DNA of 64,000 bases from Candidatus Woesebacteria bacterium GW2011_GWC1_42_9 (GTDB lineage: Bacteria; Patescibacteriota; Microgenomatia; UBA8517). Positions within the stretch are counted from its first letter, which is position 1; each line of letters starts with the position of its first letter. A model generated the notes under the pieces. It was not told the DNA's origin. It ran no database searches and worked only from the letters and a program-made list of their open reading frames with translations. This document shows, in pieces, positions 1 through 64,000 of this stretch. The stretch lies in assembly GCA_000995185.1 (NCBI GenBank), contig LCET01000002.1, positions 220-64,219 on the forward strand. Reading direction: 5' to 3'. A program made the position numbers and the translations under genes.

Positions 1-816
1 ACTCTGGGCGGCGGCGAAGTAATGCCGGCCGATATGGCAGTTGCTTTTGGTGTTTTCGCTAATGGCGGAATTAAACAACCTCTTATCGGCATAACTAAAG
101 TTACCGATTGGAAAGGGAAGGTTTTGGAAGAGGTAAATTTGGCCGATTTAGAACTTTCCGGAGATAGAGTCCTTGATCAGGATGTTTCTTTTTTGATTTC
201 CCACACCCTTTTGGACAACAATGCCCGCTCGGCTGCCTTTGGAGGGGGGTCATTTCTAAATGTGCGGGGACATCCTGAGGTTTCTGTCAAAACGGGAACT
301 ACAAACGAAAGAAAAGACAATTGGACTATTGGTTATACCGAGCAGGCAGTGGTGGTTAGCTGGGTTGGCAATAACGACAATAAGGAGATGAGCGGAGCGG
401 TTTCTGGTGTTTCTGGAGCATCTCCTATTTGGAATACTATTATGAGTGAGGTTTTAGAAAGGGCTGAAGACGGTGCTTACAATAAAGATGAAGAAGGTCA
501 TGCTTGGCCAAAACAACCCAAGGAGGTCGTCGGAGCAAATGTTTGTGCGACAAACGGAAATTTACCGGCTGACCCTAATAACGCCGGGTGTCCCACTAGA
601 TTTGAATACTTCTTGACAGACAGAGTTGGCGCCGGAATTGAGGCGGGGCAAAAGGATGTTCAAATTGATAAAACAAACGGGGCTCTCGCCTACCCCGAAC
701 TTCCTCCGGAATTTATAGAAACTCAGAATAGACCATTCTTACTGGATCCATTAGGGACTTTAGTTTGTCTTGATTGTCCCATGCCGACCTCTCCCACCAC
801 CGTCAGATACCCGTAG
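1..816 (+). CDS. Class A penicillin-binding protein, C-terminal transpeptidase portion (partial; the ORF is open to the window start)
   Basis: The frame is open from nt 1 with no start codon. Translation shows PBP transpeptidase motifs (KTGTTNERKDNWTIGYT, FANGG). It lies tandem to a second full-length PBP1A downstream. Confidence 0.8.
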   Translation, partial: TLGGGEVMPADMAVAFGVFANGGIKQPLIGITKVTDWKGKVLEEVNLADLELSGDRVLDQDVSFLISHTLLDNNARSAAFGGGSFLNVRGHPEVSVKTGTTNERKDNWTIGYTEQAVVVSWVGNNDNKEMSGAVSGVSGASPIWNTIMSEVLERAEDGAYNKDEEGHAWPKQPKEVVGANVCATNGNLPADPNNAGCPTRFEYFLTDRVGAGIEAGQKDVQIDKTNGALAYPELPPEFIETQNRPFLLDPLGTLVCLDCPMPTSPTTVRYP

Positions 817-849
817 CGAAAATTATCTTTCACTGTTACTATATAGGCT

Positions 850-3015
850 ATGAAATGGCCTATTAAAAAAGTAAATAGTTTGTTCGAATCTGTCGGCAAA
901 CCATTTTACTATCTTTTTTTTATTGCGGTCGCGATAATTTTCTTTACATCCATCCTGGTCCATAAATTTATAGGCTCACTTCGAGCGCCAATAATTCCTA
1001 GGTTTAAATATAAAAAAAGAAAATTAAAATTAAACCCGCAGCTTATCACCTCTCTCTTGCTACTGATGGTTATTGCCGGGACTTTCTTCTGGATAGTTGT
1101 AATCTATAGGCTACCTTCTCCCAAAGAACTCACTCAAAGAAAAATCGAGTTATCCACAAAAATATACGACCGCAATGGAGTGCTCCTCTATACAATTTAC
1201 AAAGACCACAATCGAACTTTGATCCCCTTTGAAAAAATCCCCCAAGACATTAAAAATGCAACTTTAGCAGCCGAAGATTCCGAGTTCTACTCCCATAGAG
1301 GATTCTCGATCCGCGGAATCATAAGGTCGTCGTTTAAAAACATCACCGAAGACAAACTATCCGGGGGCTCGACTATTACCCAACAGCTGGTCAAAAATGC
1401 CCTACTCTCCCCAGAAAAAACCGTCGCAAGAAAGCTTCGAGAACTTGTTCTCGCCATGCAGGTTGAGCGAATCTACGAGAAGGATGAAATTTTCGAAATG
1501 TATCTCAATGAAGTGGCTTTCGGTGGAACGGCGTATGGCATACAAGAAGCATCAAGATATTATTTTGGAAAAGACGCCATAAATCTTAATCTGTCAGAGT
1601 CAGCCCTTCTAATCGGGCTCATAAAAAGTCCGACTAAGTTTTCCCCATTTGGTCTTAATCCTGAATCGGCAATTTACAGAAAGAATGAAGTATTAGACCT
1701 CATGGCTGATCGCGGATATATCACCCGTGACCAAGCAAACCAAGCAAGGGCACAAAACATACAGTTTGCTCAGCAAAGGACCGAAATCCTTGCTCCACAC
1801 TTTGTGATGCATGTAAGGCAACTTCTTACAAATATGTATGGAGAGGAAATAGTTAGCCGGGGCGGTCTTCAAGTGGTGACCACCCTTGACTATGAAATTG
1901 AAAAAGAAGCTGAAAGAATAGTTGCCGAAGAAATTGCCAAGATAAGAAATTTAAATGTAGGAAACGGCTCAGCTTTAGTTATTGATCCAAAATCAGGGGA
2001 AATATTATCCATGGTCGGCTCAAAAGATTATTTCAATACTGCCGAAGACGGAAATGTCAACGTGACTACAAGATTAAGACAGCCTGGGTCCTCGATCAAA
2101 GTGATAAATTATGCTCTCTCCCTTATAAACGGCAAGTCCGCATCTACTATCATTGATGACGCTCCAACTACTTTCTCTGTTCCTGGTCAACCGCCATACA
2201 TTCCCAATAATTATGATGGAAAATATCGGGGTAAAATTAGTTTGAGAAGCGCCCTGGCCGAATCACGGAACATCCCCGCCGTTAAACTCCTCAAAGAAAA
2301 CGGGGTCGTCAATATGATCGAGCTTGGACGGAAAATGGGAGTCACTTCTTGGCAAGACCCATCCCAATATGGGTTATCACTCACTCTCGGAGGAGGAGAT
2401 CTCACGCTCCTTGAGCTAGCAAATGTTTACGCTACCCTTGCCAATTACGGCAAAAGGCCAACTCTCTCTTCAATTTTAAAAGTGACTGATCATAAAGGAA
2501 AAGTTTTATATACCAATACTCCTCAGCCGGAGGAAGTCCTGGACCCAAGAATTGCCTTTATAATCACCGATATTTTAAAAGACAACGCCGCGCGGACCCC
2601 GGCTTTTGGCGCCAATAGCGCACTGGTCATCCCCAATCACCGCGAGGTAGCAGTTAAAACCGGAACAAGTAATAATCGTCGTGATAATTTAACAGTCGGC
2701 TATTCCCAAGATTATTTAGTCGCCGTCTGGGTAGGCAACAATGATAACTCCCCTATGAGCTGGGTCGCTTCAGGAGTAACCGGCGCCTCCCCAATCTGGA
2801 ATAAAATAATGACTAACGTCCTTGCTGAGAAAACAAACCACTCTTGGGAAGTGCCCGAAGGAATGGTGCAGGCCCCAATTTGTCCCTACACAGGGACCCT
2901 TCCTTGCGACGGCTGTCCAACAAAAATGGAATGGTTTAGAGTAGAAAATCAACCAACTAAATACTGTCGGATGGAGTGGTTTAATGAGAACCCTCGTACT
3001 CAAATACCTCTTTAG
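850..3015 (+). CDS. mrcA: Penicillin-binding protein 1A (bifunctional glycosyltransferase/transpeptidase)
   Basis: 721 aa with an N-terminal TM helix. GT51 motifs are present (EDSEFYSHRGFSIRGIIRS, GGSTITQQLVKN). Transpeptidase motifs are present (SIKV, KTGTSNNRRD). Gene-symbol assignment is by family only. Confidence 0.85.
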   Translation: MKWPIKKVNSLFESVGKPFYYLFFIAVAIIFFTSILVHKFIGSLRAPIIPRFKYKKRKLKLNPQLITSLLLLMVIAGTFFWIVVIYRLPSPKELTQRKIELSTKIYDRNGVLLYTIYKDHNRTLIPFEKIPQDIKNATLAAEDSEFYSHRGFSIRGIIRSSFKNITEDKLSGGSTITQQLVKNALLSPEKTVARKLRELVLAMQVERIYEKDEIFEMYLNEVAFGGTAYGIQEASRYYFGKDAINLNLSESALLIGLIKSPTKFSPFGLNPESAIYRKNEVLDLMADRGYITRDQANQARAQNIQFAQQRTEILAPHFVMHVRQLLTNMYGEEIVSRGGLQVVTTLDYEIEKEAERIVAEEIAKIRNLNVGNGSALVIDPKSGEILSMVGSKDYFNTAEDGNVNVTTRLRQPGSSIKVINYALSLINGKSASTIIDDAPTTFSVPGQPPYIPNNYDGKYRGKISLRSALAESRNIPAVKLLKENGVVNMIELGRKMGVTSWQDPSQYGLSLTLGGGDLTLLELANVYATLANYGKRPTLSSILKVTDHKGKVLYTNTPQPEEVLDPRIAFIITDILKDNAARTPAFGANSALVIPNHREVAVKTGTSNNRRDNLTVGYSQDYLVAVWVGNNDNSPMSWVASGVTGASPIWNKIMTNVLAEKTNHSWEVPEGMVQAPICPYTGTLPCDGCPTKMEWFRVENQPTKYCRMEWFNENPRTQIPL

Positions 3016-4039
3016 CTAGCTCGGGGATTATTTTGTCCGCCTCGGTTTCAACCACGCCTTTACTCATAATTACCAATACAAACGGCTCATCGCTGAAAAC
3101 TATACCGGCATCATTAACCACATGCACTTCCCGCCCGTATTTATGAGCGACACTATATCCAGTAATCCCAGCTGGGATCCATTCTTCATAAGAAGTATTA
3201 GTAAGCGCATCGACAATTTCTTTAGCCCGGCGACTGCTGGTTATTTTGCCTTCAAAAAGGAGAGTGAAGAAATTGGCGATATCTTCCGGGGTTGTTTCAT
3301 TGTTTTCTAAAGAGGTGTGTGTCATCCCAAGGCTTACGATCACATCATTGATTTTTTCGTCACCAAGAGTCCTTCTGACCATCCGAAAGGCGGTGTTGTC
3401 AGATTGGTTGCCCATGTAATTCACTAGCTCCCGATAGCTATATTTACTCCCTGCCGGTGCCCCGACCAAGCTTCCTGACCCGCCCACTCTGTCTTCCTCA
3501 AGAATAGCCACTTCATCATTCAGATTAATATTTCCTTGATCAGCTTCCATGTATATCCCTGCTATGGCAGGTAACTTAATTAATGAAGCGGCTTGAAAAA
3601 TTTCATCTTTCATCAATCCATAGGATTCTCCAGAATCTAATCTCACTATATAAACTCCATATACCCCCGAAAGTCCCGACACCATCCCCTCAAGTCTTGA
3701 CTCGATCCCCGAAAATTCTTCAGTACTTACTGTCTCTCCTTCAAAAGTAAAAGTCTTTTTAAGACTCAACCCCGGAATAGTAACTCGCGGAACTCCGGGA
3801 AGTTTCCAACTCCTTGCTGAGAGAGCTAAAAGCCCAGACATCAAAGCAGTCCCGATAATGACAAACAAAATAAGATAGCGCTCACCTCTCCCCCATGGTT
3901 TTCTTTCATCTTTCTTCCTGCGCCGCTTTCTCCCGTTTTCAGGCTTGCCAGCATCCAATTTCCTTGTACGATAATTCTCGTCATGCCTGTCGTCTGAAGC
4001 TTCAGCGGAGGATGATTTGACCCTCTTAAAAAATCTCAT
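2981..4039 (-). CDS. Class A beta-lactamase-like serine hydrolase, membrane anchored
   Basis: SxxK (ASLIKL), SDN (NQSDNTAF), E-x-x-N-like (SLENNET) and K-Y-G in place of KTG. The basic N-terminus is followed by a TM helix. The gene converges on the PBP gene with a 35-nt overlap. Confidence 0.6.
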   Translation of the reverse strand: MRFFKRVKSSSAEASDDRHDENYRTRKLDAGKPENGRKRRRKKDERKPWGRGERYLILFVIIGTALMSGLLALSARSWKLPGVPRVTIPGLSLKKTFTFEGETVSTEEFSGIESRLEGMVSGLSGVYGVYIVRLDSGESYGLMKDEIFQAASLIKLPAIAGIYMEADQGNINLNDEVAILEEDRVGGSGSLVGAPAGSKYSYRELVNYMGNQSDNTAFRMVRRTLGDEKINDVIVSLGMTHTSLENNETTPEDIANFFTLLFEGKITSSRRAKEIVDALTNTSYEEWIPAGITGYSVAHKYGREVHVVNDAGIVFSDEPFVLVIMSKGVVETEADKIIPELAKEVFEYEGSH

Positions 4040-4042
4040 ATA

Positions 4043-4759
4043 ATGATTATATCAATGGAACCAGACCAAATGCCCACTCCTCCTGAAGGAGTGACCCAAG
4101 TGCCCAATGAAATGCCGCCCATTCCCGGCGTCAATGCTCCAGAAAAAAAATCATTTTTCAGTTTTCTTAAAGTTCCAAAACTTAATTTCAAATTTATTTT
4201 GGTTTCGATTATCGCGGGATTACTTTTAGGAGCGGCAATTTACCTTCGCATCCAAAACAAGCGCCTCAAATCCCAACTGACAGCTATTCCCACTCCTACT
4301 CCATCAACCGAACCAACTGCCACTCCTTCGCCCACTGGCGAACCAACTGCAGATTGGAAGACATATAACAATCAACGGTTAAAGTTTTTATTTCAATATC
4401 CACAAGATTATGAATTTAATGTTATTCCCCGAGACGATGGCTCTGGTTTTACTTTAATGCTTGGACCAAACAATGATAGCCTGTTTAGAATTTCTGCCCG
4501 TGATAAATATTCCAAACCCGAAGCACTTTATTTTCTTGACACTCCATCCACAGGAAAAATAACTATCAACGATAAAATGTGGAATATATATTATCTACCA
4601 ACCGGATATGGTGATGGTGGAACAGTTGGATCGGGTCAACCAGTATATGGCCTCCAATTAGAAAACAATCAAATTCTATACACGATTACTATGTACAACC
4701 AAAAAGAAATTAATTCTCAACAAAACCAAATCCTCTCCACTTTTGAGTTTACTAACTAG
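4043..4759 (+). CDS. Hypothetical membrane-anchored protein with Pro/Thr-rich linker
   Basis: 238-aa ORF with one TM helix, a PTPTPSTEPTATPSPTGEPT linker and a globular C-terminal domain. No family was recognised. Confidence 0.45.
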   Translation: MIISMEPDQMPTPPEGVTQVPNEMPPIPGVNAPEKKSFFSFLKVPKLNFKFILVSIIAGLLLGAAIYLRIQNKRLKSQLTAIPTPTPSTEPTATPSPTGEPTADWKTYNNQRLKFLFQYPQDYEFNVIPRDDGSGFTLMLGPNNDSLFRISARDKYSKPEALYFLDTPSTGKITINDKMWNIYYLPTGYGDGGTVGSGQPVYGLQLENNQILYTITMYNQKEINSQQNQILSTFEFTN

Positions 4760-5742
4760 GTTCTTCGATTCGGCCAAACCTCTTCGTTAGCCATGTTTTC
4801 GGGCCTTTTGCCGGATAGACAATCTAAGATTGCAGATACTGCTTGCTCACCCATTTTATTTCTGGCTTCCCTTGTGGCACTGGCAATATGGGGTGTAAGA
4901 ATCACATTTTCCATGGCAATTAATTCCGGATTAATATTTGGCTCATTATCAAAAACATCCAAGGCCGCTCCGCCTATAACTCCCTCTCGCAAAGCATCCA
5001 CCAAGTCCCCTTCGTCTACTATAGATCCTCTGGCAGTATTGATGAGAAAGCTCCCTTTTTTAAACTTTGATAGTCTTGATTTATTAATCATGTGGCGGGT
5101 TTCCTCAGTTAATGGAATATGGAGTGATACCACGTCGGAACTTGATAATAATTCATTAAGCTTTACAAATTTAATCCCCAATTCTTTTTCTGCCTTTCGG
5201 TCCGGCTTGGTCTTATTGTATAAAACGTTCATCCCGCATCCTCTGGCATGTTTGGCAGTGATCGAGCCAATCCTTCCTAGTCCCACGATCCCAAAAGTTT
5301 TCCCACATAAATTAGACCCTAAAAATATCCCCGGCTCCCAGCCTTTGTAGGAGCCCCTCCTGGTGGATTCATCTGCTTCCACTATCCTTCTAGTTAAGGC
5401 AAAAGTGAGAGCAATGGCGTGCTCAGCGACCGCTTCGTTGACTTCATCGCTTGGAGTATTAGTTACCGCCACGCCTTTATCTGTTGCCTCTTTGATATTT
5501 ATATTGTCAAAGCCCACGGCATAATTAGAGATAATTTTTAGCTGTGGACCGATAGCATCGATCACTTCGCCGTCAATTTTGTCAGTGAGGAGGATAAGCA
5601 AGGCGTCAGCACCTTTGGCACGCTCCAAAAATTCTTCGATAGCAAGCGGTCTATCAAACTCAGAAACGATCACTTCGTGCTTTGACTTAGTCAGTCTATC
5701 TAATGCCTCTCCTGGTATTTTTCTTGAAACAAAAATCTTCAT
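4756..5742 (-). CDS. D-isomer-specific 2-hydroxyacid dehydrogenase (GhrB/SerA-like)
   Basis: NAD-binding GxGxxG (GIVGLGRIGS) and the catalytic His region (LTPHIASAT) are present. Length is 328 aa. Confidence 0.8.
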   Translation of the reverse strand: MKIFVSRKIPGEALDRLTKSKHEVIVSEFDRPLAIEEFLERAKGADALLILLTDKIDGEVIDAIGPQLKIISNYAVGFDNINIKEATDKGVAVTNTPSDEVNEAVAEHAIALTFALTRRIVEADESTRRGSYKGWEPGIFLGSNLCGKTFGIVGLGRIGSITAKHARGCGMNVLYNKTKPDRKAEKELGIKFVKLNELLSSSDVVSLHIPLTEETRHMINKSRLSKFKKGSFLINTARGSIVDEGDLVDALREGVIGGAALDVFDNEPNINPELIAMENVILTPHIASATREARNKMGEQAVSAILDCLSGKRPENMANEEVWPNRRT

Positions 5743-6725
5743 ATTTCTTCTAATTTGATATTAGCCACCTCCACTTTCTTAATCCATTCTGGAAGCTGTC
5801 CGCTTGTTAATTGTCCCTCTTGTGGGCCGAAATACTGGATGACGCTTGAAGAGTTGCACATCCCCCACACCATCCCCTCCCCAAGCGATTTCCCATTAAT
5901 GAGTGCCGAGATACACCCAACACTGAAAGCATCCCCTGCGCCGGTCCGCTCTTTTGACTTAATTGGAAGTATCCCAAGATATAAATATTTTTGCCCATCC
6001 CAAGCATATGCCCCATTAGGGCCATCGGTAATTACTGCCTTTTTGGGGCCAAGAGCAATCAATGCTTTTAATAAATCTTTTTCCTTTTTATGGCTCTCTC
6101 CAAAATTAGTTACTTCTTCCGCCTCATTCCTATTCACTAACAATAATTCAGTTAATTCTAAATATGGCTTAAGCCACAGGACACCTTTTTTGATCTGACG
6201 CCCCCCGGGGTTAAACCCTAGTCTGGCATCGCTTTTCCTAAGCCACTCCAAAACGCCATTATAATAATTGTCAAATTTCTCGCTGGTCGAAGTTAAGTAT
6301 GCCCACTCGCTGGTCTCCAAATTCAGCGGGAAAACAGGCTCCTCGGGATCGTAATAGGAAAGGATCGTCCTTTCCCCTTGATACATCACCACTGCTCCAA
6401 AGCCCTCGCTCACTCCTTCTGTTTGAGTCACATAAGTAGCGTCCGTAGCTTTATTAAGGATTTCTTTAACGGCGTTTGCCATATGCCCTGTCCCAATTTC
6501 GGCGACCAACCTCGTTTCAACTCCCATCTTTTTGGCACCAACCGACACATTGGCTCCATTCCCGCCAATGATAAATTTCGTATCCCGAAGCGGGATTTTT
6601 GAGGAATATGTCAAGGCAATTAAACTCTCGTGAGTATCCAAACGGCATAGTGTATCGACCTCGCTATCAGGTAGAACGAGATAGGCATCCATCCTTGCTG
6701 ATCCAAAAACAGTTAATTTGCTCAT
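5739..6725 (-). CDS. PfkB-family carbohydrate kinase (ribokinase-like)
   Basis: The N-terminal GG motif (IGGNGANVSVG) and the C-terminal PfkB signature (GAGDAFSVGCISALING) are present. It overlaps its neighbours by 4 nt, which indicates an operon. Confidence 0.75.
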   Translation of the reverse strand: MSKLTVFGSARMDAYLVLPDSEVDTLCRLDTHESLIALTYSSKIPLRDTKFIIGGNGANVSVGAKKMGVETRLVAEIGTGHMANAVKEILNKATDATYVTQTEGVSEGFGAVVMYQGERTILSYYDPEEPVFPLNLETSEWAYLTSTSEKFDNYYNGVLEWLRKSDARLGFNPGGRQIKKGVLWLKPYLELTELLLVNRNEAEEVTNFGESHKKEKDLLKALIALGPKKAVITDGPNGAYAWDGQKYLYLGILPIKSKERTGAGDAFSVGCISALINGKSLGEGMVWGMCNSSSVIQYFGPQEGQLTSGQLPEWIKKVEVANIKLEEI

Positions 6726-7693
6726 CGCTTAAATCTTGCTTCTGAATTCAGTCTACATCTTTTCAAGAACTCTTCTTGAGCAAATTTTAGGTTTTTTGGG
6801 TCGCCCTTCCAAATCTTCATAGCGGTAGACTGGAGTGCTCTCCCGAAAGAAAATGATAGCTCCCAAGGCGGAGTGCCTCCAAGAGCGTTTATCGCAGAGA
6901 GATGTTTGGTTGCCTCATCGGCACTTTGTCCCCCGGACAAAAAAACCAAACCTGACACTTCTTTCGGGACTGTCGCACTCATAACTCGTGCCGTTTCTTT
7001 AGCAATTTTTTGGGGAGAAGCTTTCTCGGCCGAATCCTCTCCAGGTAAAACCATATTAGGTTTTAAAAGCATCCCCTTCAAATTAACTTTATAGTTACCT
7101 AGTTCCTCAAAGACTACTTTTAAGACCCTTTCTGTGACCTTGGCACAGGTCGAAATATCGTGACTCCCATCCATCAAGACCTCTGGCTCAACGATCGGGA
7201 CCATCCCTGCTTCTTGGGAGAGAATAGCAAACCTTCCAAGCAAATTAGCGTTTTCATAAATTGCCTCATGGCTCGGAAGCCCTTCAGCGATTGTATAAAC
7301 TGCTCTCCATTTGGTAAATTGAGCCCCTAATTTTTTATATTTTGGCAAGCGCTCTTTTAAGTCGTTTAGCCCTTCAGTGATTACTTCGTTTTTTGAAGTC
7401 GGCATGGATTTTTTGCCTGCATCTACCTTAATTCCAACGATAATATTTTTGTTTAATAACAAATCAACAAGCGATTTATCCTGAAGGGTCTCCTCAAACA
7501 AAATCACCCCGCTAATATATTTTTCTATCTCTCTTGTGGAAAAAAGGAGCTCGCGCCAGCTATGACGGGTAACCGGGGTTGATTTAATTCCAATCTTATC
7601 AAAGCGCTTTTTGATAGTCGGCAGGCTCTCGTCCGCAGCCAAGATTCCCTTACTAGGGGCGACTAATTGATGGGCAATTTCGATTAAATCCAT
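6722..7693 (-). CDS. fba: Fructose-bisphosphate aldolase, class I
   Basis: The N-terminal KGILAADES motif and overall similarity to eukaryotic/archaeal-style class I FBA. Length is 323 aa. Confidence 0.8.
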   Translation of the reverse strand: MDLIEIAHQLVAPSKGILAADESLPTIKKRFDKIGIKSTPVTRHSWRELLFSTREIEKYISGVILFEETLQDKSLVDLLLNKNIIVGIKVDAGKKSMPTSKNEVITEGLNDLKERLPKYKKLGAQFTKWRAVYTIAEGLPSHEAIYENANLLGRFAILSQEAGMVPIVEPEVLMDGSHDISTCAKVTERVLKVVFEELGNYKVNLKGMLLKPNMVLPGEDSAEKASPQKIAKETARVMSATVPKEVSGLVFLSGGQSADEATKHLSAINALGGTPPWELSFSFGRALQSTAMKIWKGDPKNLKFAQEEFLKRCRLNSEARFKR

Positions 7694-8688
7694 TAGTTAT
7701 TTTTTCTTCTGATCACTCTTTTGGAAGCAGAAATTATATCTTCCGAGGTTAGGCCAAATTTTTTAATCAACTCTCTAGGATTCCCAGATTCTCCATATTG
7801 GTCATTAACCCCAACAAACTCCATTGGTACCGGGAAATTTTTGGCAAGCACTTCGGCGATTGCACTTCCGAGCCCGCCAGTCATTTGATGGTCCTCAACC
7901 GTGACGATAGCTCCTGCTATCTTGGCCGCTTTAATAATTGCTTGTTCGTCCATGGGCTTAATAGTGTGGCAATTAATTACCAAAGAATTTATTTTACTTT
8001 TTGATAGTTTCCTCGCCGCATTAAGCGCCTCATACAGAAGGGGTCCTGTTGCAATTATCGCCACCTTCGGGTCCCTACTTTCCCAGTAAATCTCTGCCTT
8101 CCCGATTTCAAAAGGCGTCTTTTCGGTAGTAAACACTGGGGAATCGGTGCGGCTTAAGCGAAGATAGGTTGGCTTGCCATTGTCCATTGCGGCAAGGACC
8201 GCCTTTTTGGATTCAACCGCATCCGAGAGTGAAAGCACAACCATCCTCGGCAAAACGCGCATGAGAGCAATATCTTCAAGGGCTTGGTGGGTCGCTCCAT
8301 CTGGCCCAACAGTAATCCCGGCATGCCCTCCGACAATTTTTACCGGAACATTATTAAAGGCAATTGTGGTCCTAATTTGTTCCCAATTTCTCCCCGGGGA
8401 AAAAATAGCGTAGCTTGCAGCAAAGGGAATTTTCCCATAAGCCGCCATGCCGCTAGCTATGGTTACCAGAGCCTGCTCTGCGACACCCACTTCAATGTAG
8501 CGCTCTGGGAACTCTTTTTTAAACAAGGACACTCGTACCGAATCCGATAAATCCGCGCTTAACCCGACCACTTTTTCATTATTTCTTCCGGCTTCTACCA
8601 ACCCTTCTCCAAATCCATCCCTCGTTGCCTTCATCTCGATGTCTCTCTTAAAAATCTTCGGCGATAAATTTAATTTTTTGTTAATCAT
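7693..8688 (-). CDS. Transketolase, C-terminal subunit (split transketolase)
   Basis: Pyrimidine-binding and C-terminal domain motifs are present (FNVPVKIVGGHAGITVGPDGATHQ). The gene is adjacent to the N-terminal subunit gene. Confidence 0.85.
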   Translation of the reverse strand: MINKKLNLSPKIFKRDIEMKATRDGFGEGLVEAGRNNEKVVGLSADLSDSVRVSLFKKEFPERYIEVGVAEQALVTIASGMAAYGKIPFAASYAIFSPGRNWEQIRTTIAFNNVPVKIVGGHAGITVGPDGATHQALEDIALMRVLPRMVVLSLSDAVESKKAVLAAMDNGKPTYLRLSRTDSPVFTTEKTPFEIGKAEIYWESRDPKVAIIATGPLLYEALNAARKLSKSKINSLVINCHTIKPMDEQAIIKAAKIAGAIVTVEDHQMTGGLGSAIAEVLAKNFPVPMEFVGVNDQYGESGNPRELIKKFGLTSEDIISASKRVIRRKNN

Positions 8689-9512
8689 TTCTTATATTTC
8701 AGCTCTTTTAAGGCTTGCTTTGCCTCGGATTCGCTTGGCGCCTTCCCATGCCATTCATATTTCCCCTCCATAGAACTTACCCCACGCCCTGGAACGGTCT
8801 TTGCGATGATTACTGTTGGCTTGTCAGATTCTCTTCTGGCGCTCCCGACCGCAGAAATTATCTGGTCAAAATCATGGCCATTTATCTCAATCACATTCCA
8901 CCTAAAGCTTTCATATTTATCCCGCAAGGGCTCAAGGGGCATAATCTCCTCCGTGTCTCCACTTATTTGAATATTGTTCCTGTCAATAAAACTGGTTAAA
9001 TTATTGAGTTTATTTTTACCGGCAAACATTACCGCCTCCCAATGATTCCCTTCCTGATGCTCCGCGTCGCTTGTCAAGCAAAAAATTCGAAACCGTGCCT
9101 CATCCATCCGTGCCGCATAGGCATACCCTGCCGCCTGGGCAAGACCCAAGCCCAAAGGACCAGAACTAGACTCAATCATCGACAATTTCATGCGCTCTGG
9201 ATGCCCCTGAAGCGGGGAATCAAGCCTCCTTAAAGTCTTTAAATAGCTCATAGGGAAATATCCGGCCAGAGCCAAAGTGGCGTAATAAGCTGGAGCGACA
9301 TGTCCGCAAGACAAAAAAAATCTATCACGATCCTCCCAATGCGGATTTTCTGGATCATGATTCAAAATATTAAAAAAAAGGGCCGCAAAAATATCTGCTA
9401 ACCCTAGTGGCCCAGCAGAGTGTCCAGACCCGGCCAAGACAAGCATTTTGATAATTTCTTGCCTGATCTCAGCCGCTTTTTCTTTAAGTTCTTCGGCAGG
9501 TAACGGTTTCAT
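8685..9512 (-). CDS. Transketolase, N-terminal (TPP-binding) subunit
   Basis: The TPP-binding motif is present (GSGHSAGPLGLADI ... GDTEE). It is 275 aa and has a 4-nt overlap with the C-terminal subunit gene. Confidence 0.85.
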   Translation of the reverse strand: MKPLPAEELKEKAAEIRQEIIKMLVLAGSGHSAGPLGLADIFAALFFNILNHDPENPHWEDRDRFFLSCGHVAPAYYATLALAGYFPMSYLKTLRRLDSPLQGHPERMKLSMIESSSGPLGLGLAQAAGYAYAARMDEARFRIFCLTSDAEHQEGNHWEAVMFAGKNKLNNLTSFIDRNNIQISGDTEEIMPLEPLRDKYESFRWNVIEINGHDFDQIISAVGSARRESDKPTVIIAKTVPGRGVSSMEGKYEWHGKAPSESEAKQALKELKYKK

Positions 9513-10114
9513 CTCTTTCCCCAGCTTAATTCTCTTTGGAGTTTTTCAACAGCAGGGAGCACTTCTTCGCGCTTATCAACGATCTCAAAAACACTTAGCT
9601 CCTGTTTATCGATATTAAGATTATCACTTAGAGCCTTAACGATTTCTCTCCAAAATTTCCCATACAAAATAAAAGGCTTATGATGGCCGTAATAAAGCTT
9701 TGCTAAAACCCAAGCTGTTCCAAATTCACTAACCGTCCCAGTCCCTCCTTTAAACATGATAAAAATATCCCCATGCTGAATAAGTTTAAACATCCGCTCA
9801 ATATAATTGGTCGTCTTTATCTCTTTATCGGTAATATTGGCTAAATATTTCCCTTCAAACCCCGGAGCATCATTTGTCTCAAAGGTCACCGAAAGCGTCT
9901 CTCCCTTTCCTGCCTCGGCTCCTTGAGTAGAAGCATTCATCACCCCAGGGCCACCGCCATTGACAATAACATAACCGGCTTCCGCCAAGGTCTTTGCTAT
10001 CTCAAAAGCATCTTTATATGTCGGGTCACTTTCGCCAATATTTGCATCACCAAAAAAAGCAACGTTCTTTATCATCCTTCTTTGAAAAGCCGTATCTATT
10101 CTTACTTGTCTCAT
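9509..10114 (-). CDS. LOG-family (TIGR00730) Rossmann-fold nucleotide-binding protein
   Basis: VNGGGPGVMNA and FKGGTGTVSEF motifs typical of the LOG / lysine-decarboxylase-like family. Confidence 0.7.
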   Translation of the reverse strand: MRQVRIDTAFQRRMIKNVAFFGDANIGESDPTYKDAFEIAKTLAEAGYVIVNGGGPGVMNASTQGAEAGKGETLSVTFETNDAPGFEGKYLANITDKEIKTTNYIERMFKLIQHGDIFIMFKGGTGTVSEFGTAWVLAKLYYGHHKPFILYGKFWREIVKALSDNLNIDKQELSVFEIVDKREEVLPAVEKLQRELSWGKR

Positions 10115-10719
10115 AATGCCTTTTTTAGTTTGTTTATACCGATAATTACCTCATCGGCGCCAACCCCTTCCACCTCGTCAATATACTCTATTGTCACTCC
10201 GCCGTCATCACAAATTTTATAGTTAAAGCCCCCTTTCTCTCGGAGCCTAACGAGTTCACTAATTTTCTCAAGAGCGCTCTTATCAAATTCTTGGCCTCCG
10301 AATCCAGCCTCCACGCTCATAACTAATATTACATTAAGGTCCTCTAGGACACTCTCATCAATCATCTCCACGTCAGTAGACAAATCGACCGCCACCCCAA
10401 CTTTTGCTCCCGTGCTTTGTACTTTCTTAACATAATCTGCTTGATTACTCATCTTTTCGATATGGCCGATTATCCTATCTCCCTGTGCACGAACACATTT
10501 TTCAACCCACTTAATCGGCTCAACCACCATCAAATGGTAATCAAATTTAAGATTTGTTTCGTAGTCGTTCAAACTGCTTGGGTCGATAGTCCGATTATTT
10601 GCAAATTTTCCGTCAACAATATCAATCTGGACTCGTTCCACCTTCCCCTCAGCGATTGAAACCAAATCAAATAGATCCATTACGCTATCAGTCAGAATGG
10701 CCGGAATTATTTCAACCAT
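10111..10719 (-). CDS. rpe: Ribulose-phosphate 3-epimerase-like
   Basis: The IDIVDGKFA and MSVEAGFGGQEF motifs resemble the RPE signatures DVMDGHFVPN and MSVNPGFGGQ. Length is 202 aa. Confidence 0.65.
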   Translation of the reverse strand: MVEIIPAILTDSVMDLFDLVSIAEGKVERVQIDIVDGKFANNRTIDPSSLNDYETNLKFDYHLMVVEPIKWVEKCVRAQGDRIIGHIEKMSNQADYVKKVQSTGAKVGVAVDLSTDVEMIDESVLEDLNVILVMSVEAGFGGQEFDKSALEKISELVRLREKGGFNYKICDDGGVTIEYIDEVEGVGADEVIIGINKLKKAL

Positions 10720-11827
10720 TGTAGCTATTCTCCTTGTGGATCGCGGTAATTGGATCTGTTGGCGCAGTCTCGCTTCCCAAAGTTCTCCCCACTCTCACCA
10801 CTTGCTCAACCAATCTCGTGGCATACCCCCACTCATTGTCATACCAAGCGTACACTTTCACTAAATTCCCGGCGACAACTTGGGTAAGCCCTAAATCAAC
10901 GATAGCCGATTCACTCCTTCCCACGATATCAGAGGAAACCAAGGGCTCCTCAGTCACTCCCAATATCCCCTTGTATAAAGGATTATTACTGGCGTCTTTA
11001 AACGCCTGGTTAACTTCCACATAAGTAACATCTCTTTTGAGTAGGACTGCAAAATCAGTGATCGACCCAGTAAGAACCGGTACTCTCAACGCCCTGCCAT
11101 CAAACAATCCCTTGAGCTCAGGTATTGTCTGAGTGGTTGCTTCAGCCGCACCCGTAGTTGTAGGGATAATATTTGCGGCGGCGGCACGGGCTCGGCGAAG
11201 GTCTTTATGGGAGTTATCCTGCAAACGCTGGTCATCGGTGTACCCATGTATTGTCGTCATCGCGGCTTTTTCCACCCCAAATTTGGAGTGAAGTATCGCG
11301 ATAACCGGAGCAGTGCAATTTGTGGTGCATGAAGAATTTGACAACACTACTGCATCCCCTTCATATTCATTCACCCCAAGGATATACGTCCCCACATTAC
11401 CTCCCTTTGATGGCGCCGAAATTATCACCCGTTTCGCCCCGGCTTGAGCATGTTTTTTAGCGTCTTCTTCCTTTGTAAACCTCCCGGTTGACTCAACAAC
11501 AACATCCACCTCATATTTTTTCCAAGGGATTTTCTCAGGCTCCCCTTGCGCCAAAATCGGAATTTTAGTTTCCCCGATCACAAAGTGCCCGATCAATGGG
11601 TCTTGGTCAGTTACATCTTTTGGGTTATTGGCAGGGACAGCCTTTATATCTTCCTTTAAGATCCCATACATAGTGTCATAGCGAAGCAAGTGAAGCCACC
11701 CAGCCACATCCATCGACCCACTGGTGTTAATTGCCGCAATTTCAATCTCACTCGTGTGCCCAAGAAGCCAGACCCGAAACGCCAACCTCCCAATCCTCCC
11801 AAACCCATTAATGCCAACTTTCACCAT
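10712..11827 (-). CDS. gap: Glyceraldehyde-3-phosphate dehydrogenase, type I
   Basis: INGFGRIGR and SNSSCTTNCTAP active-site motifs are present. Length is 371 aa. Confidence 0.9.
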   Translation of the reverse strand: MVKVGINGFGRIGRLAFRVWLLGHTSEIEIAAINTSGSMDVAGWLHLLRYDTMYGILKEDIKAVPANNPKDVTDQDPLIGHFVIGETKIPILAQGEPEKIPWKKYEVDVVVESTGRFTKEEDAKKHAQAGAKRVIISAPSKGGNVGTYILGVNEYEGDAVVLSNSSCTTNCTAPVIAILHSKFGVEKAAMTTIHGYTDDQRLQDNSHKDLRRARAAAANIIPTTTGAAEATTQTIPELKGLFDGRALRVPVLTGSITDFAVLLKRDVTYVEVNQAFKDASNNPLYKGILGVTEEPLVSSDIVGRSESAIVDLGLTQVVAGNLVKVYAWYDNEWGYATRLVEQVVRVGRTLGSETAPTDPITAIHKENSYNG

Positions 11828-12795
11828 TAACTTAAGTCTATCAATGCTTCTATTGCCGGTAAAGTGCGCTTTGTGAGGTATTCCAGACTAGCGCCCCCGC
11901 CAACCGAGATCCAATCAAACTTAGCATTTAACCTTAACTTCGTGATTGCTTCTTCAGTGTCTCCTCCTCCAGCGATCTTTAGCGCCTTGGAATTTGCAAT
12001 ATTTTCAAAGACGCTTTTAGTTCCCATCATATGCCCTTCCTCTTCAAATTTGCCCATCGGTCCAGACACAAAAATGGTGCCAGCGGCCGATAATATTTTA
12101 ATAAACTTCTCGATCGAATTAATTGTAATATCTTCCTTATCCGGCATTAGTCTTGCAACCGCAATTTTCTTATCTTTATGATCTTCTCCTAAATATTCGG
12201 GGAGCCTCCCGCCAACTAAAACCTTATCAGCAATATTTTTAAGCCCCTCCAAATAATCTAATTTCCCCTTTTTCACTCCTCCGATTAGCATAATTACTGG
12301 TTTTTTGGGGCTGTCCAATATCTTGTCTAAATTTTCCACCTCTCTTAGAAAACGAAAACCAAAAACAGTTTTTAAATACTTCGGTACTCCGACTATCGAT
12401 GCATGCCGGCGATGGCTTGTCGCAAAAGCTTCATTTACAAAGACCTCTCCCAATTCTGCGAGCTCCCTAGAAAAGCCATCGTCATTTTCCTCTTCCCCTC
12501 TCCAAAAGCGAAGATTTTCGTAAACTACAAATTCATCTCCTTTGACCCTTTTTTCAAACCAGCTTTTAAGGTGATTCGTTGACAATTGCTCATCTTTTTT
12601 CCCACCGGGGCGGCCGATATGGCCAATCAAAGTAATTTTAGCGGCACCTTTTTGAAAAAGATTATTTATTGTCGGGAGAAGGATCAGAAGCCGAGTATCA
12701 TCGGTGATTTTACCGCCTTCGACAACGTCGATATCCCCCCGCAGTAAAACCCTTTTTCCTTTAAATGAAAAATCATTTATCGATGGTAGTTTCAT
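11827..12795 (-). CDS. pgk: Phosphoglycerate kinase (short form)
   Basis: KRVLLRGDIDV, GHIGRPGG, GGGDTEE and VGGGASLEYL motifs are present. At 322 aa it is shorter than the usual ~400 aa. Confidence 0.7.
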   Translation of the reverse strand: MKLPSINDFSFKGKRVLLRGDIDVVEGGKITDDTRLLILLPTINNLFQKGAAKITLIGHIGRPGGKKDEQLSTNHLKSWFEKRVKGDEFVVYENLRFWRGEEENDDGFSRELAELGEVFVNEAFATSHRRHASIVGVPKYLKTVFGFRFLREVENLDKILDSPKKPVIMLIGGVKKGKLDYLEGLKNIADKVLVGGRLPEYLGEDHKDKKIAVARLMPDKEDITINSIEKFIKILSAAGTIFVSGPMGKFEEEGHMMGTKSVFENIANSKALKIAGGGDTEEAITKLRLNAKFDWISVGGGASLEYLTKRTLPAIEALIDLS

Positions 12796-12801
12796 AGGAA
12801 G

Positions 12802-13251
12802 CTAATTATTCTCCTCAATTTTCTCGATATCGGCTAGTCGCCTTTTGTGTCTCGCGGACTTGTCAAACTTTGTCGTTAAAAAAGCTTTGACCATTTTTTT
12901 TGCCGATTCACCATCGGTATAATCCGAAGCCAGGACCAAAATATTCATGTCATCATCCCTCCGGCCTGCTTTTACCTGGTCAACGCTTTTCCCAAAGGAG
13001 GCGCGGGCGCCATCAAATTTATTTGCCATAATGTCTACTCCCACACCAGACCCGCACATAAGAATCCCAAAAGAATTTTCATTCTCGGCAACCATCGAAG
13101 CCACTCTGGCCGCATATTTGGTGTAATCATCGCTTCGATCGTATTCTTCCGCCCCCAAATCCTCAAAATCATGCTTTAACTTAATAAGCCACTCAGCGAC
13201 TTTTTTTTTCAGTTTATAGCCTTTGTGGTCAGCCCCCAAATATATCTTCAT
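12802..13251 (-). CDS. rpiB: Ribose-5-phosphate isomerase B
   Basis: MKIYLGADHKGYKLK ... MCGSGVGVDIMANK is typical of the RpiB/LacAB family. Length is 149 aa. Confidence 0.85.
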   Translation of the reverse strand: MKIYLGADHKGYKLKKKVAEWLIKLKHDFEDLGAEEYDRSDDYTKYAARVASMVAENENSFGILMCGSGVGVDIMANKFDGARASFGKSVDQVKAGRRDDDMNILVLASDYTDGESAKKMVKAFLTTKFDKSARHKRRLADIEKIEENN

Positions 13252-13269
13252 ATTTTCATTATATATCTT

Positions 13270-15168
13270 TTACCCTGCTCCCCCTCCACCGCCACCTCCG
13301 CCTCCTCCACCGCCGCCAGATGAGCCGCCGGATGACCCGACTCCACTTGCACCATATCCTGAGGACACGGACGAAGATAAAGATGAAATCGCGGAACTAA
13401 TAGATGAAAGAGATGAGATACTCCCAGTCGAGCTAGCTGAATAACCTCCCCAATAAGCCGAAATCACACGAGCATCCCCTTTGGAGAAATTAACAGGAAG
13501 CTCCGACAAAGCCTTTGCAGAAATCCCCAAAACAGTGCCATAGACTAAATACTTTTCCCACAAGATCACGGAATCAATCGGATATTTTTTAGTTATTCCA
13601 TATTCCTTGAGGTGTCTTTTGAAGGCCAACCAGTTGGCCGCCTCGTTTCTCCCTTTTTCTGTGAGCTTTTCACCGTAAACTGACATAGAAACTGCCCCCA
13701 TTACAAAGAGGATGCCTGGGAAAACCCCAAAAAGGATTACTACAACTCCCCAAAGACTGCCGACGAGGAAAATATTCACCAAAAAAATAAGCGGGATTTG
13801 AATAATAATTGGAAAAATCAGGTATTTAAAATATGTCCCGTTTTTAACCAATTCGTGCGAATAGGTCTCAAAATATCCCTCCTCTAAATTTTCTTTGAAT
13901 ACTAATTTCCCGAGACTCTGGAAAAAATTATGGCTCACCATCCTATTGGCTTTGCTATAGCTAATTATCTCGGCAAAGGAAACAGTATCCCCACCAATCC
14001 CAACTTGTTCAAAAATAAAATCATACACCTGGCGGTCAATTTCACTATTACCCTCATCCAAGCTTTTAATCCGCTCAAGAGAATATTGGTATTTTTTAAT
14101 TATTAATCCTTCTTTTTTATCACTTCTTATGATTTTTATGTTTTTCTTCTGCACCAGGAAAAGAACACTGGCAGTGAAAGCCTTGGGGGTAAGGCTTTTG
14201 GCTCCCCTCCCGACTAGCTGTTCTATCTGGGCAGGGTCAATATCGCTTGGCGGGTCCCAAAGCCTCCCGGCGATATTGACGGCGGACAAGGCCTTATCTT
14301 TTCCAAATCTAAAAAACAAGACCAGGGATTTAATGAAGGCTTTCATTTGGAACGCAAAAACGCCGAAAAACAAAATCAAGAAAACCCCACCCAATAGTCT
14401 GTTTCGAGTCTTTTTATTCTCAGTCTGCCTAATAAATTCATTCTCCGCTTTAATAATTTCTTCTTTGCTTAAGTTCCCCTGAGCTCCTCCGAAAAATTTG
14501 TCTCTGGGCAAAATGATTCTGGCCTCAAAAAATTCTCCCGATTTAATTCCGGAAAGCTGATAAACCACGGTTTTATTGTCAGGAATTGCGACAGTGCCGC
14601 TTAATGGCCCATGTGCCCAGGCCGCTACGTCATTATCAGCTAACCCCTCAGGCAAGGTTATTTCTGCCGAAATATTGCTCTGTGAAACTTCCCAATCATG
14701 CCCTACAATCTTCCAATAAAATTCGGCAGTATCTTTATGAAGCGTAATCGCATTGTCAACGGTGTAGATAAGCCTAAATGTTTTGGCGGTGTCCATTGCC
14801 AGGTAAAACCACTTAATATAGTAGCTATCGTCTGATTCAGTGACAAAGTAGCTCCCTGCCAAGCTTTCCCCAACATTTGGGGAAACTTCCCGATAACAAA
14901 CACTCTCATCACAAATTTTAAGGTTACTTATTTTGTAGGGGGTGCTTCTGCCCGAGGCGTCACTTTTCTCACCAAGTTTATTAATATATTGATAAGCAAA
15001 GGTAAAATTCCCATTAAAATCATATTGCCTTTCCTCGGTAACCTCGATTGAACCATCTGGAGATATTTCTATGTCAACATTAACGGAGGGTATCGTATAG
15101 CTTTTTTCCTCTGCCGACACGGACGTAGGGAGGAAAAGTAAAGCAAACAGGATTAGAAATTTTTTCAT
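13270..15168 (-). CDS. DUF2207-like membrane protein with C-terminal Ser/Gly tail
   Basis: Signal peptide, DUF2207-like N-terminal region (YTIPSVNVDIEISPDGSIEVTEERQYDF), internal TM helices and a C-terminal S-rich then poly-Gly run (GGGGGGGGGGGGAG). Confidence 0.6.
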   Translation of the reverse strand: MKKFLILFALLFLPTSVSAEEKSYTIPSVNVDIEISPDGSIEVTEERQYDFNGNFTFAYQYINKLGEKSDASGRSTPYKISNLKICDESVCYREVSPNVGESLAGSYFVTESDDSYYIKWFYLAMDTAKTFRLIYTVDNAITLHKDTAEFYWKIVGHDWEVSQSNISAEITLPEGLADNDVAAWAHGPLSGTVAIPDNKTVVYQLSGIKSGEFFEARIILPRDKFFGGAQGNLSKEEIIKAENEFIRQTENKKTRNRLLGGVFLILFFGVFAFQMKAFIKSLVLFFRFGKDKALSAVNIAGRLWDPPSDIDPAQIEQLVGRGAKSLTPKAFTASVLFLVQKKNIKIIRSDKKEGLIIKKYQYSLERIKSLDEGNSEIDRQVYDFIFEQVGIGGDTVSFAEIISYSKANRMVSHNFFQSLGKLVFKENLEEGYFETYSHELVKNGTYFKYLIFPIIIQIPLIFLVNIFLVGSLWGVVVILFGVFPGILFVMGAVSMSVYGEKLTEKGRNEAANWLAFKRHLKEYGITKKYPIDSVILWEKYLVYGTVLGISAKALSELPVNFSKGDARVISAYWGGYSASSTGSISSLSSISSAISSLSSSVSSGYGASGVGSSGGSSGGGGGGGGGGGGGAG

Positions 15169-15824
15169 TCAAACCCTTCAATTAATTCTAAAAGTTTTTC
15201 CTTTGGTTCATTTGATTTCACTATTGCTGATGATACCGCTATCCCCAATGCTCCGTATTCCAAGCTTTTTTCCACATCAGCTACAGATTTTATCCCCGCC
15301 CCAACGATCAGGGGGATATTTACCTGGTTAGTAAAATTAAAAGCGTCTTTTATCACCTCCGGCTTGGCCGTGGCCACTGACTCCTCTTCGCTCCCCACAA
15401 GCTCAGGCGGCTCGTAAGAAATAAAATTAGGCTTAAGGGGCAATAGCTTCTGGAGCTCATCCAAGTCCTCTGCAAAAATTAGGGTCTTAAGTCCCACTTC
15501 GTGGCACCTTGCATTAGCCTTTATTAAGGCCGAAAAATCCTCAAATTTATGCTCACTATGATTTAAAAAAACACCCTTTACTCCCACGCGGGTGGCCTCC
15601 TCCGGTAAGACCCACCCCGTATGCGCCCCATAACTAATTGGGTCAACGTGCTGAATCCAAACATCCAAAATCGTCGAGTCAATGATCGTCTCTGCGTCAA
15701 TTACCTGAACAACAGGAACGATTTTTACATTACTATCGACAGCCACCTCCTGCAATATTTTAGACAAGTCCACCGCCCTTCTTCCACTTCCCTGTTCATA
15801 GGTTTTAAAATTTACAAAAATCAT
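15165..15824 (-). CDS. tpiA: Triosephosphate isomerase, archaeal type
   Basis: At 219 aa it has the size of archaeal TIM. INFKTY, GAHTGWVLPEEA, LNHSE, EPPELVG, KPEVI and GAGI motifs match Pyrococcus-type TIM. Confidence 0.8.
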   Translation of the reverse strand: MIFVNFKTYEQGSGRRAVDLSKILQEVAVDSNVKIVPVVQVIDAETIIDSTILDVWIQHVDPISYGAHTGWVLPEEATRVGVKGVFLNHSEHKFEDFSALIKANARCHEVGLKTLIFAEDLDELQKLLPLKPNFISYEPPELVGSEEESVATAKPEVIKDAFNFTNQVNIPLIVGAGIKSVADVEKSLEYGALGIAVSSAIVKSNEPKEKLLELIEGFE

Positions 15825-15827
15825 ATT

Positions 15828-16562
15828 TTATGCAAATAGGAAGCTTAATATTCCAAGCCAAACAGGCTGATCAACATGAAGCACCTCGCCTGTGGAAGCC
15901 GACACCGTGGTAACTACTGCAACCGGTAGATCAATTAAATTAAATAAGTCAATAACCTTGTGCCCAGGGATCAAATATCCAATTTCCCCTTTCTCCCCTT
16001 CAGACAAGACAATTTGTTTCTCAGGATCCATGCGATCAATTATTTTGGCACGAAGTAAATTCAAAAGCGCGTCATATGGCAATATCGCAACATAGCGTAA
16101 CCCAGAAGGTGCCTCCACTGAAAGTTTCCTGCTCCCAGCATCAATGTTTATGGCGTAGTCAGTTTTTGCTAGTATCCCCCTCTGGCTAATGCCAAATCCT
16201 CCATCAAGATTAATTATTACAACCTTTTTGGGCTGGTCTTTCTCCTCAATCTCAACTAGATCTTGGGAAAAATCGGTAACATCCTGGTCCACCTGCCCAC
16301 TTCCCGAGACGACACTTAGCTGAACTCTATCGTCGATCCGCTTAAGATACACTTCGGCGTTAGGATCAGGAGTGGGATTACTGGCCAGGTTTTTGAATTC
16401 CAGCGACTCTCTATCGGGAATATCAAATCTCAGCTCGTCTTCGTACGAAAGTACATTCCAAACTGCCCCTTCAGTGTCACTGACCGTCAAAAGTGCCGCA
16501 TCCACTTTCTCAGGAACAGCCAGAATCACAAGGAGCATACCCAAAACAACAATTTTCCTCAT
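15828..16562 (-). CDS. Hypothetical secreted protein
   Basis: Signal peptide (MRKIVVLGMLLVILAVPEKVDA). No family was recognised. Confidence 0.4.
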   Translation of the reverse strand: MRKIVVLGMLLVILAVPEKVDAALLTVSDTEGAVWNVLSYEDELRFDIPDRESLEFKNLASNPTPDPNAEVYLKRIDDRVQLSVVSGSGQVDQDVTDFSQDLVEIEEKDQPKKVVIINLDGGFGISQRGILAKTDYAINIDAGSRKLSVEAPSGLRYVAILPYDALLNLLRAKIIDRMDPEKQIVLSEGEKGEIGYLIPGHKVIDLFNLIDLPVAVVTTVSASTGEVLHVDQPVWLGILSFLFA

Positions 16563-16638
16563 ACAGATAATACTAACTAAACTTCTACCAAATCTCCACC
16601 GTAATTCACCGCAGATTCACCGCGTTATTTCCGCACAC

Positions 16639-16830
16639 CTATGAATTCTGACGGGAATATACGCCAAATAATGCCAATACTACAGCAACCAAAAGCCACT
16701 GCGTTGAGGCTAACCAAATATCACTCCCTAAATATCCAATAGCTGACAAAAGAACACTAATCACTGCCCCTCCAACTAACATTTGTGATAATTGAGCCCA
16801 GTCTTTCTTTTTTAATTTCAACTTTCTCAC
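16639..16830 (-). CDS. Small hypothetical membrane protein
   Basis: 63-aa ORF with two predicted TM helices. Only the open reading frame supports it. Confidence 0.25.
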   Translation of the reverse strand: MRKLKLKKKDWAQLSQMLVGGAVISVLLSAIGYLGSDIWLASTQWLLVAVVLALFGVYSRQNS

Positions 16831-16891
16831 CTCCCTTTAATTCATAATAGCACTATTCAGAGAGGTATTTACAGATAATGTAAAGTAGGTT

Positions 16892-17554
16892 ATGGCGGTG
16901 AAGATTGAGAAAAACTGGAAAGAAGCGCTAAATGGCGAGTTTGAAAAACCATATTTTAGAACCCTCGCCAAATTTGTAAAAGAAGAATATAGCTTTGGGA
17001 CAGTTTACCCTTCTCCAAAATTAGTATTTAATGCTTTTGATTCCTGCCCCTTTGATAAAGTGAAGGTGGTGATCCTTGGCCAAGACCCATACCACGGCCA
17101 AAACCAAGCTCACGGTCTGGCATTTTCTGTGCGAGACAGTGTGGAAATCCCCCCATCGCTAATTAATATTTATAAAGAAATTGAGGATGATCTTGGCATC
17201 AAACCTCCAAAGTCAGGGAATTTAACTCGCTGGACCAAGCAAGGAGTGCTTCTTTTAAATGCCACTCTGACGGTGCGGGCAAACCTGGCAGGATCGCACC
17301 AAAAAAAAGGCTGGGAAGAATTTACCGATGCGGCAATTACAGCGCTTTCAGAGAAGAAAAAAAATTTGGTTTTTATGCTCTGGGGGTCCTATGCACAAAA
17401 TAAAGGAGAAGTAATAAACAAATCTCGGCATTTAGTTCTTGAGGCTCCACACCCATCCCCACTGTCTGCAAGCCGCGGCTTTTTTGGCTGTCGGCATTTC
17501 TCGGCCTGCAATCTTTACCTTATTATGCACGGCAAAGAACCAATTGAATGGTAG
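16892..17554 (+). CDS. ung: Uracil-DNA glycosylase (family 1)
   Basis: VVILGQDPYHGQNQAHGLAFSV and the HPSPLS motif are present. Length is 220 aa. Confidence 0.9.
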   Translation: MAVKIEKNWKEALNGEFEKPYFRTLAKFVKEEYSFGTVYPSPKLVFNAFDSCPFDKVKVVILGQDPYHGQNQAHGLAFSVRDSVEIPPSLINIYKEIEDDLGIKPPKSGNLTRWTKQGVLLLNATLTVRANLAGSHQKKGWEEFTDAAITALSEKKKNLVFMLWGSYAQNKGEVINKSRHLVLEAPHPSPLSASRGFFGCRHFSACNLYLIMHGKEPIEW

Positions 17555-17565
17555 AAATCTTATTT

Positions 17566-17601
17566 CCTCCTCACGGCACCACCTCCCGCCAGATGATCTT
17601 G
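17566..17601. repeat. Direct repeat copy 1 (about 36 nt, 31/36 identical to copy 2); an orphan copy of the 3' end of a surface-protein gene
   Basis: ctcacggcaccacctcccGccaGATGatcttgtttg versus ctcacggcaccacctcccTccaCACAatcttgtttg at 18083-18118. On the minus strand it encodes NKIIWREVVP followed by a stop codon. Confidence 0.65.
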
Positions 17602-17965
17602 TTTGAAAGATATATTGCATCGGTTTGATATAATAGCTTCCAGAGGGTTAATAAAGCAGAACTTTTAAATTTCGTTCAGAAGAAGTCGACCACAGATTCT
17701 AGGAGGCATGACGTGTCAGAACCGAAAAATCGAGATGTAGTGGACAATAGTAAACGGGATACGCCCGTAAGAGGGTCGATATATGATCCGGATACTGGGA
17801 AACGTGTTCAATGGTATGATGATGGGTATCGTCATACCACAAGTCCAGATCACTGGACAGATCAGAACGCGCCAAAAGGTGATCCGGGACGACACGACCC
17901 ACCTGCGGATCGTCAGGAATAGATCAAACAACAAAGAGGGGCCCTCTCTGCTTTCCCCTCTTTGA
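17567..17965 (-). pseudogene. Decayed remnant of a paralog of the 532-aa Cys-rich secreted protein (only the C-terminal end is recognisable)
   Basis: The minus frame ends in ...LSNKIIWREVVP, compared with ...LSPNKIVWREVVP at the end of the 18084-19682 gene. An in-frame stop near 17696 interrupts the frame. The segment is GC-rich like the intact gene. Confidence 0.3.
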
Positions 17966-18082
17966 TATTTAGGGCTGGTAGTTTAATAGACAGCCTGGCA
18001 ACGCTAGCTAACCAGGATAGGAAAATACCCTTCCAAAGGGAGAGATGGGTGCATGTCCCATTCAGCCCATATAGTTTTGCTT

Positions 18083-18118
18083 CTCACGGCACCACCTCCC
18101 TCCACACAATCTTGTTTG
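18083..18118. repeat. Direct repeat copy 2 (3' end of the 532-aa gene, including its stop codon)
   Basis: See copy 1. It encodes the final 10 codons NKIVWREVVP plus the stop of the 18084-19682 gene. Confidence 0.65.
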
Positions 18119-19682
18119 GTGAGAGGGAACGGGGGAAATGAAGATAATTGGCAGGATTCATCGTGAATGTTTCCGCAGGATTTGCATTCCCTCCTCCCAG
18201 ATCCCGTGAGAGGGTTACCCCAGAGAGGGTAACCACTGATCCAGTGACAGCGAGTGGTTGGGCTCCACTCCCTGTGGTGAAGGATCCATCTGCGAAGAAA
18301 ATACCTTGGAGGGTGGTGACTGTGGGAGAGAGGATGATGTCCCCGCTCACTACAATCAAAAGAAAATCGTTGGCTGCACTGGCCAGAGTGACATTCCCAG
18401 TGATGGTGAGATTGCCATTTACAAAAAGGATCGCTGATCCATTGATGTTGGTATTAGTGAGGGTGAGATCTCCTGGAGAGGTGAACCACTTGTAACCATC
18501 AGGAGAGATGGACCCTCCCGAGAATGAGCCTGTCCCCATTGTCCCGCTAGCCGCATTGATGGCTGCATCAGAGGGGATCTTTCCCTCAAAGACTTCATAT
18601 GATATCTCTTGGTTGGAGAGAGGACTGTCCACTTTCCAGACTGTATCCCCTCCCCCAAGCCCAAGGTTCCCTGAATACAGGGCAATGGCGGTGGAGGAAT
18701 CAGTATTTCCCGCCACTAACTGTTCTCCTGCGGGCATTTCAGTACTGTAAATATTCCCTCCGCTGATGACTGCTCCTCCCACTGCCTGCCACCAAGGCCC
18801 TGGTGCAGTCACGGTGACATCGCTTCTGGTTAACGCGGTGGTGGAACAGGTACCAGCTCCTCCTGTCCCATTGACGCGGGCGGTGGCGGTCACTCTGGCA
18901 GTTCCGGGAGCGAGGCCAGTGACATTGGTGGTGTATGAAGGCAGGGTGCTGTCCCGGGCGGGATTAGTGGAAATGCTTCCTGTAAGTCCCCCAGTTGGGG
19001 CATTAACGGGAGTGAAATCAACCCACTGGACAGTCCCATTGGCCACCCCCTGTACGGTGGCGGCGACCACTCCCACTGGTCCACCCACCGAGACAGTAAC
19101 ATCATTCAAGGTGACACCGGTACAGCTTGGGGCGCATCCAGGGCAGGATACATCATACCCGCTGCAGACAGAGGAACAATACAAGCTTCCTCCAAACACA
19201 GACCGATTGACCCCCACCTGCCTCTGGCAGGCCCCACAGCCAAATCCTCCCTGACTGCCGCACTGGTTGTTCCCTGCCCAACCCACAGTCCCCTGGGAGC
19301 AGACATCGGGGCGTGGGGTGGGACCTGGGGTGGGGGTTGAACCTGGGGTAGGGGTGGGGGCAACAGCACAAAAGGTGCCAATTGGTGCTCCTGAGCCGAG
19401 GTTGCATCCCTGCTGATTAGGCCACACCGAACACCCATTGTTTACCCACGCAGTCCACCCGCAATTACCTCCCCCAACGGGCACACAAGCTTGTGTCAGC
19501 GAAGAGATACCGAGACTGCGACACCAACAATAATTCCCTAGGACGGGGTCAAATGCACAAGGGCAATCGAAACGTTCATAAGAAACTGACGCGTTTCCAG
19601 TACACACTTGTGCTTGAGTTTTATCAACACGGAGTAAGAAGAAAATAAGAATAAAAAAAATTATTAGTAATAATTTTTTCAT
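18084..19682 (-). CDS. Cys-rich secreted / cell-surface protein with PT-linker and beta-helix-like Gly/Thr/Ser-rich region
   Basis: Signal peptide, about 20 Cys in the N-terminal 180 aa, a PTPTPGSTPTPGPTPRP linker, repetitive T/G/S/N-rich blocks and a conserved C-terminal WREVVP. It is markedly GC-richer than its surroundings. Confidence 0.6.
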   Translation of the reverse strand: MKKLLLIIFFILIFFLLRVDKTQAQVCTGNASVSYERFDCPCAFDPVLGNYCWCRSLGISSLTQACVPVGGGNCGWTAWVNNGCSVWPNQQGCNLGSGAPIGTFCAVAPTPTPGSTPTPGPTPRPDVCSQGTVGWAGNNQCGSQGGFGCGACQRQVGVNRSVFGGSLYCSSVCSGYDVSCPGCAPSCTGVTLNDVTVSVGGPVGVVAATVQGVANGTVQWVDFTPVNAPTGGLTGSISTNPARDSTLPSYTTNVTGLAPGTARVTATARVNGTGGAGTCSTTALTRSDVTVTAPGPWWQAVGGAVISGGNIYSTEMPAGEQLVAGNTDSSTAIALYSGNLGLGGGDTVWKVDSPLSNQEISYEVFEGKIPSDAAINAASGTMGTGSFSGGSISPDGYKWFTSPGDLTLTNTNINGSAILFVNGNLTITGNVTLASAANDFLLIVVSGDIILSPTVTTLQGIFFADGSFTTGSGAQPLAVTGSVVTLSGVTLSRDLGGGNANPAETFTMNPANYLHFPRSLSPNKIVWREVVP

Positions 19683-20326
19683 ATAAAAATACCGATTATG
19701 ATTTTTGAAATGGGATTAACAGACACTTCTAGTCTTGTCCCTTTTTCCCTGTTAAACCTATTTTTCAGCCAATTTAGGTTTTGATCACTGTTATTTAATT
19801 GGATTAAAACCTGTTGACCTGGTTTTATAAGGCTAGCAATTTCTTCGAGATCGATGAGACCCCAAGACTGTATTTTTTCAAATTTTCCACTCGGAAGTTT
19901 TAAGACGCTGATTTTGTTTGTAGGTTCGGTAATATATTTAATCTTTAACAAGTGTAGGTCTTTATTGTTTGTTGAAGGAACAGAAACAACGAGTGTTTTT
20001 TCTTTTATAATCAGATTCTCTTGTATCGTTGCAGAGATTACCAAATCTTTTCCCTCCTCGCTAACTCCGAGTGGGTAACTCGAACCAAATGGATCCAACA
20101 AGGTATAGTCGGGGTTTTGGATGATAAAGTTGTAGTTTAATTTGAATTGGTACAAACTAAAGTTTAGAATTAATAGGCTTATAGACGCCACAACAATAAC
20201 AAAAAGCACAACCCATTTTTTCATTGGTACTCCCCCACACTTTAAGGGTAAACGCACATCGAGAAACAAACAAGAGATAAAATAGAAATGGAGGCTAGTA
20301 AGATTCTCCGAGATGTCTTGTGACAA
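19679..20326 (-). CDS. Hypothetical membrane-anchored protein
   Basis: 215 aa with one N-terminal TM helix. It overlaps both neighbours, which indicates an operon with the 532-aa and 548-aa genes. Confidence 0.45.
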   Translation of the reverse strand: MSQDISENLTSLHFYFISCLFLDVRLPLKCGGVPMKKWVVLFVIVVASISLLILNFSLYQFKLNYNFIIQNPDYTLLDPFGSSYPLGVSEEGKDLVISATIQENLIIKEKTLVVSVPSTNNKDLHLLKIKYITEPTNKISVLKLPSGKFEKIQSWGLIDLEEIASLIKPGQQVLIQLNNSDQNLNWLKNRFNREKGTRLEVSVNPISKIIIGIFI

Positions 20327-21941
20327 TTATTTCGCCTAGTCCTGTGGATTCCACAATATTACTGCGGGATTGGCTTTCTAAGTTGTACATACGATAAACA
20401 TCGTCAATACTTGTTGATCTTACTGGATTGTACAACCATAAGATAGTTTGACACCAGAGGTCCGCATTGCAGTCAACCCCCCTGTCTCGAAAACTGGCTT
20501 CCAGTTCTTCAAGTGTAGACATAGGAGACATATACAGCTTTATTTGATCGCCCGTTCTTACAATCTCGCCAATCTGGGATAATGCGTCTGCCATTGGAAC
20601 TGCTCCCACCTGTCCGCCTCCAACAGAAAATGCAAGATTACGATTCAAGGGTTCTGTCACCTGCAGTGTGATCGTTCCTGATCCGTCTACATTAGGGAGC
20701 GCAATGATGAAGCTTACGAATTCCACGGAATTATTGCCTATCTGAGCTGAAAAGATCTCGTGGTCAAGGTATACGGCGTTAATAGTGTATATTGCTCGAG
20801 GTGAAGATTCGATGTCTTCTCGTATTCCTAACTCTTCCAGTTGGTTTGAAATCGTAAGTCTTTCTATGGGAATATTGGACCTTGTCAGTCCATTTCGAGT
20901 TATAGAAAAGCTATCTCCGTTAATTTCAACGATATCTCCACGATTGAATTTGTACCAACCTGCGAATTCAATATTATTAGTTGGTGCTAAGCCGAAGTCT
21001 GGTGTTTCTGACTCACTGAGTTTCCCCAACTCTCCATTTTCTCCTGGTACCACCTCATGCCTTGCTTCGGGAGTGGTAAGAGCTGTTGGCCCTCCTTCTG
21101 GAGTGTTGGTGTCAAATTCAAGCTCAGCTGAAAGCAGGTTTTCAATTGACATTCCCTCCACATTTAGCGCTGACCGATGAATTGCTCTTTCTTGCTCCTC
21201 CAGTGTCCTTGATCCCATTTCCCGGGCAAAGGCATTAAGGTCAAACACATAACGGGCTACTTGCTGTTCTTGAGAGGTGTCCACAAGGATGACCATGTCT
21301 GAGTCGTTGACTAAAAACCGGATGGTTTCCCGATTGAGGGCACTGCCTTCTAATCTATTGATGACTATGGTAATTTGGCCAGGGGGAAGGACAAGAGAAC
21401 CGCTTTCCCGGAAAGTAACGATGCTATTGTGTTGATACGTTACTAATCCTTGCTCTGTTTCTACCAACACATCTTCAGCTAATTCCAGCCATTCTTGATC
21501 CTCAAAGGTGACGACGTTCATGTGGGCAACAACGTTTTCAGGGAGATGGTCAGCGGCATTTTCAAGCATACTGCGGTAACGAAGGCCTTCCTCACTTGAA
21601 GGGTCAAGACTAGCAACAGTTTGGCCAGTATCCTCGATTTCACCAGTTTCGTTTTGCTGGAGAACATGAATATTGTCGAGATTAATTGTCTCAGCAATAC
21701 CTGTTTGTTCAGGGTTTTGGCCGCCGGCAAGAGAAGAACTATCCCTCCTGCCTTTTGAGCTCTCAAAGGATTTTGTATTACTATTGAGGAGGCCCGCGGA
21801 TGATGCAGTAATTGCTCCGGCCAAGACCACTCTAGCTGCATCTTTTCTGTCCAATCCCCTAGGATCATTGAGGTCCTTTCTGTTCAAAGGATGGACGACT
21901 TTTTGGTGTTCGGGCTGTTTGTCTGTCATTCGCTCACTCAT
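20295..21941 (-). CDS. Hypothetical protein (548 aa)
   Basis: A long ORF co-oriented with, and overlapping, the 215-aa gene. It has an acidic N-terminal half. No family was recognised. Confidence 0.5.
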   Translation of the reverse strand: MSERMTDKQPEHQKVVHPLNRKDLNDPRGLDRKDAARVVLAGAITASSAGLLNSNTKSFESSKGRRDSSSLAGGQNPEQTGIAETINLDNIHVLQQNETGEIEDTGQTVASLDPSSEEGLRYRSMLENAADHLPENVVAHMNVVTFEDQEWLELAEDVLVETEQGLVTYQHNSIVTFRESGSLVLPPGQITIVINRLEGSALNRETIRFLVNDSDMVILVDTSQEQQVARYVFDLNAFAREMGSRTLEEQERAIHRSALNVEGMSIENLLSAELEFDTNTPEGGPTALTTPEARHEVVPGENGELGKLSESETPDFGLAPTNNIEFAGWYKFNRGDIVEINGDSFSITRNGLTRSNIPIERLTISNQLEELGIREDIESSPRAIYTINAVYLDHEIFSAQIGNNSVEFVSFIIALPNVDGSGTITLQVTEPLNRNLAFSVGGGQVGAVPMADALSQIGEIVRTGDQIKLYMSPMSTLEELEASFRDRGVDCNADLWCQTILWLYNPVRSTSIDDVYRMYNLESQSRSNIVESTGLGEIIVTRHLGESY

Positions 21942-22005
21942 AATAACACAATAATTAATTCCTCGAATTATATCCTATAGCCGGTACAAGTCAAGTTTTC
22001 AGGCA

Positions 22006-22031
22006 TAAAAAAACCCCGCATTACGCGGGGG
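22006..22031 (-). terminator. Rho-independent terminator downstream of the 22143-23360 gene
   Basis: On the minus strand this is ccccgcgtaatgcgggg (a 6-bp GC stem) followed by tttttttt. On the plus strand it appears as aaaaaaaccccgcattacgcgggg. Confidence 0.6.
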
Positions 22032-22142
22032 TGTCAGAAAGTCTCTCTGCCTCAAGGGCAAAGAGACCAGATATAGTAAGTGCAAGCCTCTCATTCCTCA
22101 TTTCTAGGTTTATTCTATCATGAATGGTCAAACTTGGAACGA

Positions 22143-23360
22143 TTAGTCTTTATTCAAAATTTCAGTTAGAGCGATGGCGTGTGGCAAAGAAGAAAGGGGC
22201 TTAAGAGAAATTCGGTCATCCAAGAAAAACAACGGATTTGAAGTTTGCTTTGCTTTGTTAAAGCATTGGTTAAAGGTGTCGGCATATAACTTTCTTAAGT
22301 TTTGATCAGGATTACTATATAGACCTATTTCGAACAGGGCCCTTCTCAAGGTTAAAAGAACTGTATCTAAAGAGGCATAATATAAAGATAATGATATGCT
22401 CTTTTTTAGATTAAATTCAATTATAAAAGTTTCTTTTTCGCGTTCATGTGCACTTTTTTCTCGGGGATCAATCCCTTTCTTAAAATAGTTCAAATAATTG
22501 ATTGTGTGTCCCAGTTCGTGAATTAGATCTAAGGATTGGTGGCGAAAATTGCCATTATTATTAATTTCTATGTCAAAACTATCGAATTCTGGTTGATATC
22601 TCATTCTTGAGAAATTCCCATGTTTGATAATTATTTTATCTTTGTATTTTTTTAATATGTTGCGTTCCTTGATTGTGGAATCCAGTACCTCATCCTGGGT
22701 GTTAAATGGGAATTGTGAAAGTCGGCATACATAGCAAGGCATGTTAAATTTCGAATAAAACCAATTAGGAAGATTACCATCTTTTGGAAGATGTTGGTTG
22801 CAGTAGCTTATGGCTCGGTTTATATTTTTTGTAAAACATTTATATGTTGAGTGAGAAATTTTATCTTTCTCTAGAACCATTTCAACGTAAGATGGAAATC
22901 TTTTTTTTATTGCATAATCGATGTGTTCCACTACCAAGCCCCTGAATTTATTTTCAATTTCCGTTTCTGAAAGGCCAAAACTTTTCCAGACTTTTTCCCG
23001 GTCTTTCGGATTAGCATCAAAAAGCTCTTTTCTGTAGACATAATGCATCTCATACGGGATCAAGGAATAATATTTTACAGAAGCGCCATGAGTGAGAGAC
23101 GGTTTACTCAAAGAGACCTTTTTAATAGTTTTAGAGGCCAGGTTCTCTGCGATTTTATCCCTTGTCCACAATTTAATGTATGTTCGAGAGGAACAAGTCT
23201 TAATTTTGGGCAGTTTCTCGTAATGTTTTTTTGCCTCCTTAGAGGCTTTTAATATCAATTGTTTGAGATTTGAAGTTTTGAAAGATTTTAGCTCTGATTG
23301 ATATTTTGGAAGGTATTCTTGAAAAATTAACTCTAAATCATCATTCCATATCATTGGCAT
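22143..23360 (-). CDS. Putative zinc metallopeptidase (HExxH)
   Basis: It has a HELGH motif (LIHELGHTINYL) with a downstream Glu-rich segment. It is 405 aa, and the family is not resolved. Confidence 0.45.
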   Translation of the reverse strand: MPMIWNDDLELIFQEYLPKYQSELKSFKTSNLKQLILKASKEAKKHYEKLPKIKTCSSRTYIKLWTRDKIAENLASKTIKKVSLSKPSLTHGASVKYYSLIPYEMHYVYRKELFDANPKDREKVWKSFGLSETEIENKFRGLVVEHIDYAIKKRFPSYVEMVLEKDKISHSTYKCFTKNINRAISYCNQHLPKDGNLPNWFYSKFNMPCYVCRLSQFPFNTQDEVLDSTIKERNILKKYKDKIIIKHGNFSRMRYQPEFDSFDIEINNNGNFRHQSLDLIHELGHTINYLNYFKKGIDPREKSAHEREKETFIIEFNLKKSISLSLYYASLDTVLLTLRRALFEIGLYSNPDQNLRKLYADTFNQCFNKAKQTSNPLFFLDDRISLKPLSSLPHAIALTEILNKD

Positions 23361-23444
23361 ATTTTATCTTAAAAAAATGGGAAAGAGTAAAGCTTTTGCT
23401 TTCATAGGTTCGCGCCCACTCTTTCCCCGTCTAGTCGTTCTTGC

Positions 23445-23666
23445 TCAATCGTCCTTGGCTGCGCCAGGGACATTGCTTGCGTCTTGTCCACATCCACCTG
23501 TGCTCCCTTGGTTGCCTCCGGAGGATTGTTCAAATCCCTTACTTCCGGACACGGCATCCTGGGGGTTTGTGTGAACTACGCGGTCAGATCCATAGTACAC
23601 TGTTTTACTTGGATCTAACCCGTATTTCTCGGCAAGCTCCTGAGCTTTTGATTTAGGGCCAGCCAT
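23445..23666 (-). CDS. Small Gly/Ser/Gln-rich hydrophilic protein (73 aa)
   Basis: Strong RBS (aggagg 5 nt upstream of the ATG). It is locally GC-rich with a low-complexity SGSKGFEQSSGGNQGSTGG tail and may be KGG-like. Confidence 0.45.
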   Translation of the reverse strand: MAGPKSKAQELAEKYGLDPSKTVYYGSDRVVHTNPQDAVSGSKGFEQSSGGNQGSTGGCGQDASNVPGAAKDD

Positions 23667-24118
23667 TAGGCTACCTCCTAAAACTAGGCTCTAAGCCAGG
23701 ACAATATTTGGTCTTATCAAAGTGCAAACGACATGACCACGTACATTATATCAAATACCTACAAATATACAACAAAACAGTCCATTAAATCTGAAGCGGA
23801 TTATTTTTTTGGCTTCAAGATTGACTTGTGTTTTTCGTAATAACTAGTGAAGTTTTTTACAGTGGTATCAATAAATTTCTGCGCACTTTCATTCCCCTCT
23901 TTGACTTTTCCGGAATAATATTCTCAGCATAAAGAGCGTCATACAAAATTAAAACTGGTACTGTTTCATCTTCCCTTTCTTTTTTCGTTTTGTTGTTGTT
24001 TAAAAACAACAGAAGAGTGAGCAAAAGCCTAGCGGGCACCGATGTTAAGGTAATCCCATGCCTGCGGCGATATTACTCGACAGTGTAGTTGTTGTCAAAC
24101 CGAAACATTCAATCGTCA

Positions 24119-25309
24119 CTACTCATACCGTATGGCCTCAATTGGGGTAAGACTGCTGGCTCTCCTGGCCGGGAAAACACCGAAAAATACTCCAATGAGA
24201 GTTGAAATCCCGATTGCAAGCACAACAGCGAAGAAATTAAGCGCAATTGGAAAATAAGGGTGAACCAGTACCACAATTAAAGCTGAAACCAAAAGCCCCA
24301 TCACTCCTCCAAAGCCAGATAAAAGGACCGACTCGGTCAAAAACTGCGCCATAATATCGCCTCTTGTCGCCCCAATTGCCCGTCTGATGCCAATTTCTTT
24401 TGTGCGCTCGGTAACGTTTGCATACATAATATTCATTATCCCGATTCCCCCAACCACTAGTGAAATTGACCCTATGGCAATAAGAACTCCATTAACCATA
24501 TTAAATATTTGGTTAACTACCTCCAAAAGCTCGTCCTGCTCACTGACTGAAAAATCGTCTTTATCGTAGCGTCTCGCAAGCGCTTCCTCAGCCTGCAATT
24601 TCACGCTCTCTATCTTATCTTCATCGTTAACTCCCACATAAATTGACCAGAACGTCTTGTCCGGATTAATGCTTCCATAAGTTGTACGATAAGACATAAC
24701 TACCGACCCATCTAATTCATTATCCCCCTTTTTTTCTATCACTCCTATGACCTTAAACCGCTGGTTATTAAATCGAATGGTTTTGCCAACCGCTAGTGAC
24801 GGATCACTATAGAGTTTGTCTGCCAGTGAGTAGCCCAAAACCACATTTTTAGATCTTCCCTGTACCTCCGACTTAGTCAAAATAGATCCATATTCGGCAG
24901 AGGCATTCATCACTTCGAAAAATTCCTCATTTATCCCCATCACATAGCCAAATTCTTCTTCTCCCTCACTTTCAATCACAGCAGACTTAAAAAATACGGG
25001 CACAACATAAGTTGCATCCGAGATTCTCCTTAAGCTATTTACGTCCCGCTCATCTAGGCTGATGGAGCTCGTAAAAGCCCCGGCATTAAACCCGCTTTCA
25101 AAGCCGCTCCCGGGCATAACCATAATTAAATTTGTTCCCATATTCTCAAATTGCCCCTTTATGTAATTTTTCAGTCCAATCCCAAGAGCGATCAACATCA
25201 CTACAGACAAGACCCCGATCATTATCCCTAAGGACGCCAGCAGAGTCCGTGTCTTATTTCTTTTGAAATCTTCTATAGAATTTTTGATCTGAAATATAAA
25301 ATATCTCAT
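24119..25309 (-). CDS. ABC transporter permease, FtsX/MacB-type
   Basis: N-terminal TM, a large periplasmic domain and C-terminal FtsX-like TM helices. Length is 396 aa. Confidence 0.8.
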   Translation of the reverse strand: MRYFIFQIKNSIEDFKRNKTRTLLASLGIMIGVLSVVMLIALGIGLKNYIKGQFENMGTNLIMVMPGSGFESGFNAGAFTSSISLDERDVNSLRRISDATYVVPVFFKSAVIESEGEEEFGYVMGINEEFFEVMNASAEYGSILTKSEVQGRSKNVVLGYSLADKLYSDPSLAVGKTIRFNNQRFKVIGVIEKKGDNELDGSVVMSYRTTYGSINPDKTFWSIYVGVNDEDKIESVKLQAEEALARRYDKDDFSVSEQDELLEVVNQIFNMVNGVLIAIGSISLVVGGIGIMNIMYANVTERTKEIGIRRAIGATRGDIMAQFLTESVLLSGFGGVMGLLVSALIVVLVHPYFPIALNFFAVVLAIGISTLIGVFFGVFPARRASSLTPIEAIRYE

Positions 25310-25310
25310 C

Positions 25311-25991
25311 TTATAATCTTGTGACGATCTCCCCGTCTTTAACGTAGATTTTTCTTTTGGTTCTTTCAGCTACATCCGGCTCATGCGTAACGATCACCAC
25401 AGTCACTCCAAACTCTTTGTTCAAACCCTCGAGAAGTTCCATAATTTCATCCCCCGTTTTGGTATCGATATTTCCCGTAGGCTCATCTGCCAAAATTAAA
25501 TCCGGTTTCATAATAAGCGACCGAACAATTGCTGTTCTTTGCTGCTGTCCCCCAGAAATTTCATTCGGGTGAAAGTTGGCCCGCTCATATATCCCAAAGC
25601 GCTTAAGAAGCTTCATCGCCCTCTTTTGCGGGTCAAAATCAAGTTCATATTTGGCGTACTGTGCAGGAAGGATAATATTTTCCAATACGGTAAATTTCTC
25701 AATCAAATTAAATTGCTGAAACACAAAGCCCACCTTCTGATTCCTTAAACTACTAATGGCATCATCACTCAGCCGACTGATGTCTTTCCCAAAAAGATTA
25801 ATTTTCCCACTCGAAGGCTTGTCAAGTAGCCCAATGATATGCATCAAAGTACTTTTCCCACTCCCGGAAGGCCCCAGTATCCCCACATATTCCCCTTTTT
25901 TTATGTTAAGGTTTGCTTTTTTAAGCGCCTCTACTTTCTCCTCGCCTAAATAATAAGTTTTGTAAACATTTTGAAGCTTAATCATAAACAA
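25311..25991 (-). CDS. ABC transporter ATP-binding protein (MacB/LolD-like)
   Basis: Walker A (GPSGSGKST), ABC signature (LSGGQQQR) and Walker B (LILADEPTG). Confidence 0.9.
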   Translation of the reverse strand: MFMIKLQNVYKTYYLGEEKVEALKKANLNIKKGEYVGILGPSGSGKSTLMHIIGLLDKPSSGKINLFGKDISRLSDDAISSLRNQKVGFVFQQFNLIEKFTVLENIILPAQYAKYELDFDPQKRAMKLLKRFGIYERANFHPNEISGGQQQRTAIVRSLIMKPDLILADEPTGNIDTKTGDEIMELLEGLNKEFGVTVVIVTHEPDVAERTKRKIYVKDGEIVTRL

Positions 25992-27000
25992 CGTCCCCTT
26001 CGTTTACTTCTCCCTTTATCTCTACCCTCTCTTCTCCCTCTATCCCCGCCTCAACATAGACTTTCTTGTCTCCGCCATTCATTAACAAATATTTCCCTTC
26101 CCGATCACTTTGCACAAAAACAGCTGGCACGTACAAAACATTCTCCGCCCTGTCCATAACAAATTTCGCATCGCCTGTCATCCCTAGTCGATATTCAATA
26201 TTTATTGACTCTAAGGCGACTTTAATCCCATATACTACCCCGACTTCCTCAGTATCAGGGGCATAATCCATCCTAGTGATCGTGCCTCGTATTTCCTGAA
26301 CTGGAAAAGAATCCAGAGTTATAACTACAGTTTGATTAATTCTCATTCTGGTGACTTCCGTCTGATCGGCAGAAACTTTGAAGAAAATCGTTTCCGGATT
26401 TAAAACTTTAAATTGAGTTTGATTGTAAAGCGCAGTGACAAGCGGAAAAGGATTCGCAACATAAGTTACTATCCCTTCAAATGGCGCATAAAGAGTGGCC
26501 CCTTTCAAATTTCTTTCGGCCGCAATCACGGCCTCCCAAGCCTTATCCTTATTTACTTCTGCAGTCGTACGAGTATCTTTCTGGATGTAAGTTTCATCAC
26601 TACTGTGGTCTTTCACTTGGTCATGGATATTTTGGACTGTCGCATCGTATTTTCGAAGGTCTGCTAAAGCACTTTGATAAGTCGCGTTTAGTACCGTTGT
26701 ATCAAGCTTCCCAAGAATTTGACCCTTTTTGACCACTTTCCCCTCTTCCACGCCAACATAAACCACTCTACCGCTGGTTTCATATCCTAATTCTGCATAT
26801 TGTGAAGCTGAAATCTCTCCAGACAAAACAAGCTCCTCCACGACCTCCCCGCGCCCAACAGACGCTTTCTCAAAGCCATTTTTCTTTGCATATCGCCTAT
26901 ATCCGACAAACCCTGCGACAGCCAATAAAATAACCAACAACAAAATGCGCTTTTTGCTGGACAAAAACAACCGCCTAAACAACATCAACAATTTTCTCAT
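25978..27000 (-). CDS. Efflux periplasmic adaptor subunit (HlyD/MacA-like)
   Basis: N-terminal TM anchor and lipoyl/beta-barrel-like segments. It overlaps the ABC ATPase gene by 14 nt. Confidence 0.7.
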   Translation of the reverse strand: MRKLLMLFRRLFLSSKKRILLLVILLAVAGFVGYRRYAKKNGFEKASVGRGEVVEELVLSGEISASQYAELGYETSGRVVYVGVEEGKVVKKGQILGKLDTTVLNATYQSALADLRKYDATVQNIHDQVKDHSSDETYIQKDTRTTAEVNKDKAWEAVIAAERNLKGATLYAPFEGIVTYVANPFPLVTALYNQTQFKVLNPETIFFKVSADQTEVTRMRINQTVVITLDSFPVQEIRGTITRMDYAPDTEEVGVVYGIKVALESINIEYRLGMTGDAKFVMDRAENVLYVPAVFVQSDREGKYLLMNGGDKKVYVEAGIEGEERVEIKGEVNEGDVVYD

Positions 27001-27036
27001 GGATTAATTATATCCTACCACTTTGGTAATATTCAC

Positions 27037-27252
27037 TTACTCTTGTGGCTCTGAGGTTGATCCAGACCTGGCACCGGAAGACTCCCCTGAATCCTCTCTA
27101 GGACGAGCTTCGTTTACTACCAAGTTTCTTCCTTCAAAATCTTTTCCGTTAAACACTACTGCATCAACTACTGTACCGGCTTGTGCGAAATATTTTCGAA
27201 GCTGATCATTGTCAATGGTATAAGGTAAATTACCTACGTATATCTTTTTCAT
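27037..27252 (-). CDS. RNA-binding protein with RRM domain
   Basis: RNP-2 (IYVGNL) and RNP-1-like (KDFEGRNLVV) motifs are present. Length is 71 aa. Confidence 0.7.
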   Translation of the reverse strand: MKKIYVGNLPYTIDNDQLRKYFAQAGTVVDAVVFNGKDFEGRNLVVNEARPREDSGESSGARSGSTSEPQE

Positions 27253-27313
27253 TAAATATCACCTCCTTTTCAGCGACTATTATAGCATAATTTCCTTGTT
27301 TTCAAACAAATAA

Positions 27314-28234
27314 ATGCCCTATACTACAAAGGCTGTGATGAGTAAGATCCAAAAAGTTAGAAAAGCCGTCATCCCCGCAGCCGGTCTTGGGACGCGCTTT
27401 CTCCCTCAAACTAAAGCCATGCCCAAGGAAATGCTTCCGATTGTCGATAAGCCAATAATCCAACACATTGTTGAAGAATTGGTCGAAGTTGGGATCGAGA
27501 CAATCATTATCATCACGGGATACCACAAAAGAGCGATAGAAGATCATTTCGACACTCCCTCAACCGAACTTATCAATAACCTTAAAACGGGAGGCAAAAA
27601 GAAAATTCCCCTCCTAAAAGAAACTAGAAAGATTTCTGAGCTAGCAAACTTTGTGTATTTAAGACAAAAAGGACCATATGGAAACGGTACTCCCCTTTTA
27701 AATGTGAGGAGCATCATCGAAGGAGAACCGTTTATCTACGCCTGGGGGGATGACTTTATCGATGCTAATCCAAGTGAATTCAGACAAATTGTAGATGTGT
27801 ACGAAAAATATGGTTGTAGTGTTCTCTCAAGCGTCCGCGCCAAAAAAGATGACGATTATAATCGCTGGGGATTCGTAAGCGGAGAGGAAATCGAGCCCGG
27901 CATAATTGATGCAAAAAAAATAATTGAAAAGCCCGGAAAAGAAAAGGCGCCAAGCAGTCTGGGGAATGTCTCAAGCTTTCTTTTCGCGCCGGAAATTTAT
28001 AACTATATCGATGAAGCTTTTGCCAATTTAAAGGAGGGAAAAGAATTTTACTATAACGACATCCTTAAATTAATGCTAAAAAGAGGAGAACGCGTCCTCG
28101 CCGCCGAAATAAAAGGCGGAGAATTTCAGGATACCGGGAATAAGCTTGAGTATATGAAGACTGTGGTGAAGTTTGGCCTCAGGCATCCGGAGTTTGGCAA
28201 AAGCTTCAGGAAGTATTTAAAGGAAAATATATAA
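27314..28234 (+). CDS. galU: UTP--glucose-1-phosphate uridylyltransferase
   Basis: The N-terminus AVIPAAGLGTRFLPQTKAMPKEMLPIVDKP is the GalU signature. Length is 306 aa. Confidence 0.85.
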   Translation: MPYTTKAVMSKIQKVRKAVIPAAGLGTRFLPQTKAMPKEMLPIVDKPIIQHIVEELVEVGIETIIIITGYHKRAIEDHFDTPSTELINNLKTGGKKKIPLLKETRKISELANFVYLRQKGPYGNGTPLLNVRSIIEGEPFIYAWGDDFIDANPSEFRQIVDVYEKYGCSVLSSVRAKKDDDYNRWGFVSGEEIEPGIIDAKKIIEKPGKEKAPSSLGNVSSFLFAPEIYNYIDEAFANLKEGKEFYYNDILKLMLKRGERVLAAEIKGGEFQDTGNKLEYMKTVVKFGLRHPEFGKSFRKYLKENI

Positions 28235-28240
28235 ACCAAG

Positions 28241-28828
28241 TTAACGCTTGTTCGGCGCTACATTCCACATCTTCTTGTCAACAAGGTTCACCACCCAGCT
28301 CTTCCCGCCAGTGCCGCCGCCTTCTCCGTTCAGGCTGATAAAATAAGGAGAATTTGGAAGATCTATCTCAACAATTACATTTCCTCTGCTCCTATTAATG
28401 AAATTCTGGTCGGCCTCAACTAAATAATTCCCTCGGGTGGGGCCATAGGTTTTAGACTCAAAATCACCCAATCCCGGCTGACCCCAAACCCTCATAATAT
28501 TACCGCGAGACCTGAGTGCAATCTCTGGCAGGCCCTGCAAATTAGTTTTAAGGTCCAGTGCTACTCTGGGCAAAATTCCATCTAATTTAACACCAGAAAG
28601 CACTAATTTTGCCCCTCCAATCTTTTTTTCTGAAGACAACAAGCCGAGAGAATTATCCCCAGGACCACGTCCAAACAGTACTGTATGTCCATTGTTAACC
28701 CTAAAAGTATACCTGTCGCCAACTTCAACTTCTTTGCCAGGGACAACGGTCGGCTGCTTTTCAAAGGTTATAGGTTTCTCATATACCCTTTTAAACCTTT
28801 CCCATATTCCCCCAGTGTCTTCAGCCAT
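28241..28828 (-). CDS. Hypothetical protein (195 aa)
   Basis: ORF only. No family was recognised. Confidence 0.4.
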   Translation of the reverse strand: MAEDTGGIWERFKRVYEKPITFEKQPTVVPGKEVEVGDRYTFRVNNGHTVLFGRGPGDNSLGLLSSEKKIGGAKLVLSGVKLDGILPRVALDLKTNLQGLPEIALRSRGNIMRVWGQPGLGDFESKTYGPTRGNYLVEADQNFINRSRGNVIVEIDLPNSPYFISLNGEGGGTGGKSWVVNLVDKKMWNVAPNKR

Positions 28829-28942
28829 CGTTATGATTTTGTAAAAATAAATCTAATAATCTGCGTCTTCTTCATAGATAAACTATCAACAAATAATACC
28901 ATGCCAGCAAGAAAAATATAGTGTAGTATTAAGCATTAGGAG

Positions 28943-29446
28943 GTGAAAAATATGAATAGTAAAATAATTGGAGTTATTGTAATAGTAGTTGTCGTCGCTT
29001 TGGCCGGATGGTTTTTCCTTAAAGGCAAAGGGGCGGGGCCGCTTAGCACGGTCACGGAAGGAGGATATTCAGATTCAAATCCGTTTACCGGCACCCTTAA
29101 GGCCGCTGTTGCGCTTGGCATACCCATGAAATGCACTTACGAAGAAGGCGGAGTCGAGTATGAAAGTGTCATTCAGGGAAAAAGGTTCAAAGGAAGTGTG
29201 GCGACCGAAGGGGAAACTAGCAGCATCATTATGCTAGACAATTGCATATATTCCTGGAGCAAAGGAACTACTGACGGGATAAAGATGTGTTTCTCGGAGG
29301 AAGACACGGATATCTGGGATGCTAATAATACCGAAAGCGAGGCCCCTACAGCCGATCTTCCTGACAATTTAAAGTGCTACCCGACTACTGTCGGAGCCGG
29401 TGAATTTAGCTTACCAAGCGAGGTTAGTTTTAGAGAATTTAATTAA
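28943..29446 (+). CDS. Hypothetical membrane-anchored / secreted protein
   Basis: N-terminal TM/signal (IIGVIVIVVVVALAGWFFL). aggagg RBS upstream. Confidence 0.45.
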   Translation: MKNMNSKIIGVIVIVVVVALAGWFFLKGKGAGPLSTVTEGGYSDSNPFTGTLKAAVALGIPMKCTYEEGGVEYESVIQGKRFKGSVATEGETSSIIMLDNCIYSWSKGTTDGIKMCFSEEDTDIWDANNTESEAPTADLPDNLKCYPTTVGAGEFSLPSEVSFREFN

Positions 29447-29447
29447 G

Positions 29448-31220
29448 CTATTCTCGCAGGTCGTATTCACTTAGTAGTTTTTTGTTGCCCTCAACTTGAT
29501 AGCGCAGAAGCTCGGAATAAACCCCTCGCCTGCCTGCTAGTTGTTTTGGGCTTCCTTGGTCGACAATTTTCCCTTTGTCCAAAACGATAATACGATTGAC
29601 GTCCTGGATCGTAGAAAAGCGGTGAGCGATGATAATCACTAAACGATTCTTGAAAAGTTTTTCCAGTGCCTCTTGCACTAATCGCTCTGATTTTGAATCC
29701 AAACTGCTCGTTGCTTCATCCAATATTAAAATTGGTTTGTTGTGCAAAATGGCACGGGCCACTTGAATACGCTGCTTTTGCCCGCCAGAAAGTTTCACCC
29801 CCCGCTCACCAATTTGAGCGTTAAGCTTGTCTTTTAACTTCATCACAAACTCATAAGCGTTGGCCTGTTTCAGGGCGCCAATGATTTCCTTCTCCGTAGC
29901 CTTAGGCGCACCATAGGCCACGTTTTCGCGGATTGTTGAAGAAAAGAGCTCGCTATCCTGAAAGACCAGAGCCATGTGGGCACGGATCCAGGAGTGATCA
30001 GTCTTCGCGTAGTCCCTGCCGGAAAGATCCATTTTCCCGCTCGTTGGTTCATATAGTTTTAAAATTAAATTAACCAGAGTAGTTTTTCCTGCACCAGAGT
30101 GCCCAACTAAAGCCACTTTCTCGTTGTTTTTAAGTTTTAAGCTGATGTCAGACAAAACTGTCTTGCCATCACTATATGCAAAGCTCACGTTTTGCAGTGT
30201 AATTTCCGTTTTCGTGAGCATTTTGGCAGGCTTTTTGGCTTGATAGGTCTCTTGACCAGATAATCCCAAGACTTCAAAAAACTCTCGAGAGTCAGCACTT
30301 GCCCGCTGGATTTGCTCCAATATAAAGCTCATGCCATATAAAGGCCAACGCAATTGATTTAAGATTTGGATAATTAAAATCATCTCCCCCAAGGTTAAGG
30401 TGCCCATGAATGTCCGACGGAAAATAATATATAAAATGACGACTAAGGAAATTTCCAATCCAAACTCACGAATAAAATTTAGGATGTGGTAAAGATTCGA
30501 CTGTTTGTCGTAAAGCTTATTAATAAGCCCGTACTTTTTCGAGACAAATTGCCATTCCCTTCGCTGTGTGTTGTAGGTTTTGACGAGTTTAATGTTACTA
30601 ACTACTTCGCTTATCCTGCCGCGGCTCTCGTCTTCATGAATATTCTTTTGAACTTGAATTTTTCCCCAGCGCATCGTTGAGTAGCTGGAAATAGCGATAT
30701 AGACAGGGAAAACTGATAAAGCTAAAAGACCAATGGTGACATCAAAATAAGAGAGAACAATGATCCCAAATATCGCCTGAAGCAGTGCCGGCAAGATAAA
30801 GTTCGTCGCCGCTCCCACAAAATCGCGGATGGAGATAATCCCGCGGTTTAGTTGGTTAACAATTTTTCCTGAAAGCTCGGAATCAAAGTAAGTCTGCGGG
30901 AGACTAAAAATTTTCCGGTAATAAATTTCCGTCAAGTAGCGGCCGAGCCGGCTTGAGATGTGATCACCTAAACGCTGATTAATTGAGGTCAAGATAATTC
31001 CAACGATATTAATTGCCAAAATAAGCGCAAAAAGGGAAACGAGCCGTCCAAAATCTCCGGAGCCATCGGTGATTTGATTCGAAAGCTCATCAACTACGAA
31101 CTTCAAAGTCACTGGAGTTGCCTGCTGTAGGACTGCCTGTACCGTAATTAATATCCCAACAACGGCAATCCACTTATGCTGAGGCTCTGAAAGCCTGATA
31201 ATTTTGAGAATGCTCTTCAT
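29448..31220 (-). CDS. ABC exporter, fused permease/ATPase (MsbA-like)
   Basis: Six-TM N-terminal domain, Walker A (GHSGAGKTT), signature (LSGGQKQR) and Walker B (ILILDEATS). Confidence 0.85.
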   Translation of the reverse strand: MKSILKIIRLSEPQHKWIAVVGILITVQAVLQQATPVTLKFVVDELSNQITDGSGDFGRLVSLFALILAINIVGIILTSINQRLGDHISSRLGRYLTEIYYRKIFSLPQTYFDSELSGKIVNQLNRGIISIRDFVGAATNFILPALLQAIFGIIVLSYFDVTIGLLALSVFPVYIAISSYSTMRWGKIQVQKNIHEDESRGRISEVVSNIKLVKTYNTQRREWQFVSKKYGLINKLYDKQSNLYHILNFIREFGLEISLVVILYIIFRRTFMGTLTLGEMILIIQILNQLRWPLYGMSFILEQIQRASADSREFFEVLGLSGQETYQAKKPAKMLTKTEITLQNVSFAYSDGKTVLSDISLKLKNNEKVALVGHSGAGKTTLVNLILKLYEPTSGKMDLSGRDYAKTDHSWIRAHMALVFQDSELFSSTIRENVAYGAPKATEKEIIGALKQANAYEFVMKLKDKLNAQIGERGVKLSGGQKQRIQVARAILHNKPILILDEATSSLDSKSERLVQEALEKLFKNRLVIIIAHRFSTIQDVNRIIVLDKGKIVDQGSPKQLAGRRGVYSELLRYQVEGNKKLLSEYDLRE

Positions 31221-31247
31221 GGAAGAGCTAATTTTACACCAAGAGTG

Positions 31248-31778
31248 CTAGTCGCCCAACCATAGTTTTGCCAGCCACCCAAAGGCGCTCCTTATCTCCT
31301 CTTCTTCTTGAATTGCTTCCGCCAAAGCGATATTTTGATTAAGAATTGCCTGGATCGCCTCTTGAATCTTGTCTTCATCGGCTTGATTTTTCACCTTGCT
31401 AGCAAGCTCCTGCAATTGCATAATCCGAAGATTATTTTGTTCCATCTGCCTTCTTAAGTTTCTCGCCGCCCGATGATCATTCCCAAATAATTTCTTCATC
31501 ACCTGTGACCTATTCTCAAGTTTCCCAAACTCTTCATCCACTTCAACTTGTGAATCATTCTGACCACGGGCAATCTCCCTCACTTCCTGCCCTATCCCTT
31601 CTTTATCTTCCCGCATTTCAAGAAGTTCTTCGACTTTTGTGGCTACGATGCTCATATGTTCTCTAGCATTTTCACTCCTTGAGCGAGGTCTATCATTTTC
31701 AGCAAAAGCTACACTAGTAAATCCAATAAGAACGACTAAAGCTAATGATAAACTAAATACTTTTTTCATCACTTTCAC
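31248..31778 (-). CDS. Hypothetical secreted coiled-coil protein
   Basis: Signal peptide followed by a charged helical repeat region. Confidence 0.4.
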   Translation of the reverse strand: MKVMKKVFSLSLALVVLIGFTSVAFAENDRPRSRSENAREHMSIVATKVEELLEMREDKEGIGQEVREIARGQNDSQVEVDEEFGKLENRSQVMKKLFGNDHRAARNLRRQMEQNNLRIMQLQELASKVKNQADEDKIQEAIQAILNQNIALAEAIQEEEEIRSAFGWLAKLWLGD

Positions 31779-31803
31779 CCCCTTTAGAAGATTATATCAA
31801 ATA

Positions 31804-33006
31804 TTACTCGATGAAGGTTAGAGCCTTGCCCTTTTTATTCACTCTTCCGGTCCTCCCGATGCGATGAATATAGTCCTCGTATGTTTGAGGAAGGTCATAA
31901 TTTATGACATGGGTCACATTATTAATATCTAGTCCCCTGGAAGCAATATCTGTCGCCAAAAGCACTTGTACTTTGCTACTCTTAAATTGCTCCAAAGCTC
32001 TTAATCTTTGTCCTTGGGATTTATTCCCGTGAATTGTGGCAACAGAGACCCTGCGCCTCACAAGTTCCCGAGCAATTTTATCAATCCCTCTTTTGGTCCT
32101 TCCGAAAACCAAAACTTTTTCAAATTCACGATCATTTAATAATTCATCCAAAACTGCAAGTTTTTCCCTCCCTTTCAATCTCACAATATCCTGATCAACA
32201 TTTGCAGATGTAGGCTGGGAATTGACAGTAATTGTAATAGGGTTTTTGGAAAACCCTCTCATAATATTTTTAACCTTGTCAGGCAGAGTTGCAGAGAAAA
32301 AAAGTGATTGCCTCTCAAAAGAAAGCTTGGAAATAATAAGGGTGACATCCTTGATAAAGCCCATATCAAGCATGCGGTCCACCTCATCTAAAACTATGCT
32401 TCCAAAAACACGAAAATTAATCGCCCTTCTATTTTCTAAATCCTTGAGCCTCCCTGGCGTACCCACCACCATTTGCGGATTTCTCCTTAAGCGCCTGATC
32501 TGTCCGCTAATATTTACCCCACCAATACAAGCTACAGCCTCAAGGCGAGTCCCCCTTGCAAGGTCCACAAATTCCTGTTCAACCTGAACTGCAAGCTCGC
32601 GAGTAGGAGCAATAATAAGGACTTTTTCACTATTGTTCATAAGCATTTTATTAATGAGGGGAATCAAAAAAGCGGCTGTTTTCCCAGTGCCGGTATTGGC
32701 AATACCAACGACGTCTTTTCCTTCTAATAAGGCTGGGATTGCCATGTCTTGGATCGGCTGAGGGGTTTTATATCCCTTGAATGAAATATTTTTCATTAGT
32801 AAAGGCTGAAGGTGGAAATCATCAAAAGAATGCTTGGAAACATACTCTTCACACACTAATTCTGCCGATTTTTGGATAAACATCGCCGGATTATAAGCCG
32901 GTGTTCCTCTTCGCCCACCAAAACTACGCCCTCTTCCTTGATTATTGGCAAACGAGCGCCTGCGGCTAGATTGGTAGTGATTTCTATAGTTTTGCATTGA
33001 AAGCAA
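31804..33006 (-). CDS. DEAD-box ATP-dependent RNA helicase
   Basis: Q-motif region, motif I (ANTGTGKTAAF), motif II (VLDEVD), SAT, and motif VI (HRIGRTGR). Confidence 0.85.
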   Translation of the reverse strand: MLSMQNYRNHYQSSRRRSFANNQGRGRSFGGRRGTPAYNPAMFIQKSAELVCEEYVSKHSFDDFHLQPLLMKNISFKGYKTPQPIQDMAIPALLEGKDVVGIANTGTGKTAAFLIPLINKMLMNNSEKVLIIAPTRELAVQVEQEFVDLARGTRLEAVACIGGVNISGQIRRLRRNPQMVVGTPGRLKDLENRRAINFRVFGSIVLDEVDRMLDMGFIKDVTLIISKLSFERQSLFFSATLPDKVKNIMRGFSKNPITITVNSQPTSANVDQDIVRLKGREKLAVLDELLNDREFEKVLVFGRTKRGIDKIARELVRRRVSVATIHGNKSQGQRLRALEQFKSSKVQVLLATDIASRGLDINNVTHVINYDLPQTYEDYIHRIGRTGRVNKKGKALTFIE

Positions 33007-33243
33007 TAAATCTGCTCAAATTAATCACGTATTCGGTCAAAAAGAAGAAAAGATACAAAAAAACTTTTAATATCTTTACAGGCTTGGCCTGCTATGGAGA
33101 TCACACTTTACTTACGATTATTTATAACTTGGAGAAAGTTGATTTCCTTATCTATCTAAAAAACAAAAATATGTTAAATTCAAGCAGGTTTATTATTTCC
33201 ACCTGCGAACGAAAACAAGTGTACCACACTAAACGAGAAATAG

Positions 33244-33525
33244 CTAGTTTTTGCCCATAAAAAACCCTTTAATTGAAACTAAAAGGTTTCTCAATTGTCC
33301 CCAAAGATTACTTGTTTCCTGTGGTTTTTGAGGCTGAATTGCAGGTATAGGGATTACTATTTTGTTCTCCAATTCGGAAACACTCTTTTCATGTCCACGA
33401 AAATACAGATCAACGCCTTTATATATCCCAAAGTGCAAGTGCTCCCTCTCTCTGGATGTTTCACTGCTAAATGCATCGCCGAGGTAGGTTAATAGCGCCA
33501 TCAAAAGTACCTTTAATGCTCTCAT
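33244..33525 (-). pseudogene. Remnant of an M23-family peptidase gene (C-terminal HxH segment only)
   Basis: REHLHFGIYKGVDLYF matches the M23 C-terminal HLHFE(I) signature. Upstream coding sequence is missing because the topoisomerase gene ends 15 nt away. Confidence 0.35.
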
Positions 33526-33540
33526 GCAAGCATTTTACAT

Positions 33541-34569
33541 TTAAGAATCCTTAATCAGACTCCAGGTAGCGTACTCCTCGGGAGACAAGGAAAGCTTTTT
33601 TGATGACTTCCTGCCGTATACCCTGGCAAAATGGGGAACAAGAATTTCCTTCTCGTAAGAACTAATCACCGCGGGATGAATATAATAAGTCCTGCAGATC
33701 CTTTTGGTATTGCCAAGATGATCCGACACAATTGCCACTACTTCGGCGATATTATTTTTGATCTGGGATTCGGTTTCGGCATTTCCTTTCTGGTACAAGG
33801 AGTCCCCCGCCAAGACGCTCCCGCCCCAAGTACGAAAGTCTTTTGCCGAAAGGTCGGCCCCCGTGTGGGCACGCAAATATCGATTCACGTCAACTGAATC
33901 GATAATCCGTCTTTCACCATCCTCACCTAAATACTGAAATAATTCATAGCCGGGAAGATCAAGGCATGCTTTGATGGTCTTCGCTACTCTCGGATGGGTC
34001 ACATCCAATTCATGAGAAACTCCGCTTTTACCTCGATAGTTAAATTTCACCGTATTGCCGGCAACTTCGACATGCTTTTCCCGCAGGGTTGTCAGGCCAT
34101 ACGATTGATTCTCTTGGGCATACTCTTTATTTCCAATCCGGATAAAAGTGTGCTCCAGAAGCCAGATAACGGTTGCGATCACCCGATCTTGGGATAATTT
34201 ATGCTCCCTCATATGGCCAAATACCGTCGCCCGCAAAGTCGGCAACCGCTCGCCAAATGTGATCATCTGGTCAAACTTATGCTCTTGACTGCGCCTGACC
34301 CACTCGGGGTGGTAAATATATTGCTTTCGTCCTCGGCTATCCACCCCAACTGCCTGGATGTAGTCCCCCGGGTCAGGACTAATGCGAACATCCCTCCAAG
34401 CCGGCGGAATGACAAGTTTTTGGATACGGTTAAGGGTCGCTTTGGAAACAGATTTCCCTTTCCGATTAATAAATCCAAAGCCCTTGCCTTTCTTTACACG
34501 CCGGATCGTCCGCTCGCTGGACTTACGATAATGAATCTGGGCCATTAATACAGTGTAGACTAGATTCAA
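33541..34569 (-). CDS. DNA topoisomerase IB (bacterial/poxvirus type)
   Basis: IPPAWRDVRISPDPGDYIQAVGVDSRGRKQYIYHPEW N-terminal signature and the C-terminal catalytic region (KRICRTYYIHPAVI). Length is 342 aa. Confidence 0.8.
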   Translation of the reverse strand: MNLVYTVLMAQIHYRKSSERTIRRVKKGKGFGFINRKGKSVSKATLNRIQKLVIPPAWRDVRISPDPGDYIQAVGVDSRGRKQYIYHPEWVRRSQEHKFDQMITFGERLPTLRATVFGHMREHKLSQDRVIATVIWLLEHTFIRIGNKEYAQENQSYGLTTLREKHVEVAGNTVKFNYRGKSGVSHELDVTHPRVAKTIKACLDLPGYELFQYLGEDGERRIIDSVDVNRYLRAHTGADLSAKDFRTWGGSVLAGDSLYQKGNAETESQIKNNIAEVVAIVSDHLGNTKRICRTYYIHPAVISSYEKEILVPHFARVYGRKSSKKLSLSPEEYATWSLIKDS

Positions 34570-35024
34570 AGGTACGCAAACAAAAACAGGTACCGCAACC
34601 CAACCAATAGAAGCGCCAAAAGGACAAAGAATCGAAATGACTGCTGAGGGATTTTATCAACCAGTTTTTTAGCTATGTACGCCCCCAAAAACGAAGTGGG
34701 GATGCACACAATTAGGGCCGATAAAAGCAGAATATCAAGCCTTATGCCGCTAATAAAATATTGCGTAATGCGCGCACTATCAATCAATAATCCAATTCCA
34801 CCCTGGTTTAAACCACAAAAAGCCAACGTATGAAACCAGAAATAATCCTAGCAAGCGCTCTAATAATCGCCAAACCAGTGAATGATCCCCGCAAATAGTA
34901 AAACAAGAGGAAGCGGCAAGAATAAAGACAAAACCGGCACCATAATTGTGGAGGTTCCAAAGCCAGTCATAGTGCCAATGCAAGAAGCAATGAGTGTTAA
35001 GGCAATAAGAGCAGTTAACTCCAT
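34566..35024 (-). pseudogene. TauE/SafE (DUF81)-family membrane protein gene disrupted by two frameshifts
   Basis: Three consecutive reading frames together encode [35 protein letters not shown]..., [20 protein letters not shown]... and GIGLLIDSARITQYFISG...LVGLRYLFL. Each frame switch breaks a DUF81-like sequence. Confidence 0.5.
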
Positions 35025-35033
35025 GTATTCAGT

Positions 35034-35420
35034 CTACCTAAACTTGTGATTTATAAAAGCAAAAAGATACAATAATCCTCCAATAAATAAAAATTGCGCA
35101 GTAAAATATACTAATCCCCCTAAAGAGGCAAAATTAATATCACTCCACCCTAAAACAGGCATCCATTTTGTAATTACGAAAAATGAGAACTCATAAAGCA
35201 TTAATATAATAGGCACCAACCACAATAATTTTATCAATGGCGCGGAAAATTTCTTTGAGAAAAACGAATACAATAAAGCCATAAAAACCGGCCACAATAA
35301 AAACATATAAACAAAGAAAGCTATTTTGCCGCTAATTGCAATTGCAAACATGCCAACTAGAACTAGTAAATATGCCAACCCATATGTTTTCCAGAAGCCT
35401 ATTGTTAGCTTTTTATTCAT
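35034..35420 (-). CDS. Hypothetical integral membrane protein (128 aa, 4 TM)
   Basis: ORF with four hydrophobic helices. No family was recognised. Confidence 0.4.
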   Translation of the reverse strand: MNKKLTIGFWKTYGLAYLLVLVGMFAIAISGKIAFFVYMFLLWPVFMALLYSFFSKKFSAPLIKLLWLVPIILMLYEFSFFVITKWMPVLGWSDINFASLGGLVYFTAQFLFIGGLLYLFAFINHKFR

Positions 35421-35697
35421 CTTTACTTTTAGGTTTAAATTTCAGTAGGCGGAAAATACCTTTAGATGGTTTGTAAACCTTGTCGGGAAATCTTTCGACA
35501 AGTTTCCAGACGCATCCATTGACCGTTTTCGGATGAAAACTACGATCTGATGCCTCAATTTTTGAAAGTAGTTCTGACCAACGTAGACCCCCTGAATGTT
35601 CTTCGAGCAACTCAAATGCTTTTGCGTTTATACGTCCTGTAACCGTGGATTTGTCCATGTTTTGCAAAATAGAATAACACAATTGGCTAAATTGCAC
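35413..35697 (-). CDS. Small winged-helix protein (Mrr_N-like)
   Basis: AFELLEEHSGGLRWSELLSKIE...KGIFRL resembles N-terminal winged-helix domains of restriction proteins. Length is 94 aa. Confidence 0.35.
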   Translation of the reverse strand: MQFSQLCYSILQNMDKSTVTGRINAKAFELLEEHSGGLRWSELLSKIEASDRSFHPKTVNGCVWKLVERFPDKVYKPSKGIFRLLKFKPKSKDE

Positions 35698-35712
35698 CCA
35701 ATCATACTTAAC

Positions 35713-36210
35713 ATGGTAGGATATGCTTATTCTATGAGAAAAGGCTCAACGCTATTCTTAAAGTTTGCCATTTGTCTCATCGCAATCGGAGCCCTTGTAT
35801 GGCTGATTTGGTTTCCTCAAACTGAAGGAAGAGCTGTGAACTTAGATCTAGTCAGTATTTATAAAGATCCGGTTATTATCTATGGCTTTATCGCTTCGAC
35901 CCCATTTTTTTTTGGGCTATATCAGGCATTCAAATTATTAAACTTCATTGATGCGAATCATGCCTTTTCCCAAGGTACTGTTAATACACTCAAGAATATG
36001 AAGTTTGCTTCCTTCAGTTTCATTGGTTTTATTGCATTCGCAGAGTTTTACCTCCTCTTCTTTGTGCAGGGTGATGATAAAGCAGGGCCGATGGCGCTTG
36101 GAATTTATACTGCCTTCGCAACCGCTATTATCGCAACCGCTGCTGCTGTTTTTCAAAGACTTCTCCAAAATGCGGTAGACATAAAATCAGAAAATGATTT
36201 AACCGTATGA
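35713..36210 (+). CDS. DUF2975-like membrane protein
   Basis: Four-TM topology. It is followed by a YozG-type HTH fragment, and this pairing is typical of DUF2975 genes. The start was chosen at an internal Met to avoid overlap with the convergent gene. Confidence 0.5.
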   Translation: MVGYAYSMRKGSTLFLKFAICLIAIGALVWLIWFPQTEGRAVNLDLVSIYKDPVIIYGFIASTPFFFGLYQAFKLLNFIDANHAFSQGTVNTLKNMKFASFSFIGFIAFAEFYLLFFVQGDDKAGPMALGIYTAFATAIIATAAAVFQRLLQNAVDIKSENDLTV

Positions 36211-36365
36211 GGCACACCTATTGGCTGGATACCAATATGGCAAATCTTTCTATTTTGAAAAATGGAAAAGCGAGGGCTATCCGCTTCTCAACGCTCGAGG
36301 CAATTTGCAAAGCTCTAAATTGTCAACCTGGAGATATTTTGGAATACAAGAGAGGCCGAATTTAA
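36207..36365 (+). pseudogene. Truncated YozG/XRE-type HTH transcriptional regulator (helix 1-2 missing)
   Basis: It encodes ...NLSILKNGKARAIRFSTLEAICKALNCQPGDILEYKRG, the C-terminal half of a ~70-aa XRE HTH. An upstream MI-stop lies in a neighbouring frame, which suggests an internal deletion. Confidence 0.45.
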
Positions 36366-36529
36366 AAATAATTCCGTGTTCCTAGTTTCGCTCTGACCAC
36401 TGCTTTGTCTCGTGTTATCAAGGCATTTCAAAACCCAATCTGGGCAGAACAAGCGAGAGAAGGGCTGAAGGAAATTAAGAAGTTACAAGAAATGAAACTT
36501 GCCGTTACATAACTTCTTCCCCTAAATGG

Positions 36530-36646
36530 TTAGTTTGGTGTAGAACGACGATGGGGCCTTACTCTGTGCCCGTTTCTTAAATACCCTCTTACCGGGACTA
36601 TTTTTTGCCTTTGCCTACCATAAGTTGATGTCTTTGTCTTTGCCAT
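36530..36646 (-). CDS. 38-aa basic peptide translationally coupled to the nucleotidyltransferase gene
   Basis: An aggaggtg RBS overlaps the NTase stop codon, with the ATG 10 nt downstream. The peptide is MAKTKTSTYGRQRQKIVPVRGYLRNGHRVRPHRRSTPN, 9 of whose 38 residues are Arg. Confidence 0.4.
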   Translation of the reverse strand: MAKTKTSTYGRQRQKIVPVRGYLRNGHRVRPHRRSTPN

Positions 36647-36662
36647 AAATTCTTCACCTCCT

Positions 36663-38081
36663 TCAGTCGCCATTAATCCCAACATAAAATCGGCCAAAGC
36701 CGATACATGCTCCATTTTTAACAACGTAACATTCTATCCAATGCATGCCCGGATATTCAGTGTGCTCTTCTCGATAAGACGAGTTGACTTCGCAGAAATG
36801 AAATTCATTTCCTCTCCAACCGCCTATCCGAGCAATATCCAATGCTGGCATGCCATTATTCACAACCAACCAGCGTATCTCATCGTAATCTAAACCATCA
36901 ATCGCCGGGGTAAAAATTAAGAAATACTCCTTCCCTATGTAATCCCCAGAAAGCAAGGGTTTCGGACCGTTAATGGTCTGAAGGGCGTATCCGGGTAGAT
37001 TGTTTGGAATTCTCTTCCAGTTAGTCGAATTACGAATTTTGTCTCTTCGCTCAACCTGGCAGGTTAGTTTTACCTCCCTCCAATTTGAGACAAATGGCCA
37101 AGGAGATACTGATATTATCGACTCTCTGAGTAATGGATAAATTTCAGCCACACCATTTTTCTGCAACATCTCCTGCAGTTTTTTTAATGTTTTTGAGGCA
37201 TACTTTATAGCCAATGGCCTTTGGGTGGCGTCAGTGTCTTCATTCAAATAATCGTCCACAAAGACACTACTGTCGGCCATGTCTGGCAAAGACGATTTTG
37301 CCAACCAAGAAGTGGCATCTCCCAAAAAAAGATTGATTGCATCGTAAAAATCTAGGCTTCTATTCTGGGTAAACAATCCTGCAACTACTAGTTCTATATG
37401 AAATGATTTGAGCTCAAAGTTGGTCAAACCAGCATTACACGATTTTTTCCAAACCTTCGCGAACTTTACAGTCTTCCGATAACTCGGATTCTGATTTAAC
37501 CTCAATGATTGTTCTCTATAACCCTTAGGGTCAGACAAAACCCAATTAAGTTTTCCGTCATGGGATTTATAAATTTCCTCCCATTTGTTACGGCCAAGCT
37601 TTTGAATCTCGGGAACGAGATAAATGTCGTCGCCATACCTATTTTTTTTGCCTGACCTAACGGCCGGAACTAAATCTATCGAGAAAGTTTCTATTTTAGG
37701 AAATGTTATGTTTACGGAATGGGTTTGTGCTTCGACTTTTGCCTCTTTTCCAATCTTTTGGTATCCAGCCGTAAGCATCAACGCCAAACTCTCCAAAGGT
37801 TCTTTCACATCAAAGAGTATTGGCTGCCCTTGGCTTTTTGCTAACAATTCGCTACCCAAAATCTGAAACGATTCCGGCAAAACCCATATCACATCTAAGT
37901 CGTGAACGGGACTAACTGTAGTTTCCCTGCCAAATGACCCGCTCTGGAAAATTTCGTTGCCAGGTAAGATATCTTGAAGTTCCTTAAATCGCTCGGAAAT
38001 CTTGTCTCTTTCCTCTTGTGACGGAGATAGATATTTGCGGCAAAATTCCTCAAGACTGATATTAACTTCATTCTTTGTCAT
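36663..38081 (-). CDS. Nucleotidyltransferase of the SMODS / CD-NTase-like (Pol-beta fold) type with a C-terminal extension of about 200 aa
   Basis: GS-x9-DxD (QSGSFGRETTVSPVHDLDV) and a downstream h-D-h-h-P motif (FSIDLVPAV) are present. The N-terminal helical lead-in is typical of cGAS/DncV-like enzymes. The start was chosen at MTKNEV, giving a 14-nt overlap with the upstream gene. Confidence 0.6.
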   Translation of the reverse strand: MTKNEVNISLEEFCRKYLSPSQEERDKISERFKELQDILPGNEIFQSGSFGRETTVSPVHDLDVIWVLPESFQILGSELLAKSQGQPILFDVKEPLESLALMLTAGYQKIGKEAKVEAQTHSVNITFPKIETFSIDLVPAVRSGKKNRYGDDIYLVPEIQKLGRNKWEEIYKSHDGKLNWVLSDPKGYREQSLRLNQNPSYRKTVKFAKVWKKSCNAGLTNFELKSFHIELVVAGLFTQNRSLDFYDAINLFLGDATSWLAKSSLPDMADSSVFVDDYLNEDTDATQRPLAIKYASKTLKKLQEMLQKNGVAEIYPLLRESIISVSPWPFVSNWREVKLTCQVERRDKIRNSTNWKRIPNNLPGYALQTINGPKPLLSGDYIGKEYFLIFTPAIDGLDYDEIRWLVVNNGMPALDIARIGGWRGNEFHFCEVNSSYREEHTEYPGMHWIECYVVKNGACIGFGRFYVGINGD

Positions 38082-38613
38082 ATTTATATGAAGCCATAAT
38101 GGCAAAAAGGTCGCCAACCAGCCTGAGAGGCATACTCGATAACGCGTACCACTTGTAATCTTTAAGTTTCGCCCGATGTTCCTCATCAAGCGAATACCCC
38201 AGCTCAAATGTATAAACAACTAGGGGTCGGTTCGCTTTTTTAACCATATCCATAAACTCATCAAAATCATCCATGCCCTTGCGATACCCCAGGACAATAA
38301 TGCCAGCACCCTCAATGTCTTTAGGCTCAATTGAATGAAAATCTGTAATAATACCGTTTGAAACATCAAAAAAACCGGAACTTTTGAGAACGCCAAGTTC
38401 CCGTTTCATATCCTTACCAGACCCATCGTCCCTTTTCCCGCCGGAGGGACAGAAAATAAACACTTTACGACCGAGGTTCCGACCCAACCTAAAGAAGACT
38501 TTTATTGCTCTCCAAAAAATAATTATGAATCCAACGACGAAGATTACGAGGCCGAAAAGCCATTTGAGTAAATCCCAAATATCCAAGGCTGATGTAACTT
38601 TGTTAATATCCAT
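38068..38613 (-). CDS. Membrane-anchored protein with cytoplasmic Rossmann-like (TIR/DRT/STING-like?) domain
   Basis: An N-terminal TM helix (LFGLVIFVVGFIIIFW) is followed by KVFIFCPSGGKRDDG ... GIIVLGY ... RPLVVYTF, a beta-alpha pattern. It is the first gene of the operon with the NTase. Confidence 0.45.
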   Translation of the reverse strand: MDINKVTSALDIWDLLKWLFGLVIFVVGFIIIFWRAIKVFFRLGRNLGRKVFIFCPSGGKRDDGSGKDMKRELGVLKSSGFFDVSNGIITDFHSIEPKDIEGAGIIVLGYRKGMDDFDEFMDMVKKANRPLVVYTFELGYSLDEEHRAKLKDYKWYALSSMPLRLVGDLFAIMASYKYDKE

Positions 38614-38660
38614 CTCAATTTTGTCTTTAGCAAATTTTTTGTTTGCATCGGCAACACTGG

Positions 38661-38672
38661 TATGGTACCATA
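38661..38672. promoter_or_regulatory. Perfect 12-bp palindrome TATGGTACCATA in the lexA / NTase-operon divergent intergenic region (candidate operator)
   Basis: It lies 34 nt upstream of the lexA start and 48 nt upstream of the TM-protein start. It is the only perfect palindrome in the 92-nt spacer. Confidence 0.3.
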
Positions 38673-38705
38673 ATTGGTAGACGGATACAAGTAGACGCTT
38701 AATAA

Positions 38706-39323
38706 ATGTATTACAAACCCCTGTCAGAAAACCAAAATAAAGTTTTTGAAGCTATTTTGAGCAAAATTGCTTCAAACGAAGATGCCCCCAGCTTGCGGGA
38801 AATCCAGAAAATTACTGGGATTAAATCCTTGCGTGGGGTGACTCTGCAACTTGATACACTAGAAAAACTGGGCTTTATTGAAAGGAAAAAAGGTGTTAAA
38901 GGAATGTCTGTTAATGCAGCATTTCTAAAACCAAAAGAAAAGATATCTATCCCCTTTATGGCAAGTATTATCCCGGCCGGATATGCTTCTCCCGCAGAAG
39001 ATTATAGCGACCAAAAGATTGACGTTTCTCTCTCGGACACTAAAGGAATGAGAAATGTATTTGCTGTTAAAATAAAGGGCGAAAGTATGATAAACGCAGG
39101 AATAGAAGATGGTGATATTGCCATTATCTCCCCACAACAGGTTGCAAATAACGGTGACATTGTTGCAGCCCTATCTGAAGAGGGTGTTACTCTAAAAAGA
39201 TTCCGAATTGTAGACGACATTCCAATGCTTGTCCCTGCTAACCCAAAATACAAGCCAATTATTGGAGATTTCCAAATTCAAGGAAAGCTCATAAATTTAA
39301 TAAAAACAGAGCAAACCAACTAA
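38706..39323 (+). CDS. lexA: LexA repressor (S24 peptidase)
   Basis: N-terminal winged helix (LREIQKITGIKSLRGVTLQLDTLEKLGFIER). C-terminal S24 motifs (GESMINAGIEDGDIAII, catalytic Lys in TLKRF). Confidence 0.85.
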   Translation: MYYKPLSENQNKVFEAILSKIASNEDAPSLREIQKITGIKSLRGVTLQLDTLEKLGFIERKKGVKGMSVNAAFLKPKEKISIPFMASIIPAGYASPAEDYSDQKIDVSLSDTKGMRNVFAVKIKGESMINAGIEDGDIAIISPQQVANNGDIVAALSEEGVTLKRFRIVDDIPMLVPANPKYKPIIGDFQIQGKLINLIKTEQTN

Positions 39324-39529
39324 TTTAGCCCAATTCTCCTAAAAACACGGGTCAGATTAAGACAAGTTCAGCTCGAACGATGGTATGTTTTCCGAAGAAT
39401 TGATTGGATAACCGAGCTGGAATATCCTGAATTTACGAACAAGGAAGTGAATAGATTTCTCCAAATGAACTCTTAAATCGTTCGGCAGTTTGGGTCGAAA
39501 AAAAATCTTATTTAGCCTAAAATAGGACT

Positions 39530-40123
39530 ATGAGCAACCTGATAACTCTCAAAGATTGGTATCAACTAGATTTCAAGCTGGATAAGCCACCAAAAGCGGT
39601 TATAAAAGGGGTTGCACAACTTGTAAGCGATTTGAAAACAAAAAAACTTATCAATAAATGGTTCTATTTATTTGAGGGTAAAACATTTCGTGTCCGATTC
39701 CACTCGGATAACCCAGACGAATTAAAAAAGAGAATTGGCGAGACTGCGCAAAAATTCGGCTTGACCCCTGATCCAGAACACCCCCTTGAACCTTACTCTG
39801 AAGGTAATGATATGTTTGCCAGCCCAGAAATGGTAGAAACCTTTGCCAATATGATGGCTGAGTTATCAGAATTAACCGTTCAGAGAGCCAACAACAAAAA
39901 CTTTTTCGAGAACTACAAATTAGTAGAAAGACTGTCTCACTGCATTTTTAACAATGTTTACGGTTCGGATACGGAAACATATTTCCTCCTAAAAAGGATG
40001 GGGGTTAATTTCCAATCCAAAGACAATCCAGAGCAGACAGTCATTGATGACAACCAACAATATGAACTAACCACTCCAATCACAATGACCGTGCCATCAA
40101 TAAAAATACCCAAAAAACCATGA
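39530..40123 (+). CDS. Hypothetical protein (197 aa)
   Basis: It forms a two-gene operon with the next ORF through a 4-nt overlap. A weak resemblance to the lantibiotic-dehydratase C-terminal / thiopeptide-type domain (WFYLFEGKTFRVRF, EPYSEG) could not be confirmed. Confidence 0.4.
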   Translation: MSNLITLKDWYQLDFKLDKPPKAVIKGVAQLVSDLKTKKLINKWFYLFEGKTFRVRFHSDNPDELKKRIGETAQKFGLTPDPEHPLEPYSEGNDMFASPEMVETFANMMAELSELTVQRANNKNFFENYKLVERLSHCIFNNVYGSDTETYFLLKRMGVNFQSKDNPEQTVIDDNQQYELTTPITMTVPSIKIPKKP

Positions 40124-40812
40124 CAAATAAATTAACTACTTTATCAAAAAAGGTATTTAGGAGTTTAGGAGAACTTTTCTCCAGCCCAGAGATTTCAGCC
40201 CTATGCCAGGCTCACCCTATCACTGCGGGAATCTCTGCTTACTTCGGCGGAGCTTATCAGCAAGAGCAGTTTGACAATATGGTCACTTTTATGCACCTGC
40301 TCCATTCAAGGCTAAAAAGTGTCGAAGAAGATAAGGTTGACAAAAAATTTCTTAACTCAAAGGATGGTAAAAGGATTATCGGTAAAATCTTCAGAAGCAT
40401 ATCCCGTGACAATAGAATTGAAAAAATTAGGGCAATGTCAAACCTAACAGTCAATCTTTATACTAAGTCAAAACTTGCCGTTGATGAAAGAGAGGTTTAT
40501 GTCGACATTTTGGACAATCTTAATATCCTACAACTTTCAATTCTCCAAAATGCAATTCTTAAAATAAAAGCACGAACGAGTAATCAGCACCGAGGGTTTG
40601 GCTGGGAGAAAATGCAGAAAGAATATGAGGCAAAAGGAGTCACTGCTGCTTTACTTCTTCAATCAATAAGAAGCCTGGAAAACAATGGCTTAGTTAATAA
40701 GAATACTGCCCAACTTCAAGAACAAGATCAAACGCACTTTGTGACAGTCTTTGGAGAGCAGTTTTATACATTTATCTCAGACACAAAAACTCAAAACAAA
40801 CAAGCTCTATAA
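40120..40812 (+). CDS. Hypothetical protein (230 aa)
   Basis: ORF only. No family was recognised. Confidence 0.4.
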   Translation: MTNKLTTLSKKVFRSLGELFSSPEISALCQAHPITAGISAYFGGAYQQEQFDNMVTFMHLLHSRLKSVEEDKVDKKFLNSKDGKRIIGKIFRSISRDNRIEKIRAMSNLTVNLYTKSKLAVDEREVYVDILDNLNILQLSILQNAILKIKARTSNQHRGFGWEKMQKEYEAKGVTAALLLQSIRSLENNGLVNKNTAQLQEQDQTHFVTVFGEQFYTFISDTKTQNKQAL

Positions 40813-40819
40813 AACGAAG

Positions 40820-41728
40820 CTAAGGCTGTCTTTTTACTAAAAACTGCTCTAATAGCTTTCTGTTTATAACCAGTGTGTTCATCATATCTTCCATAAGTGG
40901 AGCGGTGTCAGTTATTCCATTGGCTAAAAATCCCCCCTCCTTTTCTTTTCCTGACAGAAAACCAGAATGTAAAAAGGCTGATCTTAACTTACTATAAAGC
41001 CTCTTGACCATTTTTGTTGCCTGATCAAGATTTTTACCTGTTAGCAATTCCTTGATTAAATCAACGATTGCTTGCCTTTCACTTTTTGTTTGGTGATTTA
41101 CTCTTTTCTTACAAACTGAACAAAAAGGATGACCTTTACAAAAAACGGGGTTATTTGCAAGTTGGTTTATAGATGACAAAAATAAAGTCATGTAGAGAGT
41201 ATATTTCAGGTGAGGATTTGGTATTTCCATCAATTCTGACGCCCAGACAAAAGTGTTCAAAGCATTGTCAAACTTTTCAAAATCTTTCTTTGTTAATCCC
41301 CACATTAACTCCACACAACCTTTAACTCTAAAAATATGGTTATTCTCTGGAGCAGTTCCACTATAACTTTTCGAATCGTTGTGTTTGAGACTCCCAAAGT
41401 ATTTAAGAACATCTTTAATTTCTTTTGCTTTGTTTAATCGGACAGCACTGTATCGTGTGGGTAATCCAGTTTCTAAATAAATTAGGTTTAGCAATCGCTG
41501 AAGATTGGCAAAGGTATTCTGGGCGTTTAACTCCTTTGAAAGTTCCAAGTAAATATAAACAACTCCCAAACCACGGAGACTCGCATCGTTTTTACCAGCA
41601 AAAATTACAACTCTTTTCTGATCGGAAAGGGGCAAAGGCTTTAACTCGTAATAAGGATCGTCGTTATTATAAGTATTTACAGGCAATTTGAATAAATATC
41701 GCCATGACGCAGTCGTTTTTTTCATCAT
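40820..41728 (-). CDS. Hypothetical protein (302 aa) with C-x2-C / H-x-C cluster
   Basis: CKGHPFCSVCKKRVNH suggests a zinc-binding element. No family was recognised. Confidence 0.4.
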   Translation of the reverse strand: MMKKTTASWRYLFKLPVNTYNNDDPYYELKPLPLSDQKRVVIFAGKNDASLRGLGVVYIYLELSKELNAQNTFANLQRLLNLIYLETGLPTRYSAVRLNKAKEIKDVLKYFGSLKHNDSKSYSGTAPENNHIFRVKGCVELMWGLTKKDFEKFDNALNTFVWASELMEIPNPHLKYTLYMTLFLSSINQLANNPVFCKGHPFCSVCKKRVNHQTKSERQAIVDLIKELLTGKNLDQATKMVKRLYSKLRSAFLHSGFLSGKEKEGGFLANGITDTAPLMEDMMNTLVINRKLLEQFLVKRQP

Positions 41729-41776
41729 TTCAAGTATACCTTTTTTCTCTGGTTTTTTGTATAATTTAGTTTAGTT

Positions 41777-41968
41777 ATGCCGAAGAATAAAGACGAGTTA
41801 CCAAAACTCTTAACTATAAAGCAGGCATCAGAAATCCTAAATGTGCATGTAGAGACTTTGCGGAGGTGGGGCAAAAGCGGGAAATTGAAGGCTGTTAGGG
41901 TTAATAAGCGAGGAGACAGACGCTATGATCCCAAAGATATTGAAATGATACTGAAAAATAAAAAATAA
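41777..41968 (+). CDS. Small HTH DNA-binding protein (excisionase/MerR-like)
   Basis: LLTIKQASEILNVHVETLRRWGKSGKL is a typical excisionase-type HTH. It lies immediately upstream of the restriction gene. Confidence 0.6.
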   Translation: MPKNKDELPKLLTIKQASEILNVHVETLRRWGKSGKLKAVRVNKRGDRRYDPKDIEMILKNKK

Positions 41969-41970
41969 AC

Positions 41971-44556
41971 ATGACCAATCTTTACCAAAAATTAAAATTA
42001 GATGTCACTAACTGGAGACAACAAGGCTACCCCTCCTCCTATCCTGCTATTACCACCATCCTCCAGCATAATCAAAGCAACTTCCTAAGAAAGGCACAAT
42101 TTGAGGCACTGGAGACTTACTGGTATCTCAGATTGGTTAAAAACACCCCGAATATCTTTGACCTTTATCAAAGCTATTTCCCAGGGAAAACCCTCTTTGA
42201 AGCCTTTGGACTGAAACACTTAATTGAAAACTTGCCAGAAGATCTAATCACCCCAGAGTTTACCCAGGGAATCCTGAAAAAAATTGAAACAGACGATGCC
42301 TTTGTAAAGCAAAATAAATTAGAAGCGCTAAGGGAAACACTCACCCTTTCCTATCCCAGCTACATCCTGGCATTGGCAATGGGAGCGGGTAAGACAATCC
42401 TGATCGCTTCCATCATTGCTACCGAGTTTGCGATGGCTTTGGAATATCAAGAGGAAGATGGTATTTTTATCAAAAACGCCCTGGTATTTGCGCCTGGAAA
42501 AACCATTTTAGGTGCTTTGAGGGAAATCTCAGATACTCCCTATAACAAGATACTTCCCCCTCGTTTTTACAAATCCTTTATCACCAATGTTAAATTCACC
42601 TACACCAGAGATGGTGAGAAAGATATTCCTGTTATTCGAGAGAGTTCCTTTAATGTCATCGTCACCAACACTGAGAAAATACGACTTCAAAAGAACAGCA
42701 TCCCCAAATCCTTCCTGTCTGGGCAGTTGAGGCTGGGCATTGAAGAAGCAAAGGAGCTGGTGGCTAATTTGAGGCTGCAAACCATCACTTCACTACCTCA
42801 CTTGGCAGTATTCTCGGATGAAGCGCACCACACCTACGGGCAAAAGCTGGCAAGCGATCTTAAAAGGGTCAGGCAAACCATCAACTACATTGCCGAGGAA
42901 ACTAACCTTCTGGTGGTCGTTAATACCACAGGCACGCCATACTTCCAAAGACAGCTTCTGCGGGATGTCATTTACTGGTATGGGCTGTCCCAGGGCATTG
43001 AGGACGGCATCCTCAAAGAGGTTAGGGGCAACATCATGGCTTATCCGAAGGTTTCTGAGAAAGACTTTGTTATCGATATTGTCAAAGATTTCTTTCAGGA
43101 ATACAAAGATGTCCGAGTTAATAACGGCGAATACGCAAAGTTGGCAATTTACTTCCCCCAGGTAGCAGATTTAGAGAAAGCCAAACCCATTGTCGAGCAA
43201 ACTCTTATTTCGTTGAAGCTCGACCCTTCAGTTGTCCTGCCAGTGCATAACAAATCAACTGACGAGATCAAAGACCTCTTTGATAATCGAATCAACGATC
43301 CTAAACTACCTTACAGGGTCTTCCTGTTAGTTAACAAAGGCACTGAGGGGTGGAACTGCCTGTCCTTATTTGCCACAGCCCTGGCAAGGAAACTTACTTC
43401 AAGCAATAACTTTGTTTTACAAGCTGCCAGCCGATGTTTAAGACAAGTCAACGGCAACACCAAAAAAGCCAAGATTTATCTCTCAAAAGATAATGTCTCC
43501 ATTCTTGATCGGCAGTTGCAAGAAACCTTTGGCGAGGGGCTGGACGATCTCAATAGGGTTGCAGCTGATATTCTATCAATCAAGGTAACCCTCAGAAAGA
43601 TTGAACTTGAACCACTACTGATCAAAAAGCTCATCCAAAAGATAGTCCCAGAAGACTTGAAAGCTGCAGAAAGTTTAAGAATCGATAAACCAGGCAAACA
43701 AGCGGTCAAATCCTTTGAAAAGACCATTTACTCCATGTCCAAAGCCCAGAGAAAAGGGGTGCTGGTTGAAGTGGGAACTAAAAAGGGAAGTGTAACAGAC
43801 AGGAAAATCGACCTGTTCCAAGCTGCCGTAGTTTTGGCTCATGCTTACCGCTTAGACTCGCTAAAAACTTATAAACTGCTTCAAGGCTTATATCCAGACG
43901 GAGAAATCGGGGCGTTTGAACTGGAGCTTATCCGCTCGCAAATAGAAAAACAAACCATGCGCTATAAAGTGGTTAACGAAACCATCGAAGAAGCATTGGC
44001 TCTTATCAAACAAAAAGGGTTTGAAGAAGAAACTGTTGACGGCAAAACCTCGTATGTGACCCATATCAGGGTTAACAAAACCTCTCTGGATAAATATGTG
44101 CTGGAGCTGAAAGACTACAGAGCAAAAGCTGGGCAGCTACCGCTCTTTGGCTTCCATTATGACCCCTACAACTTTGACTCTGGAGACGAGCGGGAGTTTT
44201 TTGAGAGAATGCTTACTAAACTTGGAGAAGACCCAGATAATGTTGAGGACATTTATTACACAGGTGCAATCAATGACCCTGCCAAAACCGATTTTATCTT
44301 TGAGTATAAAGACGATAAAGGAGACTGGCACAGTTATACACCCGACTTTTTAATTCGCAAGAAAGACGGCAAGTCCTTAATCGTGGAGGTCAAAGCGCCA
44401 AAATACAGGATTAAAGAGGCTGAAAAAGAGATGCAACAGCTGGAAGCGATAAATCCTGATAAAATAAAGTATGAACTCCTGCTCTTAGAGGAAGGAGAGT
44501 CAGTATTTGGTAAAGTCGCCCCAGTTTTTAACTGGATTTACCAAAACCAAAAATAA
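41971..44556 (+). CDS. Type III-like restriction endonuclease subunit (SF2 DEAH helicase + C-terminal PD-(D/E)xK nuclease)
   Basis: Motif I (AMGAGKTILIA), motif II (VFSDEAHH), and at the C-terminus YTPDFLI...SLIVEVKA, a PD..ExK arrangement. Confidence 0.7.
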   Translation: MTNLYQKLKLDVTNWRQQGYPSSYPAITTILQHNQSNFLRKAQFEALETYWYLRLVKNTPNIFDLYQSYFPGKTLFEAFGLKHLIENLPEDLITPEFTQGILKKIETDDAFVKQNKLEALRETLTLSYPSYILALAMGAGKTILIASIIATEFAMALEYQEEDGIFIKNALVFAPGKTILGALREISDTPYNKILPPRFYKSFITNVKFTYTRDGEKDIPVIRESSFNVIVTNTEKIRLQKNSIPKSFLSGQLRLGIEEAKELVANLRLQTITSLPHLAVFSDEAHHTYGQKLASDLKRVRQTINYIAEETNLLVVVNTTGTPYFQRQLLRDVIYWYGLSQGIEDGILKEVRGNIMAYPKVSEKDFVIDIVKDFFQEYKDVRVNNGEYAKLAIYFPQVADLEKAKPIVEQTLISLKLDPSVVLPVHNKSTDEIKDLFDNRINDPKLPYRVFLLVNKGTEGWNCLSLFATALARKLTSSNNFVLQAASRCLRQVNGNTKKAKIYLSKDNVSILDRQLQETFGEGLDDLNRVAADILSIKVTLRKIELEPLLIKKLIQKIVPEDLKAAESLRIDKPGKQAVKSFEKTIYSMSKAQRKGVLVEVGTKKGSVTDRKIDLFQAAVVLAHAYRLDSLKTYKLLQGLYPDGEIGAFELELIRSQIEKQTMRYKVVNETIEEALALIKQKGFEEETVDGKTSYVTHIRVNKTSLDKYVLELKDYRAKAGQLPLFGFHYDPYNFDSGDEREFFERMLTKLGEDPDNVEDIYYTGAINDPAKTDFIFEYKDDKGDWHSYTPDFLIRKKDGKSLIVEVKAPKYRIKEAEKEMQQLEAINPDKIKYELLLLEEGESVFGKVAPVFNWIYQNQK

Positions 44557-44558
44557 AT

Positions 44559-45413
44559 ATGATCACAAAACAATTTCTTGAAACATATCCACTGCTTAGA
44601 AAATACCCCATTACATTCGATAAACTAAGCCACAGTCAGTGGGGAACAAAAGGTGCTATTTGTAATCTTCCTAAACCAGCACTTAATTTATTCTGCAAAA
44701 AGTGCCAGAGCATGCAGACATTTAATATGGAAAATGACTTTGAACATTTTGCAGTCGACTCACCTGTAAGGCATTCTCCTGTAGGAAAAATCTTTGAAGT
44801 GAGATATCTGTGTGCTGGTTGCGGGCAATACCGACATACTTTTTATATCGAATTTGGTGTTGATAGAGCGCCAAAGGGAGATGCGAGAACATTTAGTGGC
44901 TGGATTCGCAAAATAGGTCAGTTGCCTCCGTGGGAAATTGATATTGATAAAAACATTGAAAAGGCATTGGGAGACGATAGTGTGCTTTACAAAAAAGGCT
45001 TAATCTGTGAGTCTCAAAGTTATGGAATAGGCTCATATGCTTATTTCAGGCGTATCACAGAAAACATTATCGACGAACTGTTAAATTCAATTTCTGATTT
45101 AATTGACGAGGGAGATAAAGAAAAATATGAACAAGCGCTGGAGAAAGTAAAAAAAACCAGAGTGACAGAAGAAAAAATTGAGTTAGTGCAAGACTTATTA
45201 CCATTATCACTACAACCCAATGGGCTTAATCCTTTGAAATCACTTCACTCTGCTTTAAGCGCTGGCATACACAATAAAACTGATGAAGAATGTTTAGAAT
45301 TAGCTGAGACAATAAAAGAAGTTTTAATCTACTTACTGGAAGAAATCAAAAATCGAAAAAATAGAGCAAAAGAATTTACAGAAAGAATGAAAAGATTACT
45401 TAAACAAAAATAA
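44559..45413 (+). CDS. Hypothetical Zn-ribbon protein encoded between the restriction and methyltransferase genes
   Basis: Four Cys (CNLPKP...CKKC ... CAGCGQ). C-terminal helical region. 3-nt gaps on both sides indicate co-translation with its neighbours. Confidence 0.45.
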   Translation: MITKQFLETYPLLRKYPITFDKLSHSQWGTKGAICNLPKPALNLFCKKCQSMQTFNMENDFEHFAVDSPVRHSPVGKIFEVRYLCAGCGQYRHTFYIEFGVDRAPKGDARTFSGWIRKIGQLPPWEIDIDKNIEKALGDDSVLYKKGLICESQSYGIGSYAYFRRITENIIDELLNSISDLIDEGDKEKYEQALEKVKKTRVTEEKIELVQDLLPLSLQPNGLNPLKSLHSALSAGIHNKTDEECLELAETIKEVLIYLLEEIKNRKNRAKEFTERMKRLLKQK

Positions 45414-45415
45414 AC

Positions 45416-47413
45416 ATGATAAATAAAAAAATAACCAAATCTCTCTCTGATGAGATCAAGATTAAAGCTAAGATAAGCAAGATAAAGATTGAAACACCAA
45501 AGGGTAGACCTCTGCTCCATTGGGTTAATAAACACCCGTTAGAATATGTCACAGGCTTCCCGACACAGCTAACAGAAGTCTTCGACCCTCAGAAGAAAGA
45601 CAAATTCCCAGAAACTCCTAAATACAACGAGCTTGAAAAGAACTGGCACAATCTCTTATTTCATGGTGACAACAAAGAAGTTTTAGCCACACTCCTCGAA
45701 CAAGGATTTAGAGGCAAGGTTGACCTTATTTATATCGATCCTCCGTTTGCCAGCAACAAGGACTACATGAGGAAAGTTGAGCTGCGGGGACTGAAAGATT
45801 TGGGCAGGATCGAGGAAGACAGCGAATCGATCATCCAGCAAACAATGTATGAAGATATTTGGAAAAGGGACGAATACTTCCAGTTCATGTATGAGAGGTT
45901 GATTTTACTGAAGGAATTGCTGGCAGAAACGGGCAGCATTTATGTTCACCTTGACTATCGAATGGTGCATTATATCAAGGCGTTCATGGACGAGATCTTC
46001 GGCGAAGACAATTTCAAAAACGAAATTACATGGAGAAGACAAATTCCAAGAGGTATGAAAGCACATGCCACCTTCCTGCCCTACAGCGCTGAATACATCC
46101 TGCTTTATACCAAAGGAGGGGGTGCAATATGGAATCAACCAATTAAGATAAACAAACTCTCGATAAAAGAGGCAGAGAAAAAATACATGAAAGATGAAAA
46201 AGGATTTTTCAGGACTTCAGACCCTGGAACTTTCTCCTTTGAGGGTCTTTTTGATCTTTATAAAAGGGGGAAATTATACGCACCCTACAATGGCAAGATT
46301 ATCGTGGACACAAAGAGTAAGAGAATTTATACCCAGAAAGGGAATCTGGGCATTAAGTATTACAGAAAAAGAGAAGGTAATTTTATTGTTGAAGAAACCC
46401 CAGTCGATAACATCTGGGAAGACATCCCAGGTTTGGGAGTAACACCGTCAGAGTGGTTAGGTTATCAGACTCAAAAGCCAGAGGCATTACTCGAACGAAT
46501 TATCAAAGCCTCTTCTGACTCAAATCATTTAGTTTTGGATTGTTTTATGGGGTCTGGAACAACATGTGCGGTGGCTCAAAAGTTAGGCAGGCGGTGGATT
46601 GGGGTTGATGTTAATAAAGGGGCAATTCAAGTTACCAGCAAGAGACTACAAAAAATCTCAAAAGACAAAAAAGAGGCAAAACACCCCACCTTTGCAGTTT
46701 ATAAAGTTAATAACTACAACCTGAGAATCTTAAAAACAGAGGCTAAGGAACTGGCTATCCAGCAATATGGAATTACTAAGGTCAAAACGGACACTTTCTT
46801 TGACGGTTTGCGGGATAGTGGTGAACTGGTCAAGGTTATAGATTTCAATCACCCCTTAACGCTACTTGACCTACAGCTAATCGTTGACGAGCTTAATAAA
46901 CGACCAGATGAAGACAGAGATGTTGTGGTTATCTCGCTGGGTCGAGAAACAAAGGTTGATGCTTGGATTGAGGAATGGAATAAAAAACAGCCCTATAAAG
47001 ACACCAGAAACAAGAAACGCATGCGTCAGTTTATTGTCTTCGACCTGAAAGACAAAAACTTTGTGAGTTACGAGCCATCAAAAGCAGATGTAGAAATTAA
47101 GCGGGTAGGCAAAGGCAAAGTAAAGATTAAAATTGTATCCTTTATCTCCCCCACGATCATTAAGCGCCTGGAGCTTGAACCAGGACTCTTGCAGAAGAAA
47201 ATCCCAGATTTCAGGTCGATGATCGATGTGGTGCTGGTTGACACGGATTACGACGGTGAAGTATTTAAGATTGGTTTCTCCGATGTCCCAGAAAAACAGA
47301 ACGATTTAGTTAAGGGTGAATACGAGCTTGAAATAAGCGAAAAGCCAACCAAAGTGGCAGTCAAAGTCATTGACATGTTGGGAGAAGAAGTCATGGTTAC
47401 CAAAGAGGTGTAA
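45416..47413 (+). CDS. DNA methyltransferase, beta-class amino-MTase (type III Mod-like)
   Basis: Motif IV (DLIYIDPPF) precedes motif I (LDCFMGSGTT), which is the beta-class order. Length is 665 aa. Confidence 0.8.
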   Translation: MINKKITKSLSDEIKIKAKISKIKIETPKGRPLLHWVNKHPLEYVTGFPTQLTEVFDPQKKDKFPETPKYNELEKNWHNLLFHGDNKEVLATLLEQGFRGKVDLIYIDPPFASNKDYMRKVELRGLKDLGRIEEDSESIIQQTMYEDIWKRDEYFQFMYERLILLKELLAETGSIYVHLDYRMVHYIKAFMDEIFGEDNFKNEITWRRQIPRGMKAHATFLPYSAEYILLYTKGGGAIWNQPIKINKLSIKEAEKKYMKDEKGFFRTSDPGTFSFEGLFDLYKRGKLYAPYNGKIIVDTKSKRIYTQKGNLGIKYYRKREGNFIVEETPVDNIWEDIPGLGVTPSEWLGYQTQKPEALLERIIKASSDSNHLVLDCFMGSGTTCAVAQKLGRRWIGVDVNKGAIQVTSKRLQKISKDKKEAKHPTFAVYKVNNYNLRILKTEAKELAIQQYGITKVKTDTFFDGLRDSGELVKVIDFNHPLTLLDLQLIVDELNKRPDEDRDVVVISLGRETKVDAWIEEWNKKQPYKDTRNKKRMRQFIVFDLKDKNFVSYEPSKADVEIKRVGKGKVKIKIVSFISPTIIKRLELEPGLLQKKIPDFRSMIDVVLVDTDYDGEVFKIGFSDVPEKQNDLVKGEYELEISEKPTKVAVKVIDMLGEEVMVTKEV

Positions 47414-47481
47414 TCAGATACCCCTCTCAAAGATTGCTGATTTAACTGCCCTTAATTGGGCAGTTTTTGTAAAAAATAAGT

Positions 47482-48087
47482 ATGATCGATATAAAAAACT
47501 TTAATCCTGGAAAAGACCTTGAAGAATTTCTGAAGCCCTATGGTGAGAAAGCGCTATCAGATTTTAGAGATAAAGTTACTGAAGACTTAAAAAGAATTTC
47601 TGAGAGACATAAAAGCCTGCTAAAAGATTCTGAAAACTTCAGACTACAGTTAATTACCATTGCTGGTGGGACAATTTCCATCTTTGTCGCCCTACAAGGA
47701 AACTTTGATATTTCGCTGCTGACAAAACTGGGTTTTGCTTGTTTGGGCATGTCTTTGATATTGGGCGTAGCCTCACTGTTTTTTGGTCTTGAATCAAAGC
47801 GGTTTGAAATTCAATTAGAGGAAAGCAGTAATTTATTCCAGCAGAAACAGGCGCTTGATTTTCTTGAAAAGTTTTATCGTCTCGACATCAGCCCAGAAAA
47901 AGAAATACTTTCATATTCTGAGAGCTTTAAGAAGGAATATGACACCGATCTCAAAAAGAGGCAGAAACAGATAAACAAAATTCTGAATTTTATACACCTG
48001 GATGCTCAAAAGGTTGAAAACGGACAGTTGATTTTATTTATGATAGGGATAATCCTTATCGTTTTAGGATTGTTCCTGCGTGTCTAA
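47482..48087 (+). CDS. Hypothetical membrane protein (3 TM)
   Basis: ORF with a helical N-terminal region and three TM helices. Confidence 0.4.
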   Translation: MIDIKNFNPGKDLEEFLKPYGEKALSDFRDKVTEDLKRISERHKSLLKDSENFRLQLITIAGGTISIFVALQGNFDISLLTKLGFACLGMSLILGVASLFFGLESKRFEIQLEESSNLFQQKQALDFLEKFYRLDISPEKEILSYSESFKKEYDTDLKKRQKQINKILNFIHLDAQKVENGQLILFMIGIILIVLGLFLRV

Positions 48088-48114
48088 TTAAGCAACCAAA
48101 AGGCAATTTTGTAA

Positions 48115-48837
48115 ATGACTATGAAAAACATAAATGATCTTCTAACTGAACTGGCTAAGGGCGCAACCCACATCATCAGCAAGCCAGAAACAATAAAGGA
48201 ACTCCAGAAACAAGGGGTAAAGTTTGATAAACCCCAAAGATTGACTCCTGAACAAGCTGTCGAAAGCATATTTTCTCAAAGAAAAGCCGTTGCCTTAGCC
48301 AATATAACCAAATTCTCTCCTCCGCCAGATATTGCTATCCCTACAATTGGCTTTCTTTATGATGAAATTCGTGAGTGTATTCTATTCGGGCTTTACGGGG
48401 CTGCCATCTCACTGAGCGCCGTCTTAGTGGAGTTTTCTCTTAAACATGCTATCGTCAGGAAGAAGTTTGGGAACACCTACAAAGAAAACGAGTGGGATAG
48501 GATTGAAGGTATGGAACTAAATCCGACCATCAATGAGGCTAAGCAATTAGGTATTATTGATAAAGAAACAGAAAAAAGGTTAATCAGCTTCAAAGACTCA
48601 ATTAGAAATCCTTATTTGCACTACAATATAAAGAAAATCACGAAAAATGTGGCTGCAAGAAAGGTGAAGCGGTTCGATATTAAAACAAGGGAAGTAAAAG
48701 AGGTTAATCTAAATGCCAAAGATAATCCTGTTGTTTGGGGCTTTGCTAAAAGATTTGTTGACAGGGAAATGGTTTTTCAAGTTTTTGGATTTGCAGACAA
48801 CTTGATCAGATACCTTTTTTCAAAAAACATTAAGTAA
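48115..48837 (+). CDS. Hypothetical protein (240 aa)
   Basis: ORF only. Confidence 0.4.
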   Translation: MTMKNINDLLTELAKGATHIISKPETIKELQKQGVKFDKPQRLTPEQAVESIFSQRKAVALANITKFSPPPDIAIPTIGFLYDEIRECILFGLYGAAISLSAVLVEFSLKHAIVRKKFGNTYKENEWDRIEGMELNPTINEAKQLGIIDKETEKRLISFKDSIRNPYLHYNIKKITKNVAARKVKRFDIKTREVKEVNLNAKDNPVVWGFAKRFVDREMVFQVFGFADNLIRYLFSKNIK

Positions 48838-48845
48838 TTTTTCAT

Positions 48846-49484
48846 TTAGTTCATCTCTACCATGAACATTAAGTCATCGTAAAAAACAAACACCCAAACG
48901 CTCATAGGTTCTTGCCCCTTCGCAAACATCCGCCACATTCTAAAAACTCCGTCTCCCTTTTCAACATAAAAGAATTTCTGATATAACATATCAACGATTT
49001 GTTGATTAGGAATGATGTTTGCCACCCTGAACTTGGCTTTGGAGTAGTCAATCTCTGGATTAAAGTAACGAGTAAAACCCTTAGTAAGCCTAACAAGATA
49101 TTTTTTGGCTTTTTTAATAGGATAAGTCATACCAGTTGCTGATGTTATTTGATCGTTGATAAGGGCTTTAATAGGCACAAGACTGTTTCTGGTAGCCGTT
49201 TTCAGTTTTGGACTTCTTTTGAAGGAAGACCCCATCACCTTATTATCCCAAACCCACTGCCCAGCCTTAGATCGATTAAGGGTTGATGACACAAAAACTC
49301 TGAATGACTCGTCAATAAGGGTATATTCTTCGTTGCACTTCCTGCAACATAATACGGTTGCCAAATTAGCTGGTTTGGGGGAAGGAAAAAGATTTTTTGG
49401 AGGAATGTGATCTCTGGTGAGATTTTTTGTTGAACCGCAAAGATAACAGCTATTTACCATGTTTATATTATGGGTATCTAACAC
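48846..49484 (-). CDS. HNH endonuclease-domain protein
   Basis: CYLCGSTKNLTRDHIPPKN ... CCRKCN is an HNH motif with flanking Cys pairs. Confidence 0.6.
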   Translation of the reverse strand: MLDTHNINMVNSCYLCGSTKNLTRDHIPPKNLFPSPKPANLATVLCCRKCNEEYTLIDESFRVFVSSTLNRSKAGQWVWDNKVMGSSFKRSPKLKTATRNSLVPIKALINDQITSATGMTYPIKKAKKYLVRLTKGFTRYFNPEIDYSKAKFRVANIIPNQQIVDMLYQKFFYVEKGDGVFRMWRMFAKGQEPMSVWVFVFYDDLMFMVEMN

Positions 49485-51018
49485 TCAGACACGGTATAAT
49501 TATATCAGTATGCACTGGTTTGATCTTAACTTAGGACAATACGACTTAGCCGAGAGATGGGTTGGTCTGGATTATAAGAAGCTTTTCTTAGACCCCCTCT
49601 TGGCGGACATTACTTACGCCCATGAAGCGAGCCATGGTGTGATGGCGCTACAGTCAGACTTTGGGCAGGCAACAAATGTTATTTTCAAACTGCAAGACAG
49701 CTTTACCAAAATACAATCAGACGAAGTTGATTTGATATTAAAGTCTTTGTTTCAATCCCAAGACAAAGTTCAAGAAGGATTTGCTACTTTTATGGAGATT
49801 TCTCGACTGAGAGCATTAACTACAAAACAAAACGCTCTGGCATGGGCGCAACAAAATCTTCCTCCTGCATATAAGCAATATCTTGCACCGCTTCTTTTTG
49901 GATTCGAATTGTCAAAGGGTTATAGGGAGTTTTTTACGGCAAAAGTAAGCTGGTTGGCAATGGAAACAGGAATAAGAAAAGCCCTGTATGAGCAAGACTT
50001 ACTATCAGACACATCCAAGTTGGCGACTTATTTGTCAGATGAAGACAATAACCCTAATGTCAGATTACTTAAAATCTGCGACACATTAAGAATTAAATCG
50101 TGGCTGGTTACTAAGGATAATCCAACCTTAGCAAAAGAATGCGGGGTAAAGTATCATGAACCTGCCACCAAAGCTGAAGTTGCTGAGTTTTTGAGCTATA
50201 CGACAGGATTTACTGACAACCCCCAACACTTTTCTCCAGAACAGATCGGGGATACTCCACAAGGAGCAGATGCTTTTATTCAAGTGTCAAAAAACATGAT
50301 CGTTGCCAATTTGAATCTGAAATTAGCGGAGACGGCAAAGGTGATGTTTAATCTTAATTACTTCTTAAACATAGCCTCCAACATCGAGATTATATTTATT
50401 AACCCCCACGATAAGGACTGGAAACACCGTGATTTGATCAAGTTGGTAAGTGGCGAAGAACCAGAGGTTGCTATTGGTGGATTTACAACAGACGACCAGA
50501 AATACCTTACAGTCACTTCCAGAGAAAAGGCATCAGAAGTAATTAACAACGATTTACGCCATGCCACGCTATTTGTTAAATGGGGAGGATATAATCTCTC
50601 CAAAAATCAGCTAATATGGAGCGAGACAGTTCGCCCACCTGACCTTGTGGTTTATAACACAATCGATCAGTTGCAAGACAGAATAAAGCAAATTCTCGCT
50701 ACTGTCCCAGATATAAAATTCCAACACCTACATTTAGGAGCGAGCGAAGGACACCCTTTTCAATCTTTGCTGTTAAAAATTGGTGACTTATCGCCTCTTC
50801 ATATCGTGAATTGTTTTGGGAATAAGGGTATTTCAGAGACAATTGGGTTGATGAGTGGCAAAACGAGAGTAATTACCCATGACGGGCTGAAAACTCAAAA
50901 ACAACACATCAATAACCTTATGTGTTTGTGGATGGGGATGCCGTGGAAAGTAGATTGGGTAGAAACGATGATAAATGGGAAGAAGATTGTTTTTAGAGAG
51001 GAGCGTAACAGCGCTTGA
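49459..51018 (+). CDS. Hypothetical protein (519 aa) with HExxH motif
   Basis: ITYAHEASHGV may define a metallopeptidase-like site. No family was recognised. Confidence 0.4.
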   Translation: MFILWVSNTQTRYNYISMHWFDLNLGQYDLAERWVGLDYKKLFLDPLLADITYAHEASHGVMALQSDFGQATNVIFKLQDSFTKIQSDEVDLILKSLFQSQDKVQEGFATFMEISRLRALTTKQNALAWAQQNLPPAYKQYLAPLLFGFELSKGYREFFTAKVSWLAMETGIRKALYEQDLLSDTSKLATYLSDEDNNPNVRLLKICDTLRIKSWLVTKDNPTLAKECGVKYHEPATKAEVAEFLSYTTGFTDNPQHFSPEQIGDTPQGADAFIQVSKNMIVANLNLKLAETAKVMFNLNYFLNIASNIEIIFINPHDKDWKHRDLIKLVSGEEPEVAIGGFTTDDQKYLTVTSREKASEVINNDLRHATLFVKWGGYNLSKNQLIWSETVRPPDLVVYNTIDQLQDRIKQILATVPDIKFQHLHLGASEGHPFQSLLLKIGDLSPLHIVNCFGNKGISETIGLMSGKTRVITHDGLKTQKQHINNLMCLWMGMPWKVDWVETMINGKKIVFREERNSA

Positions 51019-51318
51019 TACCCTGTGTGGGGCTTTTGTGGCTGGGGTGGCAAGTTTCACCTCTGTTTGACTTCACCGACCTTGTTGGGCGTTTGTTGCA
51101 GAATCGCTTGATATTACTTGCCGTTTCATTTATCTTCTGAGTTGGTAGGCTTCTGAGGGTAGAAATTCGGATGCTACCGCTCGTAGATGGAGGAACGTCC
51201 GACCTCCCAAAGCCTACCGTCTATTGACGCCAGAAAACCCCTCCTTACCGCTGGCGGGCAAGAAATTGTTGGATGGGAGGACTGAGAGGGTCTCCCCATA
51301 GATCGCCATGACTCCAGC

Positions 51319-52050
51319 TTAATTTTTCGCCAGATCGTAAGTGTCGTTATCATAAACGATTATCTGCCCACCATTGGTGATGGTAACACTTACAAGTTCC
51401 TTTGTCTTGCCGTCTTCATCATCTGTCTTCCATTTAAGGAAGAAGTTGCCAGGTTTCGTTCCCTCAAACTCGTAGGTCATCTTGGTGATGTCAACCCCAA
51501 AGATGCCTTTGTGATCGGTTAGGAACTTCTCGGCTACGGGGCGGATCGCTTCTGGTGTGGTATAGCGTCCTGAGTAGTCATACTCTGGCATGGGGTCAAA
51601 CCAGCGTGTGCCATCCTCCTTCGTTCCCCATCTGCGTTCGGCTTCGTGAATCTCAATGATGTAGTTGGTCTTGGGATCGATGCTAAAAGCAAATCTGGCA
51701 GCTTCATAATACTCAGTATTACCCCTTCCGCAGGTAAATTCTACAGGGACATCTGGCATACCCAGAAACTCCTTAACATTGGCTACTGCTTCTTCTCGTT
51801 CCGCAGCTGGTCTGGATTTTAAGAGGCAGTATTGCTGCTTCGCCTCTTTGTATTCCTGAGAGTCTTTGTCTTTAACCTCCATCATGACCGCTTCAAGCCT
51901 GGCAATTTCCTTATCTCTCTCCTTAGTTTGTAAAGTCTGAACAACCTTTGATTGACTGACCAAGCGAGGGGCTAAAACCACTGCAAGAATGGCGATGACG
52001 GCAAGGATAAGGATAACGGGCAAAAGACGAGATTTATTTTTATGCTTCAT
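51319..52050 (-). CDS. Hypothetical secreted/membrane-anchored protein
   Basis: N-terminal TM/signal (LLPVILILAVIAILAVVLA). Confidence 0.45.
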   Translation of the reverse strand: MKHKNKSRLLPVILILAVIAILAVVLAPRLVSQSKVVQTLQTKERDKEIARLEAVMMEVKDKDSQEYKEAKQQYCLLKSRPAAEREEAVANVKEFLGMPDVPVEFTCGRGNTEYYEAARFAFSIDPKTNYIIEIHEAERRWGTKEDGTRWFDPMPEYDYSGRYTTPEAIRPVAEKFLTDHKGIFGVDITKMTYEFEGTKPGNFFLKWKTDDEDGKTKELVSVTITNGGQIIVYDNDTYDLAKN

Positions 52051-52067
52051 TTTTATTTTTCACCTCC

Positions 52068-53081
52068 TTACTTCAGATATTTTTCAATGTTGGCTAAATG
52101 TTCTCTGTAGGTCTTGGCGCAGTGAATTTGCCTGTTTGAGTCGTGAAGATAATAAAGGCAATCAGTCTCGGTGGAGTTAAGGACGGCGTCAATGGCATCC
52201 AGTCCTGGATTGGAGATGGGAAAGGGAGGCAAACCAGTGTATTTATAAGTATTATATTTTGAGTCGATCTCTTTGTCGGCTGGTGTAATTGGTTTCCAGA
52301 ATCCAGTAGTAAGATTATCCCTGTCGTCTCTGGCATACTGGACGGTAGCATCAACTTCCAACTTCATATCTTTCAAAAGACGATTCCAAAGGATTCCAGC
52401 AATAAGGGGCATATCTTCTTTACCTGCTGCCTCTCGCTGGACGATGGAGGCAATTTTTAATGCCGTTGTCCATTTAACATTTTGTTTTAGGAATTTAGTC
52501 ATGTAGGGGGCAAACTCCTCGTCAAAGCGCCTTCTGAGACGATTAGCGACATCCAGACCACTCTCATTAACAGGGATGAGGTAAGTATCGGGGAAATAAA
52601 CTCCTTCCAAGTGGTCATAGTCCATAGCCGTGTAGGTGTAATTCCAGTCATGAAGCTGTTTTTCATCCCACCCCAGAATCTTTGCCAGGCGTTCTCCAGT
52701 CTCTTCCTTACGGAGTCCTTCAGGGATTACTACCCACTTCATATAAGGGGTAGAGGTAAGGGTCTTAGCCACCTCCCAGGCATTCATATTTTTATTGAGA
52801 TTGTATGCACCAGGCTCGATAGATTTGTTCCTCCGAGACAAGGTAAAACTAAACCCCAAAGGACTTCTGATATACCCCTGTTCGGATAGATCTTCAATGA
52901 CCTGCTTTTGGGATATCTGAAGACCAACAGTAAAGATACCTGCCTCCGTCTCACTAAGCCTCCTTTGAGGAGCGCCAAAGAAAAGTTGGAAGGCAATAAC
53001 GGAAGAAACAACCAAAATAAGCAGGCTTACCCCTGCCCAAAACCACCATTTTTTGATTACTTTACTCATTTTTATTGTCAT
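52068..53081 (-). CDS. mltG: Endolytic murein transglycosylase MltG/YceG family
   Basis: N-terminal TM and YceG-like motifs (IPEGLRKEE, ASIVQREAAGKED, GILWNRL). Confidence 0.7.
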   Translation of the reverse strand: MTIKMSKVIKKWWFWAGVSLLILVVSSVIAFQLFFGAPQRRLSETEAGIFTVGLQISQKQVIEDLSEQGYIRSPLGFSFTLSRRNKSIEPGAYNLNKNMNAWEVAKTLTSTPYMKWVVIPEGLRKEETGERLAKILGWDEKQLHDWNYTYTAMDYDHLEGVYFPDTYLIPVNESGLDVANRLRRRFDEEFAPYMTKFLKQNVKWTTALKIASIVQREAAGKEDMPLIAGILWNRLLKDMKLEVDATVQYARDDRDNLTTGFWKPITPADKEIDSKYNTYKYTGLPPFPISNPGLDAIDAVLNSTETDCLYYLHDSNRQIHCAKTYREHLANIEKYLK

Positions 53082-53400
53082 ATTTAGGTGTAGGTGGCGA
53101 TGTTAGCTTCCTTTGGGGAGTAAAGTCAAATCCAACAAAAAAAGCTCCCAGCCAGCGATAATCCTTGCGGACTACCTGCAGCCCTTTCGAGCTACAACCT
53201 TCGCAGATGCTCTGACTGAGAGCTTTCTTCTGCGAAGGTTTTCTTAGCCATGCCCCAAAGGGTTTAGGCTTTATGTTTCTATTTTATCAATTTATCAATT
53301 TTCCTGCCATACCCCTTAGTTTTGGCTTAAAAGACTCGTCTTTGGTAAAATTATCAGTAAAGTTACTTTAAGGGGTGCGGTTAAATTACCCGATATTACA

Positions 53401-54333
53401 ATGAAAGTTAAAAAGAAAATTACTCCTGTTAAACGAATAGAAAAAGTCTATGAACCTGAAGTAATCCCCGACAGGACGGATGAGCTAATAAAAAAAGCAG
53501 AAGAAGCAAATATCAGACTTCATGAACAAGCACTTGCGGAAAGAAGACACAAAGAAGATCTCAAACAAAGAAGAATCCTGGTAGCCAAAGAGGATAAATT
53601 CGCTCACGCCATAAATCTCATTATCGAACGGGTAGAATACCAAAACTCCCCCAGTATCTGTATTGATTTGAACGAGCTTAATTTTGAAAACACCATTGGT
53701 GATGTAAAAACTTTAATGTGCTGGTTTGAAGAATTGAAAAACTTTGGTGGATTTAAGCATTACTCCAAACAAAACTACACTGGGGGTGCGAGATTTTATC
53801 TTACAGGACTCAATGTCGGGAAACTTAAACAATACAAAAATCAGGTAGGTTTATTACCGCACGGAAAAGGAATACTTAAATTACCTCCAGAGGTTAAATG
53901 GGAAGACATTACGATTCGGTTTCTCAATGGAGATGAGGTGTTAATAAAATGTGGCAATCTAAGTCGCCACACAAATTATGAAGATATGGGTTTCTTAGAC
54001 AAAAGAACTAAGTCAGCCAAAACACCTAATAAGCCCAATAAGCAATGGAGTTTTCTCAAAGGGTTATCTGAGACAAAAGGAGAGATTTCGTGGAGAAGTT
54101 CAACCGCCACACCACAAGGGAAAAAACAAAAACAGCTTTTATCAGAAAGGCTCAAAAAATACTTTGGCATTGATAACGACCCGTTTTACTCCTATAAAAA
54201 TGAGAAGGCTTATAAAATCAGGCTCACTTTAATACCCGAACAGAAAGATAATGAGAGCGACAAAGGGTCGGATTCCGATTTAGAAGAATTTTACAAGGAA
54301 CAAACACCAGAAGTTTACGACAAACATACTTAG
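53401..54333 (+). CDS. Hypothetical protein (310 aa), Lys-rich
   Basis: First ORF of the element. No family was recognised. Confidence 0.4.
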   Translation: MKVKKKITPVKRIEKVYEPEVIPDRTDELIKKAEEANIRLHEQALAERRHKEDLKQRRILVAKEDKFAHAINLIIERVEYQNSPSICIDLNELNFENTIGDVKTLMCWFEELKNFGGFKHYSKQNYTGGARFYLTGLNVGKLKQYKNQVGLLPHGKGILKLPPEVKWEDITIRFLNGDEVLIKCGNLSRHTNYEDMGFLDKRTKSAKTPNKPNKQWSFLKGLSETKGEISWRSSTATPQGKKQKQLLSERLKKYFGIDNDPFYSYKNEKAYKIRLTLIPEQKDNESDKGSDSDLEEFYKEQTPEVYDKHT

Positions 54334-54474
54334 TTAACGAATTTTACCAATAAGCACTACTTGTTAAATAGCCCGCAATAGCGGGCATTTTTAATCCTCT
54401 GCATTTTTCACCGTGAATTTTCCCCATTTACTTAATAGAAGGGCTTTTTTAACGAAGCTATTAGCCAAAATTAT

Positions 54475-54759
54475 ATGGACAATAAATTAAACAACCATCA
54501 ACCAGGAAATTCTTCCTCTTTTAGCGAGAAACACCTATCCACTTATGACTTAGGGTTGAGCGCTGCCTTAGTGACTGAAGGCTTCCAGCTTGTTTCATTG
54601 GTGCGAGATAACCCAAAAAAAGTTCAGTTTATCTTCCTCCGAGAAAAAAACATCGAGAAATGTGTCGACGACTACTTTGCTGGGCGTTTGCTTGTGAACG
54701 CTCGTTCTCTTTTTGACAACACAAAAATGTTAAAAAACCGAATTTATTCGAGCGTATGA
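54475..54759 (+). CDS. DUF5659-domain protein
   Basis: YDLGLSAALVTEGFQLVSLVRDNPKKVQFIF matches the DUF5659 pattern common in CPR phages and mobile elements. Confidence 0.55.
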   Translation: MDNKLNNHQPGNSSSFSEKHLSTYDLGLSAALVTEGFQLVSLVRDNPKKVQFIFLREKNIEKCVDDYFAGRLLVNARSLFDNTKMLKNRIYSSV

Positions 54760-54763
54760 GCCT

Positions 54764-54946
54764 ATGATCAGCCAAAAACTTTTACAGGAATTAAAAGAAA
54801 TCTTGGAACATGACTATAAAGTCCGTCTTTCAATGCAGGAAGTTGCGGAGATTGGGGTAACTTTATTGCGATACTTCGAAACACTTATTGAGATTAAATC
54901 AAAAACCAATCTTGAAATGAAAGGAGGTGGTCTCAATGAGCGTTAA
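54764..54946 (+). CDS. Small hypothetical protein (60 aa)
   Basis: ORF only. Phage-like context. Confidence 0.3.
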   Translation: MISQKLLQELKEILEHDYKVRLSMQEVAEIGVTLLRYFETLIEIKSKTNLEMKGGGLNER

Positions 54947-55088
54947 AAAGGATTATGTCAAAGAATTAGAGGTAGCAAGGGAGAAGATGGAAGCAGCTAC
55001 TAAGAATTACTATGTCGCTCTCGAAAAGAAACTGATGAGCGAAGCTATAAAGCGAGGAATCGCTGAGGCAAAAGCGAAAAAAAGATAA
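54936..55088 (+). CDS. Small hypothetical protein (50 aa)
   Basis: aaggaggtgg RBS 5 nt upstream of the ATG. It is a helical, charged peptide and is absent from the supplied ORF track because it is under 60 aa. Confidence 0.3.
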   Translation: MSVKKDYVKELEVAREKMEAATKNYYVALEKKLMSEAIKRGIAEAKAKKR

Positions 55089-55093
55089 AAACT

Positions 55094-55825
55094 ATGACTG
55101 CTAAAAGTCCAAATTACAATAAGAGGTTGCTTGAAGCCCTGAGTGCTAAACCAGTGGTTTTTAATCCTGTGTTAGCAAAACTAACAGGATCGGTTAAGGC
55201 AGGGTTATTACTGTCGCAGCTTTTATATTGGTGGGGAAAAGGACAAGACCCAGAATCAATCTATAAAACAATTAAGGAAATCAAAGATGAGACCGCTCTA
55301 TCAAGAAGCGAACAGGATGGGGCGATTAAAAAGATAAAGAAACTGGATTTAATGGAAGTTGAACTCCGAGGAATCCCGCCCAGAAGACACTTCAAGCTCA
55401 ATTTGCAGAAAATCAGCAATTTAATTTGCAAGAGTTCAACAAACTTATTTGAAGAAAACCAACAATATAATTCAGATAATACTTCAGAGAATTCTTCAGA
55501 TACTAATGCTAACGCATTGCAGGTAGCCCCTGCGATTGAGTATGGCAATAAAGACATTAACTTTTTAATCTCCTACTTAAAGGAGAAACTCTCCCTACCC
55601 CTCTTGGATGGGACTGTGCAGCAAAATCGGCGTTACGCCCATTCCTTGATTAGGAAGTTTGGCAGTGTCGACAAGGTAAAACTCCTGATTGATGCTACTG
55701 CTCAGGACGATTTCTGGGCGACTAAGATTACTTCGTTTCAGCAGCTTTTTTATAAGGCAGTGCAGATTATCAGTAAAACCAGAAAGAGAGGAGGGGGTGT
55801 TTATGACGCCACAAATGTCGGATAA
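55094..55825 (+). CDS. Hypothetical protein with N-terminal winged-helix (replication-initiator-like?)
   Basis: AGLLLSQLLYWWGK...IKEIKDETALSRSEQDGAIKKIKKLDL resembles the wH of phage replication proteins. Identification is weak. Confidence 0.35.
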   Translation: MTAKSPNYNKRLLEALSAKPVVFNPVLAKLTGSVKAGLLLSQLLYWWGKGQDPESIYKTIKEIKDETALSRSEQDGAIKKIKKLDLMEVELRGIPPRRHFKLNLQKISNLICKSSTNLFEENQQYNSDNTSENSSDTNANALQVAPAIEYGNKDINFLISYLKEKLSLPLLDGTVQQNRRYAHSLIRKFGSVDKVKLLIDATAQDDFWATKITSFQQLFYKAVQIISKTRKRGGGVYDATNVG

Positions 55826-56249
55826 AAATTATATCGTTGCTTACGGTTATGATCAAACATTTGATTTAACCGAAAATGAAGCCGAGGCACTAATTACTGC
55901 CAGAGAAAAAGGCTTATCAGCAATAAGACTTAATAGAGGCAGCCTCTCAACATCTTATTCGTGGGTAATGCCTAAATGGGAGGTTGAAAGTGAGAGACTG
56001 AATGAAGAAGAACTAAAACTTGCAGAGATGGTTGGTAAGTGGCTTGCACGACCCGTTCACGATTTAGATTTTACTCCAGAGTCGGCAATGCGCTACTCCA
56101 AAAAACTTGTAAAAAGAATTGGTTACGGACAAGTGAAAAAGCTCTGGGATGTTTATGCCAATGGCGCATACCCCTCAGCCAAGAAATTCCTGATGGAAGC
56201 AAAGGAAATCTCGTCAATTCAAGCACCAGCATTACCAGATGAGACATAA
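55803..56249 (+). CDS. Hypothetical protein (148 aa)
   Basis: ggaggggg RBS. It starts with MTPQMSDKNY. The longer ORF-track N-terminus overlaps the previous gene. Confidence 0.4.
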   Translation: MTPQMSDKNYIVAYGYDQTFDLTENEAEALITAREKGLSAIRLNRGSLSTSYSWVMPKWEVESERLNEEELKLAEMVGKWLARPVHDLDFTPESAMRYSKKLVKRIGYGQVKKLWDVYANGAYPSAKKFLMEAKEISSIQAPALPDET

Positions 56250-56484
56250 ATCTATGAGCAAAAATCAACTAAAACTAACAAAACTGGAAAGAAAGCAAAC
56301 CTTATCTCTTTTTTTGAGATTGGGAATTTATCGCTCTTGGAGTCCAAGAAGTTATGCAGTTTTTGAAAGACATCTTAATAAAGCTGACGACGAATCGTTG
56401 CCTATGGGAGAACGAGTTAGGGCAGCTAATAAGATTGATCAGATGTTTTACAGGAGGATGAAAAAACATGAACAAAATAAGTGA
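56239..56484 (+). CDS. Small hypothetical protein (81 aa)
   Basis: ORF only. Confidence 0.3.
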   Translation: MRHKSMSKNQLKLTKLERKQTLSLFLRLGIYRSWSPRSYAVFERHLNKADDESLPMGERVRAANKIDQMFYRRMKKHEQNK

Positions 56485-57073
56485 ACAACCAGAAAAACTA
56501 ACAACCTCAAAGATGCCCAGAGAGACAGAAAGCCAATACACTGCTTTCTTGCTCTATTGCGAGGTTGGCAGCGTTTCCAAATTGATCCAAGCATGGCAGC
56601 AAATATGTCGGAATCCTGTAGGAGAATTGTCGGTGATTTTTGGCAATAAACTTGGGGATTTACCCTCAGAAAGGACAATTGAGCGTTGGTCGGTTAAATA
56701 CCAGTGGGTCAAGCGAGCAGATATGAAGCTAAAAGAAGACTTAGAAGGCTTAAAAAAGAAGTCAACCCAAATCAGACAAAGGCGAGCTTACACAATCACG
56801 GAGGTTTTTTGGAGCAAACTACAGGCACTAAAAAAGCAAATACAGACAGGTGAACCAGCCACTGTTCCAGAAGTTAAGGCACTATGGGAAATGATGAGGA
56901 TTGAATGGGGAGAAAGCATCAGTAAACAAGAAGTGGTTCAGGGAATTAACGAAGACGAACAAAGACCGCTGACCGAAGAAGAAATGATAGCCAGCAAATT
57001 TCTTACTGAAGCTGAAATGAAATATAACGACTACATGTTGAAGTTAGAAAGCAAAAAAGAGAAAAAACAATAA
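56468..57073 (+). CDS. Hypothetical protein (201 aa)
   Basis: ORF only. Helical and charged. Confidence 0.4.
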   Translation: MNKISEQPEKLTTSKMPRETESQYTAFLLYCEVGSVSKLIQAWQQICRNPVGELSVIFGNKLGDLPSERTIERWSVKYQWVKRADMKLKEDLEGLKKKSTQIRQRRAYTITEVFWSKLQALKKQIQTGEPATVPEVKALWEMMRIEWGESISKQEVVQGINEDEQRPLTEEEMIASKFLTEAEMKYNDYMLKLESKKEKKQ

Positions 57074-57161
57074 CTATGCCAAATCAAACACTCTACACCA
57101 TCTCACTTAGCTTGATATTACTTGAAGTTTCGTTTATGTGTTGTGTTGGACAAAAATTACT

Positions 57162-58775
57162 ATGAAAGCCGTCATATTCTGCCGAGTCAGCTCAAAAGAA
57201 CAGGAAGAAACAGGCTACTCCCTGCCCGCCCAGGAGAAGTTCCTGCGGGATTATGGCGAGAAACAAGGCTTAGAAGTAGCCAAAGTCTTCGCTATCTCCG
57301 AGTCGGCAGCAGGCACAATCCAAAGAAAGACCTTTAACCAGATGGTCGAATATGTCCGCAAGAAAAAGATTTGCGCCATTATCGTCGAGACGACGGATAG
57401 GTTAACCAGGAACTTCTCCGATATGCCAATTATCGACACTTGGCTGAAGGAAGACGAAGAACACCAAGTCCACCTGGCAAAAGAAACCTGTGTCCTCCAC
57501 AACTCCTCCCGCTCCCACGAATGGTTCATCTGGCGGGTCAAGGTGGCAACGGCAGAATACTATGTCCGTTTACTCTCCGAGAATGTAAAAAAAGGACAAA
57601 AAGAAAAACTGGCTCAGGGCTGGATTCCAACCAAGCCACCGATGGGATATAAGACAGTTGGAGAAACTGGACATAAAATCCACATTGTTGACGAAGGAGT
57701 AGCTCCTTTGATCAGGAAGATGTTTGAGTATTACGCTACAGGTGATTTTTCAATCAAATGGCTGTCCATGACGATGCGTAGAGAAGGCTTGCGCTCCCCG
57801 CAGGGCAATAAGGTAGTCAACAGCCGTCTTCACTCCCTACTGCGTGACCCCTTTTACATTGGTAAAATAAGGTGGAACGGAGAGATACACGAAGGCAAAC
57901 ACGAGCCTTTGATAAGTAAAGAGCTATTTGATAAAGTCCAAGCGATGCTTACCAGAAAAACCACTCCCAAACACAGGAAACATTCCTACCTTTTCCAGGG
58001 ACTGATCAGATGTGCGGGCTGTAACGGCTTAATTACCTGGGAAAAGCAAAGAACCCACCACTACGGGCATTGTAACCACTACCACGACTGCAAACAAACT
58101 ACCTGGGTCAAAGAGCCAGAAGTTGAGGAACAGCTCCTATCTGGCTTTGACAACTTGAAACTTAAAAACCAAAGGATCGTCGAGTGGTTAAAGAAGGCAC
58201 TCAAAGAAAGCCACCAAGACGAGATCGAATACCATAACAGCACTGTCGGTGAGTTACAAACCCGCTACGAGGCAATCCAGAAGCGGATGGACAAGTTATA
58301 CGACGACAAACTGGACGAAAAGATCAACCAGGAATTTTACAGCAGGAAATTCAAACAATACTCGGAAGAAAAAGACGAACTGACCGAAACCATTAAAAGG
58401 CACTCTACCGCCAGCACAGGCTACCTGAACCTCGGTATTAACCTCTACGAACTCTCCCAGAGAGCCAAAGAGATCTACCTCAAAGCCAAAGCAAAGGATA
58501 TGCTGGACGAGCAAAAGAACCTTATTAGGCTGGTATTTGCCAGGTTGATCCTGGATGAGGGCAAACTTAGCTGGGAATACTCAAAAGCCTTCAAAATCCT
58601 CTCGCAGGCAGTAGAAGAAACCAATTGTTCGAAAGTGGAAAAAATAGACGATTTTGAAAACAAAACTTTCGAACATCGCAAAAAGAGCGATGTTACGGGA
58701 CAAAGAGGCGATTTGTTGCCTCTGCGTCCCATCTGGCTCCCCCGGGAGGATTCGAACCTCCAACCTGCCGATTAA
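57162..58775 (+). CDS. Large serine recombinase (phage-type serine integrase)
   Basis: Resolvase catalytic domain (MKAVIFCRVSSKEQEETGYSLPAQ ... RLTRN). Recombinase domain, a C4 zinc-ribbon (CAGCNG...C..HYHDC) and a coiled coil. The last ~13 codons are encoded by tRNA-Asn sequence. Confidence 0.85.
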   Translation: MKAVIFCRVSSKEQEETGYSLPAQEKFLRDYGEKQGLEVAKVFAISESAAGTIQRKTFNQMVEYVRKKKICAIIVETTDRLTRNFSDMPIIDTWLKEDEEHQVHLAKETCVLHNSSRSHEWFIWRVKVATAEYYVRLLSENVKKGQKEKLAQGWIPTKPPMGYKTVGETGHKIHIVDEGVAPLIRKMFEYYATGDFSIKWLSMTMRREGLRSPQGNKVVNSRLHSLLRDPFYIGKIRWNGEIHEGKHEPLISKELFDKVQAMLTRKTTPKHRKHSYLFQGLIRCAGCNGLITWEKQRTHHYGHCNHYHDCKQTTWVKEPEVEEQLLSGFDNLKLKNQRIVEWLKKALKESHQDEIEYHNSTVGELQTRYEAIQKRMDKLYDDKLDEKINQEFYSRKFKQYSEEKDELTETIKRHSTASTGYLNLGINLYELSQRAKEIYLKAKAKDMLDEQKNLIRLVFARLILDEGKLSWEYSKAFKILSQAVEETNCSKVEKIDDFENKTFEHRKKSDVTGQRGDLLPLRPIWLPREDSNLQPAD

Positions 58776-58808
58776 CAGTCGGACGCTCTACCATTGAGCT
58801 ACAGGGGA
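58737..58808 (-). tRNA. tRNA-Asn (GTT)
   Basis: On the minus strand it reads TCCCCTGTAGCTCAATGGTAGAGCGTCCGACTGTTAATCGGCAGGTTGGAGGTTCGAATCCTCCCGGGGGAG. It has a 7-bp acceptor stem, a GGAGG/CCTCC T-stem, the anticodon GTT, and no encoded CCA. Confidence 0.85.
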
Positions 58809-58846
58809 ATATTACCAATTTACAATTTAAAATGAACAATTAAAAA

Positions 58847-59209
58847 CTAATTTTTCTTTGCGTTCTTTACTATTGTCGTTAAGATTCGTATCAATTCTTT
58901 GTTCTCTTCAAGTAGACTTTTAAGCCTACCCTTCGGCACCAATCCAACTCCAGCTATTAACTTCAACCAATACTCTGTCTCTCTAGATTCCTTAAGAGCG
59001 ATTGTTAAACCTCTTATAAATTCCTTTTTTGAACTTGAATTCTGTGCCTCTTCAACATTTGCACCGACGCTTGTCCCTGATCTAACAATCTGGCTAGCAA
59101 TTGCCCTGCTAGATATTGATCTGGGTAACTTATCAACTAGTTTTATAATTCTCACGCTGAACAGGAAAGTTCTCGCTCGAATATCGAAAACCTTCTTATC
59201 CACGCTCAA
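58847..59209 (-). CDS. Four-helix-bundle protein (TIGR02436 family)
   Basis: FSVRIIKLVDKLP...SQIVRSGTSVGANVEEAQ...SKKEF matches the 23S-IVS-protein-like family. Confidence 0.7.
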   Translation of the reverse strand: MSVDKKVFDIRARTFLFSVRIIKLVDKLPRSISSRAIASQIVRSGTSVGANVEEAQNSSSKKEFIRGLTIALKESRETEYWLKLIAGVGLVPKGRLKSLLEENKELIRILTTIVKNAKKN

Positions 59210-59735
59210 ATTGTACCTTGTACTTTGTAAATTGTAAATTCATTACATATTCATGTAATGAAAAACCAATTGGTACAAAAAGAAGCGTGCTGACTAATTG
59301 TGCTCTCAAAAACGGCAGGCCATTAACATAACACTGAACTAATCCCCATAAACTATTCGGGTACATCCCCCAGCTATCCAGGGCCCACACTCCAAAATTA
59401 GTCCAAATAAAGAAAAACAAATTCGCCATAATCCCCAGTCCGCTTCCCAATAAAACTCGCTTTGATCCACTAAATCGAGCTTTCATAAATATTTTTCCTG
59501 CCAATAAGGCAGGGATCAAAAACCCGCTCCATGTAAAAATAAAGATATTCGTGTTCCCAATTACCATATCTGACAAAATCAAAATTAATAAAACTAATTT
59601 CAGACTTTTTTCAGTCCCCAGGTATGAAGCAGACAAAAGCATTGCCAGGGTCACCAGCTCAATATTTGGTCCCAAATCAAAAACTACTCTTTCTAAATAT
59701 GAAGCCAAAAATAAGACCCAAAAAAGAAGATTCAT
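59196..59735 (-). CDS. Integral membrane protein, ECF-transporter S-component-like
   Basis: Five or six TM helices. It is co-transcribed with a DUF4430 gene, and that pairing is typical of ECF-S cobalamin/vitamin uptake. Confidence 0.4.
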   Translation of the reverse strand: MNLLFWVLFLASYLERVVFDLGPNIELVTLAMLLSASYLGTEKSLKLVLLILILSDMVIGNTNIFIFTWSGFLIPALLAGKIFMKARFSGSKRVLLGSGLGIMANLFFFIWTNFGVWALDSWGMYPNSLWGLVQCYVNGLPFLRAQLVSTLLFVPIGFSLHEYVMNLQFTKYKVQFERG

Positions 59736-60166
59736 TAGAATTCTGGCTTAATGTATTTCCACTCTAATTTATCGCCTGATTCTAAAATATACTGATCGGC
59801 GGCAACACTTCCTGCCGCGCCATTAACAAAATAAATCCAAGATTTTTCATCCGAATTTTCCCTGCCGTCTAATCCCTCTATCATCTTCCCAAAATCATAA
59901 TTTTTAACTTTAAGTTCTAAATTGTTTTTAGAAGTGACTAATTCAAGGGCCTCCAAAGCATTTTTCCCGGCTAGCCCTTGGTCCTCAAATGAAACAACTT
60001 CCCCTTCTCCAAAGCTTATCTCGACACTTGCCAGAGTGATCTTTTGTTCACCAAGGACTTGAACTTGGCCATCTTCAGTGGTCGCCCGATTAAGCGTCAA
60101 AAAGAAGACACTCGAAGCCACAATAGAAGCAACCAAAACATAAACGCGAGCCTTCATTGCGTCCAC
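59735..60166 (-). CDS. DUF4430-domain secreted protein
   Basis: Signal/TM, then WIYFVNGAAGSVAADQYILESGDKLEWKY, which matches DUF4430. Confidence 0.6.
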   Translation of the reverse strand: MDAMKARVYVLVASIVASSVFFLTLNRATTEDGQVQVLGEQKITLASVEISFGEGEVVSFEDQGLAGKNALEALELVTSKNNLELKVKNYDFGKMIEGLDGRENSDEKSWIYFVNGAAGSVAADQYILESGDKLEWKYIKPEF

Positions 60167-60206
60167 AATACCATCACTGTGACTACTTTGTCTACTGTGT
60201 GATTAG

Positions 60207-60806
60207 CTATTTTTGACTTCCTTTTACCGCAGCCTCGATCACGTCTTTCGGGAGCGAAGCGGCCGACAAAAGTGCCTTCCTAACTGATGATCCAGCCTCA
60301 CTACCAACAGCATCAGCAGCCTTTATCGCCCCGATGGCGGCTTCTCGTGCCGCGTCAGCGGTACTTACGCCAACTTTTCCGGCGGCATTTACAGCTCCTT
60401 CCACTGCAGAAACGGCTACTGAGCCGACATTGCCCCCAGTTTGGGCGGCACCTGAAACAGCTCCTCCGGCGGCAAAACTAATGGCCTTAAGGACATTTCC
60501 TCCTACCTCAGAAACGCCAGCAATCGCGGCATCCACCGCGGCTTTGGCAACTTCCACTCCGGTCGTGCCAAGATCTCCCGCGCTTACTACTGCGCCTTCC
60601 ACCACGCCTTTAACAGAATCAAGGCTCGCAGTTGCCACATCAGAAACATCTTTCAAAGTCCCTATAATCTGATTTTTTACTGAACCTCTTAGTGTGGAGA
60701 GAACATCATCTGCTCCTTTGACAGTCGAGACGAGCATACCCTTTGTCTCTTCAGCAATTTTTGATAACAAACTTATCACCTCCCATCCAATTAAATAATA
60801 CAACAC
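60207..60806 (-). CDS. Ala/Gly/Val-rich repetitive protein (199 aa)
   Basis: Degenerate ~11-residue repeats (e.g. VEGAVNAAGKVG, VSEVGGNVLKA). It is locally GC-rich with an amphipathic, phasin/LEA-like character. Confidence 0.45.
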   Translation of the reverse strand: MLYYLIGWEVISLLSKIAEETKGMLVSTVKGADDVLSTLRGSVKNQIIGTLKDVSDVATASLDSVKGVVEGAVVSAGDLGTTGVEVAKAAVDAAIAGVSEVGGNVLKAISFAAGGAVSGAAQTGGNVGSVAVSAVEGAVNAAGKVGVSTADAAREAAIGAIKAADAVGSEAGSSVRKALLSAASLPKDVIEAAVKGSQK

Positions 60807-60816
60807 CAGAGGTGAA

Positions 60817-61890
60817 TTAGTCTAAATAATCCTGAAGTTTTTTGCGGCGGCTGGGGTGCTGAAGTTTCCTTAGGGCCTTGGCTTCGATCTGGCGGATGCG
60901 CTCCCTGGTCACGCCAAATACTTTGCCAACCTCCTCCAGTGTCCTCTGTTGTCCGCCATCCAGGCCAAATCTTAGGGTCAAAACTTTGGCTTCCCGATCA
61001 CTAAGAGTACCTAGTACTTCCTCCAAATGATCTTTTAAAAGCTGGCGGCTGGCGGCTTCATCCGGCGCCTCTTGTGTCTCATCGGCAATAAAGTCTCCCA
61101 AAGAGCTATCTTCATCTTCCCCCACTTTAGTGTCCAGCGAAGTTACTTCTTGGGAAATCTTAAAGATCTCGCGGACCCGATCGCCATCCAAATCCAGTTC
61201 TTTCCCAATTTCTTCGTGAGTAGGCTCCCTACCCAAGGTTTGCATCAATCGTTGGCTGGTGCGATAAAGCTTGTTAATCGTTTCAACCATATGGACCGGG
61301 ATCCTGATTGTCCTTGCCTGATCGGCAATTGCCCGAGTGATCGCCTGCCTGATCCACCAGGTGGCATAAGTTGAAAATTTAAATCCCCTCCGCCAATCAT
61401 ATTTCTCGACAGCCCGGATAAGCCCTTGATTTCCTTCTTGAATCAGATCCAAAAGTGAAAGACCTCGGCCGATATATTTTTTGGCAATGGATACTACTAA
61501 ACGAAGATTTGATTCCGTCAATTTGTCCTTAGCTCTTCGGCTGCCCTTTTCGTATTTTTTGGCTAATTCAACTTCTTCTTCTGCAATCAACAGCGGATAC
61601 TTTCCAATCTCCCTCAAATATTGTCTAACCGGATCGGTGGACTCTGTCCCGCTTATTTTGGTAAGGGTTTCAATCTCTCGGTCCAAATTAAGCTGTTTTT
61701 CTGCTTCCATGTCATCAGCCGTGACAGACTCAAAAACATCTGTCCCATCGGCTAATAGTTTGGTGTAAAAATCATCGAGTTCCTCCAAATGAAGCTCAGC
61801 ATCAGGATAGACTTCCAAAATATCATCTTGGGTCAAAAATCCCTGGTCTCGGCCTTTTTTAAGTAGACTTACTGCACTTTTCCTTAACAT
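60817..61890 (-). CDS. rpoD: RNA polymerase sigma-70 factor
   Basis: Region 2 ([27 protein letters not shown]) and region 4 ([19 protein letters not shown]). Confidence 0.9.
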
Positions 61891-61927
61891 AACAAAATCG
61901 GCGACCTACTCGCCTCCTGGCATTATA

Positions 61928-63685
61928 TCAAATTTTCGGATGAATTTCGCTTGCGCGAAGAGATGACAAGTCTTGAGATACTTTAACAAACTCTTCCTTG
62001 GCAGATTTTAAGGCATTTTGATCCGACGATTTCTCAAACCTGGATATCTTCTGAAAAACGTCCGAAAGCCTATTTTTTATCACTAATTCCTTTAAGGTAC
62101 TTAGTGTTCTTTGGACTTCCCGATCAATGTTCCCTTCTCCCACTTCTGCCATAATTAGCCCTTCGTACTTTTCAGATAATTCTCTGGGGAGAGCCTTGGC
62201 AAACTCGCTAGCTGAGAACTTAAGATTAGACTTAAAGTATTCTGTCAAAGATGTTTGTATTTTCTTTAAGACTGGGGTCTCAATAATTCCAATCATCCCC
62301 TTTTTTATAAGCAACTTGGGGTTTGCCTTAAAACATAAGGAAAATAATTCGTCCTCAAGAAGTTCTCTTTTAAATTTTGTTTTTACGACTCCCTCCGGCT
62401 TTGAGGAATGCGGCAAAACTGGAGAACTGCCGATTTGCTCACTCACCGATTCAATCGGGACACCTAGCTTCCCGGCCACAATCTGAGCATAATGCGCCTG
62501 GACTATCTTATCTTCAATTGAAGCTAAAATTGGGACTACCTCACTACTTATTTTCGCCTTTCCCGAGCCAGCCAGAGGATCATGCTTACTAAAAATAAAG
62601 TTAATTAGAAAATCCCAGATAGTTTCACTTTCCCTTACCGCCAAAGAAAAACCGTCCGGATCCGCCCGCGCATAATCATCAGGGTCTTTATATTTCCCAA
62701 GGTCAACCACCCTTACCTCAAGACCCTCCTTTTGAGCTAAAGAAATACTTTTAACTGCCGCATTATTGCCGGCGAAATCACTATCAAGGGCCAAAATTAT
62801 TGTTTTAGTAAATCTAGAAAGAAGCTTAATTTGCTCCATTGTAAAAGCACTTCCTTTGATCGCGACAACATTTTTAATACCCGCCTGCCAGACCGAAATA
62901 AAATCCATCTCCCCTTCAACCACGATAACCATTTGGGACCGCTTGATGGCTTGTTTGGAAAGATTAAGTCCAAACAAAACATTTGATTTATGGTAAACCG
63001 GAGTTTCCGGGGAATTAATATATTTGGCAAGCTTTTCTTTCCCGGGCATGATCCTTCCGGCCAAAGCAATCGTATTCCCTCTCGGGTCGCAAATCGGGAA
63101 AATAACACGGCCCCTAAACCGATCGATATATTTCCCCCGAACGTTGACTACGAGCCCTGATTGCTCTATTAGTCTGGGGTCTTCACCTTTTTTTTGAGAC
63201 AAAAAATTAAATAGAAGATCTGGTTTATCCGGGGCAAATCCTAATCTAAACTCTTTTATGCTTTCTGGAGTAATTTTTCGCTCATCTAAATATTTGCGGG
63301 CACTATTCCCTGATCCATGCTTAACTAATAAATAGTGATAAAGCTCAACAGCCTTTTCATTAATCTCAATAAGTTTATCTTTCTCAGTCCTCCCTTGAGA
63401 ATTAATTTTTTTTAGTATCACTCCAGCCCGCTCGGCCAGAGCGCTTAAAGCCTCTGAAAATTCCATCCCTTCAAATTTTTCCAGGAAAGTAAAGACGTCA
63501 CCGCTCTCCCCGCACCCAAAGCACTTATAAATTTGAAGCTCGGGGCTTACTACAAATGATGGGGTTTTTTCGTTATGGAAGGGGCAATTGGCTTTATAAT
63601 TTTGACCAGCTTTAGTTAATGGGACGTGCTCGTTAATGATGGCAACAATATCAGTTTTGGATTTGACCTCAGCTACTTGGTCCAT
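61928..63685 (-). CDS. dnaG: DNA primase
   Basis: Zn-ribbon (CPFHNEKTPSFVVSP...CFGCG). TOPRIM (VVEGEMDFIS). It lies upstream of rpoD as in the canonical operon. Confidence 0.9.
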   Translation of the reverse strand: MDQVAEVKSKTDIVAIINEHVPLTKAGQNYKANCPFHNEKTPSFVVSPELQIYKCFGCGESGDVFTFLEKFEGMEFSEALSALAERAGVILKKINSQGRTEKDKLIEINEKAVELYHYLLVKHGSGNSARKYLDERKITPESIKEFRLGFAPDKPDLLFNFLSQKKGEDPRLIEQSGLVVNVRGKYIDRFRGRVIFPICDPRGNTIALAGRIMPGKEKLAKYINSPETPVYHKSNVLFGLNLSKQAIKRSQMVIVVEGEMDFISVWQAGIKNVVAIKGSAFTMEQIKLLSRFTKTIILALDSDFAGNNAAVKSISLAQKEGLEVRVVDLGKYKDPDDYARADPDGFSLAVRESETIWDFLINFIFSKHDPLAGSGKAKISSEVVPILASIEDKIVQAHYAQIVAGKLGVPIESVSEQIGSSPVLPHSSKPEGVVKTKFKRELLEDELFSLCFKANPKLLIKKGMIGIIETPVLKKIQTSLTEYFKSNLKFSASEFAKALPRELSEKYEGLIMAEVGEGNIDREVQRTLSTLKELVIKNRLSDVFQKISRFEKSSDQNALKSAKEEFVKVSQDLSSLRASEIHPKI

Positions 63686-63722
63686 TTGTCCACAAGTTTA
63701 CACTAGAGTGGCAATTTCCCTG

Positions 63723-63806
63723 CGGAGGAGACAGGATTCGAACCTGCGCGGGCGTTAACCCACACGCTTTCCAAGCGTGCGCCTTAAGCCACTCGGCCAC
63801 TCCTCC
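63723..63806 (-). tRNA. tRNA-Ser (GGA)
   Basis: On the minus strand it reads GGAGGAGTGGCCGAGTGGCTTAAGGCGCACGCTTGGAAAGCGTGTGGGTTAACGCCCGCGCAGGTTCGAATCCTGTCTCCTCCG. It has a long variable arm and the anticodon GGA. Confidence 0.85.
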
Positions 63807-63808
63807 AC

Positions 63809-63997
63809 TTAGATTTCTAGCTCCGCGTCTTCCGGCTTTTCCGCTTTGGGAAGCTCGACAGTTTTAACAAGTTTATTGGCGGCGCGAAGCATTTGTTGGT
63901 CGCGCTTATTGGTTAGTTTTCTTGCCGCCTCAGCATATTCAAGCCAAACTGCGTCTTCAAAACCCAATACTTCTCTCCCATTTTTAAAAAGTATCAA
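63809..63997 (-). CDS. Hypothetical protein (possibly partial, may extend past window end)
   Basis: ORF only, at the window edge. Confidence 0.2.
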   Translation of the reverse strand: MILFKNGREVLGFEDAVWLEYAEAARKLTNKRDQQMLRAANKLVKTVELPKAEKPEDAELEI

Positions 63998-64000
63998 ATA

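Follow-up and report, generated by a model that had tools for sequence, protein, structure and literature searches.

A probable Type I CBASS locus with a LexA neighbour and a small phage-associated gene in a Candidatus Woesebacteria genome

Organisation of the locus

We analysed a 64-kb stretch of DNA, called the window below, from the genome of a Candidatus Woesebacteria (CPR) bacterium. Three tightly packed and translationally coupled genes form an operon on its minus strand, and the coordinates and lengths that a first-pass annotation had given for them proved right. The first gene encodes a protein of 181 aa (38068..38613), identified as a CBASS effector from PADLOC matches and linkage. 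The second, which starts with ATG, encodes a protein of 472 aa (36663..38081), identified with Pfam, PADLOC, AF2 and Foldseek as a CD-NTase (SMODS) cyclase with a C-terminal AGS-C domain. The third encodes a basic peptide of 38 aa (36530..36646) and was called from its open reading frame and its dN/dS. Both couplings that had been described are present: the effector gene, up to its TGA, and the cyclase gene, from its ATG, overlap by 14 nt (ATGACAAAGAATGA), and an AGGAGG that overlaps the TGA of the cyclase gene stands 10 nt ahead of the ATG of the peptide gene.

On the other side, a LexA repressor gene (38706..39323, plus strand; TIGR00498 and Pfam) is transcribed divergently from the operon. 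The two share an intergenic region of 92 nt (38614..38705, assigned to neither strand), whose features are candidate operators only. A promoter and terminator scan of positions 36300-38900 gave no signal beyond the shuffled expectation.

The cyclase and its AGS-C domain

The 472-aa protein had been read as a CD-NTase/SMODS enzyme, and both the profile and the fold comparison agree with this reading. It matches the Pfam family SMODS (PF18144) with 37.8 bits at a cut-off of 26.5, the PADLOC Cyclase model PDLC00785 with E 1.4e-64 and 22 other PADLOC cyclase models. The AF2 model (pLDDT 89.5, pTM 0.89) has a cGAS-like bilobed fold, with the nucleotidyltransferase core and helical lobe at residues ~1-320 (nt 37122-38081, minus strand). 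CdnC, CdnD, cGAS, CdnG, CdnB, DncV and MiD51 make up the best 50 Foldseek matches of this model, with TM-scores (target) of at most 0.73, and a sequence search of the PDB retrieves CdnD/CdnC at E ~1e-14.

The Pol-beta-type active-site motif G48-S49-x11-D61-x-D63 (37893..37940, minus strand) is joined by a third catalytic aspartate, D136, within SIDLVPAV (nt 37674-37676, minus strand). All five residues are unchanged in an alignment of 22 SMODS+AGS_C homologues with identities down to 27%, which settles the question, raised beforehand, of whether the DxD residues are kept; the spacing of the motif had been given as GS-x9-DxD and is in fact GS-x11-DxD. An AbiEii/MNT-type toxin-antitoxin nucleotidyltransferase, which had been named as the outcome that would speak against a signalling enzyme, was looked for and did not materialise: there is no such match in Pfam, PADLOC or NCBIfam, and the fold matches are CD-NTases and cGAS. 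Its sequence and predicted fold place the protein among the cGAS/DncV-like nucleotidyltransferases, and its GS...DxD...D active site is intact. Because it scores far under the cut-offs of the NCBIfam equivalogs CBASS_cyclase_a and _b (80.9 vs 200), we consider it a member of a distant clade.

The part beyond the catalytic core had been described as some 200 residues without a recognisable family. It comprises about 150 residues (roughly 325-472) and does have a family, Pfam AGS_C (PF18134; E 1e-12, 48.6 bits at a gathering cut-off of 26.7, residues 398-470), which is a described and common fusion. According to Pfam and AF2 the domain is beta-rich and spans residues ~330-472 (nt 36666-37094, minus strand), with nine beta strands modelled within residues 330-469, and AGS_C is present in 17/17 of the closest cyclase homologues. 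Among the cyclases of Type I CBASS, ~40% carry this Ig-like domain, which is correlated with the range of phages (bioRxiv 10.1101/2023.05.21.541620). In the window, the domain is a candidate module for sensing or tuning a phage cue.

The effector

Two PADLOC models, PDLC01057 (E 5.8e-25) and PDLC00664 (E 2.8e-8), recognise the 181-aa protein; the models matched are the CBASS '1TM' model and the C3a59 TM model. The protein has a single N-terminal transmembrane (TM) helix, with a hydrophobic core at about residues 17-35 inside a long helix (3-47), and its cytoplasmic part is predicted to fold into a flavodoxin-like alpha/beta domain (residues 50-175). This confirms the earlier picture of a TM-anchored protein with a small cytoplasmic alpha/beta domain. 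On these grounds of sequence we assign it to the CBASS '1TM effector' family, with which it shares the one N-terminal TM helix, the small cytoplasmic domain, the position of the gene next to a cyclase and the direct HMM matches. It is not a novel kind of effector, as had been suspected: 1TM is an established category with its own PADLOC models and a recognised class of CBASS effectors (a category that goes back to Millman et al. 2020, according to 10.1101/2022.04.27.489752).

The modelled fold is of the generic flavodoxin/TIR/2-deoxyribosyltransferase-like kind that had been guessed; no Pfam family, and so no TIR profile, matches the effector at E <= 0.1, and an invariant or near-invariant glutamate, the catalytic residue of TIR NADases, is found nowhere in 131 sequences of the effector family. 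Invariant in the family are S79, Y134, R164, L165 and D168, and near-invariant are R42, R49, K125, R154 and R162. Since the conserved residues include several basic ones and no glutamate, a nucleotide sensor is a better match for the soluble part than a TIR enzyme would be.

Compared with the PDB by sequence, the effector family gave spurious matches only. In the literature searched, we came across no study that treats the CBASS 1TM effectors by experiment or by structure, nor anything relevant under the PADLOC model name 'C3a59'. The model of the window effector has a flavodoxin-like domain, whereas Duncan-Lowey et al. (2021) reportedly described the Cap15 domain as a beta-barrel. For Cap15, a loss of toxicity upon deletion of the TM part is reported. 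A further comparison is offered by the membrane protein Mem_04 of type III CRISPR systems (PDLC01158, possibly with a divergent CARF domain), which is matched by 37/61 members of the effector family (best E 1e-9), although the window effector itself misses E 1e-3 against it. In both, an N-terminal TM part is joined to a globular domain of Rossmann-like type, and both belong to a context of cyclic-oligonucleotide signalling. Unlike the effector, Mem_04 is described with two TM helices and sits in type III CRISPR operons.

Linkage of effector and cyclase and the type of the system

In 108/115 related loci, from CPR bacteria, Flavobacteria, Acidobacteria, Gammaproteobacteria and others, an effector homologue lies immediately upstream of the cyclase, and the identical 14-nt overlap recurs in 59/92 loci. 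The order of effector and then cyclase, which had seemed odd, is therefore the rule. The effector family is paired both with cyclases that have AGS-C and with cyclases that lack it. With regard to the co-occurrence of all three genes, the effector-cyclase pair is conserved and the peptide is not, as it occurs in only 1/130 loci.

We found no match to Cap2/Cap3 (E1/E2/JAB), HORMA, TRIP13 or another signature ancillary gene in any neighbour between ~29 and 52 kb in PADLOC and Pfam scans. Type I CBASS is defined as a cyclase and an effector only (PMC9122588). Because Cap2, Cap3 and HORMA genes are absent beside the cyclase and effector, the locus has the make-up of a canonical Type I CBASS, an identity that we regard, from sequence comparison, as very probable. 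The statement that it matches no described CBASS type has to be given up, as this combination is just what defines Type I; the broader proposal, that the enzyme and a membrane effector encoded beside it make up a nucleotide-signalling defence system of the CBASS type, is upheld by the PADLOC matches of both proteins and by their conserved linkage.

The tested CD-NTase-AGS-C systems of Type I (PspCdnB06-Cap15, EcCdnF04-SLATT6 and VcCdnG09-Cap5; bioRxiv 10.1101/2023.05.21.541620) are likewise two-gene operons without Cap2, Cap3 or HORMA, and their cyclases, like that of the window, end in an Ig-like AGS-C of ~18 kDa. On the other hand, the window cyclase is distant in sequence (under the NCBIfam cut-off, best PDB match at E ~1e-14), its partner is of the 1TM class and not Cap15, SLATT or Cap5, and its host, unlike theirs, is a CPR bacterium.

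The 38-aa peptide

The peptide has the sequence MAKTKTSTYGRQRQKIVPVRGYLRNGHRVRPHRRSTPN, and its gene is coupled to the cyclase gene through the ribosome binding site that overlaps the cyclase stop. A dN/dS of about 0.07 against its one syntenic homologue, in locus L051, indicates purifying selection and hence a real gene; with a dN of 0.07 compared with 0.17-0.18 for the two CBASS genes, the peptide is more strongly conserved than its neighbours. L051 is also the only one of 130 related CBASS loci in which tblastn and a family HMM, run on six-frame translations, find the peptide, and no comparable small basic ORF follows the CBASS genes in the other close relatives. We consequently dropped the peptide as a conserved part of the CBASS. 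The similarity between the window and L051 begins exactly at position 36530.

An exhaustive search collected 15 small homologues. The only family match is PHROG 21154, whose function is unannotated; Pfam, PADLOC and NCBIfam give no structural or family annotation for the peptide, which is carried by 80 IMG/VR contigs. Members are common in prophages, usually downstream of a pair of HTH and M78-peptidase genes, and these pairs give capH/capP-like matches in PADLOC. Others occur in an inovirus-like contig (L146) and beside the defence genes IetA/IetS and NACHT. The gene that follows the peptide in L051 has no homology to the one that follows it in L146. In the few records that we inspected, the family is largely unannotated.

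What had been taken for a component of the system is thus a phage-associated small gene present in one related locus, and it is probably not a core component of the CBASS. Because the family also occurs in phage genomes without CBASS, the selected function of the peptide is probably independent of the system. The gene is probably a phage-derived passenger that a narrow lineage has picked up behind the cyclase gene, at the operon's 3' end, and it would be expressed together with the operon. A passenger leaves unexplained the coupling of the peptide and its conservation above that of the CBASS genes.

LexA and the shared promoter region

The product of the divergent gene passes the TIGR00498 lexA cut-off (122.5 bits vs 110.95) and consists of LexA_DNA_bind and Peptidase_S24, that is, a wHTH and a self-cleaving S24 peptidase. 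From the translation we can identify the catalytic features: an Ala-Gly site in IPAGY, the serine in GESM and the lysine in TLKRF. Self-cleavage of LexA depends on RecA.

In 20/71 informative distinct loci, which come from several phyla, a LexA-like gene adjoins this CBASS family. The flanking proteins amount to 22 distinct ones (clusters at 90% identity), and 9/10 of those tested pass the LexA equivalog cut-off. An S24 peptidase is the single commonest nearest upstream neighbour (17/67 loci), followed among regulators by a CapP-like M78 peptidase (5/67, Pfam); tblastn found no genes in the CBASS loci resembling the CapH/CapP-like genes of locus L139. Part of the LexA adjacency reflects shared ancestry, since the gene order lexA-CBASS-topoisomerase IB is syntenic within Microgenomates (the window, L002 and L054).

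The shared intergenic region contains two candidate operators. One is a perfect 12-nt palindrome, TATGGTACCATA, at 38661-38672, which lacks significance across the window when up to 2 mismatches are allowed. The other is a direct repeat, GTCTAC-N8-GTCTAC, at 38677-38696, which is unique in the window (0.02 expected); two GTCTAC copies are found in L051 as well. At a seed of 6, the region of the window contains no inverted repeat, and none of the known LexA boxes (GAAC-N4-GTTC, CTGT-N8-ACAG, GTTC-N7-GTTC, GTAC-type and others) occurs in 23 lexA/CBASS promoter regions.

Two types of known CBASS regulators invite comparison. CapH/CapP lie upstream, on the opposite strand, and share a promoter with the CBASS (Lau et al., bioRxiv 10.1101/2022.04.27.489752). 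The window LexA has the same placement, and in both cases a repressor is inactivated by proteolysis upon a DNA-damage signal; M78/CapP-like genes even take the position of LexA in the five loci of this family mentioned above. The two differ in that LexA is a single polypeptide (wHTH and self-cleaving S24), whereas CapH/CapP is a two-protein pair of an HTH protein and a Zn-metallopeptidase. CapW/BrxR, the WYL repressors of CBASS and BREX (PMC9122588), are likewise divergent repressors, and bind the shared CBASS promoter, but belong to an unrelated family with another trigger, a ligand-binding WYL domain in place of a self-cleaving S24 peptidase. In the literature searched, we found no paper that brings CBASS, LexA and S24 together.

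Interpretation of the locus

The whole is best explained as an anti-phage system of the Type I CBASS kind, carried by a CPR genome, which sequence comparison makes likely with good confidence. Upon infection, the cyclase would make a cyclic oligonucleotide, which would bind to the basic conserved face of the flavodoxin-like domain of the effector. Ligand-driven oligomerisation of the single-TM protein would then damage the membrane and abort the infection. We lean towards this role of a ligand-gated membrane disruptor for the effector. That it is instead a membrane-tethered enzyme, be it a TIR-like NADase or a nucleotide hydrolase resembling DNPH1/2-deoxyribosyltransferases, which would kill by depletion of nucleotides and not by membrane damage, appears improbable.

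The first-pass annotation had gone further and seen here a new nucleotide-signalling system of three components that fits none of the described CBASS types, with the TM protein, the peptide and the extension of the cyclase as new and co-evolved parts. The tight packing and translational coupling of the genes are in keeping with such a system, as are the strong purifying selection on the peptide and its retention with its ribosome binding site in L051. Against it, existing CBASS models recognise the effector and the cyclase alike, AGS-C is a common fusion already described, and the peptide, which turns up in such unrelated contexts as prophages, an inovirus-like contig and the vicinity of Iet or NACHT genes, is missing from 129/130 related loci, even from those of relatives whose cyclases are 67% and 58% identical. 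The comparative data have already largely refuted this reading, and we consider it very unlikely. A weaker form of it would make the peptide a phage-acquired but working third component in this lineage, which might modulate the effector, act as its antidote or bind nucleic acid and so couple the system to DNA damage. Its co-transcription with and coupling to the cyclase gene, its conservation above that of its neighbours and the position of its relatives directly after regulator pairs of the DNA-damage type (HTH and M78) or beside IetA/IetS and NACHT would be explained in this way, but about 100 other distinct systems of the family do without the peptide, it is present in phage genomes without CBASS, and its sole match is a PHROG of no assigned function. 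We find this unlikely as well. With respect to the LexA gene, the adjacency could be incidental, with a housekeeping SOS repressor beside a variable region that happens to hold the CBASS and no regulatory link between them. The window LexA passes the equivalog cut-off, no second lexA is seen within the 64 kb, several CPR cases are not independent given the gene order common to L002 and L054, and no known operator was found. On the other hand, the 22 distinct LexA-like proteins include those of non-CPR loci (an Acidobacteriota chromosome among them), of loci in both orientations and of loci with another effector, DUF6602; an S24 peptidase is the commonest upstream neighbour, with the CapP-like M78 peptidase next among regulators; chance placement is estimated at well under 1%; and even an autoregulating housekeeping LexA on a shared region of 92 nt is expected to affect the divergent promoter. 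An incidental neighbourhood is accordingly doubtful.

LexA is a probable transcriptional regulator of the CBASS operon, as the two have their promoter region in common, and the operon is probably LexA-repressed; for actual control of the operon by LexA, we see the balance as even. The position of LexA, which is that of the CapH/CapP regulators, suggests DNA-damage-inducible expression: the operon would be induced by RecA-stimulated self-cleavage of LexA after DNA damage, by the same logic as with CapH/CapP. More speculatively, self-cleaving repressors of the LexA type may be dedicated to this CBASS clade and so add a third class of regulators to CapW and CapH/CapP. In CPR bacteria, Acidobacteria and other groups, the system would then act as a suicide or defence module that the SOS response triggers. 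On this view, the co-transcribed peptide would come from a widespread, unannotated family of phage micro-proteins with a role in defence or counter-defence, carried as cargo by regulator modules that respond to DNA damage (LexA in the window, HTH and M78 in prophages).

The locus is an ordinary two-gene CBASS and not a new kind of system; what is unusual about it are the LexA neighbour and the tiny gene common in phages. As a standard Type I system, it leaves the understanding of nucleotide-based immunity unchanged. What it contributes is an example of CBASS from the CPR (Woesebacteria) and, for the 1TM effectors, a family so far uncharacterised, a structural model of good confidence. A bona fide LexA gene as the commonest upstream neighbour, in about a quarter of the distinct loci, would extend the coupling of CBASS to DNA damage from CapH/CapP to the classical SOS repressor, and the 38-aa peptide defines a highly conserved family of small proteins that is abundant in prophages behind HTH and M78 pairs.

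Neighbouring genes

A neighbouring protein with HTH_26 had an apparent identity of 82% to a protein of L042; the similarity covers only 114 nt, which belong to a conserved HTH, and we dropped it. The surroundings of the operon look like a defence island, with a ResIII/TnsA-like protein and a DNA methyltransferase at 41971-47413. Restriction-modification genes are also common as neighbours in the related loci.

Identification of the operon

The possible CBASS-like system proposed in the first-pass annotation has been borne out, both by matches of its cyclase and effector to family models and by the published definition of the Type I class. The operon comprises three ORFs, all on the minus strand: the 181-aa effector gene (38613..38068), the 472-aa cyclase gene (38081..36663) and a 38-aa peptide gene (36646..36530). 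The ATG of the cyclase gene lies within the final 14 nt of the effector gene (ATGACAAAGAATGA), and an AGGAGG located 10 nt 5' of the peptide ATG overlaps the TGA of the cyclase gene; these overlaps and the protein motifs quoted in the annotation are present in the window sequence. The motif given there as GS-x9-DxD is also found, with a spacing that has to be corrected to GS-x11-DxD (G48, S49, D61, D63). The third acidic residue, D136, belongs to SIDLVPAV.

At NCBI the 472-aa protein is matched exactly by an entry from Candidatus Woesebacteria bacterium GW2011_GWA1_39_11 (CPR) that is annotated as "hypothetical protein". Its initial assignment to the SMODS/CD-NTase enzymes agrees with the Pfam SMODS match (PF18144) of residues 7-149 (37.8 bits, cut-off 26.5), with the PADLOC CBASS cyclase model PDLC00785 (E 1.4e-64) and 22 further cyclase models, and with a Foldseek search of the PDB that returned CdnC, CdnD, cGAS, CdnG, CdnB and DncV for its AlphaFold2 model (pLDDT 89.5, pTM 0.89); CdnD and CdnC are also reached by a sequence profile (E ~1e-14). 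Since it scores under the cut-offs of the NCBIfam CBASS_cyclase equivalogs, we assign it to a distant clade. Across 22 aligned SMODS+AGS_C homologues, with identities down to 27%, G48, S49, D61, D63 and D136 never vary, and this includes both aspartates of the DxD motif, whose conservation the annotation had singled out for checking.

In the model, an NTase core and a helical lobe extend as far as residue ~320, and residues 330-470 form a beta-rich domain. The C-terminal domain, initially considered unexplained, is AGS-C: residues 398-470 match Pfam AGS_C (PF18134) with 48.6 bits (cut-off 26.7). A preprint (10.1101/2023.05.21.541620) describes this domain as Ig-like and ~18 kDa in size, reports that ~40% of the cyclases of Type I CBASS carry the fusion and ties it to phage specificity; the C-terminal domain is therefore an already described feature.

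A Pfam scan found no domain in the 181-aa protein. It matches the PADLOC models PDLC01057 ("C3a59, trans-membrane"; E 5.8e-25) and PDLC00664 (CBASS "Effector, 1TM"; E 2.8e-8), as do 61 and 55, respectively, of 61 diverse aligned family members; 37 of the 61 additionally match Mem_04, the model of a membrane protein from type III CRISPR systems that PADLOC lists as a possible divergent CARF. A profile search collected 835 homologues, and every one with a tabulated source name is a "hypothetical protein". The 1TM class is among the listed CBASS effectors (10.1101/2022.04.27.489752), and by its model matches the 181-aa protein is a member. Its AlphaFold2 model (pLDDT 86, pTM 0.75; 131-sequence alignment) opens with one long helix at the N-terminus (residues 3-47; its hydrophobic core is ~17-35), followed by a five-stranded flavodoxin-like alpha/beta domain. 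The family alignment has no conserved Glu; the conserved residues are R42, R49, S79, F82, K125, Y134, R154, R162, R164, L165 and D168. We infer that the flavodoxin-like domain senses a nucleotide signal and is not a hydrolase of the TIR or NDT type.

Pfam and PADLOC scans near the operon revealed no Cap2/Cap3, HORMA or TRIP13 genes. Because Type I CBASS is defined as a cyclase and an effector only (PMC9122588), the operon is of Type I; its catalytic residues are intact, its effector is a conserved partner of the cyclase, and it is set in a defence island. The suggested novelty of the architecture falls away, as the AGS-C fusion, the 1TM class and the Type I layout have all been described already; what remains of interest is the linkage to LexA and a family of phage micro-proteins. 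In this operon, a phage cue would activate the cyclase, possibly by being read through AGS-C; the resulting cyclic oligonucleotide would bind the basic alpha/beta domain of the single-TM effector, which would then oligomerise and damage the membrane. LexA may hold the operon repressed until DNA damage occurs.

The cyclase-effector module in other genomes

Among 130 fetched loci encoding cyclase relatives, an ORF ends at the cyclase start in 115, and in 108 of these it belongs to the 1TM family (iterated HMM). The effector-before-cyclase order, noted earlier as unusual, is thus the rule in this CBASS family. In the founding capV-dncV operon the effector likewise precedes the cyclase. The exact 14-nt overlap recurs in 59/92 loci, and the 1TM effector is partnered with 63/71 AGS-C cyclases and with 36/47 cyclases lacking AGS-C. 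The hosts include Patescibacteria, Flavobacteria, Acidobacteriota, Gammaproteobacteria, Verrucomicrobia, Spirochaetia and one Woesearchaeota contig.

In a few loci other effectors replace the 1TM protein. For example, a DUF6602 protein with a restriction-endonuclease-like motif precedes a related cyclase in L015 (5266-5988), L071 (563-1285) and L089 (5261-5992), which is effector swapping inside the family; a LexA-like gene lies upstream here too.

In Flavobacteria-type loci (L030, L031, L032, L035, L037, L044, L049, L109, L118) a type I RM specificity subunit gene on the same strand ends at the effector start, often overlapping the effector gene. Methylase_S lies directly upstream of the module in 11/67 loci; RM operons thus have the CBASS pair embedded at their end.

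LexA upstream of the operon

A lexA gene (38706-39323, plus strand) lies 92 nt upstream of the operon and is divergent from it. Its product is a full LexA: the TIGR00498 cut-off is exceeded, both LexA_DNA_bind and Peptidase_S24 are present, and neither the Ala-Gly site nor the Ser/Lys dyad has been lost. A LexA-like gene is immediately upstream of the module in 30/130 loci, or 20/71 informative distinct loci, mostly divergent and sometimes same-strand. The flanking proteins form 22 distinct sequences (90% clustering), and 9 of 10 tested pass the LexA cut-off. These loci come from CPR and from outside it (including an Acidobacteriota chromosome), and in some the effector is DUF6602. Not all cases are independent, because the order lexA-CBASS-topoisomerase IB is syntenic within Microgenomates.

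Peptidase_S24 is the commonest nearest upstream neighbour in 67 distinct loci (17, compared with 11 for type I RM specificity and 5 for CapP-like M78), and LexA therefore stands where other CBASS operons have CapH/CapP, which lie upstream on the opposite strand and share the operon's promoter (10.1101/2022.04.27.489752). A literature search combining CBASS, LexA and S24 found no paper. Repeats and palindromes were sought in the intergenic region of the window and known LexA boxes in 23 lexA/CBASS promoter regions, and no LexA operator was identified.

Adjoining the module, an in-frame fusion joins LexA to an N6/N4 DNA methyltransferase with an SPPY motif in L073 (3575-5437, minus strand), L072 (2963-5464) and L130 (3102-5015); in L003 (3877-5384) the methyltransferase is a separate gene after lexA. 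Small unrelated ORFs (~60-100 aa) lie between the LexA and effector genes in L008, L069, L029, L130 and L001/L052/L053. We take those of L008 and L069 to be DUF2188-like and those of L029 and L130 to be YegP/DUF1508-like.

The 38-aa peptide

The single syntenic homologue of the peptide is in L051, whose cyclase is 74% identical. The two peptide genes differ by 15 synonymous and 6 non-synonymous changes (dN/dS ~0.07), with dN of 0.07 as against 0.17-0.18 for cyclase and effector, and nucleotide similarity stops exactly at the peptide stop codon. By this pattern it is a real gene. The peptide had been regarded as a component of the system, which its distribution argues against: neither tblastn nor a family HMM detected it in any of the remaining 129 loci, among them relatives whose cyclases are 67% and 58% identical, and it is probably not part of CBASS.

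An exhaustive phmmer search gave 15 small homologues of this highly conserved small-protein family (consensus MAKTKSS..GKQ.KKIVPV.GY.K.DGTKV..HRRSTPN), which matches PHROG 21154, a PHROG without known function. The gene follows IetA/IetS in L132, a NACHT protein in L137 and, elsewhere, an HTH_19 and Peptidase_M78 pair with capH/capP-like PADLOC matches; in L139-L142 this pair and the peptide are at the extreme prophage end, behind holin and endolysin genes. Unannotated copies are present in Lacticaseibacillus temperate phages. In 91 IMG/VR viral contigs the commonest order is HTH, M78, another small basic peptide of 36 or 48 aa and this family, a cassette frequently placed where a prophage ends. 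The closest viral copy (84% identity to the Woesebacteria peptide) is on an inovirus-like contig (L146, 1-5732) that also encodes an ATPase of the Zot family, a small TM protein resembling a coat protein and a 563-aa protein; the contig may represent a filamentous phage infecting CPR bacteria. We conclude that the peptide came from a phage and is a passenger that one narrow Woesebacteria lineage acquired at the 3' end of the operon; a function specific to this lineage is conceivable.

Neighbourhood in the window

About 3 kb from the operon is an RM-like module (41971-47413, plus strand) whose products are a ResIII helicase of 861 aa bearing a TnsA-like endonuclease domain, a 284-aa protein of unknown family and a 665-aa N6/N4 DNA methyltransferase (PADLOC type II/III MTase); these amount to a small defence island. 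Beyond lexA are genes for 197-, 230- and 302-aa proteins of no confident family (39530-40812, plus; 40820-41728, minus), with weak matches to Lant_dehydr_C/thiopeptide-type (197 aa) and HxlR (230 aa) and no homologue in any of the 130 loci; they may be further, uncharacterised cargo of the island. Convergent with the operon are overlapping plus-strand genes for a DUF2975 membrane protein and a short HTH_26 (Cro/C1-type) regulator (35596-36365). A match to LOOT RNA (RF03000) lies at 53157-53270 on the minus strand (Rfam 76.3 bits, gathering score 46.4).

Follow-up and report, generated by a model that had tools for sequence, protein, structure and literature searches.

Predicted attP within the integrase gene of a 19-kb serine-recombinase element inserted at tRNA-Asn in a Woesebacteria genome

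Archaeal viruses and plasmids with SSV-type ('suicidal') integrases carry the recombination site inside the integrase ORF, and insertion into a tRNA gene leaves that ORF in two pieces lying apart (PMC7253208, PMC8371274). These archaeal enzymes are tyrosine recombinases and the split destroys them. In the integration-dependent immunity of mycobacteriophage BPs and relatives, attP lies in the 3′ end of a regulatory gene; in BPs this gene is the repressor, recombination is carried out by a tyrosine integrase, and an ssrA-like degradation tag is part of what is lost. The large serine recombinases (LSRs) A118/LI, Bxb1, PhiC31 and SPbeta SprA consist of a catalytic domain, a recombinase domain and a zinc ribbon with a coiled-coil insert, and such phage integrases use a quasi-palindromic attP of only about 50 bp with a 2-bp central crossover, a shorter attB whose outer motif is shifted 5 bp inward, and no long repeat. 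For serine integrases, a tRNA gene is an unusual target. Phage satellites (PICI, Vibrio PLE) combine an integrase, a replication initiator, a small-terminase-like gene and defence cargo with the absence of capsid and tail genes, and Vibrio PLE uses an LSR as well (PMC9638900).

Here we analyzed a 64,000-nt stretch (the window) from Candidatus Woesebacteria bacterium GW2011_GWC1_42_9, an uncultivated groundwater CPR bacterium. The integrase gene running into tRNA-Asn is probably the attR of a 19,365-bp integrative element, from about 39373 to 58738, with attP located within the integrase ORF. Because of this location, an LSR element would exchange the conserved last 34 residues of its integrase for tRNA-encoded ones on insertion. 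The recombination site inside the integrase ORF, with an orphan tail at one end of the element and the body of the gene (57162–58737) at the other, resembles the SSV-type arrangement; unlike in that system, the enzyme is a bacterial serine recombinase, only the last 34 codons are detached, and the catalytic and DNA-binding domains all stay in one ORF. Its serine-recombinase domains and fold place the enzyme outside the SSV-type class, which it resembles in this one respect. The BPs system is very similar in its logic and in the length of what is swapped, 34 aa here, whereas at this locus the split gene is the integrase itself and the tail has no family match and no obvious ssrA-like tag. The domain order and, as far as sequence can tell, the attP architecture are those of phage serine integrases, from which the locus differs in an attP embedded in the integrase coding sequence, a target at the 3′ end of a tRNA gene and a left attB arm with no conserved motif. 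The gene content may resemble that of phage satellites, but a helper phage, a packaging signal and capsid-remodelling genes were not identified for the element, and we know of no helper phage for this host.

The integrase and its overlap with tRNA-Asn

Pfam recognizes Resolvase, Recombinase and Zn_ribbon_recom domains in the integrase: a resolvase-type catalytic domain at residues 11–161 (PF00239, E 7e-19), PF07508 (E 2.6e-15) and a zinc ribbon (PF13408, E 4e-4) whose 21.1 bits fall under the 25.3-bit cutoff. The serine nucleophile S10, together with R8, is invariant across 57 aligned sequences, and the four zinc-ribbon residues C284, C287, C304 and C310 are invariant across homologues. The coiled coil was examined on the AlphaFold model of a homologue (P0081) approximately 60% identical to the window integrase, in which beta strands at 282–304 are followed by helices at 337–441 forming a long coiled coil inserted in the zinc ribbon. 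Foldseek with this model returned the SPbeta, Bxb1, PhiC31 and LI integrase chains as best matches (E 1e-18 to 3e-11), while the sequence identity of the integrase to solved integrases is just 12–25%. The first-pass annotation of a serine integrase with resolvase domain, zinc ribbon and coiled coil is borne out by these results. More than 1800 homologues were found and, because they open with MKxVIFCRVSS, the ATG at 57162 is the preferred and likely true start.

The ORF enters the minus-strand tRNA-Asn (71.6 bits in Rfam) by 39 nt and stops at a TAA (58773–58775) inside the anticodon loop. As had been noted earlier, the C-terminus is encoded by the tRNA: residues 526–537 (LPREDSNLQPAD) are translated from the reverse-complemented tRNA. 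W525 (TGG, 58734–58736) is the complement of the encoded CCA, of which the 'CA' (58734–58735) derives from the element; at an unoccupied junction in a metagenome contig (L095) the tRNA has no encoded CCA.

Relatives were surveyed at 77 scorable loci from GTDB species representatives of Patescibacteria. The integrase is fused to a tRNA in the same register in about 67 of the 77, so the overlap is not due to chance. The partner is an ARAGORN-called tRNA-Asn in 41 loci and tRNA-Gln in 6 (one clade); in about 20 more it is a tRNA-like T-arm without an ARAGORN call. Some loci stop at a contig edge, and the one uncalled T-arm locus looked into, L026, has a group I intron. Conservation of the residues past W-L independently of the tRNA would speak against an insertion; instead, these residues track the tRNA sequence, with stops after 3 aa in 18 loci and after 12 aa in 16; the integrated tail is therefore unconstrained. 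On this survey, the LSR-moved element family is widespread in Patescibacteria (CPR), with many different genomes occupied at the same site.

Attachment sites and the left end of the element

Tblastn with an intact tail from a related locus (L015) against the window gave a match (E 1.9e-12) at the orphan fragment 39372–39476, whose 34 codons are open from the core to the stop. The native tail has the consensus W..F(R)T..W...E.(Y/C)PE......LL and ends in LLQA, LLQMNS, LLQI or LLSAY. It is intact in 5 loci, and in 11 tRNA-integrated loci and the window it persists as an orphan with an open frame, 6.7–19.4 kb upstream on the same strand. The pN/pS ratio is 0.19–0.45 for the window tail against other tails and 0.17–0.45 for tail codons outside the att site, orphan copies included. 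In the P0081 model, all that is seen of the tail is a small helical module, which follows a disordered linker.

Alignment of the two element ends, which had been suggested for mapping attL and attR, located cores that share GCTC alone, in keeping with the expectation that a serine integrase would leave no long att repeats. The same GCTC is common to attL and attR in 13 other pairs (11 loci). Joining the element ends rebuilds an attP of GTCCCATC-TGGC[TC]GAAC-GATGG with a central TC, the general form being GTCCCATC-TGGC[TC]GNNC-GATGGGAC, i.e. GTCCCATC-N10-GATGGGAC. The P-arm GTCCCATC is the inverted repeat of GATGGGAC in the P′ arm, where the motif over 17 arms reads GATGGGAC.GATTTTCGAAC. TTCGAAC occupies +17..23 in P′ versus +12..18 in the tRNA arm (B′/T-loop) and lies 5 bp further out in attP, and the outer (ZD) motif of LI integrase spans bp 16–24 in attP versus 11–19 in attB (PMC3783163). 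By this comparison, the reconstructed attP is canonical for an LSR, and its predicted 5-bp offset is the known attP/attB offset. No conserved motif was found in the B (left) half-sites, which is unusual for the attB of a serine integrase, and the core may be open to a GC-palindromic reading. With both junctions mapped and the domains assigned, the earlier view of an integrative element with an LSR stands, and the true left end, on sequence evidence, is 39371–39374.

Predicted splitting of the integrase gene

We propose that the P arm of attP is formed by the codons LLPLRPIW at the 3′ end of the integrase ORF, that crossover takes place at the Leu codon after the Trp, and that the P′ arm consists of the first codons of the roughly 34-aa conserved tail. 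On recombining with the tRNA-Asn 3′ end (GCTC, tRNA positions 71–74), the integrase gene would be cut, its body being fused to the tRNA with an end at the first stop in the reverse complement, here 12 residues on, and its native tail codons being stranded at the far end of the element, about 19 kb away. With attP inside the ORF, the tRNA overlap would therefore be a split gene, not a mere run-on, and the integrase protein would differ between the integrated state (537 aa) and the excised state, in which a 559-aa enzyme would be restored. The predicted circle junction is ...CCCATCTGGC/TC/GAACGATGG... and that of the empty site is ...AAGTTCAGC/TC/CCCCGGG....

A search for the empty site, one of the checks proposed at the outset, recovered a single instance of the expected attB junction (GCTC between 15 nt of left flank and tRNA-Asn), in contig L095. 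This contig starts 15 nt left of the core and its junction carries no integrase; it is non-isogenic, with a tRNA-Asn 87% identical to that of the window and a different right flank, and thus supports the junction, not an empty site in the window genome. No isogenic empty site was found; all contigs with the exact flanking proteins (21 of 21 and 10 of 10) carry the element. The other proposed check, for circular junctions in metagenome data, was negative in IMG/VR, where the attP junction is absent and the element family itself nearly so. The full occupancy and the missing circle junction would also suit an element of the same anatomy that is fixed and inactive, its integrase a remnant and the tail swap of no regulatory meaning. 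We consider this unlikely: neither the integrase ORF nor the orphan tail is disrupted, the pN/pS ratios indicate that orphan tails are kept open under purifying selection across 13 integrated elements, and occupation of the same site in many different genomes needs recent mobility of at least some members. We infer that the element still excises, and our best guess is that the tail swap yields two state-specific integrase isoforms that would bias integration versus excision or differ in stability.

Gene content, LOOT RNA and alternative extents

The features of the element are listed in Table 1; its cargo includes restriction-modification genes of a type III-like system. The 861-aa restriction subunit matches PF04851 and, with a weak score, PADLOC REase_III; the 665-aa methyltransferase matches PF01555 (E 1.6e-46) and PADLOC MTase_II (E 1.6e-63) and MTase_III (E 1.5e-61); the HNH endonuclease matches PF14279 HNH_5 (E 4e-7). 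The 197-, 230- and 302-aa cargo proteins have no significant family in Pfam or PADLOC, and the 201-, 240- and 519-aa proteins no family match in Pfam.

Table 1. Features of the predicted element and its attachment sites in the window
Feature	Position	Strand	Evidence
attL core GCTC; predicted central crossover dinucleotide TC 39373–39374	39371..39374	+	also at attR
Orphan 3′ integrase fragment, LERWYVFRRIDWITELEYPEFTNKEVNRFLQMNS then stop; native tail	39372..39476	+	tblastn, open frame
Putative attP P′ half-site, GAAC GATGGTAT GTTTTCCGAAG	39375..39400	+	consensus of 17 P′ arms
Three cargo genes, 197 aa, 230 aa, 302 aa (302-aa gene on minus strand)	39530..41728	.	ORF listing
Type III-like restriction subunit, ResIII helicase and TnsA-like nuclease end, 861 aa	41971..44556	+	
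284-aa gene between Res and Mod genes	44559..45413	+	ORF listing
N6/N4 DNA methyltransferase, type III Mod-like, 665 aa	45416..47413	+	Pfam, PADLOC
Cargo: 201 aa, 240 aa, HNH endonuclease (48846–49484, minus), 519-aa protein	47482..51018	.	
243-aa membrane-anchored protein, backbone gene	51319..52050	-	tblastn synteny, shared with 18 related loci
MltG/YceG-like lytic transglycosylase, within element	52068..53081	-	PF02618
Highly conserved block downstream of LOOT, promoter-like TTGACT-18-TAACAT before mltG	53098..53150	-	L001 alignment, promoter scan
LOOT RNA (Rfam RF03000)	53157..53270	-	cmscan 76.3 bits, E 1.4e-13
310-aa protein, DUF5659 (54475–54759), 60-aa protein (54764–54946), 53-aa protein	53401..55088	+	
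Replication initiation protein, phage O-like or DnaD-like	55094..55825	+	phrog_9773 E 4e-27, phrog_6493 E 4.5e-13
Two small genes, 147 aa and 81 aa	55806..56484	+	
Small-terminase-like protein, 201 aa	56468..57073	+	phrog_6299 E 2.9e-11
Large serine recombinase, integrated isoform, 537 aa	57162..58775	+	Pfam
Putative attP P half-site within integrase ORF, codons LLPLRPIW	58711..58737	+	consensus of 69 P arms
attR core GCTC, tRNA positions 74–71; predicted central TC 58738–58739	58736..58739	+	
tRNA-Asn(GTT), supplies attB and B′ half-site	58734..58808 (58737..58808 in other call)	-	ARAGORN and Rfam

The first-pass annotation had favored a compact element of about 5.7 kb with its left end in the 53.1–53.4 kb spacer, which contains a hairpin (accttcgcaga/tctgcgaaggt), mltG and the leftward genes being host core, and had kept a larger element including the 39–51 kb defence island as a fallback. 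A shift in GC content and strand bias near 53 kb, the start of small phage-like genes at 53401 and a 4-nt TGGC match at 53094–53097 fit the compact element, but the spacer lacks the P′-arm motif and the tail-coding sequence, both of which are found at 39372, and similarity to related elements runs left through mltG and the 243-aa gene. Both of these genes are found again beside LOOT in related elements (mltG with 74% identity in L006 and 62% in L048), and L001 has an MltG-like gene at the same place. We regard the compact element as very improbable, and it is the fallback that the orphan tail and att core at 39371–39476 support.

The 11-bp hairpin at 53.2 kb does exist; as a boundary mark it was ruled out, being helix 3 of the LOOT RNA and internal to the element. 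The LOOT match spans model positions 1–121 of 121 and exceeds the gathering score of 46.4 bits. About 20 copies were found in related elements with our own covariance model; in their alignment 95% of the cells pair, with compensatory changes at 31 of 36 pairs, a covariation attained in 0 of 500 shuffles, although an alignment fitted to the model is biased toward the structure. LOOT, a multi-stem and tetraloop-rich structure, sits between divergent promoter-like sites. Its published description goes no further than a metagenome-based RNA without an assigned function (PMC7779021). It now gains a genomic home: about a quarter of the elements carry it on the minus strand, 1.7–4 kb upstream of int.

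The region could also be a composite in which a small core (LOOT to int) lies beside an older island or decayed tandem partner (39.4–51 kb) and the orphan tail comes from a previous occupant. Tandem or nested arrangements exist in the family, as L033 and L036 have two orphan tails each and in L015 one lies 10.4 kb upstream of an integrase whose own tail is intact, and the GC content of the cargo region is patchy. However, no second integrase fragment or att remnant was found within 39.4–58.7 kb, the window tail shares its subtype (LE[KR]W..F) with the tails of L015 and L039, the intact relatives closest to it, and the Res/Mod genes are positioned alike with respect to the backbone in L016, L018 and L026, at approximately 80% identity. 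These three loci share the whole layout of Res/Mod, 243-aa gene, LOOT, DUF5659, 60-aa gene, TerS-like gene, int and tRNA-Asn. A composite is accordingly quite unlikely, and the single 19,365-bp element is preferred.

The small-terminase-like gene, a call based on a single PHROG match, is directly upstream of int in 15 loci, and no capsid or tail families were found in the element with Pfam, PHROG or PADLOC. Together with the replication initiator, this gene content suggests that, once excised, the element lives like a plasmid or a phage satellite; an integrative plasmid is an equally good reading. LSRs recombine attP with attB unaided, and recombination of attL with attR needs a directionality factor. 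The DUF5659 gene noted earlier is matched by PF18903; it recurs immediately before int in 39 loci, as does the 60-aa protein in at least 50, which makes them candidate small accessory genes conserved beside the integrase.

An integrase frame that ends within tRNA-Asn

The plus-strand reading frame ending at 58775 matches the Resolvase (E 7e-19) and Recombinase (E 2.6e-15) families, with Zn_ribbon_recom below threshold. Because its homologues begin with MKxVIFCRVSS, the start was set at the ATG at 57162, which gives a product of 537 aa. The first-pass annotation had described a serine integrase frame that overlaps tRNA-Asn and acquires a tRNA-encoded C-terminus, and ARAGORN, the Rfam tRNA model and the codon reading all bear this out. 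Trp525 is TGG at 58734-58736, complementary to the CCA of the tRNA; the codons after it, LPREDSNLQPAD, are the reversed acceptor stem, T-arm, variable loop and anticodon stem, and the stop codon TAA (58773-58775) lies within the anticodon loop. The CA of the encoded CCA (58734-58735) is element DNA and belongs to the tryptophan codon of the integrase. The insertion thus leaves the tRNA body intact, while the integrase loses 34 native codons and ends at a stop that the tRNA provides.

More than 1800 homologues were retrieved in a protein search; where a source is named, it is Roizman-, Woese- or Levybacteria or another member of the Patescibacteria. The C-terminal sequence ...RPIWL is common to them, and past it they diverge, with x-D-S-N-x-x-P following in many, where GAT TCG AAC is the reverse-complemented T-loop. 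Scanning a single genome for each GTDB species gave 328 stretches that encode an integrase relative, of which 80 were kept and 77 could be scored for tRNA fusion. The frame enters an ARAGORN-called minus-strand tRNA-Asn, in a register identical to that in the window, at 41 of these 77 loci, a tRNA-Gln at six that form a single clade, and a tRNA-like T-arm without an ARAGORN call at about 20 more. The overlap between frame and tRNA is no coincidence. Conservation of the C-terminus independently of the tRNA, the pattern that the first-pass annotation had set against its own reading, was not what we found: the residues past W-L track the tRNA sequence. The extension spans 3-19 residues, with the stop after 3 residues in 18 loci and after 12 in 16. 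Given such varied stop positions in what is simply tRNA sequence, the tail of the integrated form is unconstrained.

The tRNA-Gln clade (loci L044-L048 and L051) has integrases about 55% identical to that of the window and an attR core of GCTG, as opposed to GCTC at the tRNA-Asn loci, and is a natural example of retargeting inside an integrase family. In locus L026, the tRNA beside the integrase contains a group I intron (RF00028, 76 bits; 11622-11829, minus strand), which is why ARAGORN did not call it. Group I introns may lie behind the recurrent read-through tails of the type '...PYK.P.VTKR.GLS...'; long tails resembling that of L026 occur in L007, L021 and L070 and in the homologues P0019, P0078 and P0118. 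Beyond RPIWL, L031, L034 and L081 and the proteins P0004, P0048 and P0107 have long non-tRNA tails of a second class that is unrelated, exemplified by PNPSFNINDSI.RLIDIVEEIGVAGRL; L081 has a tRNA-Asn 5.4 kb further downstream. These tails may be junctions with another element type at the same tRNA. For several loci with a CPR-type integrase (L005, L008, L034, L043, L049, L052 and others), the MAG of origin bears the label Pseudomonadales, Gammaproteobacteria, Bathyarchaeia, Nanoarchaeia or Methanoperedens; wrong binning or an automatic labelling error seems likelier here than true hosts.

Attachment sites and the detached integrase tail

A minority of homologues end in a non-tRNA C-terminus with the conserved pattern W..F(R)T..W...E.(Y/C)PE......LL. 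In tblastn searches with these native tails, the same peptide turned up in orphan fragments with an open frame, on the integrase strand and 6.7-11 kb upstream, in eleven tRNA-integrated loci, and the window was matched at 39372-39464 (E 1.9e-12). We had earlier read GWDDFRT tails as possible decayed tRNA, and dropped this reading because they show no T-arm fold and are conserved at the protein level. Together with the att core, the orphan tail occupies 39371-39476 and marks the left end of the element. This supports the larger element, taking in the 39-51 kb island, that the first-pass annotation had offered as its alternative.

The two ends, attL (...aagttcaGCTCgaacgatgg...) and attR (...cccatctgGCTCccccggg...), have the core GCTC in common, as do attL and attR in 13 of the 13 other pairs examined; it corresponds to tRNA positions 74-71. 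Long att repeats are not expected for serine integrases. A search of the window for a classical att duplication of the tRNA 3' half revealed no repeat longer than 13 nt, and with GCTC alone common to both ends, the earlier expectation of no long repeats proved right. When the left portion of attR is placed before the right portion of attL, attP is rebuilt as ...GTCCCATC TGGC[TC]GAAC GATGGTAT..., and the family consensus, GTCCCATC-N10-GATGGGAC, contains an 8-bp inverted repeat centred on the core TC. The motif TTCGAAC lies at +17..23 in P', versus +12..18 for the T-loop TTCGAAC in the tRNA arm B'. In LI integrase, the motif of the zinc-ribbon domain occupies bp 16-24 of the half-site in attP and bp 11-19 in attB (Rutherford et al., PMC3783163). 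The 5-bp inward offset in attB agrees with LI integrase although it was unexpected when the junctions were placed, and so provides strong internal support for them. Between the central dinucleotides the element measures 19,365 bp. These junctions show that a serine recombinase carried out integration by crossing over at the tRNA-Asn acceptor end; the predicted circle junction is GCGTCCCATCTGGC-TC-GAACGATGGTATGTTTTCC and the predicted empty-site junction GATTAAGACAAGTTCAGC-TC-CCCCGGGAGGATTCGAACCTCCAACCTGCCGATT. The attP site falls entirely within the integrase coding sequence, its P arm being the codons LLPLRPIW and its P' arm ERW(D/Y)(D/V)F(R)..., and the predicted excision product encodes an integrase of 559 aa.

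Since the initial eight or so codons of the tail form the P' arm, their conservation could lie at the DNA level alone. Tail codons 10-31, which lie outside any plausible att site, gave pN/pS values of 0.17-0.45 in a set that takes in orphan-versus-orphan comparisons, with synonymous sites nearly saturated. All 13 of 13 orphan fragments are open to a stop at near-equal length. An AlphaFold model of the intact-tail homologue P0081 (mean pLDDT 83.6) has a disordered linker at residues 489-497 followed by a tail of four short helices (498-537, pLDDT 71-79), and outside the tail resembles the SPbeta, Bxb1, PhiC31 and LI integrase structures. The pN/pS values, the open orphans and the modelled helices therefore identify the tail as a selected peptide module. 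Pfam searches with the tail peptides alone gave no family match. Some loci hold more than one tail: L015 combines an intact-tail integrase with an orphan tail some 10 kb farther upstream (tails at 1093-1179 and 11576-11671), and two orphan tails precede a single integrase in L033 (719, 3877) and L036 (995, 3055). These layouts suggest tandem or nested arrays of elements at one site.

Gene content, the LOOT RNA and a tentative switch

Features of the element and its flanks in the window, in map order
Feature	Position	Strand	Evidence or remark
SMODS + AGS_C nucleotidyltransferase, CBASS-like cyclase, with overlapping 181-aa partner	36663-38613	minus	outside the element
LexA-like S24 peptidase	38706-39323		left flank
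attL core GCTC	39371-39374
Orphan tail LERWYVFRRIDWITELEYPEFTNKEVNRFLQMNS + stop	39372-39476	plus	integrase strand
Three genes of unassigned function			left end, after orphan tail
Type III-like Res helicase-nuclease and Mod methyltransferase			Mod PF01555, E 1.6e-46
HNH nuclease and additional genes without family			right of Res/Mod
243-aa membrane protein	51319-52050	minus	left of LOOT; found again in 18 related loci
mltG		minus	left of LOOT
LOOT RNA (RF03000)	53157-53270	minus	Rfam 76.3 bits, gathering score 46.4
Promoter-like site	end 53281	minus	consensus match; immediately upstream of LOOT 5' end
Promoter-like site	53322-53351	plus	consensus match; divergent
310-aa protein, DUF5659, 60-aa protein			rightward module after LOOT; 60-aa protein in at least 50 loci
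Phage O-like/DnaD-like replication initiator	55094-55825		E 4e-27
Two small genes			between initiator and small-terminase-like gene
Small-terminase-like protein	56468-57073		E 2.9e-11; integrase to its right
Serine integrase	57162-58775	plus	537 aa
tRNA-Asn(GTT) with encoded CCA	58734-58808	minus	ARAGORN; Rfam tRNA model 58737-58808, 71.6 bits
attR core GCTC	58736-58739
23S-rRNA-IVP protein	58847-59209		right flank

The first-pass annotation had favoured an element of about 5.7 kb with its left end in the 53.1-53.4 kb spacer, marked by an 11-bp hairpin. Its element, serine integrase and tRNA-encoded tail stand, and its larger alternative replaces this boundary: the spacer is occupied by LOOT RNA, the hairpin is the internal LOOT helix 3, and similarity to related elements runs on leftward. 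TGGC at 53094-53097 was also suspected as the left end, as similarity to L001 apparently began there; it was dropped because the left gene of L001 is also MltG-like, and LOOT, mltG and the 243-aa gene are part of the backbone. In L006 and L048 mltG adjoins LOOT, and L001 has a diverged version. A third promoter-like site, again by consensus match, lies in the conserved block preceding mltG. Backbone and Res/Mod genes (the latter about 80% identical) follow the gene order of the window in loci L016, L018 and L026, and therefore the 19 kb behaves as one unit. The replication initiator and TerS-like gene, with no capsid genes, suggest an integrative plasmid or a phage satellite.

LOOT has until now been a metagenome-based RNA with no assigned function. 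A covariance model built on seven copies and run against 81 related loci found about 20 strong copies, in about a quarter of the elements: the window, L001, L006, L007, L016, L018, L022, L023, L026, L027, L034, L035, L040, L044, L046, L047, L048, L051, L064 and L082. Every copy lies on the strand opposite the integrase, 1.7-4 kb upstream of it. Covariation is strong, with 95% of alignment cells paired and compensatory changes in 31 of 36 pairs. This places LOOT in Microgenomates-group CPR bacteria as its hosts and in mobile elements as its genetic context, a first functional handle.

The element is of the large-serine-recombinase kind, and we are fairly confident of its anatomy, with attP inside the integrase gene and insertion at the end of tRNA-Asn. 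It would be able to excise and restore the 559-aa integrase, in which form the conserved tail is probably important. A bolder proposal, which we hold only tentatively and think rather unlikely as it stands, is that exchange of the C-terminus acts as an inbuilt switch for directionality or commitment, of which LOOT is a part. In the circle, the 559-aa enzyme with its conserved helical tail would permit or favour attP x attB recombination. Once integrated, the element would make a tail-less enzyme with 3-19 arbitrary tRNA-encoded residues and altered activity or stability, competent for example for attL x attR. Each DNA state would then produce the isoform fit for exit from that state, and a directionality factor would be needed less or not at all; LOOT, transcribed divergently from the integrase operon, would join the same switch.

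The closest precedents for such state-dependent proteins, by analogy, are mycobacteriophage BPs, whose attP lies within the repressor gene so that the prophage encodes a form with 33 fewer residues (PMC4557955), and the SSV-type archaeal integrases, whose gene is split by integration (PMC7253208). Both are tyrosine-recombinase systems, whereas the element in the window uses a serine integrase. What appears new is the site inside the integrase gene giving two isoforms, the tRNA-end target mimicked by the P' arm, and LOOT aboard; we found no report of attP inside a serine-integrase frame or of similar CPR elements in a literature search of incomplete coverage, which leaves novelty unproven. Placement of the recombination site within the integrase gene itself, a trait regarded as characteristic of archaeal tyrosine integrases, has arisen in bacterial serine integrases too, here in a non-destructive version whose two isoforms make control of directionality or stability a testable proposal. 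The att sites supply a natural attP/attB set, defined to the nucleotide, for a very large and formerly uncharacterised serine integrase clade that targets the universally conserved acceptor/T-arm of tRNA-Asn or tRNA-Gln. Genome engineering uses serine integrases as tools, and a family with attB at tRNA ends is of practical interest in that field. The mobile elements of CPR bacteria are poorly known, and this family is a major carrier of defence, and even cell-wall, genes among them.

Occupied sites, a natural attB junction and the flanks

Exact look-ups of the LexA-like protein of the left flank and the 23S-rRNA-IVP protein of the right flank returned 21 and 10 contigs, respectively, mostly from groundwater; the element was present in all of them, and neither look-up gave a relative with an empty tRNA-Asn site. 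Nor was a near-isogenic empty site found among relatives of the right-flank DUF6580 protein, of which the nearest, on a contig of 1 kb, has 96% identity and the others have 63% at most; in the distant relatives L102 and L104, no tRNA-Asn lies beside the gene. In IMG/VR, where the family is nearly absent, two attP-junction patterns found no circular junction and the conserved block beside LOOT (53113-53133) had no match.

The attB junction AGACAAGTTCA-GCTC-CCCCGGGAGGATTCGAAC had one exact match in a JGI metagenome scan, on contig Ga0209542_10089712 (L095). Positions 1-88 of this contig consist of 15 nt as in the left flank of the window, followed by a tRNA-Asn joined exactly at GCTC; no integrase is present at the junction, and the contig begins just 15 nt left of the core. 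As predicted, this tRNA-Asn has no encoded CCA. The predicted attB junction therefore occurs in nature. With a tRNA-Asn only 87% identical to that of the window and an unrelated other flank, L095 cannot pass for an isogenic empty site. Another island at tRNA-Asn may end in the DNA left of attL, or the tip of L095 may be chimeric. In the window, that DNA holds the CBASS-like cyclase, 518 aa as the listed frame, with an overlapping 181-aa partner, and the LexA-like peptidase after the pair; this is a second defence-type cluster, beyond the element.
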